Program-made: the position numbers and the translations under genes
Notes under the pieces: model-generated
What the model was told of the DNA's origin: nothing
The model's database searches: none
What the model saw: only the letters and a program-made list of their open reading frames with translations
In this document: in pieces, positions 1 to 20,000 of the stretch
Layout: the number at the start of each line of letters is the position of its first letter
Numbering within the stretch: the stretch's first letter is position 1
Virus record (IMG/VR): IMGVR_UViG_2061766007_000176
Reading direction: 5' to 3' (one strand)
DNA length: 20,000 nucleotides
From: an uncultured virus (IMG/VR IMGVR_UViG_2061766007_000176)
Lineage: Duplodnaviria; Heunggongvirae; Uroviricota; Caudoviricetes

Positions 1-2
1 AA

Positions 3-632
3 CTGGGCGCGAAAGAAGCAAATAGTTATTGGGGTATGTGTTCTGGAGCAAATTCAGATACAGTTTATATCAGAACCACTACAAAAGGTTTACTTCCTTA
101 TGAAAGCGGTGGATCTGGTAGTGGCCATGGTAATATTGGTACATCTTCATGGCGCTTTTCCGCAGCTTATATAGATACTGTTACTACGAATAAAACTTAT
201 GGTGCTGTTTGGAACGATATTGCAGAATGTCGTAAAGCTACCATTACAGAACCTGGACGCGTAGTAGTAGAAAATAAATTTGGTGCGATGGAGTTAGCTT
301 CTCAACGATTACAGCCTACTGGTAGAATTATATCGGATACATATGGTTATTGTATGGGTGATCCATCAATCAATGATGTGCCAATAGCCATTGCAGGTCG
401 TGTTCTTGTATATCCATATCGTGATCCTAGTAAGTATTCATTAGGCGATTGCGTCTGCGCCGCGCCAAATGGAACTGTTGATATTATGACAAGAAAAGAG
501 ATTCAAAAATATCCGGACCGAATTATTGGTATAGTGAGTGAAATTCCAAATTATGAAGTGTGGTCTGGTGGCGCGCAAAATGGTAATGATGATATTCAAG
601 TTAAGGATCGAATTTGGATTTATATTCGCTAA
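3..632 (+). CDS. C-terminal part of a phage tail/tail-fibre protein with an intramolecular-chaperone/autoproteolytic-like C-terminus (5' truncated by window)
   Basis: Frame open from base 3 to TAA 630-632; GAVWNDIAE...PGRVVVE...IISDTYGYCMG...PIAIAGRVLVYP...YPDRIIGIVSEIP is typical of tail-fibre C-termini. Confidence 0.7.
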   Translation: MGAKEANSYWGMCSGANSDTVYIRTTTKGLLPYESGGSGSGHGNIGTSSWRFSAAYIDTVTTNKTYGAVWNDIAECRKATITEPGRVVVENKFGAMELASQRLQPTGRIISDTYGYCMGDPSINDVPIAIAGRVLVYPYRDPSKYSLGDCVCAAPNGTVDIMTRKEIQKYPDRIIGIVSEIPNYEVWSGGAQNGNDDIQVKDRIWIYIR

Positions 633-656
633 TGTTTGACTCTTATAATCTAATAT

Positions 657-685
657 TTGACTTTTTCTAAAATTTGGTGTATAAT
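657..685 (+). promoter_or_regulatory. sigma-A/70-type promoter
   Basis: TTGACT 657-662, 17-bp spacer, TATAAT 680-685. Confidence 0.75.
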
Positions 686-832
686 AAATATGTAAGGAAG
701 AGAAAAAGAATAAAAAAGAAGTTAAAGATTAACTTCAATTAACTATGGCTCCAAGATTTCACCTGCCCCGGTGAAAAAACACGGTTTGGGTGGAACGGTA
801 TATATTTGGGTGAAAAGGTTATTCCTGGGAAG

Positions 833-867
833 ATAAGTGCGATTTAAAAATCGCACTTATTTTTTTT
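833..867 (+). terminator. Rho-independent terminator
   Basis: ATAAGTGCGATT 833-844 / AATCGCACTTAT 849-860 followed by T run. Confidence 0.85.
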
Positions 868-1061
868 ACCTGTACGAAAAAAATTATATGATTTTATTGA
901 GATTCTTCTACATATTCTATGTTAAGAGGATTCTAAAAACTTATTACGTTCTACTCCCCAAGAAGAGCGTGTAAGGATCCGACACGGTTTAGTAATATTT
1001 GCGTAGAAATAATAGGTTGTTATTTCATCTTAACAAATATTATATTTATGAGGTGATACAC

Positions 1062-1685
1062 ATGGGTGAAAACGGTTTAACAGCATCTGATGTTGCCTTA
1101 ATGTCTCGCGATGGCGATGGCTGGGGTAACGGCTGGGGCGGAATGATTTGGCTTTTCGCTATCTTAGCTATGATGGGCGGTGGTTTCGGCTGGAATAATG
1201 GCGGTAATGGTAATGCTATTNNNNNNNNNNNNNNNNNNNNNNNNNNNNNNNNNNNNNNNNCACGTGATATTCTTGCGGCAGTAACGGCCGGAACCGCGCA
1301 AGCGGTAGCAACGACTAATCAAGTATATCATGATGTAGTTGGCTATGTAGGTGATAAGTATGATGAACTTCAGCGTGATATTGCTGGTCTAGCAGTTGGT
1401 CAAGCCAATCTTTTAGCACATTAGAATGAATGTTGCTGTGGCATTTCCCGTCAGTTAATGTAGAATAATTATGATGCTGCTCTTCGTGATGCAGCAACCA
1501 ATGCTAACTTTACGGCACAAATCCAGGGTGTTAAAGATCTAATTGCTCAGGATAAGATGGAAGCAATGCAGAATCGCATTAATCAACTTGAGCTACAGAA
1601 TGCCCTCGCGGGCGTAGTCCGCTATCCGAATGGATGGACTTACAATGCCGGAAATTCTCCTTTCTGTGGAGGATGTAATATGTAA
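1062..1685 (+). CDS. Gly-rich N-terminus, coiled-coil protein with CCC motif (common clostridial-phage hypothetical family); 2 in-frame TAG
   Basis: GAGGTG RBS, ATG 1062; reads through TAG 1422 and 1461 (LAH*NECCCG...) to ...SPFCGGCNM TAA 1683-1685; spans 40-nt N gap. Confidence 0.8.
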
Positions 1686-1715
1686 TCCGAGTGTATTGAG
1701 TACACCAAACATATG

Positions 1716-1746
1716 AGAGGACGTACTTAGTACGTCCTCTTTTTTT
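1716..1746 (+). terminator. Rho-independent terminator
   Basis: AGAGGACGTAC/GTACGTCCTCT 11-bp stem + T run, just after TAA 1685. Confidence 0.85.
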
Positions 1747-1764
1747 ATTATAGGAGGAATGGTT

Positions 1765-2178
1765 ATGTTACAAATTTATTCTAATAATTTAACGGTTGCT
1801 GCCAATACAGTATTTCCTTTTAATAATGTAGTATTAGATAAAGGATGTGCAGAAGTACTTAGCGCGCCAGCAACTATTCAATTAAATTAGCGTGGTGTTT
1901 ACTTAGTAGAAATGGATGGTTTTGCTACTCCAGAAGCAGCGACAGAAGTATCTGTTCAACTAATAGTTAATGGAGTTCCACAACCACAGGCAATTTCTAG
2001 CTTTGTTCCCGCATCAGTAACAGATACTCGTACATTTGGATTTAAAACTTTTGTACGCGTACTTGAAAATAATTGTAATTGTAATTGTTTAACAAGTCCA
2101 ACAACTTTACAATTTATGAATGGCAGCACAGAAATTAGTGATGCCCATATTAATGTAGTTGTAACCAAAATTAGATAA
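1765..2178 (+). CDS. beta-sandwich protein, BclA-C-terminal/C1q-like; 1 in-frame TAG
   Basis: AGGAGG RBS, ATG 1765 MLQIYSNNLTVAANTVFPF..TIQLN*RGVYLVEMDG.. in frame with ORF 1912-2178; TAG 1888. Confidence 0.7.
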
Positions 2179-2181
2179 CAT

Positions 2182-2209
2182 GGGCGGGCGCAAGCCCGCC
2201 TTTCTTTTT
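2182..2209 (+). terminator. Rho-independent terminator-like hairpin
   Basis: GGGCGGGC-GCAA-GCCCGCCT then TTCTTTTT. Confidence 0.75.
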
Positions 2210-2223
2210 AAGGAGGAATTGTT

Positions 2224-2775
2224 ATGACAATTGAAGAGATTTTTAATAAATTAGCTTCTCATATGTGCGAAGGAGTAAGATTTCATGATGAGACGGCAAA
2301 AGCATATGATTATTTAAATTTTGAAGGTTTATATAAGTGTCATATATATCATGCAACAGAAGAAAAACATGGTTTCTTGCTTCTATCTCATTATTATATG
2401 ACTCACTATTTTAAATTATTATAGTTAGAAAATATACCTGATTCTAAATTAATACCTGACACTTGGTATAAATATACAACTTAGGTTGTAGATGGTGGCA
2501 CAAAACGTAATGCCATTAAAGAATTAATGGAAAAATGGATTAAATGGGAACAAGAAACTAAAAAATTATATGAACAAATGCGGCGCGAACTTTATGAATT
2601 AGGTGAAACTGCCGCGGTTTTATATATAGATACATACATCGATGATGTTGATAAGGAACTAGTTGATGCTCAAAAGAAATTAAATCGACTAGAAACTATA
2701 GGATATGATCTCATAGAGATTACAAACTGGTAGGAACATTTATATAAAAAATATACTAAAAAACTTGGGTGGTGA
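2224..2775 (+). CDS. ferritin-like four-helix protein; 3 in-frame TAG
   Basis: AGGAGG RBS; joins ORFs 2224-2424 and 2527-2733 through TAG 2422, 2482, 2731 to TGA 2773-2775; H..EEKH and WEQETKKLYE...DVDKEL helices. Confidence 0.7.
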
Positions 2776-2780
2776 TACCT

Positions 2781-3161
2781 ATGATTAGATTAATACAGCG
2801 TCGCTTGATTATACCGCAGGGAGACACTGGCACTTTTACTATTCCTATTTAGGGTACAATGGGTGAAAATGATAAGGCAATACTATCTATCTATGATCCA
2901 TTAACATAGAAAACTCTACTTAATAAATTGGGTACTGTAGATAGTAATAACAATGTTCTTAATTTCAATTTCATTCCAGAAGATACTCTTCAAATCGAAC
3001 CAAGTAAAAGATACCTTTGGGATATTACAATCTATCGTAACGCATTATATGATTCTGAAAATCAAAAAATAAATCATGCGGATATAGTAGATTCCTATTA
3101 TGCGGCATTTAAGCTTCCGACCTGCGAAATAAGGGCGGTGACTTCAGATGTTCAAAAGTAA
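2781..3161 (+). CDS. putative baseplate/virion beta-rich protein; 2 in-frame TAG
   Basis: GGTGA RBS, ATG 2781 MIRLIQRRLIIPQGDTGTFTIPI*G; TAG 2850, 2907; in frame with ORF 2928-3161; QGDT and YLWDI motifs resemble BppU-like domains. Confidence 0.65.
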
Positions 3162-3627
3162 TAGAGAGCGCACACGCGACTTATTATTAGAATACGATAT
3201 TCGTATTATGCCGCCTCGTCCGCGCGCAGCAGGACTGGCGATGGTGTATCCTTGGTTAAACAGTAATACTGCTGACCAAGGCTGGGTAGATATTCCACCA
3301 ATTCCAGATACTCCAGAATTCCAAGTGGTATATCCTTGGGAATCTATTGGACTTAGTATTCTCGGAGATTAGATTTATATGCTGGCTGCGAACAGTGGTT
3401 ATACTGGAACTCGTGAAGATTTCCATCGTTATTTTGGCACATATCTTAATGATAATAAGTGGGAAATTCTATTTGAAAGTTATAACAATTTCCCAGAAAT
3501 TGGTGCAATAGATAAATTATATTTTGATTTAGATGAAAATATATTATATTATTGGGATGAAACTGAATATAAACCCGTTAATGCTATGCTAATTACTAAT
3601 ACCATTTTAAATGGAGGTGACGCTTAA
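3148..3627 (+). CDS. putative virion/tail protein; 1 in-frame TAG
   Basis: ORFs 3148-3372 and 3379-3627 are in one frame joined by TAG 3370; GYTGTREDF and FPEIGAIDKLYFD motifs. Confidence 0.7.
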
Positions 3628-4337
3628 TGGCAACTAATTCTGTAAAAGTTACATTATAGATTCGTCACGATGAAGCGGCAGATTGGGTAACAAGAAATCC
3701 AATTTTAGCATAGGGCGAATATGGTTTGGAAACTAATACTTTTCTTATTAAAGTAGGTGATGGAGTTCGTGATTGGACACATTTACCCTATCTAAATAAA
3801 TTAGATAGTACATATTTCAAATGGAATACTGATGGTACAATTACTTTTAGCGATGAATTTGCTCAAACCATTAGTAATATTATAATAAATGCTGGTGGGT
3901 CTACAAAGATTGTTATATCAGATGATCCTGTAGAAGAAACCGATCCAATTAATTTACGCTATTTATAGGAAGCAATATAGACAGCCATTCTTAACGCGCA
4001 TCATCTTAAACGATAGGTTGTAGAATATTTACCATCTGCCGCAAGCGCTGATGTAGATACCCTATATATGGTTCTCGCGCAATCCGGAGATCATTATGAA
4101 GAATATATGGCTATTAATGGTGTTTGGGATATGGTAGGTTCTACAGGTGATGGAGGCTCTGGTATTTTTCAACTAGAGGTTGCAACGGAAGCTCGCTTAG
4201 GCGGAGTTCGAGCGTCTCAATTAGCTGATCAAATTAATGTAAATGCTGAAGGTATTATGACATTAAATTAGGTTGCAACAACTAAATTATACGTTCCAAC
4301 AGGAGATACTTTTATTATCTATGGCGGCAGTGCTTAA
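3627..4337 (+). CDS. tail-fibre-type protein with Mtd/hyaluronidase-like N-terminal domain; multiple in-frame TAG
   Basis: GGAGG RBS, TAATG overlap; VTL*IRHDEAADW..NPILA*GEYGLETNT..KVGDG matches the QxR..W..NP.LAQGE.G.ETDT..KIGDG motif; ends TAA 4335-4337. Confidence 0.8.
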
Positions 4338-4351
4338 AGGAGGTGAGCTAA

Positions 4352-6175
4352 ATGGCGGAACATATGATTGAATCTAGAATTTTGTTACGCTATGACACCT
4401 TGGATCATTGGATGAACAGTACTGTTATTCTAAAGCAGGGAGAAGCAGCTATTGCCGCGTCCACTTTTGATTATACTATTGAAGATACAAATCATCGACC
4501 AGCACATACTCCACCTGCTATTGGTATTAAAATTGGTGATGGATATCATTATTTTTCAGAATTGCCTTGGGTTCAAGCAGTTGCTGGTGATGTATATAAT
4601 TGGGCTAAACAACAAACAAAACCGCAATATACCGCAAATGAAATTTCTGGACTAATATCACTTATATAGTAGTGTATATAGGAAGCAGGCGGCGGAAGCG
4701 GTTCTGGCTCTGGTCCAGTTACTGTTGAGGCTCGTGCCTATCGTTTAACATAGGGAACTGGTAGTAATACTAATAAATATTACTTATAGTCTAAGGGTGC
4801 GAATGATGAAGATTGGGTTACAGATGAATTACATTATGTAGATTTAACCCAGTTAGCTAATGTTTTAGAATGGCTAGGGCCTGGTATCGATGATTATTGG
4901 AATATTACTGGTTTTACTGTAGATAAATTAAATGCGCGCTTATAGCAATTAAATTACACAGATAATACAACTAATAATACAGTGGTTACTGCTGTTAATC
5001 AAATAAATGGCCAAATTAGCGTTTCTCGTGGATCAGTTAATACTAATATGATTGATGGCGTTTTAGATGTTGAACATGGAGGCACCGGTAAAAGTTCATT
5101 AGAATATGATTCTATATTAGTAGGTAATGGAACCGGCGCGATACAAACTCGACCTATTGAAACTATTTTAATCAATGATAATAATTTTGCTACTAATCGT
5201 GCTATTATTAATTATATTGAAAACGCTACAGCTGGTCTTACCGGTGCTATGCACTTCATAGGTGAAGCTACTGTAGAAATAACGAATGGTTCCCCCGTCA
5301 ATCCTCGCATTGAGGGATATAATTTTTCTTTAGCGGAATTAGGAGATGTTATTTTATTTAATTCAGCTGAATATGTTTGGACCGGAGTAAATTGGCGCTT
5401 ACTAGGTGATGAAGGTAGTTATGCGATTAAAGGCTCAATACGTAATGTTGATATTGCTGATGATGCTAATATTTCTCCTTCTAAAATTGCTAATTTAGTT
5501 ACAACTTTAGATTCTAAAGTAGATAAACAAGATGGAAAATCATTAAGTACAAATGATTTTACCAACGATTATAAAAATAAACTTGATAATATTGAAGATG
5601 AAGCCTAGCGTAATATTATTGAGCACGTATATGTAAATGGCACTGAAGTACTTCCATCTACTATTGATGGAAATCCTAATTCTTTAGGATTACGTGTGAG
5701 TGCCTTAACGCCAGAAGAAGAAGAAAAAATCGCTGGAATTGAGGCCCACGCGCAAGTAAATAAAATTGAACATATATTTCTAAATGAAAATGAATTAAAT
5801 ATAGGTACAGTAAAAAATTTAGCTAAATCTGTAAATATTTAGTTAAATGAATTTACTAATGCTGAAAAAGAAAAACTAGCTGGAATAGAAAATGGCGCTC
5901 AAGTTAATAAAATTGAGACTATTAATATTAATGGTACAGATTATACTCCTAATAATAATAAAGAAATTTAGATTACTATTGACTAGGCCGCTTTAAATCT
6001 AAATGTTCTTGAAGGCGCGAGATATCCCTCTGGAAATAATCAATATACTGATGTAGATATTACAAATAAGAAATTAGAATTAAGTAAAGTTGCGGCAACA
6101 GGCAATATTAATGATCTAGTACAACCTTCTGGCTATGTTATATTTAATTGTGGTAGTAGCACAGAAGTTATTTAA
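4352..6175 (+). CDS. tail fibre protein (607 aa) with Mtd-like N-terminus and three K(L/I)xxIExxAQxN repeats; many in-frame TAG
   Basis: AGGAGGTG RBS; no TAA/TGA in frame until 6173-6175; contains ORFs 4352-4669 and 4982-5608; KVDKQDGKSLSTNDFT motif. Confidence 0.85.
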
Positions 6176-6194
6176 ATAATAAGGAGGAATGAAT

Positions 6195-6701
6195 ATGCCA
6201 CAATATAATACACGCATATAGTTAAAAAGCGATACTGAGGCGAATTGGAATAAAGTTCCAAATTTCGTTCCTCTTGATGGGGAATTTATTATTTATTCAG
6301 TCGATAATGAGCATTCTTATTGTCGTTTAAAAGTTGGCGATGGCACAACAACAATATCAAATTTATCTTTTATAGATTCGGGTACTATTAATGGTGAAGA
6401 GGTAGAAATAGTTAAAAAAGTAACTTTTAGTCAATTTCCATAGCCTGGATCATCAGATAAATTATACATAGATTTATCAACTAATCGTATTTATCATTAT
6501 GATACCTATAATGGATATGCACAACTATCAAATTTTTCTTTTGAAGTTACAAAAACAGCGACATCTATTATTAATAGATGGAGTGCCGGTACTGTTACTA
6601 CGGCGTCGGTTAATGATAATATATTAAGTATAAAAAATGGCTTAATACCAGAATTATCTTATCAAAATATATAGGTAGTAAGTGATATACAAAGGGAGTG
6701 A
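6195..6701 (+). CDS. tail-associated protein with Mtd-like N-terminal domain; 3 in-frame TAG (absent from ORF track)
   Basis: AAGGAGG RBS; MPQYNTRI*LKSDTEANW...PLDGEFIIY...LKVGDG; TGA 6699-6701. Confidence 0.8.
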
Positions 6702-6706
6702 GTTAA

Positions 6707-7672
6707 ATGGGAACATATGTGGGTAAATTACAAATAGGCAATGATAGCAATAATTTAATTGCTTTTGGTGATATTTTATATGGTACTTGTACTACCGCAG
6801 CATCAACCGCGACAAAAGAGGTTTCAATAGCAAATTTAGATAGAGTACTATAGGGTGTTCAAATACGTGTTAAATTTACCGCAGGTAATAGCGCAACATC
6901 GAGCGTAAAATTAACTTTCCCTGGAACCTCTATTACTGAACACTTTGTATAGGGTGATTGCGTGTGCTCAGCCGATAGCGTGATTAGCTTTACTTATGAT
7001 TATGATGGAACTAATGGATATTGGCGCGTAACCAGTGGTGGTATTAATCAGGCAATTAGAGATTATATAACTGGGGTAACTAGTGGAGCTATTAATGCTG
7101 TAGATGCTTTAGTATTTAAAGGAACTTTAGGCAATGGTGGTAATATTACTGCTGTACCAGATGGTACTTCTGGGCATACTTATAAAATTGGTGAAACCTA
7201 TAGAATTATTACTCCAGGAACTTATGCTGGACAGGCATGTGAAAGTGGTGATTTATTAATTGCTATTGCTAATTCAATAGAAAACTAGACTCAAGTTAAT
7301 AATGATCACTGGACTGTGGCATAGACTAATATAGATGGCGCAGTTATAGGCCCAGCTGCGGATAATAATTTAGGAAATCATGTTGCTATTTTTAATGGCA
7401 CTACAGGTAAATTAATTAAAGATAGTGGTTTTACTATTGGTAAGTCAGTACCATCCGATGCTGTTTTTACAGATCATGAATATCATTTAGATACCACCAA
7501 TGTATCGCCATATACCGCTAGTGAAGCAATGACATCTGATTCTGATGGTAATGGAACTGTCCTAGTTACTGTAGAAGCTGGTATATTAAAACTAGCAAAT
7601 GGTATAAAATTTACAACTAGTACAGCAGTGGGAACCGCTGTATTAGATGCTGGAGCAACCCATTCAAGTTAA
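6707..7672 (+). CDS. tail fibre protein; 4 in-frame TAG
   Basis: GGGAG RBS; YGTCTTAASTATKEV, ALVFKGTLG, WTVA*TNIDGAVIGP, VPSDAVFTD; TAA 7670-7672. Confidence 0.85.
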
Positions 7673-7689
7673 TTAAGGAGGTGAGCTAA

Positions 7690-9813
7690 ATGGCTGCTAC
7701 AATAGGAAATTTTATTGATCGAATCTAGCTGGGTACCGATGATACCCATCAAATAGCCATTGGCTCTTCAGCTTATGCCGTATGCGAAACTATCGCATCA
7801 ACCCAAGTAAAAGAAATTACAATTCCAGGTTTTACTTTAAACACTGGTACCACAATTCATGTTAAATTTATATATGAAAACACTGCTACAGATCCATAGT
7901 TAAAAATTGGAACTGGCACACCACAATATATTGTACAATATGGTATTGAAAAAGTTGGAACAAATAGTGAAACTGCCGGATGGTAGGCGGGTGCAGTTTT
8001 AACTTTAACATATGATGGTACAAATTGGGTAAGGGATTAGGGTTATAATACTAATACAAGTTATACACATCCAACCACTTCTGGTAATAAACATATTCCA
8101 TCTGGTGGATCGGCCGGAAAAATACTTGGATGGGCTAGTGATGGTACAGCTGAATGGATTGATTATTCAGGTAATGATGGAAATACTTATAAACCTAAAC
8201 AGACAGCTTTTACTGATAGTACCGGTACTCCCGATGGTAATAATACCGCTACAGCTTTTATTTACTCATTCTCATAGAATGAAAATGGTGTCGTCCAAGA
8301 TATAATAACTCGCGCATTACCAGTAGCATCAACTACCGCTCCAGGTATTATTCAAATAGGAACTGAGTCAACGCATGCATTAGCCGGTGACACCGTTGTA
8401 ACTAATGTATCTTTTACTAATATAACTTCCTCCAATGATGAGTATCCCGTATTATTTAAAAATACTACTGGTACCACTAATAGTGATGGTGGCGTTTGTT
8501 TTATTTCTGCAAACGAGAAAAATGTAACTATTAATGGTAGTACCGGCAAATTAAGTGCAGAAGCAGGGTTTATTGGAAATGTTACTGGTGATTTAACTGG
8601 AACCGCGTCCTATGCAACTGCGGATTCATAGGGAAATACTATTCATACCACCTATGCTCCAATAAATAGCCCTGAGTTTACAGGTACACCATTAATTACA
8701 ACGACCCCAACCGATGGTGATAGTAGTCATAAAATTGCTGACACCGCTTTTGTAATGAATACATTAAAATATGTTGATGCAATGTTATTTAAAGGAACTA
8801 TTGGTGATATAGATGATAATCCTACTGTAACTTCTTTACCAATAATACATGAAGCAGGCTGGACATATCGTGTTGTCACTGCCGCTACATATAGTATTAC
8901 AGATTCTACTGGTCGATATTGTGAAGAAGGCACTCTAATTATTTGTACAACCGATGGAACAGCAAGTAATCCTGCTGATTGGACAGCTATAGAAACTAAT
9001 GAAGACGGCGCGGTTATAGGACCTACTAGTAGCACTAATAATGATATTGTAACATTTTCTGCAACCTCTGGTAGAGTTATACAAGATAGTGGAAAGACAT
9101 TTTCTACAGCTACTCCAACTACCTCATCAACTGATAATTAGATTCCAACATCTAAAGCTGTATGGGCGGCGATTAATGGTTTAGATACTATTATAAGTGG
9201 TTGTGGAGCAGAAAAAACTCTTGCAACATTAACTGAATCTGATGGTATAATTAGTGCAACATTTTAGAATGTTGCTATTTCACTGACCGCCGCAGCAGAG
9301 AGTAGTTATTGGAATTTTACAGGTTCTAACAATAATGAAACAAATAAAGTAAAATATTCATTAGCACCATATAGTTCTAAATAGAATGGAGCTAATTTTT
9401 ATACTGGGACAACAGCTCCAGATGGCACTGACCGTTTAAATTATAATGGTTATTTTTATGCAACAAATTTATACTCAAGTAAAGTATATCCAGGAACTAA
9501 TACCAGTTATGGTAATGCATATACTCCAATTTATTGGAATGATGGCGTTCCTGCTGAAGTTACCATAATAAAAAAATATACATTTAGTTTTGCTGATTCG
9601 GGCGCGACAACTACAGTTGTTACGCCAGATAATATTAATATTGGAACTCATATAGTAACAGAAATTGTAGTTGATACCGGTATATCACATCTAAATGGAT
9701 CAATTAGCTGGAATGTGCCAACTACTGGTGATAATGCAAATAAAATTGTATTAACTACTATAGCTACATCAGGTACTGTAAGTGGTTATATTTTAGTTTC
9801 TACAGGATCTTAA
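7690..9813 (+). CDS. long tail fibre / receptor-binding protein (707 aa); many in-frame TAG
   Basis: AGGAGGTG RBS; single frame with only TAG interruptions; YTHPTTSGNKHIPSGG, APINSPEFTGTP, AMLFKGTIG, DWTAIETNEDGAVIGP; TAA 9811-9813. Confidence 0.85.
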
Positions 9814-9817
9814 ATAC

Positions 9818-9847
9818 TTGACAACTTATTATAAAATATGTTATAAT
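9818..9847 (+). promoter_or_regulatory. sigma-A-type promoter (extended -10) upstream of holin
   Basis: TTGACA 9818-9823, 18-bp spacer, TGnTATAAT ending 9847. Confidence 0.7.
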
Positions 9848-9871
9848 AAAGAAAAAAAGGAGGTAATTCCT

Positions 9872-10207
9872 ATGGATGCCACTCAAATTTTACTTGGTAT
9901 TATTTTAATTTTAGGTGGTATAGCGACGCTAATCGTCTGGCCTTACATTAAAACTCATGTTTCTGCTGAATAGCTTTCTATATTAGCAGGAATTGCATAG
10001 ACTGTGGTGTATGCAGCTGAAAAGATCTTCGGCGCAAAAATGGGTGAAGATAAATTAGCCTATGCTTTAAACCTAGCAAAGAAACTACTTGAAAAGAAAG
10101 GTGTAACTTTCGACGAAGAAGTAATCCGTGCGGCAATCGAGGCACAAGTACAAGAATTAGATTTAAATCAGCAAGTCCTTGAAGAACCCGAGGAAACGGA
10201 AGAATGA
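9872..10207 (+). CDS. phage holin, LL-H family-like; 2 in-frame TAG
   Basis: AGGAGG RBS; N-terminal TM helix ILLGIILILGGIATLIVWPYIK; VYAAEKIFG..GEDKLAYA..IRAAIEAQV; TAG 9971, 9998. Confidence 0.8.
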
Positions 10208-10479
10208 AAGCTTACGTAAGTACTGCTAATAAGGGATCAGTAAATTTGCGCGAATCCACTAGTAAATCTAGTAAGGTTCTCGCGCAGATCCCTTATGGCA
10301 CTGCTCTCGAAATTGAATATGTAGATAATACATGGTCACGCACGGGATATAATGGAAAAGTAGGTTATGTAATGACCGAATTCTTATCAAATGGAAAATC
10401 AATTACAAAAAATGATTTACAACAAGTATATGATAGTCTTAAGAAAGCTCTTGAGACTATTGAAAAAATATTAAAGTGA
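10204..10479 (+). CDS. SH3b-domain protein (cell-wall binding)
   Basis: VNLRESTSKSSKVLAQIPYG...W..GYNGKVGYVMTEFL; ATGA overlap with holin. Confidence 0.8.
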   Translation: MKAYVSTANKGSVNLRESTSKSSKVLAQIPYGTALEIEYVDNTWSRTGYNGKVGYVMTEFLSNGKSITKNDLQQVYDSLKKALETIEKILK

Positions 10480-10486
10480 GGTAACT

Positions 10487-10681
10487 ATGGACGAATTTGG
10501 ATGCCCATATTGTTGGGACTCAAAGAAAGAAAAAGAAAAAGAGCTGTACTTCTTTGATGCAGCAAATAATTTTAAACTATGCGACTACTGCCCCAAGTGT
10601 GGTCGTAAGTATGGGGAGGAAACGGTTAATGAATACATGGAATCAAAACAACGTAATGATGGGGTAGACACCGCAATATAA
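10487..10681 (+). CDS. small zinc-ribbon protein
   Basis: GAGG RBS; CPYC...YCPKCGR. Confidence 0.65.
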   Translation: MDEFGCPYCWDSKKEKEKELYFFDAANNFKLCDYCPKCGRKYGEETVNEYMESKQRNDGVDTAI

Positions 10682-11018
10682 CCCCTATCTACAAAGATTG
10701 CCAGTTTATTCTGCGGCACCAATACATGGAGAAAATGCAGCATGGCAATTTCCAATGGGCTCTAATAGTGAAATATATTTACCAGATGCAGATGAAGATA
10801 TAATTTGGTGGATACGTACAGATGCTACGGGCAATAGAAGTGTCTAGCCTTTTGATGTGTCACCGCATAAAAAGCCAGAACCTATTGATATGAATAATAT
10901 ATTAGAACGTTTGGGTGCAGTGGAGGAATGGATAAATGGCAAGTAGAATAAGTCAAATGCGAAACGAGCTACCACAACAGTAGCTCCCGCAACAACTGTC
11001 ACAGCAACAGTTGAATGA
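10629..11018 (+). CDS. hypothetical phage protein; 3 in-frame TAG (absent from ORF track)
   Basis: GGAGG RBS, MNTWNQNNVMMG*TPQYNPY..IHGENAAWQFPMGSNSEIYLPD..WIRTDATG..; TGA 11016-11018. Confidence 0.7.
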
Positions 11019-11232
11019 TTCAATCGCGCGAACTCGCGCACTCATGGAACAATATAAGGTAATAAACAATAAAGAAGCCGTTATAATGAATTTATTACAA
11101 AATAATCCATAGTTGGGATAGCTCTCAAGCATGTTACGTTAGGGCAATAATTTAGAAAATATTGCAAAAAACATGGCACAAATGGGTGGCTATAATATAA
11201 ATGAAATTCTTCGCGGCTTGGGAGGTCCTTAA
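10936..11232 (+). CDS. Gln-rich helical hypothetical protein; 4 in-frame TAG (absent from ORF track)
   Basis: GGAGG RBS, MASRISQMRNELPQQ*LPQQLSQQQL...NNP*LG*...AKNMAQMGG; TAA 11230-11232. Confidence 0.7.
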
Positions 11233-11233
11233 T

Positions 11234-11539
11234 ATGAATGTTATTAAATTCAATAACTCTGAATTTGAAGTTGAATCTTATACTAAAAATACCTATTTTA
11301 CTCAAGAGGGCATAATTAGTAATGCAAATTGTTCTTTAAATACCAATAATATTGAGGCAGTAAATGCTTTAGCTGAAGGCGCTATTACATCAATTGTAAT
11401 TGAGCATGATCATTTAGTTATCTATAGTTTAACCGATGTTAATGCTAAAATTGACAACATTAATGAATATTTAAATGGCAATAGAATGAATATTAGTTTA
11501 ACTTTAACATTTACTAATGATACGATAGCAGATGCTTAA
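11234..11539 (+). CDS. hypothetical protein
   Basis: GGAGG RBS at 11221 favours ATG 11234 over the track start 11201. Confidence 0.7.
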   Translation: MNVIKFNNSEFEVESYTKNTYFTQEGIISNANCSLNTNNIEAVNALAEGAITSIVIEHDHLVIYSLTDVNAKIDNINEYLNGNRMNISLTLTFTNDTIADA

Positions 11540-11542
11540 TAC

Positions 11543-11571
11543 TTGACATTTTATTAAATTTCAAGTATAAT
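11543..11571 (+). promoter_or_regulatory. sigma-A-type promoter
   Basis: TTGACA-17-TATAAT perfect consensus. Confidence 0.85.
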
Positions 11572-11640
11572 ATAAGTAGAATATGAGGGTAAGGAACCTC
11601 ATTTCTAAATAAAATTTCATAACATAGGGAGGTTATGATT

Positions 11641-11985
11641 ATGGCTATTCGTGTTTATTCGGATAAAACCAAACAGTTCTATAACACAGTGGAGGAAGCA
11701 AACCGCGCTGAGTTTGAACTAAAAGAGAAAGAGAATCTTGAAAAGATTCAGAAAGAGCGCGAGCTTGCACTCGCAAAAGAAAAGAAGGAAAAGGCGCTAG
11801 CAGAACGTAAGGCCGCTGCTGAAAAGGTAGAAGCCGCACGTAAAGCATTCAATGAAGCGAGAAAAGCATATCATGCTGAACTTGAAACCTTCTGTAAGAA
11901 GTACGGCACTTATCATTATACCACTGATGGTAAAGATGATGTTCCATCTCTATTCGATCTCTTTGATAACATTTTCAAGTTCTAA
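11641..11985 (+). CDS. coiled-coil hypothetical protein (no TAG)
   Basis: GGGAGG RBS; E/K/A-rich heptads. Confidence 0.8.
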   Translation: MAIRVYSDKTKQFYNTVEEANRAEFELKEKENLEKIQKERELALAKEKKEKALAERKAAAEKVEAARKAFNEARKAYHAELETFCKKYGTYHYTTDGKDDVPSLFDLFDNIFKF

Positions 11986-12014
11986 GGCTTAGGGCTGAGC
12001 CCATCAGCCTTTCT

Positions 12015-12107
12015 AGCCCCTTAGTTCAACGGTAGAACACCGGTCTCTAAAACCGTTATATCCCTCTGAAGGAGGTAGTCAGGGTTCGAATCCCTGAGGG
12101 GCCGCCA
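12015..12107 (+). tRNA. amber suppressor tRNA (anticodon CTA), Trp-like body, 23-nt variable region, encoded CCA
   Basis: Acceptor AGCCCCT/AGGGGCC+G+CCA; D arm GTTC/GAAC; loop CT-CTA-AA (anticodon 12047-12049); T arm CAGGG-TTCGAAT-CCCTG. Confidence 0.85.
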
Positions 12108-12111
12108 CACA

Positions 12112-12176
12112 TCGGCACTTGCAGCAAATTCCTTTTATCGCCATATAAAGATACTTGATAATTATCGAGGTGCCGA
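12112..12176 (+). ncRNA. stem-CAGCAA-loop element copy 1 (skipping-rope-like)
   Basis: TCGGCAC/GTGCCGA closing stem, CAGCAA 12122-12127. Confidence 0.6.
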
Positions 12177-12181
12177 GATTT

Positions 12182-12252
12182 GCGCTTATCGTATAAAAGT
12201 AGTATACCGTCCTTCCAAGTCGGTGGTGCGGTGGCAGAATCCGCTAGGCGCT
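12182..12252 (+). tRNA. trnG: tRNA-Gly(TCC), non-canonical D and T loops
   Basis: GCGCTTA/TAGGCGC acceptor, loop CT-TCC-AA, discriminator T; no GG in D loop; T loop GGCAGAA. Confidence 0.7.
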
Positions 12253-12255
12253 CTT

Positions 12256-12590
12256 CCCAGCCTCTTCCTTGCTGGGCGCGAAAAAGGGAAGGAAGTGAGC
12301 AGACTACTTTTAAATGTCGCCAGGAGCCATAACCCTGTAGAGTCTATCCTAGGTGGACAGAATTGCGTGCTTCTTGTTGGGTACGTTAGGCATACGCAAG
12401 AGGTGGGCTACCTACCGAGGCAACAGGCTAGCAGTGAGACTACACTTAAAACCGCATCCTTCACAGCGAAATGTGCGGGCGTAAAGCGACACGTGACATC
12501 GCTAGCACAAACAGGAGTTGCGAACCTGCGCGTGCGATTCCCGCAGTTCTGAACACCTAGCGCAATTAGCTTAGTAAGAATTGCGGGAAT
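12256..12590 (+). ncRNA. candidate structured ncRNA ending in a terminator-like hairpin
   Basis: GC-richer than flanks, multiple helices, ATTCCCGCAGTTCT/AGAATTGCGGGAAT (12537-12590) followed by T-rich tract. Confidence 0.5.
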
Positions 12591-12599
12591 TTTTATTAT

Positions 12600-12628
12600 T
12601 TGACTTTTTCTTAAATTTCATGTATAAT
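12600..12628 (+). promoter_or_regulatory. sigma-A-type promoter
   Basis: TTGACT-17-TATAAT. Confidence 0.8.
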
Positions 12629-12662
12629 ATATATGTAAGATAAAGAAAAGGAGATTTTCATA

Positions 12663-12848
12663 ATGGAAAATATTGAATTTAGGTATTGCTTTAAAGATGG
12701 TGACGAAGCCAAAGAAATCAATGTTGGAAAAAAGGCTGAAAATGGTCTTCATGATTATGAAGTTTGTGAAATATTTCTTGATTTTATGAACTCCGTTGGT
12801 TTTTCTCAAGAAAACGTATTTAAATATTTTAATGATGATAATGAATGA
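12663..12848 (+). CDS. small acidic hypothetical protein
   Basis: AGGAG RBS downstream of promoter; 61 aa. Confidence 0.7.
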   Translation: MENIEFRYCFKDGDEAKEINVGKKAENGLHDYEVCEIFLDFMNSVGFSQENVFKYFNDDNE

Positions 12849-12922
12849 TGGGCATTAGCACAGTTGGTTAGTGCAGTGGTCTTATAAACCAAAGATGCAG
12901 AGTTCAAGTCTCTGATGCCCTA
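12849..12922 (+). tRNA. trnI: tRNA-Ile(TAT)
   Basis: GGGCAT/ATGCCC acceptor, D arm GCAC/GTGC, loop CT-TAT-AA (12883-12885), T arm CAGAG-TTCAAGT-CTCTG. Confidence 0.85.
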
Positions 12923-12926
12923 CTTA

Positions 12927-12995
12927 TAGGTACACGCAGCAAACTTTTTCATTTATAAAACTAATTTGCTTGTTTTTTAAACTCTTTAGTGCCTA
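12927..12995 (+). ncRNA. stem-CAGCAA-loop element copy 2 (skipping-rope-like)
   Basis: TAGGTAC/GTGCCTA stem, CAGCAA 12937-12942. Confidence 0.6.
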
Positions 12996-13404
12996 GTTTT
13001 CCCAAGAGTACCGAGTGTATGAGGGACGTTTGGACCCACCTCTCCAATCGTTAATATACAGAAGGATGGCGCCAAGGAGAGAAGGTATATCTANNNNNNN
13101 NNNNNNNNNNNNNNNNNNNNNNNNNNNNNNNNNNNNNNNNNNNNNNNNNNNNNNNNNNNNNNNNNNNNNNNNNNNNNNNNNNNNNNNNNNNNNNNNNNNN
13201 NNNNNNNNNNNNNNNNNNNNNNNNNNNNNNNNNNNNNNNNNNNNNNNNNNNNNNNNNNNNNNNNNNNNNNNNNNNNNNNNNNNNNNNNNNNNNNNNNNNN
13301 NNNNNNNNNNNNNNNNNNNNNNNNNNNNNNNNNNNNNNNNNNNNNNNNNNNNNNNNNNNNNNNNNNNNNNNNNNNNNNNNNNTAGTAAATTCACAGTGTA
13401 TCAT

Positions 13405-13821
13405 ATGGAATATACAACAAATCAAAAGGGTTTAATTACTGAAATGGAAGTAGCATTGTATTTAATTAAATTAGGATATAATGTATCACAACCATTAAAT
13501 GCAGATAGTAAATATGATTTTATTGTGGATACTGGTAAACAACTGTTACGAATACAGGTAAAAACTTCACATTTAAATAAAAATGAAACTGGTTTTGAAT
13601 TTAAATGTCGTTCTGTAACAGTAAATAGTAACAAAGTTAATTGTCATTATTATAGTTCTGATGATGTAGATTATTTTGCGACTTATTGGAATGGAGAAGT
13701 TTATTTAGTACCTGTAAATCAATGTTCTTCGGTTAAGAATTTATATTTTGAAAAACACGCTCGTGATGGAGTATGTTGGTGCGAAGATTATAAAGCAAGC
13801 GAGGTGTTAAAAGCACTGTGA
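13405..13821 (+). CDS. PD-(D/E)XK homing endonuclease, group I intron-associated (I-Ssp6803I-like) family
   Basis: KGLITE..GYNVSQP..SKYDFIVD..LLRIQVKT..Y.SDDVDYFATY..VYLVPV; true start ATG 13405 after the N gap. Confidence 0.85.
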   Translation: MEYTTNQKGLITEMEVALYLIKLGYNVSQPLNADSKYDFIVDTGKQLLRIQVKTSHLNKNETGFEFKCRSVTVNSNKVNCHYYSSDDVDYFATYWNGEVYLVPVNQCSSVKNLYFEKHARDGVCWCEDYKASEVLKAL

Positions 13822-13832
13822 ACATTGTTAGG

Positions 13833-13882
13833 CAAGGTTAGGTCACGGGTCCGAATCCCGTTAGGTGCTCTTATATTTAGAC
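13833..13882 (+). repeat. 3' half of tRNA-Gly(GCC) plus trailer, identical to 14170-14219
   Basis: 50-nt exact direct repeat CAAGGTTAGG...TTTAGAC ending at an N gap. Confidence 0.85.
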
Positions 13883-14135
13883 NNNNNNNNNNAATGCGCG
13901 TAAAGGTGCCGACTAGGTCGCGGATCAGGTTTCATTGGCTTTAATCGCTGCGTTAAGGCAATAAAAGCATACATACGTATGGGCGCTGAGGCAACGCCCT
14001 CTATCGGAGAAACCCTCATTCAAAACGCCCGAAAACCGTAGGGAGGAATGGAGTTCCACGCCGGTGAGGCCATCCGGAATAGACAGTTCGATTCTGTATA
14101 CGGCGTACCGATATGAAGTTCGGAGTAGGGCACAT

Positions 14136-14206
14136 GCACCTATAGTGTAGTGGTAACATATGACCTTGCCAAGGTTAGGTCACGGGTCCGAATCCCGTTA
14201 GGTGCT
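14136..14206 (+). tRNA. trnG: tRNA-Gly(GCC)
   Basis: GCACCTA/TAGGTGC, loop TT-GCC-AA, T arm ACGGG-TCCGAAT-CCCGT. Confidence 0.9.
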
Positions 14207-14214
14207 CTTATATT

Positions 14215-14336
14215 TAGACACATACAGCAAATTACTTTTTAGATGACTTGTAATCCGTGTGTTTTAGGTTCGAGCCCTGACAAGAGCATTGCTCTTGTAG
14301 CTCAATTGGTAGAGCGACGTACTTATATGGTGTCTA
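14215..14336 (+). ncRNA. stem-CAGCAA-loop element copy 3, enclosing the permuted tRNA
   Basis: TAGACAC 14215-14221 / GTGTCTA 14330-14336; CAGCAA 14225-14230. Confidence 0.7.
14245..14319 (+). tRNA. circularly permuted tRNA-Thr(TGT): 3' half 14245-14288 precedes 5' half 14291-14319
   Basis: Reordered: GCTCTTG-TA-GCTC-AATTGGTA-GAGC-G-ACG|GA-CTTGTAA-TCCGT-GTGTT-TTAGG-TTCGAGC-CCTGA-CAAGAGC-A, a complete cloverleaf. Confidence 0.85.
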
Positions 14337-14388
14337 GTTTTGCGACATAGAAATATGCCGCTTATTTGTATATAATGGAGGAAAAAGG

Positions 14389-16095
14389 ATGAGAGCAGCA
14401 GTTTATGCGGGCACGCGCAATATATATGCCGATATGATTCCATCTATGAAATCTCTATTAATGTATTCTAATGTGGATAAAATTTACTTCTTAATAGAAG
14501 ATGATGAATTTCCATATGAACTTCCTCCAGAAGTAGAATGTATTAATGTAAGTAATCAAAAATGGTTTGATCCCGAAGGGCCTAATTTCGTTTCTAAATG
14601 GTCTTATATGATTCTTTTGCGTGCGGCCCTTACAAAATTGTTTCCAGATTTAGACAGAATTTTATCATTAGATTGTGATACTATAGTAAGAAATAACATT
14701 TCCGAACTATGGGATTTGCCGCTAGATGATTATTATTTTGCTGGTGTATATGAACCAGAAAAATCTACGGAAACATTTAGATATATTAATGCTGGCGTAA
14801 TGATGTTTAATCTAAAGAAAATTCGTGAAGATCATAAAGATGATGAATATATTTATGATTTAAACAATTGTTATAGACCATTTCCAGAGCAAGAATGTTT
14901 CAGTGCCTTGTCACAAGGCAAGATATTAGAATTATCAGGAGAATATAATTTATCAACGAGTACCATAACATCTACAAATGAGAAGATACTTCATTTTGCC
15001 GCAAATAAAAATTGGAGACTTCTAAAATTAGTAAATGAATTTAGAATGATGCCATTAGATTTCGCGCGCAATCAAACCAACCAAATCGCTTTAGATATTA
15101 TTATTCCTACTTATGTTAAGGTAAATAATTTGAAAAATACGCTTGAATCTATTGAGTGGAACAATAAATATCCAATTCGAGTCACAGTAATTGATGATGC
15201 TTCTGGTAAAGATTATTCGGCGCTACAAGCACAATATCCACAAGTACAGTGGCTTCAATTAAAACAAAATAGCGGGCCTGGCGTAGCAAGACAATATGGT
15301 AATGAGCATACTAATTATCGTTATATTACTTATCTAGATAGCGGTGATATCTTTAAACCTGGAGATATAAATAAAATCTTTGAAGGCATAGAACAAAATA
15401 CTATTGGATACTTCTATATTTGGAGATTCTATGATGGCGATACTAAAGCACTATCAAGACTAGATGAGGAAAAGACTTGCGGTAAAGTATATCGGCGCGA
15501 ATTCATTGAACGATATAACATTAGATGGTCTTCTGGTAAAGCATCATATGCTTGCGAAGATTATGGTTTTGTAAGAACTTGTAATGTATTTTTAAGTTAT
15601 CTTCAGACTATAGACGGAGCAAAACGTGTATATATGTTTAATGACCTAATAACCTGTCTAGTACCAGATAATAATTCAATCACACGCGAAAATAAATTTG
15701 AATTTGTATTTAATCAAGCAGTTGAAGGACTAGTATTAAATAACTATCATATATACAAACAGTGTAGAGATAGTAAAATTCCTATTAGATATATTATACG
15801 TGAATTAAACTATATGATTGTGCGTTTATATTGGTTCTTCCTTATAACAGTTCACGAGCGTCCAGAATTCCGTGAAATAAATTGGGTTCGCATTAAGGAT
15901 TTCTATGATAAGCTATATTCTAAATATGAATTAGAGGCGTCTAAAACATTGGCAGAGCCCTATTATAAATGTAATACACAACTTATAATGCCCAAAATGC
16001 GAGTATGGAAATCTCCCATAAGAATCAACATTGGTAGATTTTTAGCTGAATTGAAGACTAATAAGGAAATGCCTGGGAGGTACAAACTTGATTGA
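14389..16095 (+). CDS. bifunctional glycosyltransferase (GT8 N-terminal + GT2 C-terminal)
   Basis: DRILSLDCDTIV..YINAGVMMFNL..EQE..ILHFA (GT8); IIIPTY..VIDDASG..NSGPGVARQYG..YLDSGD (GT2); GGAGG RBS. Confidence 0.9.
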   Translation: MRAAVYAGTRNIYADMIPSMKSLLMYSNVDKIYFLIEDDEFPYELPPEVECINVSNQKWFDPEGPNFVSKWSYMILLRAALTKLFPDLDRILSLDCDTIVRNNISELWDLPLDDYYFAGVYEPEKSTETFRYINAGVMMFNLKKIREDHKDDEYIYDLNNCYRPFPEQECFSALSQGKILELSGEYNLSTSTITSTNEKILHFAANKNWRLLKLVNEFRMMPLDFARNQTNQIALDIIIPTYVKVNNLKNTLESIEWNNKYPIRVTVIDDASGKDYSALQAQYPQVQWLQLKQNSGPGVARQYGNEHTNYRYITYLDSGDIFKPGDINKIFEGIEQNTIGYFYIWRFYDGDTKALSRLDEEKTCGKVYRREFIERYNIRWSSGKASYACEDYGFVRTCNVFLSYLQTIDGAKRVYMFNDLITCLVPDNNSITRENKFEFVFNQAVEGLVLNNYHIYKQCRDSKIPIRYIIRELNYMIVRLYWFFLITVHERPEFREINWVRIKDFYDKLYSKYELEASKTLAEPYYKCNTQLIMPKMRVWKSPIRINIGRFLAELKTNKEMPGRYKLD

Positions 16096-17020
16096 TTTAA
16101 TTATTCCCTATTATAATAATCCAGAAGGATTAGCGCGAACCCTTGAATCAATTAATAAAGAAGTATTTCATATAACAGTAGTAGATGATAATTCATTAAT
16201 TTATATGCCTTATAATGTAGACGTAGATCAAGTACTACGCTATAATGCTAATAGAGGGCCAGGGTTTGCGCGCCAATTTGGTTTGGAAAGAACGCATGAA
16301 CCTTATGTAATGTTTCTTGATACGGGCGATGTATTTATATCTAAAGAAGTACAATATAGAATTGAGTATGAACTTGTAAATACTAAGGCTGTATTGGCAA
16401 GTTATTTATACTATCATTATGATGAACTAAGTAAACATACAGATAATCGTTTACATGGTAAAATCTATCAACGCGCATTTTTAGAAGAATATGGAATTTC
16501 ATTTCCATTGGAATCAAGTTACTTAAATGAAGATGTAGGCTTTAATAGAGCGTGTAAACTGATTATTGAAAATAACAAGTTATTACAGACACGTACAGAT
16601 TTGCCTGTAATTCGACAAACAAAAGATGAAAATTCTTTAACACAAAAAGATAATCAAGTTGTACTATATCGAGATCAAACTCGCGCGCTATCGCTTGTTT
16701 CTATTCATACAATAGATACACTTATAAAAAATAACATAAATCCGCAAGAAGAAATTAATCATATTGCGATGTCACTATATTACTGGTTTATAAGAACTGC
16801 GGCCGAAAGAATTGAATTTCTACCACAAGCATGGGATGGCGCAAAAATCTTCTATCAGAAGTATAAAAAAGAAATTCAACCAAATCAATTAGTTAATGGA
16901 AATGCGTATTTAAAAAATTGTTTAACCTATCGGCGCAAATTACATTTTCCTATTAATGTTCTTAAATTCGCACATGAAATTTTAGTAGAAGAAAATTTAC
17001 CATCTTATTATTTGACATAA
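16088..17020 (+). CDS. GT2 family glycosyltransferase (paralog of the upstream GT2 domain)
   Basis: TTG start with GGGAGG RBS; LIIPYYN..VVDDNS..NRGPGFARQFG..FLDTGD..HGKIYQR..NEDVGFNR. Confidence 0.9.
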   Translation: MIDLIIPYYNNPEGLARTLESINKEVFHITVVDDNSLIYMPYNVDVDQVLRYNANRGPGFARQFGLERTHEPYVMFLDTGDVFISKEVQYRIEYELVNTKAVLASYLYYHYDELSKHTDNRLHGKIYQRAFLEEYGISFPLESSYLNEDVGFNRACKLIIENNKLLQTRTDLPVIRQTKDENSLTQKDNQVVLYRDQTRALSLVSIHTIDTLIKNNINPQEEINHIAMSLYYWFIRTAAERIEFLPQAWDGAKIFYQKYKKEIQPNQLVNGNAYLKNCLTYRRKLHFPINVLKFAHEILVEENLPSYYLT

Positions 17021-17040
17021 TATAAAATTTCTGATATAAT
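17012..17040 (+). promoter_or_regulatory. sigma-A-type promoter (extended -10) for tRNA cluster
   Basis: TTGACA-17-TATAAT with TG. Confidence 0.85.
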
Positions 17041-17075
17041 ATTTATGTAAGGAAGGGGAAGAAACCCCTTCAGAT

Positions 17076-17148
17076 GGCTCTGTAGCGTAGCGGTTATCGC
17101 GTCGGCTTGTCACGCCGAAGATCACGAGTTCAATTCTCGTCAGAGTCG
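17076..17148 (+). tRNA. trnD: tRNA-Asp(GTC)
   Basis: GGCTCTG/CAGAGTC, TCGGC-TTGTCAC-GCCGA, T arm ACGAG-TTCAATT-CTCGT. Confidence 0.92.
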
Positions 17149-17151
17149 CTC

Positions 17152-17288
17152 ACCGTTTTGTACGATGACGGTATATAAATAATTCGGCAAACCGTTAGCA
17201 CGGATTTAGCACTTCAACTACCACCGGCACCTTATGGTGATATGTGGCATTAGCGGTAAACGGTATATAAAGAAGCGAAGTAAAGTGC
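17152..17288 (+). ncRNA. two tandem H-type pseudoknot units (ACCG..CGGT-ATATAAA), CptI-like
   Basis: ACCGT/ACGGT+ATATAAA (17152-17179); ACCGTT/AACGGT+ATATAAA (17191-17271) with GCACTT/AAGTGC second stem. Confidence 0.55.
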
Positions 17289-17297
17289 GTTTTATAT

Positions 17298-17370
17298 CGC
17301 AGGTAAGACAAGCGGCTAAGTCAGGTGGCTCATAACCATCGTTTGACGGGTTCGACTCCCGTACCTGCTA
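17298..17370 (+). tRNA. trnM: tRNA-Met(CAT) (1:72 mismatch; initiator/elongator/Ile2 status unclear)
   Basis: CGCAGGT/ACCTGCT, GGTGG-CTCATAA-CCATC, ACGGG-TTCGACT-CCCGT. Confidence 0.85.
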
Positions 17371-17374
17371 CTAT

Positions 17375-17447
17375 GGCTCCTTAGCTCAGTTGGTAGAGCA
17401 AGCGGCTGTTAACCGCTGGGTCAAAGGTTCGAGTCCTTTAGGAGCCG
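17375..17447 (+). tRNA. trnN: tRNA-Asn(GTT)
   Basis: Canonical cloverleaf, loop CT-GTT-AA. Confidence 0.95.
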
Positions 17448-17630
17448 CTTGGGAACTTGTCCCTATTAAGAACAAGTGGGCGCATCGCAGGTTCGATCTG
17501 CGTAGTCGAGAGAAAAAGTTATATATTCTATACAAGTTCGAGTCTTGTTTAGCACGGCGCAATAGATATATATAATCTGCAGTAATTAAGCTACTCTTGC
17601 CAGGCTTGGATGCATACAAGTCTGTAATAT

Positions 17631-17702
17631 GCTCCGTGGGACAGTCGGTTAAGTCATCGGCCCTTCAAGCCGGAGTGCCGAGTTCAACTCTCGGACGGAG
17701 TA
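17631..17702 (+). tRNA. trnE: tRNA-Glu(TTC), atypical G8 and C33
   Basis: GCTCCGT/ACGGAGT, TCGGC-CCTTCAA-GCCGG, CCGAG-TTCAACT-CTCGG. Confidence 0.8.
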
Positions 17703-17803
17703 CTTAGTAGTTGTCATAAAATCCCAATATGCCATCGCTATAGCTATGAAGCCCCACTTCATACAAACAACAACTACTTCCACGGGAGCATAAGCTCCCA
17801 TAT

Positions 17804-17875
17804 GCCCTATGGGGCAGGCGGTCAAGCCATCAGCCTCTCAAGCTGAAGTGCCGAGTTCGATTCTCGGATAGGGTA
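17804..17875 (+). tRNA. trnE: tRNA-Glu(CTC), atypical G8
   Basis: GCCCTAT/ATAGGGT, TCAGC-CTCTCAA-GCTGA, CCGAG-TTCGATT-CTCGG. Confidence 0.85.
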
Positions 17876-17878
17876 CAA

Positions 17879-17976
17879 ACTGCTCCCATCTCCGGCAGTA
17901 TAAACAACGGATTTAACCACCGCTATCATTGTTTCACACTTTCATGACGCGGTATATAAAACGGCATTGAAAGTGT
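17879..17976 (+). ncRNA. two tandem H-type pseudoknot units, CptI-like
   Basis: ACTGC/GCAGT+ATAAA with TCCG/CGGA; ACCGC/GCGGT+ATATAAAA with ACACTTTCA/TGAAAGTGT. Confidence 0.65.
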
Positions 17977-18002
17977 TATTACTCTATTGTGAGGTATAAA
18001 AT

Positions 18003-18953
18003 ATGGCAACAACGACAAGAAAATTTACCGCTACAGACCTAAAGAATATGTAGGGTATGGATCTTTCATGGAAGATCTAGACAACAATGGCAAAGATAAT
18101 GGAATACTATCACCACTTTGATGGCAAAGTGTATGTAGCATTTTCAGGCGGAAAGGATAGTACCGTCTTATTACACATTATCAGACAAATCTATCCAGAT
18201 GTTCCAGCAATTTTCATTGATACTGGACTTGAGTATCCCGAAGTTAAAGAGTTTGTAAAATCTTGGGATAATGTAGAAATTCGTAGACCAACTAAGACAT
18301 TCCGTCAAGTAATTGAACTATTTGGTTATCCATTAGTCAGTAAGAAAATTGCCGGATATGTCGCGACCGCAAAGCGTAATCCTAACTCTGCTCGCGCCAA
18401 ATACCTAAGTGGTGAATATGATAGTAAGATATTTGGTTTTGGTGAAGGTAAATGGTGGTACTTAGTAGATGCGCCATTTAAGATTAGTGACTATTGTTGC
18501 GATGTAATGAAAAAGCAGCCTGGACATCATTATCAGAAAGAGTCCGGTAGACATCCAATTATTGGTACTCTCGCGGAAGAATCCATTATGAGAAGAAATG
18601 AATGGCTTCGTAGCGGATGTAATGCTTTTGATGGTAAAGAGCCTATTAGCAAACCATTATCTTTCTGGACGGAACAAGATATTCTTCAGTATTTGAAGGA
18701 ATACAATGTTCCATACTGCCCGCTCTATGGCGACATTGTAGCGGATAAAAAAGGTAAGCTAAGTACAACTGGTATTCATCGTACAGGATGTATCTTTTGC
18801 GGCTTTGGTTGCCATATGGAAAAAGAACCCAATCGCTTCCAGCAACTTAAATGTTCTCATCCAAAGATCTGGGAATACTGTATGAAACCTTGGGATGAAG
18901 GTGGATTGGGTATGAAAGAAGTTTTAGATTATGTTCATGTAAAAACTGAGTAA
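18003..18953 (+). CDS. PAPS-reductase-family (PP-loop, Fe-S Cys motifs) protein; 2 N-terminal in-frame TAG
   Basis: GAGG RBS, ATG 18003, DLKNM*GMDLSWKI*TT (TAG 18051, 18078); VAFSGGKDS, DTGLEYPE, CCDVMKK, RTGCIFC. Confidence 0.88.
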
Positions 18954-18960
18954 TAAATAT

Positions 18961-18989
18961 TTGACATAAAATAAAATTTCTGCTATAAT
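18961..18989 (+). promoter_or_regulatory. sigma-A-type promoter (extended -10) driving the non-coding region
   Basis: TTGACA-17-TATAAT with TG. Confidence 0.85.
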
Positions 18990-19082
18990 ATATATGTAAA
19001 GAGGAAATAAATCATATAGGGGGTATGAACCGATATGATTCCGTTGCCTTTCTTTTGAATAAGATGAAAGGTTAAAGCAATC

Positions 19083-19136
19083 AGGCGCTAACAGCAAACT
19101 TTTTCAATGCTAAACATATTAAAAGATCGTGCGCCT
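19083..19136 (+). ncRNA. stem-CAGCAA-loop element copy 4 (skipping-rope-like)
   Basis: AGGCGC/GCGCCT stem, CAGCAA 19092-19097. Confidence 0.6.
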
Positions 19137-19171
19137 AGTATTCCCCTCTCTACTGGCTAGTGGGAATGGTG

Positions 19172-19727
19172 CTGGGTTAAGCGGAAATGAATCGCACCTT
19201 AAACACGGTATGTCCGCATACAAGCGCAACCCGCCACGGCATTTTAAATCTATTGCAATAGACCGTGGCACGCCTCTGTAAACGTCTCATTGAGGGTATA
19301 AGACAGACGTTAAACCGTGGAAATACCCCAACGCGCAAAATCATGCTGCGCGAAATAAATGAAGTGAAGCACAGGTGATCGCCACACGGAAAGTGTCTGA
19401 AAAACAAAAATGGGCGCTCCAAGGACAGGAGCGAGATCAAAAGGCTCTTGCTGGTCAGTGTGGCATGCAGAAAGCAAGTAAAACACGGGGTCGCGCACGT
19501 GCAGGGGCAGAAACGCACGTAAATAACAGACTGCCTGGGTCGTGTTTAATGAGCACAACCTTCATACGTTCGGTGCCGAGATCGTAATGGTCTCGAATAC
19601 TAGTTGCGCTGAAATGATATGGTGACCAGCAAGTCGAAAAACTGCCGTTTGGGCTGCGTGAGATGCGCCGGGTCCACCGTGCGAATGCACAAGCGTTTAC
19701 CATAGCGCTGGGTTTCGCTTCACCCAG
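19172..19727 (+). ncRNA. candidate large (~560 nt) pseudoknotted ncRNA
   Basis: Closing helix 19172-19186/19713-19727 and several 7-11 bp long-range helices, some crossing; no credible ORF. Confidence 0.65.
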
Positions 19728-19881
19728 AGGAAGTTCCTCTAAAGAAGATTATATGGTAAACCATCGGTAGACTGCTCCGAAAGGGACAGTATAAAAGATC
19801 TTCTGGCTACTCGAAGAGTAGTAGCATCCTACAATAGACCTGCCAGCGCCTCTACTGACGAGTATGCGTACCTTGGGGGGC

Positions 19882-19918
19882 ACCGCAAAGAGCACGCGGT
19901 ATATAAAGAGAATGCTCT
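19882..19918 (+). ncRNA. H-type pseudoknot unit, CptI-like
   Basis: ACCGC/GCGGT, ATATAAA, AGAGCA/TGCTCT. Confidence 0.65.
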
Positions 19919-19951
19919 CGGCCGTAGCCTGATGCATAAGGCACGGCACTT

Positions 19952-20000
19952 GCCCGAGTGGTGGAATAGGCAGACACAACAGACTTATTAATTTGAGCAC
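19952..20000 (+). tRNA. trnL: 5' exon of tRNA-Leu(TAA) followed by the start of a probable group I intron (truncated)
   Basis: GCCCGAG-TG-GTGGAATAGGCAGACAC-A-ACAGA-CTT then ATTAATTTGAGCAC; CTTA/TGAG forms a P1-like helix with U34-G wobble. Confidence 0.65.

Follow-up and report, generated by a model that had tools for sequence, protein, structure and literature searches.

The segment at positions 14215-14336 of the window (the whole 20,000-nt stretch of viral DNA that was analysed) most probably encodes a small RNA of the Y-RNA type, which displays a mimic of tRNA-Thr(UGU) and would dock on a Ro60-like protein; we give this reading a probability of roughly 0.7. The same design accompanies a Ro60-like ring protein in many phages, and for this reason the element looks like a tRNA-mimicking Y RNA. 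Its fold is kept by covariation across a large family of phage and bacterial RNAs, and members of this family co-occur with, and usually adjoin, a gene encoding a protein with DUF2828 and a vWA domain. The Ro60-like protein is proposed to dock at the ACAGCAA motif, which comes directly after the first strand of the stem that closes the RNA.

The element consists of the two halves of a tRNA in permuted order, enclosed by a clamp (table 1). The original prediction had placed the halves, the linker between them, the clamp and CAGCAA at these coordinates, and all of them hold on the sequence. When 14291-14319 is joined to 14245-14288, ARAGORN calls a canonical 73-nt tRNA-Thr(tgt) with a 7-bp acceptor, a 5-bp anticodon stem, a 7-nt loop and a 5-nt variable loop, which is the cloverleaf that had been expected on reordering; in the native order at 14215-14336 it calls nothing. 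The rotated sequence also has the predicted Thr-type pairs G1-C72 and C2-G71, together with A73, which would agree with the identity rule for Thr. The break in the chain falls within the anticodon stem, at 29/30, and a 3-nt loop seals the acceptor. The two linkers depart from the anticodon stem at a single point and do not meet again before the clamp, at distances of 23 and 10 nt. A single-sequence fold contains the clamp, the T arm, the acceptor and the D arm; the split anticodon stem is absent from it and the z-scores are weak (-1.2 and -1.7). For the scaffold, no ribozyme, group I intron or other Rfam family was found at E<=5. The upstream tRNA-Gly(GCC) ends 7 nt 5' of the element, and a consensus scan called no terminator; the clamp followed by a G/T-rich tail is a pattern that recurs in other CAGCAA frames.

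Table 1. Features of the permuted element, its tRNA neighbour and the other CAGCAA frames of the window.
Feature	Position	Strand	Evidence or remark
tRNA-Gly(GCC)	14136-14207	+	ARAGORN; Rfam tRNA, 62.3 bits; neighbour also kept at orthologous loci
Closing stem (clamp), 5' strand TAGACAC	14215-14221	+	pairs with 14330-14336; helix 1 of the family
ACAGCAA motif	14224-14230	+	CAGCAA (14225-14230) invariant in the seed alignment (columns C12-A17) and shared by every frame listed
A/U-rich 5' linker	14231-14244	+	sequence; varies among relatives
Part of anticodon hairpin	14245-14258	+	ARAGORN on the join; family helices 2 and 3
Anticodon stem 30-31, GA	14245-14246	+	
Anticodon loop CTTGTAA (RNA CUUGUAA), anticodon UGU	14247-14253	+	
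Anticodon stem 39-43, TCCGT (UCCGU)	14254-14258	+	
Variable loop, 5 nt	14259-14263	+	ARAGORN on the join; YrlA alignment
T arm, TTAGG / TTCGAGC / CCTGA	14264-14280	+	family helix 4; compensatory changes against relatives
Acceptor 3' strand CAAGAGC	14281-14287	+	ARAGORN on the join; family helix 5
Acceptor-sealing loop AUU (A73 and UU)	14288-14290	+	
Acceptor 5' strand GCTCTTG	14291-14297	+	ARAGORN on the join; family helix 5
U8-A9, D arm (GCTC / AATTGGTA / GAGC) and G26	14298-14316	+	ARAGORN on the join; YrlA alignment
D arm alone	14300-14315	+	G26 is 14316
Anticodon stem 27-29, ACG	14317-14319	+	pairs with 14256-14258
A/U-rich 3' linker	14320-14329	+	sequence
Clamp 3' strand GTGTCTA, then GTTTT	14330-14341	+	clamp part 14330-14336
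Second CAGCAA frame, clamp TCGGCACTT/AGGTGCCGA	12112-12176	+	script scan; fold recovers the clamp, z -1.9
Third CAGCAA frame, TAGGTAC/GTGCCTA	12927-12995	+	script scan; fold
Fourth CAGCAA frame, AGGCGC/GCGCCT	19083-19136	+	script scan; fold

The frame, in which the two ends of the RNA form a 7-bp stem with ACAGCAA on the 5' side after the stem, is indeed a conserved scaffold, as had been supposed: three more copies are present in the window, and it is found in well over 100 public contigs. The second copy holds a short insert unrelated to tRNA and lies directly 3' of a suppressor tRNA(CUA), the third holds an A/U-rich insert directly 3' of tRNA-Ile(UAU), and a promoter-like repeat (D1) is located upstream of the fourth. 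The frame is independent of its cargo. An exact GTGTCTA is present within 300 nt at 46 of 60 non-redundant TAGACACNNACAGCAA sites, and the inserts at those sites span 26-186 nt, many of them without likeness to tRNA.

In model R1, a CAGCAA-framed RNA opens with the 5' strand of a terminal stem (6-12 bp), continues after 1-4 nt with CAGCAA and an insert of variable kind, and closes with the 3' strand of the stem; the element at 14215-14336 falls within this definition. The model gave 77 matches at E<=1e-13 among 90 sources. Paired bases fill 96.8% of the cells of the R1 alignment, and in 24 of the 28 base pairs both partners vary. Its covariation score of 0.824 was reached by none of 500 shuffles, which gave 0.189, and fell to 0.08-0.16 once the partners were slid. 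The same permutation with covariation in relatives, to which the original prediction had looked for confirmation, is seen in this family. The clamp (helix 1) is 97% paired, with both-side changes in all seven pairs, and the anticodon stem (helices 2 and 3) is 91% and 86% paired, also with both-side changes, helix 3 (27-29 with 41-43) being the weakest of all. The T arm (helix 4) is 99.7% paired, and the acceptor (helix 5) is 98.1% paired with 7/7 pairs covarying, in sources that were pre-selected for at least six of seven pairs. Because T-loop and D-arm motifs, together with a closed acceptor, had served to select the sources, the support for the T arm, the D arm and the acceptor is partly circular; in addition, the alignment was fitted to the model. 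The window element, itself an R1 seed sequence, scores 103.1 bits; independent support is provided by the orthologues at the same site, which score 92-99 bits, and by the covariation of the clamp.

The anticodon arm was considered in a set of 97 non-redundant elements from public contigs with the order T arm, closed acceptor, D arm. Fifty of them have all 5 bp of the anticodon stem and a 7-nt loop in which position 33 is U and position 37 a purine; nine of these 50 are ordinary tandem tRNAs, leaving 41 that are split inside the stem. When the arm was sought 15, 25, 35, 45 and 55 nt further upstream, the counts were 0, 0, 1, 0 and 4 of 97, and therefore the 41 perfect split arms exceed what chance would produce. 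The arms displayed include those of Thr, Lys, Ile, Asn, Arg, Pro, Leu, Met, Asp and Phe. In the three cases compared, the anticodon stem of the mimic is no copy of the one in the canonical tRNA of its phage.

No TROVE/Ro60 gene was detected in any of the 15 carrier records, whereas a protein with DUF2828 (PF11443) and a vWA domain is encoded in 13 of them, including 7/7 complete virus records and 5/5 bacterial genomes; the two records without it are fragments, 5-7% complete. The controls contain DUF2828 in one of 22 phage records and in none of 14 genomes (Fisher's exact test, p = 3.8e-7). The gene is located within about 0.2-3.5 kb of the RNA in ten of the 13 records and 15-21 kb away in the other three. 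Three phages akin to this one, by a PAPS reductase with 73-76% identity, encode the DUF2828 protein; two of the three, L549 and L528, also have convincing CAGCAA frames. Three frames lie directly upstream of the Ro-like CDS in the P100-like Listeria phage LMSP-25, four lie after ORF86 in Felix O1, at 5755-6587 of L577, one of them with permuted tRNA-like cargo, and three follow the Ro-like gene of a mycobacteriophage.

As judged from an AF2 model (pLDDT 84.7), the DUF2828 protein is predicted to be a helical-repeat ring with a vWA domain and MIDAS, that is, to have the Ro60 fold. With this model, the best 12 Foldseek matches are all Ro60/TROVE entries. In VIA, ten Ro60/TROVE entries score Z 14.6-10.7 across some 320-400 residues, the top seven of them at least 12.6, while the next match, with a vWA domain only, has 8.5. 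The Ro60 protein of phage phiLo is the first or second structural match, with an identity of just 14-15%, and the MIDAS motif DxSGS is invariant in the alignment of DUF2828 proteins. At the sequence level, Pfam TROVE (PF05731) had no match in ten DUF2828 proteins, one of which gave a weak vWA_Ro60 match at E 0.0022, and sequence searches of PDB and NCBIfam returned nothing. The family is labelled 'RNA-binding protein' in PHROG 850 and 'Ro-like RNA binding protein' in mycobacteriophage records; in the parts of the literature that were accessible, DUF2828 is mentioned only incidentally.

The closest known counterparts of the element are the YrlA-type Y RNAs, which have been reported in 254 bacteria and 22 phages (PMC4201824) and were overlooked in the original prediction, where no comparable case in phages was recognised. 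The tRNA-like domain of YrlA comprises a T arm, a sealed acceptor hairpin, a D arm and a closing stem (Chen 2014, PMC4201824). The Rfam family YrlA (RF02553) aligns over its full model at 14239-14340 with 42.6 bits (E 1.7e-7), which is below the gathering cut-off of 69 bits, and 20 members of the CAGCAA family score 32.8-58.4 bits. In both cases a stem of the paired ends encloses T arm, closed acceptor and D arm in permuted order, and the D arm of the element is nearly identical to the YrlA consensus. Relatives of the element likewise encode the RNA beside a gene for a Ro60-fold protein, on the same strand, and often have simpler sister RNAs with the same stem, comparable to YrlB. The differences concern, first, the putative protein contact: YrlA has a GNCGAAN0-1G motif near its 5' end, the proposed contact of Rsr (Chen 2014, PMC4201824), at the place where the element has ACAGCAA, and no G.CGAA was found in the 75 nt before the T loop of the element. 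Second, the partner of YrlA is a Pfam TROVE protein, encoded within about 4 kb on the same strand, whereas no TROVE was detected among the 13 ORFs of the window and the neighbour in relatives of the element is DUF2828+DUF7788 (PF11443 and PF25043). Third, the element is located in a phage tRNA array, and its cargo extends to a full anticodon arm, of 5 bp in the stem and 7 nt in the loop, that is absent from the YrlA consensus. The permuted YrlA-like layout is already known, and the full anticodon arm is one of the points that this family adds.

Two phage systems are related to this arrangement. In Thermus phage phiLo, a Ro60 homologue is accompanied by the small stem-bulge RNAs Yrl1 and Yrl2 (PMC12135203), so that a phage-encoded Ro60-fold protein with adjacent small RNAs is present there as well; those RNAs, however, bear a CGAA motif, and the accessible part of PMC12135203 mentions no tRNA-like cargo. 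In the Felix O1-like phage Bas63, the gene of the Ro60-like gp130 lies directly upstream of a tRNA array, and its authors surmised that the 'tRNA genes' of this array include some Y RNAs (PMC11482910); Felix O1 has its four CAGCAA frames at the corresponding place. The protein was reported to counter the Ppl defence system, its RNA partner not being identified in the accessible part of that report (PMC11482910). Judging from the matches in Felix O1-like phages, gp130 probably belongs to DUF2828.

The frame would dock on the Ro60-like protein, as the stems of Y RNAs dock on Ro60, and the tRNA-shaped cargo would engage a factor that reads tRNA-Thr(UGU), such as a tRNA-targeting defence nuclease of the host, a modification or processing enzyme, or a synthetase. 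The presence of a complete anticodon arm narrows the likely partners to anticodon-reading factors. The cargo would serve either as a bait (decoy) or to tether the factor to the ring protein. The mimic is presumably not used by the ribosome, because its acceptor is sealed and additional arms leave the anticodon stem. A bolder and rather doubtful extension is that phages build programmable Ro60-like RNPs, in which Y RNAs present anticodon-specific baits that capture, block or sense tRNA-cutting defence nucleases.

Permuted tRNA genes are known from red and green algae and from an archaeon, where a bulge-helix-bulge site and a circular intermediate lead to a working tRNA. The element has in common with them the 3' half in first place, a short linker at the acceptor end and a canonical cloverleaf on rotation, but it breaks in the anticodon stem, no bulge-helix-bulge could be read at the break from sequence or folds, and its hosts are bacterial. 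Among the papers that a literature search for permuted tRNA and phage listed, none concerns phage genes, as judged by title and the beginning of the abstract. It is worth considering, though unlikely, that the element is a true permuted tRNA gene functional in translation: RNase P would cut before G1, the UU would be trimmed and CCA added, and this would yield a tRNA-Thr in two pieces that the clamp keeps together, or else a linker-trimmed tRNA sealed at 29/30 by an RNA ligase. The canonical tRNA-Thr obtained by rotation points in this direction, and U33, the class-suited purine at 37, G1-C72, C2-G71, A73 and the ACCA encoded in the acceptor loop of three relatives would fit a real tRNA as well. 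In M. smegmatis, RNase P cleaves YrlA, whose acceptor has 7 bp, and CCA is added to it in vivo (PMC4201824). The anticodons displayed are common in phage tRNA sets, and in the Listeria phage an RtcB gene follows the Ro-like gene at a distance of 1.3 kb. An RNA-ligase domain (PF09414) in four of five complete carrier phages was given no weight, since this count has no control set.

Several observations oppose this reading. All four carrier phages with tRNA arrays also encode a normal tRNA with the anticodon of the mimic; one complete 46-kb phage has a mimic and no tRNA genes. The acceptor is commonly sealed by UUCG or GAAA tetraloops or by loops of 2-3 nt, position 1 is G in 20 of 34 members and another base in 14, the anticodon arm is missing from about half of the closed-acceptor elements, and the same frame also holds cargo that does not resemble tRNA. 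RtcB occurs in one of five carrier phages and a CCA-adding enzyme in none of the five. Excision, ligation and linker cleavage to a working tRNA, one of two outcomes originally envisaged, thus have little support, and the other outcome, an acceptor-sealed tRNA mimic, is the better supported, with a decoy role as its conjectured function.

The mimic could also be a stand-alone decoy or sponge for a reader of the tRNA-Thr(UGU) anticodon arm, for example an anticodon nuclease of the host, in a phage that has no Ro-like protein; clamp and CAGCAA would then merely stabilise the RNA or set its ends. Neither DUF2828 nor TROVE was detected in the 20-kb window (Pfam on the 13 ORFs; tblastn), nor were they seen in the available stretches of the closest relatives (tblastn), which also weighs against the favoured reading; an authentic-looking anticodon arm on a body that probably cannot be charged would suit such a role. 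So would the comparison of orthologues. Five orthologues at the same site have the anticodon GAG (loop UUGAGGA) instead of UGU, on a body with a short (5-nt) variable loop and in several cases without A73, which speaks once more against a working tRNA. The stem pairs ACG/CGT of the window are GCG/CGC in these relatives, the T arm also shows compensatory changes, and the frame is unchanged between near-identical loci while the anticodon differs; a switch of UGU against GAG within a constant frame fits an arms race. Nevertheless, we consider a decoy acting alone improbable. That CAGCAA is invariant and the stem beside it covaries, in hosts of very different kinds, suggests a binding partner common to all. 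In addition, DUF2828 is strongly associated with the RNA (13/15 against 1/22), many frames have no anticodon arm at all, and no nuclease target is known for the host.

A very remote alternative is an element acting at the DNA level, a mini transposon or recombination site whose inverted repeats surround exchangeable cassettes with the tRNA pieces as passengers. Highly variable inserts between identical clamps would agree with it, as would an exact 50-nt duplication close to the element and the replacement of the insert at this site in other samples, where one contig has 110 other letters between 14209 and 14330 and another has 303 between 14132 and 14330. However, the clamps vary in sequence and stay complementary, with all seven pairs covarying and G-U pairs present, the asymmetric CAGCAA is always found on the strand that reads in the same sense as the tRNA genes, and the cargo retains RNA-level features of tRNA in its T, D and anticodon loops. 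Several short skips with sides of 20-30 nt in the contigs of those samples look like cross-matches between tRNAs. Among the sequencing runs listed as containing this DNA none is of RNA, and the best of them, X1-X4, belong to one sample from which the DNA may come. In reads from four other studies no contig of at least 85% likeness covers 14244-14270, an exact 24-mer had no match in viral_contigs, blastn against the phages collection matched the tRNA-Gly only, and the glycosyltransferase protein of the window has no relatives in viral_contigs.

That the element was left over by chance from two tandem copies of tRNA-Thr, or arose by a misjoin in assembly, as the tandem tRNAs with 2-3-nt spacers at 17298-17448 of the window might suggest, is refuted by five relatives from other assemblies that share the site with compensatory changes, by at least 41 independent contigs with the same architecture, and by two breaks that fall at one tRNA position and keep exactly one tRNA length.

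Returning to a Y-RNA-type mimic with a Ro60-like partner, two aspects should be highlighted. First, tRNA-mimicking Y RNAs have been known since 2014, and phage mimics with a whole, specific anticodon arm bear on the role of their tRNA part. Second, phage Y-like RNAs that seemingly lack Ro60 occur together with a divergent protein of the Ro60 fold, DUF2828, which is missed by Pfam TROVE searches. If the bait reading is true, the swap between UGU and GAG would be the trace of an arms race, and the DUF2828 proteins would be the long-missing partners of 'orphan' phage Y RNAs. The RNA and protein pair is present in workhorse phages (Felix O1-like, P100-like and mycobacteriophages) and can therefore be tested at the bench. 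A connection with counter-defence has already been made for a Ro60-like gene in those phages, next to which abundant RNAs that lack annotation were observed. The ring protein is packaged in the virions of a P100-like phage.

The stretch at 14215-14336 is a Y-RNA-type small RNA of a CAGCAA-framed family, and its cargo, the insert held within the frame, is a full tRNA-Thr(UGU) mimic. The original prediction described a circularly permuted tRNA-Thr(UGU) inside an RNA scaffold, and this description is borne out by the sequence: when the halves are joined in rotated order (14291-14319 followed by 14245-14288), ARAGORN calls a canonical 73-nt tRNA-Thr(tgt). In native order, neither ARAGORN nor Rfam at gathering thresholds gives a tRNA call for 14215-14336; each finds eight tRNAs in the window. 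The element begins 7 nt after tRNA-Gly(GCC). Its frame is a stem with CAGCAA a few bases behind the 5' strand and the insert between CAGCAA and the 3' strand; frames of this layout occur at three further places in the window. Folded thermodynamically as a single sequence, the element forms the clamp, the T arm, the sealed acceptor and the D arm; the split anticodon stem does not form, and the result is no better than for shuffles (z -1.2 and -1.7). We infer that the locus is expressed and that the anticodon arm has a role.

Features of the framed element, of the other RNAs in the window and of the candidate partner gene at L412
Feature	Position	Strand	Remarks
Clamp	14215-14221 and 14330-14336		TAGACAC pairs with GTGTCTA; closes the unit
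CAGCAA	14225-14230
Suppressor tRNA(CUA)	12015-12107		93 nt, long variable arm (ARAGORN)
Further CAGCAA frames	12112-12176, 12927-12995, 19083-19136		Short inserts that are not tRNA-like
Cow-rumen-4 RNA	11576-11638		80.5 bits
Cow-rumen-3 RNA	19537-19678		145.2 bits
DUF2828+DUF7788 protein gene	L412:2330-3973	-

Three pattern scans of viral contigs returned at least about 121 loci each. Among the matches listed, the acceptor is closed in 74 of the 82 non-redundant combinations of CAGCAA, T loop and D arm, and an exact GTGTCTA lies within 300 nt at 46 of the 60 non-redundant TAGACACNNACAGCAA sites, where the inserts, 26 to 186 nt long, include A/U-rich stretches at one extreme and complete permuted tRNA-like modules at the other. 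Searched against 90 chosen sources, a covariance model built from 18 members gave 77 matches at E<=1e-13. The covarying permutation that had been proposed as something to look for in related phages was found in this family: bases pair in 96.8% of alignment cells, 24 of the 28 pairs change on both sides, and the covariation score is 0.824 vs 0.189 after shuffling (reached in 0/500) and 0.08-0.16 with slid partners, in an alignment fitted to the model and drawn from sources pre-selected by motifs and closed acceptor. The clamp, which played no part in choosing the sources, is 97% paired and covaries in 7/7 pairs.

In a permissive Rfam scan the whole YrlA model (RF02553) matches 14239-14340 with 42.6 bits (E 1.7e-7), below its cut-off of 69. 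The YrlA consensus runs in the same order, namely stem, T arm, closed hairpin, D arm and stem, an order that Chen et al. 2014 (PMC4201824) report for the tRNA-like domain in Y RNAs of bacteria. Because this domain has been described, the permuted tRNA-like module was already known in bacteria and phages; 254 bacteria and 22 phages carry it close to a Ro60 gene, which the earlier statement that no phage case was known overlooks, and the domain is modified by TruB and DusA (PMC4201824). The anticodon hairpin of the window element is missing from YrlA. Neither the CAGCAA frame nor anticodon-bearing cargo is described in the available portions of the Y RNA and Ro60 literature examined; the accessible part of one report describes binding of two adjoining Y-like RNAs, which contain a CGAA motif, by the Ro60 of Thermus phage phiLo (PMC12135203).

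The anticodon arm is a genuine feature. Its perfect form (5-bp stem, 7-nt loop, U33, purine at 37) occurs in 50 of 97 closed-acceptor elements, the rest being without it, and shifted controls give such an arm in only 0-4 of 97. Leaving aside nine ordinary tandem tRNAs among the 50, 41 arms are interrupted within the stem, at 28/29 (18), 29/30 (17), 30/31 (4) or 31/32 (2). Their anticodons are UGU (9), UUU (8), GAU (4), AUG (4), GUU (3), UGG, UCU and GAG (2 each), and UAG, UAA, CAU, GUC, GAA, CCC and ACA (once each). Readers of ANN codons (Thr, Lys, Ile, Asn, Arg-UCU, Met) make up 27 of the 41 split arms, all with A37; tRNAs reading ANN codons normally carry t6A37. This may simply reflect the AT-rich codon use of the phages.

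Orthologous loci show which parts of the unit are kept. Window 13902-14340 is matched with 74% identity by a viral fragment, G006, in which the order is unchanged (a structured RNA of about 240 nt, tRNA-Gly, framed element), and the element occupies the same position in four metagenome contigs with a 92% identical PAPS reductase. The frame, the D arm and the loop-flanking bases are kept; the acceptor and T stems differ with their pairing preserved, and ACG/CGU becomes GCG/CGC. The loop is UUGAGGA (anticodon GAG) in 5/5 orthologues and CUUGUAA in the window only, and contigs of two further studies have the insert replaced by other sequence, 110 and 303 letters long. Therefore, the cargo turns over quickly in a stable frame.

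Of the two possibilities originally raised, a tRNA mimic and a working tRNA matured from the scaffold, the first is the better supported and the second finds little support. A precursor would agree with the Thr-like acceptor pairs of the window copy, with ACCA encoded in a few relatives, with RNA-ligase domains in 4/5 carrier phages (a count for carriers only) and with the M. smegmatis YrlA, a Y RNA with a 7-bp acceptor that in vivo is cleaved by RNase P and acquires CCA (PMC4201824). However, the carrier phages with tRNA arrays also have canonical tRNAs of the matching anticodon (4/4), and one complete 46-kb carrier phage has the mimic and zero tRNA genes. Acceptor loops of the family include UUCG and GAAA tetraloops, G occupies position 1 in only 20/34 members, and in the orthologues a Leu-type anticodon is combined with a short variable loop in the body. 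There is no bulge-helix-bulge at the break in the element, and RtcB was found in 1/5 and a CCA-adding enzyme in 0/5 carrier phages.

The most likely partner of the mimic, which would bind it, is a DUF2828 (PF11443) Ro60-like protein. None of 10 carrier virus records (7 complete) and 5 carrier bacterial genomes has a Pfam TROVE match, and PF11443 is present in 13 of these 15 (7/7 complete virus records, 5/5 bacterial genomes), missing only from two fragments that are 5-7% complete. The gene lies about 0.2-3.5 kb from the RNA in 10/13 and 15-21 kb away in 3/13; in Treponema saccharophilum a DUF2828+DUF7788 (vWA) gene is just downstream on the same strand. Among controls, PF11443 occurs in 1/22 phage records with tRNA arrays and without the element, that one adjoining weak model matches, and in 0/14 genomes (Fisher's exact test, p = 3.8e-7). 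For the AF2 model of a phage member (pLDDT 84.7, pTM 0.83) the best 12 Foldseek rows are all Ro60/TROVE structures, and with VIA ten Ro60/TROVE entries score Z 14.6-10.7 along some 320-400 residues (top seven at least 12.6), with the next matches vWA-only at Z 8.5. As modelled, DUF2828+DUF7788 proteins are thus Ro60-like in fold, and they are very common: by tblastn, 705 cultured-phage records contain the DUF2828 protein, some of them with the annotation 'Ro-like RNA binding protein', PHROGs labels the family 'RNA-binding protein', and the proteins also occur in Treponema, Akkermansiaceae, Ruminococcus and Bacilli genomes. Because Pfam TROVE searches miss these proteins, surveys that take 'no TROVE' to mean 'no Ro60' underestimate how common the system is. 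No DUF2828 gene was seen in the 20-kb window or in the available stretches of its closest relatives, and the literature, as far as accessible, yielded no functional study of DUF2828; more distant kin of the window phage (PAPS reductase 73-76% identical) encode the protein, with convincing CAGCAA frames in 2/3 of them (L549, L528).

The same arrangement is found in cultured phages. Three CAGCAA frames lie directly upstream of the DUF2828 gene in Listeria phage LMSP-25, four follow ORF86 in Felix O1, one with permuted tRNA-like cargo, and three follow the Ro-like gene in mycobacteriophage OhShagHennessy, one matching YrlA at 39.8 bits. According to the available text on a P100-like Listeria phage, virions contain the Ro-like protein, and at most 2 kb upstream of its gene lie three regions that are unannotated and transcribed at very high levels, guessed by the authors to be Y RNAs (PMC12282133). 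In the accessible part of a gene-essentiality study, the Felix O1-like phage Bas63 is reported to counter the Ppl defence system with its Ro60-like gp130, and some adjoining 'tRNA genes' are guessed to be Y RNAs (PMC11482910). Downstream of the Ro-like gene of LMSP-25 come an HD phosphohydrolase and an RtcB 'tRNA splicing ligase' (L576:6802-8013 and 6069-6500; RtcB 1.3 kb downstream), a layout recalling the Salmonella rsr-yrlBA-rtcBA RNA-repair operon. ROOL RNA shares such tRNA/frame clusters, at 190 bits on a viral contig (L007:500-853) and, below cut-off, at 88.5 bits in LMSP-25 (L576:2422-2973), where it sits between tRNAs about 640 nt before the three frames.

TAG is a sense codon in the window. 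ORFs in 1-11 kb open only with TAG readthrough, those of 607 and 707 aa (window 1-11000) needing it at 9-10 in-frame TAGs, and genes from 11200 to 17020 require none; tail-fibre-type, glycosyltransferase and PAPS-reductase-type genes are present. An exact 50-nt duplication (13833-13882 = 14170-14219) covers the 3' part of tRNA-Gly from the anticodon loop, the spacer and the clamp start. Its upstream copy continues into a masked stretch and is preceded by a PD-(D/E)XK endonuclease ORF (13405-13821; PDDEXK_5, E 8.5e-24), and the duplication appears to be a remnant of mobile-endonuclease insertion into a second tRNA-Gly/frame unit. The G+C-rich stretch separating the duplication from tRNA-Gly (13893-14135, about 240 nt) shares long invariant blocks with G006, contains a T-arm-like hairpin (GACAG TTCGATT CTGT), matches no Rfam family and is probably another structured RNA. 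In 12182-12560, Rfam sees a degenerate tRNA-like match (tRNA, 35.8 bits) that ARAGORN misses; the roughly 300 nt after it are G+C-rich in this AT-rich phage, are probably structured and received no family assignment. The cow-rumen-4 RNA overlaps the start of ORF 11635-11985, with a Shine-Dalgarno sequence in its last hairpin loop, and the cow-rumen-3 RNA lies inside a long non-coding G+C-rich tract (19137-20000) that starts directly after a CAGCAA frame. Four copies of a promoter-like repeat of about 60 nt (TTGAC, 17-18 nt, TATAAT; at 11536, 12593, 17005 and 18954) head RNA-rich operons and resemble in form the strong early promoters that the available part of the source reports for Listeria phage CKA15.

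What the first reader, a model, noticed from the sequence alone, without database searches (positions are those of the whole stretch)
17152..19918. Dispersed orphan CptI-like pseudoknots: possible RNA anti-defence arsenal against type III toxin-antitoxin systems
Seen: repeated architecture AC(C/T)G-stem / loop / C(G/A)GT-ATA(TA)AA / second stem pairing back into the loop, at 17152-17191, 17191-17288, 17879-17911, 17919-17976 (9-bp second stem), 19771-19806 (weak) and 19882-19918. A related unit lies at 19273-19311 (CCTC/GAGG, AACGTCT/AGACGTT). The second-stem sequences differ completely yet keep pairing. Known (recalled, needs checking): CptI antitoxin repeats of clostridial CptIN systems are H-type pseudoknots of the form ACCAC...GUGGU-AUAUAAA-stem2, and phage PhiTE escapes ToxIN abortive infection with pseudo-ToxI RNAs. 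No toxin gene is in this window. Inference: a diversified set of antitoxin mimics, released by tRNA processing from strong-promoter transcripts, could neutralise several CptN variants.
Basis: partly seen in the sequence, partly recalled or inferred. Interest (0 to 1): 0.87.

Follow-up and report, generated by a model that had tools for sequence, protein, structure and literature searches.

The report
Antitoxin-like knotted RNAs in phage cluster
A cattle-gut-type phage carries several small knotted RNAs among its tRNA genes that share the folded core of a bacterial RNA antitoxin but are not antitoxins by the family's own tests, while other phages turned out to carry true toxin-less copies of that antitoxin, which points to an undescribed RNA counter-defence.

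Summary
U5 is unsupported, U7 weak. The units share the CptI core (5-bp stem plus AUAUAAA loop) but are not CptI members: no tandem array, no cptN, no toxin-binding tails, and a full CptI model finds 32 of 43 held-out host loci but no window unit. Only U6 has CptI geometry; U1, U6 and U3 top a core-only model without significance; U2, U4 and U7 are larger RNAs. The same core recurs in unrelated phage RNAs, so my best reading is a portable stabilising module (0.5); decoy for a type III toxin is the main rival (0.3).

The parts
17012..17040 (+). Perfect sigma-70-type promoter ahead of the tRNA-Asp / U1 / U2 / tRNA-Met operon
   Evidence: 12 of 12 consensus
17076..17149 (+). tRNA-Asp(GTC); U1 starts 2 nt after it
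17152..17191 (+). U1: compact unit, stem 1 17152-56/17168-72, 11-nt loop, A-rich loop from 17173, short or bulged stem 2. Relatives carry a different pseudoknot with an 8-bp stem 2 in the same slot
   Evidence: top hit of core-only model, 14.2 bits, E 0.1
17191..17288 (+). U2: larger RNA. Stem 1 17191-96/17259-64, crossing stem 2 17209-14/17283-88, inner helices 17221-24/17244-47 and 17228-30/17237-39 with a variable insert
   Evidence: covariation; RNA contigs of relatives cover it (weak)
17298..17371 (+). tRNA-Met(CAT), 9 nt after U2
17804..17876 (+). tRNA-Glu(CTC); U3 starts 2 nt after it
17879..17911 (+). U3: compact unit, stem 1 17879-83/17895-99, 4-bp stem 2 17891-94/17908-11
   Evidence: core-only model 11.8 bits, E 0.4
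17919..17976 (+). U4: stem 1 17919-23/17949-53 with an inner extension, 25-nt loop, 9-bp stem 2 17936-44/17968-76; resembles a shorter U2; ends just before the leader of the PAPS-reductase gene
18087..18953 (+). PAPS-reductase-family gene (reading under table 11; the frame is open further upstream if TAG is read as Gln)
18961..18989 (+). Perfect sigma-70-type promoter ahead of a gene-free stretch of about 950 nt
19273..19311 (+). U7: stem 2 19281-87/19305-11 supported, local stem 1 doubtful
19537..19678 (+). cow-rumen-3 RNA (Rfam RF03083)
   Evidence: 145.2 bits
19771..19806 (+). U5: hairpin followed by an A-rich run; pseudoknot not supported
19833..19881 (+). Conserved structured domain directly 5' of U6; in relatives it precedes several different stem-1/AUAUAAA units
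19882..19918 (+). U6: best CptI-like core. Stem 1 19882-86/19896-900, loops of 2, 1 and 12 nt, 6-bp stem 2 19889-94/19913-18; a movable cassette with no conserved flanks

Best explanation
The units are real RNA pseudoknot modules built on the same scaffold as CptI: a 5-bp G+C-rich stem whose minor groove is clamped by an AUAUAAA strand (A-minor twist), closed by a free-to-vary second stem. In this phage they are domains or end-caps of a cassette array of small non-coding RNAs, transcribed from two consensus promoters and freed by tRNA processing. Their most likely job is to fold stably and protect processed RNA ends, or to scaffold a larger RNA, not to inhibit CptN. Shown: motif excess, covariation in U2, cassette swapping among relatives, failure of the CptI model, recurrence in unrelated phage RNAs. 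Inferred: the A-minor twist itself (by sequence identity with the solved CptI), release by RNase P and RNase Z, and nuclease protection.
For: Conservation stops at the scaffold: 5' tails score at background in all window units (-14.5 to 0.5; background median -5.5; host leave-out median 3.5), in 19 of 19 high-scoring modules of the window and relatives (maximum -1.4; one lies inside a gene) and in 21 of 21 tRNA-adjacent viral hits (none at 2.5 or more). [quoted passage not shown] U6 keeps an identical core behind at least four different 5' flanks. The stem-1/AUAUAAA module is non-coding in 32 of 53 viral loci against 1 of 16 controls (p 1.2e-4), yet a local stem 2 of 5 bp or more is no commoner than in controls (37 of 75 against 8 of 18), whereas 59 of 63 host cores have one. 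It also lies inside one GOLLD match, in a long gene-free stretch of a family of 100-kb phages and in a T4-like intergenic leader. U1 and U3 start 2 nt after tRNAs and U1+U2 fill the tRNA-Asp/tRNA-Met spacer.
Against: Only 1 of 21 tRNA-adjacent viral hits lies within 10 nt of a tRNA 3' end, so end-capping is not a general rule. Canonical orphan CptI copies occupy the same kind of slot in other phages, one directly after a tRNA. Core-only scores form a continuum within the clade: 36, 28, 21 and 14 bits. One host cptI array (L689) is made of non-identical, tail-less, back-to-back cores and is itself missed by the full model. No experiment shows stabilisation.
Confidence: 0.5

Rival explanations
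1. The compact units (U6, then U1 and U3) are divergent antitoxin decoys for CptN-family or related type III toxins of rumen Clostridia whose antitoxins I did not sample. Made in excess from phage promoters, they keep the toxin inactive after host transcription stops.
For: U6 scores at the 51st percentile of held-out host cores in a pseudoknot-aware score and is the only window site at 14 or more; in 607 kb of five phage records all 7 sites at 16 or more are CptI or similar non-coding units. U1, U6 and U3 are the top three hits of the core-only model in 20 kb. Toxin-less canonical CptI occurs in phage tRNA clusters, including G408, which shares 13 proteins with the window and has a U2-like unit 360 nt upstream. 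G409 and G406 mix canonical and divergent units in one array. Slot variants in relatives use the same stem-closing variants as host CptI and stand in tandem. Host L689 lacks tails.
Against: Full model fails; core-only hits are not significant (E 0.1-0.4) and the ranking is partly circular; U1 and U3 fall below every held-out host core. CptI is strictly cognate-specific and single changes kill it. Five of six proven orphans keep a 5' tail above 0, the window units do not. By eye, none of the 63 host cores resembles U6's stem 2. cptIN gave no phage resistance in E. coli against more than 200 coliphages.
Confidence: 0.3
2. The units bind something else: a small molecule or another host RNA-binding protein (aptamer or sponge), or U4 regulates the PAPS-reductase gene in cis.
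For: U6 is invariant in its loops across relatives. U4 or U2 lies directly before the gene's leader hairpin in several relatives. SAM-II riboswitches use the same twist.
Against: No riboswitch match in Rfam at E 5 or below. Three relatives have neither U2 nor U4 before the gene (L337, L339, L340).
Confidence: 0.12
3. They are decayed relics of captured antitoxin copies, or parts of a self-cleaving tRNA-processing ribozyme.
For: Theta ribozymes sit at tRNA 3' ends of recoded gut phages, the position of U1 and U3. Some slot variants have almost lost stem 2.
Against: Compensatory changes in U2 and invariance of U6 argue against decay. U1 and U3 have no room for a nested P3 and no C at the start of the junction after stem 1 (sequence). 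No ribozyme match, while a pistol ribozyme was detected in another locus.
Confidence: 0.08

Closest known systems
CptI antitoxin of CptIN (Rao et al. 2015, PMC4627078; Blower et al. 2012, PMC3401426)
   Same: H-type pseudoknot, 5-bp stem 1 with CCGC/GCGG core, AUAUAAA strand after it; U4 and U6 identical to real repeats over these parts.
   Different: No tandem repeats, terminator or cptN; no tails; loops of 25-64 nt in U4 and U2 against 8-11 in 63 host cores; full model fails.
Pseudo-ToxI of phage PhiTE (Blower et al. 2012, PMC3475682)
   Same: Phage-encoded, toxin-less non-coding RNA resembling a type III antitoxin.
   Different: Pseudo-ToxI keeps most positions of its cognate ToxI and the cleavage site and works after tandem expansion. 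The window units match no sampled CptI outside the core and are single copies.
Orphan canonical CptI in phage tRNA clusters (found here; not in the papers searched)
   Same: Same genomic setting and strand, same core, sometimes in one cluster with window-like units (G408, G409).
   Different: They score 22-56 bits on the full model with exact CptI geometry; the window's best unit scores 9.8.
GOLLD RNA (Rfam RF02032; bioRxiv 10.1101/2024.12.08.627333)
   Same: One phage GOLLD match (149.6 bits, cut-off 150) contains the module, in the region I map to the L22/J17-22 pseudoknot with A-minor contact described in the preprint (the mapping is my inference).
   Different: The window has no GOLLD match; a single example, and the GOLLD consensus there has another sequence.
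Theta ribozymes (Kienbeck et al. 2024, PMC10879173)
   Same: Pseudoknotted RNAs at tRNA 3' ends in TAG-recoded gut phages.
   Different: No nested HDV-like core or catalytic C in the window units.

Membership tests
CptI antitoxin (CptIN) | Tandem 40-48-nt repeats followed by a terminator and cptN | tested here: not met
   Units are dispersed and non-identical; no + strand terminator in 16900-20000; no cptN in the window. The whole genome is not held; none found in 4 related or motif-bearing records.
CptI antitoxin (CptIN) | 5-bp stem 1 with CCGC/GCGG-type core followed by the AUAUAAA strand | tested here: met
   Core profile scores U4 20.7, U6 16.1, U1 13.7, within the host leave-out range 1.7-24.5; U2 8.6, U3 3.3; U7 fails.
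CptI antitoxin (CptIN) | Fixed geometry: loop 8-11 nt, stem 2 mostly 5-7 bp, third loop mostly 9-10 nt | tested here: inconclusive
   Met by U6 only (51st percentile, third loop 12 nt); U1-U5 and U7 at or below the 2nd percentile of 63 host cores.
CptI antitoxin (CptIN) | Single-stranded 5' and 3' tails with the toxin's cleavage site | tested here: not met
   5' tails at background; U1 runs straight into U2. Caveat: host array L689 also lacks tails.
CptI antitoxin (CptIN) | Match to a covariance model of full repeats | tested here: not met
   Best unit 9.8 bits, E 5.8; 32 of 43 held-out cptN loci hit at 19.5 bits or more, window none at E 5. Rfam gave no hit on two true cptIN loci, so Rfam's silence on the window says nothing.
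CptI antitoxin (CptIN) | Binds and neutralises a CptN toxin | not testable with these tools
   Needs a kill-rescue or binding assay.
Pseudo-ToxI-type mimic | Near identity to a cognate host antitoxin along its length | tested here: not met
   No host core among 63 resembles a window unit beyond stem 1 and the A-rich loop; the host sample is limited.
Theta / HDV-like ribozyme | Nested double pseudoknot with a catalytic C at the first J4/2 position | tested here: not met
   By inspection of U1 and U3 against the description; no Rfam ribozyme hit.
Pistol ribozyme | Match to Rfam RF02679 | tested here: not met
   No hit in the window; the model rang on L098.

The most novel reading that the evidence does not exclude
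The tRNA/ncRNA clusters of large gut and rumen phages are multi-specificity RNA arsenals against type III toxin-antitoxin defence. Canonical orphan CptI copies and mixed CptI/TenpI-like arrays are the visible tip, and the window's swappable units (U6, U1, U3, perhaps U2 and U4) are decoys for toxin subfamilies whose antitoxins are not yet known, working without canonical tails. This would also be indirect evidence that CptIN is an anti-phage system in its natural hosts.
Probability: 0.3. Interest if true: 0.9.

Novelty: new variant of a known kind. Interest (0 to 1): 0.72.

Why it matters
RNA mimicry of a type III antitoxin is described for one laboratory-evolved case (PhiTE), and CptIN's anti-phage role is open because E. 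coli tests were negative. Natural, toxin-less CptI copies in near-complete phage records make both questions testable at once with known toxin-antitoxin pairs. The window adds a family of divergent RNAs on the same scaffold: either the edge of that arsenal, or evidence that the A-minor-twist pseudoknot, reported as novel in CptI, is a widely reused RNA building block.

Tried and rejected
No whole genome is held, so a toxin gene elsewhere in this phage cannot be excluded. No close relative among annotated phages. Rfam gave no hit on the units, but also none on true cptIN loci. A tandem-motif scan of viral contigs gave 27 loci and no CptI-type array among those printed (output partly cut). My control pattern was contaminated by a real family: 94 rows were excluded and 18 unique ones remained, so the tRNA enrichment is borderline (18 of 53 against 1 of 16, p 0.052). 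A loose profile scan at threshold 11 was noisy (70 near and 60 far from tRNAs); only scores of 19 or more were used. Three rows were misregistered by one base and ignored (L652:1334, L635:1269, L635:1594). RNA runs held only 5-8% of the words; their contigs cover U2, 19283-19490 and U6 but come from relatives and cannot show level, strand or ends. U6 against plasmids and a CptI repeat against GenBank phages gave only chance hits. No ToxN_toxin match in 5 phage records. A DNA-operator or late-promoter reading was rejected because the spacing varies from 9 to 64 nt and the crossing stem covaries. A hammerhead or glmS reading of U2's insert and of the domain before U6 (resemblances recalled, no call) was dropped for lack of an Rfam match. 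bioRxiv supplements were not available and might list such motifs.
Full report
Setting. The window is part of a large phage with a suppressor tRNA(CTA), eight tRNA calls, cow-rumen-3 and cow-rumen-4 RNAs and TAG-interrupted late genes. No whole genome is held. Relatives were fetched through the PAPS-reductase gene. The RNA runs that share words with the region are bovine gut runs at small share.

Observation. The coordinates are right. The anchor motif occurs 6 times in 17040-20000 against 0.054 in shuffles, and 5 copies have both stems. The best structural evidence is U2: 7 pairs with changes on both sides in 9 homologues, 3 in the crossing stem, 0 of 500 shuffles as high. U4 is consistent but weak. 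U3 has double changes in stem 1, U7 in stem 2 only, U6 is invariant and U5 has no homologue and no second stem. Among relatives the units behave as cassettes: they swap slots, stand in tandem, or are replaced by other pseudoknots with the same first stem.

Reference set. I read parts 2-4 of 6 of Rao 2015 (PMC4627078): the 45-nt CptI binds CptN through its 5' and 3' ends, the AUAUAAA strand forms an A-minor twist on stem 1, antitoxins are strictly cognate, and cptIN gave no phage resistance in E. coli. From Blower 2012 (PMC3401426) I saw passages, search rows and parts 19 and 21 of supplement 4. A tandem-motif scan of genomes gave 120 loci, 69 with period 45; the downstream protein of one matches CptN chain 4RMO at E 2e-76. 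With further cptN loci I collected 43 repeats and modelled 38 of them (R1); both stems covary.

Membership. R1 gives no significant window hit (best unit U1, 9.8 bits, E 5.8). On 43 of 48 newly fetched cptN loci (five fragments or repeats of G003 left out) it hits 32 at 19.5 bits or more, and the window not at all; many of the 32 belong to subfamilies in the training set. Split into parts, stem 1 plus the A-rich loop of U4, U6 and U1 scores within the host range and the 5' tails at background. With 63 host cores a pseudoknot-aware score puts U6 at the 51st percentile of held-out cores and the other six units at or below the 2nd. A core-only model (R2) ranks U1, U6 and U3 first in the window at E 0.1, 0.19 and 0.4: suggestive, not significant, and partly circular. 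No cptN lies in the window. The units are therefore not CptI members; U6 has a CptI-like core.

The module is widespread. All 84 tRNAs beside 21 unique hits are on the same strand. A local second stem is not enriched (37 of 75 against 8 of 18). The module lies inside one GOLLD match (preprint passages), in a long gene-free region of a 100-kb phage family and in a T4-like intergenic leader (the family labels crAss-like and T4-like are my recall). This is the basis for reading it as a portable scaffold.

True orphan CptI exists in phages. One hit, L513, was a full CptI followed by other antitoxin-like units. Its record G406 (71 kb, 87% complete) scores 48.2 and 30.9 bits, has no cptN or ToxN match and carries units that by eye resemble the TenpI repeats. 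A pattern for canonical CptI gave 25 viral loci, 17 beside cptN and 8 not. The 8 score 31-56 bits; 5 have tRNAs near, one starts directly after tRNA-Asn, and those 5 records have no cptN match. A second subfamily gave 73 loci, 22 beside cptN; of 36 unique ones 30 have none within 1.5 kb, 6 of them with same-strand tRNAs. The 18 of 30 that I chose by eye all hit R1 at 22-52 bits. Four whole records (three at least 91% complete) lack cptN while the control rang. Not all 30 are toxin-free: L737's contig carries cptIN elsewhere, some contigs are cut short and about a dozen hits look like chance. G408 shares 13 proteins with the window at 31-53% identity and holds a canonical CptI, a U2-like unit and the domain that precedes U6. 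G409 holds an array running from divergent to canonical units. Core-only scores run from 36 bits (G408) through 28 (G004) and 21 (U1-slot variants) to 14 (U1).

How it most likely works. Two consensus promoters drive tRNA/ncRNA transcripts. tRNA processing would free U1+U2 as one 148-nt RNA and leave U3+U4 at the 5' end of the PAPS-reductase message (inference). The twist-clamped knot would make these pieces compact and nuclease-resistant (inference; 0.5). The alternative is that the compact units are decoys for unsampled type III toxins (0.3). It gains from the orphan copies, the mixed arrays, the score continuum and the tail-less host array L689. It loses from strict cognate specificity and from the fact that proven orphans keep exact geometry and mostly their 5' tails. 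Against my preferred reading, only 1 of 21 viral hits abuts a tRNA end.

Novelty. RNA mimicry of ToxI is known from PhiTE (PMC3475682, passages). Viral tenpIN loci with toxins are reported (PMC12283969, passages). A 2026 review lists only TifA against type III systems in the passages seen (PMC13728456). PMC13682666 and PMC10879173 were seen as passages. Nine searches found no report of orphan CptI in phages or of this module outside CptI, SAM-II and glmS; the library lacks most subscription journals and bioRxiv supplements. The scan's earlier notes held nothing on it.

Verdict. Real structured RNAs; CptI-like in core, not CptI by membership; function untested. The interest lies as much in the by-product, natural toxin-less CptI arrays in phages, as in the window's own units. 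Interest 0.72; new variant of a known kind.

Noticed in passing
L635:1258-1790 and 641-695 (G406, 71-kb virus record): Gene-free array of back-to-back type III antitoxin-like units: two hit the CptI model (48.2 and 30.9 bits), others resemble TenpI by eye; no cptN or ToxN match and no tRNA in the record. The clearest candidate for an RNA anti-defence arsenal.
   Followed up: partly
L652:1290-1540 (G409, complete 107-kb phage): Array of about six pseudoknot units from divergent to canonical CptI downstream of tRNAs; no cptN match.
   Followed up: partly
L650:1138-1540 (G408); L655, L656, L647, L742, L751, L762, L786, L791: Canonical orphan CptI copies in phage tRNA clusters; L742 and L786 carry two different CptI types in tandem.
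   Followed up: partly
L689:2052-2157 (-): Host cptI array of three non-identical cores with no spacer tails between them.
   Followed up: no
L297-L318: 22 viral contigs encode a CptN relative, those inspected with upstream repeats; Blower 2012 listed no cptIN on phages.
   Followed up: partly
L042, L045, L079, L095, L452, L468: Family of 100-kb phages with the module and a covarying second stem inside a gene-free region of more than 500 nt; no Rfam hit in those scanned.
   Followed up: no
L065, L105: Module with a covarying 7-bp second stem in an intergenic leader of T4-like phages (gene identities recalled).
   Followed up: no
   Followed up: partly
window 12255-12590 and 13890-14110: Gene-free, G+C-richer stretches after tRNAs with no Rfam match; probably further structured RNAs.
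   Followed up: no
window 14239-14340: Y-RNA-like (YrlA) match below the family cut-off, 42.6 against 69 bits.
   Followed up: no
window 13405-13821: PD-(D/E)XK endonuclease gene inserted in the tRNA cluster.
   Followed up: no
window 13826-13882 and 19950-20000: A duplicate of the 3' half of tRNA-Gly beside an N gap, and a tRNA-Leu cut after its anticodon: probable assembly joins.
   Followed up: no

Follow-up and report, generated by a model that had tools for sequence, protein, structure and literature searches.

A catalogued 141-nt rumen motif forms the centre of a larger, multiply pseudoknotted RNA linked to tRNA-Leu(UAA) in phage tRNA islands

What kind of RNA, if any, is encoded by the GC-rich stretch that precedes a tRNA gene in the tRNA island of an uncultured bovine phage, and what could it do there? 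The window that we analysed is a stretch of 20,000 nt from the viral record IMGVR_UViG_2061766007_000176 (Caudoviricetes), in which tail-fibre-like proteins and holin genes mark the phage setting. With TAG as a sense codon, the genes at 999-10207 tile the plus strand free of gaps, and ARAGORN finds a tRNA with the anticodon CUA at 12015-12107; two glycosyltransferases (14389-17020) and a PAPS-reductase-like protein (18087-18953) need no recoding. Public runs containing the window's own stretch carry the label bovine gut metagenome. The source is a phage of the bovine gut or rumen in whose late genes TAG is read as sense. A first-pass annotation made from the letters alone had marked 19172-19727 (~560 nt) as a large, multiply pseudoknotted non-coding RNA, richer in G+C than the genes and downstream of a consensus promoter, and had regarded it as either a divergent member of a ROOL- or GOLLD-like class or a new one, unassignable by eye.

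The general description of the locus was borne out. The G+C content of the candidate is ~0.49-0.50 compared with 0.30-0.40 in the flanking genes, and the promoter at 18961-18989 on the plus strand (TTGACA, a 17-nt spacer with a TG extension, TATAAT) matches the consensus at 12 of 12 positions, with transcription probably starting at ~18997. By eye, the same promoter is found upstream of the RNA in six relatives (L069, L060, L099, L147, L192 and L194). The extent had been drawn too narrowly: conserved structure reaches instead from 19083 at the latest, at the stem P0, to 19951, and the non-coding RNA would comprise ~955 nt of the plus strand, from ~18997 to 19951, where it abuts a tRNA-Leu(UAA) gene. 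Roughly estimated from promoter to tRNA, the RNA measures ~720-1400 nt. None of the eight tRNAs that ARAGORN calls in the window lies inside the candidate RNA.

A part of this RNA is already known. Positions 19537-19678 match the Rfam family cow-rumen-3 (RF03083) with 145.2 bits (E 3.9e-34, gathering score 86.7), and the match spans model positions 1-141 of 141. Between 18900 and 20000 no other Rfam family matches at E<=10, including ROOL, GOLLD, RNase P, tmRNA and the group I and II introns, which the first-pass annotation had listed for comparison. Likewise, the ROOL and GOLLD models have no match at E<=1 in 12 relatives, and 19083-19951 contains no match to RNase P RNA, tmRNA or a group I or II intron and no ARAGORN call. 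The RNA is thus matched by neither the ROOL nor the GOLLD model, but it could be assigned in part, since 141 nt of it belong to cow-rumen-3. This known part makes up only a quarter of the candidate. The motif is said to originate from the 224-motif survey of Weinberg et al. in 2017. Rfam types it as a free-standing sRNA of 141 nt, whereas here it occupies the middle of a ~955-nt RNA, and in the alignments conserved, covarying structure extends on both sides of it; on the 3' side, the model stops before 80 conserved, doubly knotted nucleotides. The four hairpins of cow-rumen-3 covary in the present alignment, too. Our literature search, which covered the main text of PMC5737381, found no paper discussing cow-rumen-3 or RF03083, and the motif name is absent from that main text. 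Over the same sources, it found no paper describing the ~955-nt RNA, the extra pseudoknots, the modules or the tRNA-Leu link. These four are new with respect to Rfam 15, and the 141-nt core was already known.

We collected ~35 relatives, all of them on viral or metagenome contigs. A blastn search with 19100-19950 matched no GenBank phage record, and none of the 22 motif matches in representative prokaryote genomes was a family member. A motif derived from the Rfam consensus returned 6 family loci among 95 matches in IMG/VR, and metagenome contigs contributed 32 family loci in 59 matches. Removal of duplicates left 31 distinct sequences including the window, and further patterns brought in L192, L194, L197, L205, L206, L210 and L211. 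The nearest relative by DNA is L069.

Pieces of family members are also present in the contigs of all four bovine RNA libraries, from four studies (88, 37, 22 and 19 contigs). The depth of these contigs, taken from contigs only and summed over relatives, reaches 2444, 80, 81 and 129 within the RNA versus 6, 0, 0 and 0 over 18900-36 at the end of the neighbouring gene, a hint that the RNA is abundant in such libraries. The gaps, ends and joins of the contigs follow module boundaries between relatives and are uninformative on transcript ends.

The RNA contains a 225-nt core on the plus strand (19537-19760), which consists of cow-rumen-3 and a doubly knotted extension. The first part (19537-19678) folds into the hairpins H1 (19537-61), H2 (19567-616), H3 (19624-35) and H4 (19650-76). 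The second part (19679-19760) is absent from Rfam and contains H5 (19679-82/87-90), S1 (19692-95/19706-09), H6 (19710-13/22-25) and H7 (19727-31/35-39), as well as two pseudoknots, in which the loop of S1 (19696-704) pairs with 19752-60 and the loop of H6 (19718-21) with 19744-47. We built the covariance model R1 of 19534-19761 from 11 window-type sequences and realigned all members with it. R1, with its 48 pairs, matched 33 of 35 sources with 52-221 bits. In the resulting alignment, 89.4% of the cells are paired, compared with 77.5±0.6 in shuffles, and double changes are found in 30 of the 48 pairs, compared with 18.1±1.8 in shuffles (0 of 500 as high) and 5-11 in slid controls. The homologues thus show the covariation on which the proposal of a structured RNA had been staked. 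The double changes are distributed over helix 1 (6 of 9 pairs), helix 2 (7 of 8), helix 4 (2 of 3) and helix 6 (2 of 4); helix 5 is nearly invariant, and helix 9 is among the support for the second part of the core.

Both MAFFT and the covariance model misplace H5 and S1 by one or two columns in 4 of the 11 sequences, and the S1-loop pseudoknot was therefore judged by a script of our own. Shuffle controls on single sequences are weak for it (3/1000 to 236/1000), and it is argued from the compensatory changes between types, which read CCAUA/UAUGG, CCAUG/CAUGG, CUCGUA/UACGAG and CCCGUA/UACGGG. H6 varies in the same manner (GGGU/ACCC, GAGU/ACUC, GGAG/CUCC and GAAG/CUUC), and the pseudoknot of its loop is less general, being absent in L132 and L147. 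Several loop sequences of the RNA are strongly conserved, among them UUAAUGA, AAUACUAGUU and AAAAACUNCCGUUUGG. The internal loop of H2, AAUACUAGUU, contains an almost invariant 6-nt palindrome, ACUAGU. A long-range pairing of the 5' word CCUAGUA with UACUAG of the H2 loop was considered and dropped because the variation of the word is explained by compensation within the stem P0.

Outside the core, the RNA is divided into small units of the plus strand. Stem P0 (19083-19136), found with our own script, pairs AGGCGC (19083-19088) with GCGCCU (19131-19136) around an A+U-rich loop. The conserved word CAGCAAAC (19092-19099) follows just after its 5' strand, and in relatives the stem reads GGCAC/GUGCC, CGGCGCG/CGCGCCG, GACGCUA/UAGCGUC, GAUACC/GGUAUC or GGUAACAC/GUGUUACC. 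The module d hairpin (19181-19217) pairs GCGGA (19181-85) with UCCGC (19213-17) around a loop with UUAAACACGG; both-side changes affect 5 of its 6 pairs in seven instances, with the window and L069 one column out of the MAFFT register. Module e (19224-19273) encloses the hairpin of GCCACGG (19233-39) and CCGUGGC (19263-69) between GCG (19224-26) and CGC (19271-73). Among its seven distinct instances, 100% of the cells are paired, and 4 of the 7 hairpin pairs changed on both sides. Module f (19282-19328) is a pseudoknot in which ACGUCU (19282-87) and AGACGU (19305-10) are crossed by GGGUAU (19294-99) and AUACCC (19323-28), and 4 of the 6 pairs of the second stem show both-side changes among the closest relatives. 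Two simple hairpins lie further on: the one at 19332-19352 (CGCGCA 19332-37/UGCGCG 19347-52) is paired in 77.8% of its cells and has changed on both sides at one pair, and the one at 19415-19433 (CGCUCC 19415-20/GGAGCG 19428-33) is invariant in the five relatives having it, so that its variation is uninformative.

Closer to the core, the module c pseudoknot (19447-19498) combines a stem of CUUGC (19447-51) and GCAAG (19474-78) with a second stem between the apical GUGUG (19458-62) and CGCAC (19494-98), the 3' strand of which lies past the invariant tail UAAAACACGGGG. Both-side changes were found in 2 of 5 pairs of the stem and in 4 of 5 pairs of the second stem (12 instances); in the window itself, the register is shifted by one column and was assigned by eye. 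It is followed by a hairpin of ACGUGC (19497-502) and GCACGU (19515-20), whose loop GGCAG (19506-10) is complementary to CUGCC (19531-35). The first-pass annotation had listed this hairpin with its loop pairing (19497-19535); both are kept in four relatives (L122, L150, L144 and L132), with almost no variation that could bear on them, and by eye L069 has a different word pair at this site, CGAGG/CCUCG.

Downstream of the core, the window carries an insertion of its own (19763-19830) with two hairpins recognised by eye, one of them GAAA-capped; L069, L122 and the other close relatives lack it. Element X (19837-19884), with 12 instances in the family, consists of CGCCUCU, a loop and GCGUACC. The 3' pseudoknot (19882-19918), in which ACCGC (19882-86) and GCGGU (19896-900) are crossed by AGAGCA (19889-94) and UGCUCU (19913-18), contains the linker AUAUAAAGAGAA. 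It has 100% of its cells paired and both-side changes in 2 of 6 second-stem pairs (GAGCA/UGCUC to GGACA/UGUCC), and pseudoknots of its type recur up to ~4 times per RNA. A terminal hairpin (19921-19947), read from the sequence as GCCG-UA-GCCU/AGGC-A-CGGC, stands just 5' of the tRNA, and relatives have a hairpin of like form just before theirs. Taken over the six closest relatives, the local modules have 89.9% of their cells paired compared with 84.6% after shuffling (0 of 500), and a covariation score of 0.170 compared with 0.066 in the same alignment (0 of 500). All compensation-supported pairings span <=70 nt. The RNA is a chain that links local hairpins with at least five pseudoknots backed by compensatory changes. 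With a promoter of its own and no conserved ORF, it fits what had been proposed at the outset: a non-coding RNA of large size with multiple pseudoknots, located in the tRNA island of a phage.

The long-range scaffold originally drawn for this RNA fared differently. All the complementary words that it was built from are indeed present in the window, position for position. In the six closest relatives, the closed scaffold does not rise above chance: it has 70.2% of its cells paired compared with 68.4±0.9 in shuffles (15 of 500 as high), and the covariation score of the whole structure is 0.091 compared with 0.084 (144 of 500 as high). Covarying local pairings compete with four of the eight pairings of the scaffold and overlap a fifth. 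In the proposed terminal helix, module d supplies the AAGCGGAA arm with its 5' strand and H6 the ACCCAG arm with its 3' strand, and in L069 the 3' arm of the helix changed without compensation. Similarly, the first arm of AGCGCAAC/GTTGCGCT lies in module e, a unit that L069, L122 and L150 lack and that is found at other places elsewhere, and the second arm is paired within H2. The second arm of AAACACG/CGTGTTT is the 5' strand of the covarying H1, which has turned into CGUAGCU in L147 with the tail unchanged, and GCCACAC/GTGTGGC competes with the covarying second stem of module c. In contrast to these, GCCACGG/CCGTGGC is strongly supported, as it is the covarying hairpin of module e. The pairing CTTGCTGGTCA/TGACCAGCAAG takes an intermediate position: its complementarity is conserved, but it shows no compensation and overlaps two covarying local stems. 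The word UGCUGG(UCA) of module c is complementary to (UGA)CCAGUA of H3 in 14 of 14 members with module c, over 9-13 bp in the seven members with a GAC/GUC H3 (the window's sub-lineage) and over 6-7 bp in the other seven. At best, this complementarity marks a tertiary or alternative contact.

How should such a chain be understood as a whole? In the window, the units follow each other in the order P0, modules d, e, f and c, the 225-nt core, element X, the 3' pseudoknot and the terminal hairpin. Across relatives, the offset of module e from the core takes seven different values between -418 and +250, the copy number of module c varies from 0 to 2 per RNA, and AUAUAAA-linker pseudoknots number up to ~4. 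Module c also adjoins tRNAs in the core-less loci L196, L198 and L203. A sibling locus, L209, has P0, module e and the downstream tRNA but no core (no R1 match), and in the core's place it carries two tandem abiF motifs (37.9 and 29.8 bits, threshold 37). Since the units shift in place and number from relative to relative, and some of them reappear in further phage tRNA islands, we favour, with a probability of about 0.45, the reading that the RNA is an array of independent structured modules and not one closed fold. Some observations speak against it. The order of P0, core, 3' pseudoknot, hairpin and tRNA-Leu is constant in nearly all members, which fits one functional RNA with a variable periphery equally well, and the complementarity between the H3 loop (CCAGUA) and module c (UGCUGG) could be a long-range contact.

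GOLLD and ROOL are large RNAs of phage tRNA islands that were lately shown to form protein-free cages, and to our knowledge nobody knows the purpose of either. A possible alternative, which we consider somewhat unlikely, is that the present locus encodes one large ornate RNA of a third class beside them, whose conserved core and variable peripheral domains would share a unitary fold and whose copies would assemble via loop-loop contacts into an RNA-only particle in infected cells. Beyond the constant order of elements and the conserved complementarity of module c and the H3 loop, the setting agrees with this proposal, as a phage origin, a tRNA island, an own promoter and a 3' tRNA are common to GOLLD and ROOL according to PMC12286853 and PMC5737381. 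GOLLD (RF01998), which exceeds 800 nt and has many pseudoknots, is likewise encoded in phage tRNA islands, and its 3' part is conserved and its 5' part variable (PMC12286853). The same layout is found here, as an analogy without shared sequence or structure. ROOL (RF03087), also a large RNA with pseudoknots, has been found near tRNAs in sequences of rumen and phage origin (PMC5737381 and PMC12286853); the phage or prophage setting near tRNA genes that is typical of ROOL is found here as well. The only hint of an oligomer is the ACUAGU palindrome in the H2 loop, a word able to pair between copies. Unlike GOLLD, the present RNA matches no model of that class, and neither a closed global fold nor self-assembly is evident. 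ROOL averages 581 nt with six multistem junctions, whereas local hairpins and H-type pseudoknots are all that is supported here, and the ROOL model does not match either. The long-range pairings lack compensatory support, including the closing helices proposed earlier, individual modules occur alone elsewhere, and L209 does without the core. The folding energy of 19129-19948 is also unremarkable (z = -1.83 for the single sequence, 20 shuffles). These points argue against a unitary fold.

Species 1 and 2, small stable RNAs encoded in the tRNA cluster of phage T4, are structured, co-transcribed with tRNAs and released by tRNA-processing enzymes. The present RNA would resemble them if it were an elaborate, purely cis-acting leader of the tRNA-Leu precursor, serving its processing, its protection from exonucleases, or the folding and timing of an intron-containing tRNA; this reading we consider decidedly unlikely. 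Species 1 and 2 are single units of 120-140 nt, and they are likened to the present RNA by description only. This reading draws on the association with the tRNA. The 5' exon of an intron-split tRNA-Leu(UAA) gene occupies 19952-19986 on the plus strand of the window, and a group I-type intron starts at 19987 and is interrupted by the end of the window at 20000. ARAGORN places a tRNA-Leu(UAA) downstream of the RNA and on the same strand in 20 of 30 relatives; six of the 30 contigs stop before this can be judged, and the arrangement in L143 is a different one. Three more relatives (L065, L069 and L147) have an intron-split tRNA-Leu gene, interrupted as in the window between U34 and A35. The gene of L069 resumes with its 3' exon after ~300 nt, and in L147 the split gene is followed downstream by an Intron_gpI match of 51.4 bits.

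From this adjacency, and because no terminator-like site was found on the plus strand between the promoter and the tRNA, co-transcription with tRNA-Leu and release by RNase P appear probable. The transcript from the own promoter would run straight into tRNA-Leu(UAA), giving a primary transcript of ~955 nt plus the tRNA, and RNase P cleavage of the tRNA precursor would set the 3' end of the RNA. A leader function gains further from module c, which stands 15-30 nt before other tRNAs in L196 and L198, and from L065, L108, L110 and L126, in which the RNA lies downstream of other tRNAs and has no promoter of its own. On the other hand, ~950 nt with at least five pseudoknots and strongly conserved loops far exceed known tRNA leaders, and most phage tRNA-Leu genes lack such an RNA. 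Of 34 loci with a related PAPS-reductase gene, 20 were scanned: cow-rumen-3 was found in only 2 of the 20, tmRNA and drum RNA in one each, and ROOL and GOLLD downstream of these genes in none.

That the region codes for protein or owes its complementarities to chance is hardly credible, for although several ORFs of 50-113 aa exist on both strands in table 11 and the single-sequence folding z is only -1.83, none of these frames persists among the relatives, several independent alignments pass the covariation tests, and an Rfam family matches at 145 bits. With seven ORFs of the window against 30 relatives, tblastn gave fragmentary matches broken by stops or frame changes, and the sole full-length match, to an 82-aa minus-strand ORF (19455-19703), lies in the nearly identical L069. 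No conserved frame varying at synonymous sites, which would have favoured coding, turned up either. The region was therefore rightly called non-coding.

If the RNA is an array of independent modules, its most likely job may be that of a decoy for host proteins. It would bind and titrate host RNA-binding proteins during infection, and possible targets would be abortive-infection toxins that are normally restrained by small structured antitoxin RNAs. This idea draws on the precedent of RCd22, on the abiF motifs of L209, and on a shuffling of modules that resembles an arms race. The abiF-motif RNA RCd22 neutralises the AbiF toxin by direct binding, according to PMC12373285. Like the present RNA, abiF/RCd22 (RF03085) consists of small structured units in tandem, and L209 has its two copies between P0 and the tRNA. 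Element X of the window has the words CGCCUCU and GCGNACC in common with these copies, a resemblance and not a membership: as an abiF motif it was rejected, since the 37-position model finds nothing in the window at E<=10. The settings also differ: no abiF gene is near the window, and the place of RCd22 is a prophage, beside the toxin gene, rather than a tRNA operon. It also speaks against a decoy that a search of 86 bases of the window still gave no abiF match at E<=10, and that a known toxin partner is lacking. The two nested pseudoknots of the core, moreover, look too elaborate for a simple protein-binding site, which weighs against the modular reading as well.

A bolder extension of these ideas, which we regard as rather unlikely, is that rumen phages have combinatorial anti-defence arrays in their tRNA operons, put together from a common stock of small pseudoknotted modules. 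Modules c, d, e and f, the AUAUAAA-linker, abiF-like and cow-rumen-3 modules would each mimic a host antitoxin or guide RNA and soak up the abortive-infection toxin that matches it, and their shuffling and changes in copy number would be the record of an arms race; or else the conserved core would seed a natural RNA-only assembly of a further kind, the third after ROOL and GOLLD.

The catalogued 141-nt motif is the centre of a far larger RNA with a promoter, pseudoknots and a link to tRNA-Leu(UAA). Its modules are reused in other phage tRNA islands, and the presence in L209 of antitoxin-type motifs in place of the core turns the decoy array into a testable idea for at least part of the class. 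The ~35 natural variants provide a defined comparison set for this RNA.

Module c was also found apart from the large RNA that holds cow-rumen-3. Module c, the pseudoknot unit of this RNA, stands alone in three phages that carry it without cow-rumen-3 (L196, 975-1037; L198, 982-1043 on the minus strand; L203, 976-1037), where it lies 15-30 nt 5' of other tRNA genes and keeps its pseudoknotted make-up of CUUGCUGGUCA...GAAAGCAAGUAAAACACGGGG and a covarying tail. Hairpin H4 of the core (window 19650-19680) gave weak, repeated matches of 16-32 bits to positions 1 to 28-32 of the DUF3800-XI model (RF02975), all under the gathering score of 37.8, in the window and in L099, L143, L131, L194, L108 and L147. 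H4 and the 5' portion of DUF3800-XI may have a sub-motif in common.

The tRNA-Leu(UAA) gene abutting the RNA is interrupted between U34 and A35, the classic cyanobacterial/plastid intron site, by a group I-type intron of ~300 nt both in the window (19952-20000), whose end at 20000 falls within the intron, and in the related locus L069 (1870-2258). The same split was found in L065 and L147, and L141 apparently has it too, as seen by eye in the alignment. Just 3' of tRNA-Leu, at a position past the window end, several relatives have the conserved word GACCAGUNGYUCUCAAUGUCNUAAAAC (L069 2259-2290; also L122, L138, L192 and L194).

Elsewhere in the window, the late genes at 999-10207, including tail fibres and a holin, have open frames only if TAG encodes an amino acid; each of them contains 1-10 TAGs in frame. 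No recoding has to be assumed for the genes at 14389-18953. A tRNA with the anticodon CUA, labelled Pyl by ARAGORN, lies at 12015-12107, and its length of 93 nt suggests a long variable arm. The Rfam element cow-rumen-4 (11576-11638; 80.5 bits) is located immediately 5' of the ORF at 11635-11985 and overlaps its start. Because its 3' hairpin contains GGAGG and the ATG of this ORF, the element looks like a candidate cis-acting leader. Runs of N at ~13100-13400 (G+C is 0.097 in bin 13201-13500) and inside 999-1685 are masked or unresolved sequence and appear as X in translations.

The tRNA islands of phages with a related PAPS-reductase gene hold other RNAs, namely a tmRNA (L213 4576-4873; 62 bits) and a drum RNA (L218 3035-3131; 52.7 bits). 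In the phage tRNA island of L209, the sibling modular RNA lacking the cow-rumen-3 core contains a tandem pair of abiF motifs at 1045-1081 (37.9 bits) and 1094-1130 (29.8 bits); the gathering score is 37. The tandem copies could be a phage-borne antitoxin mimic.
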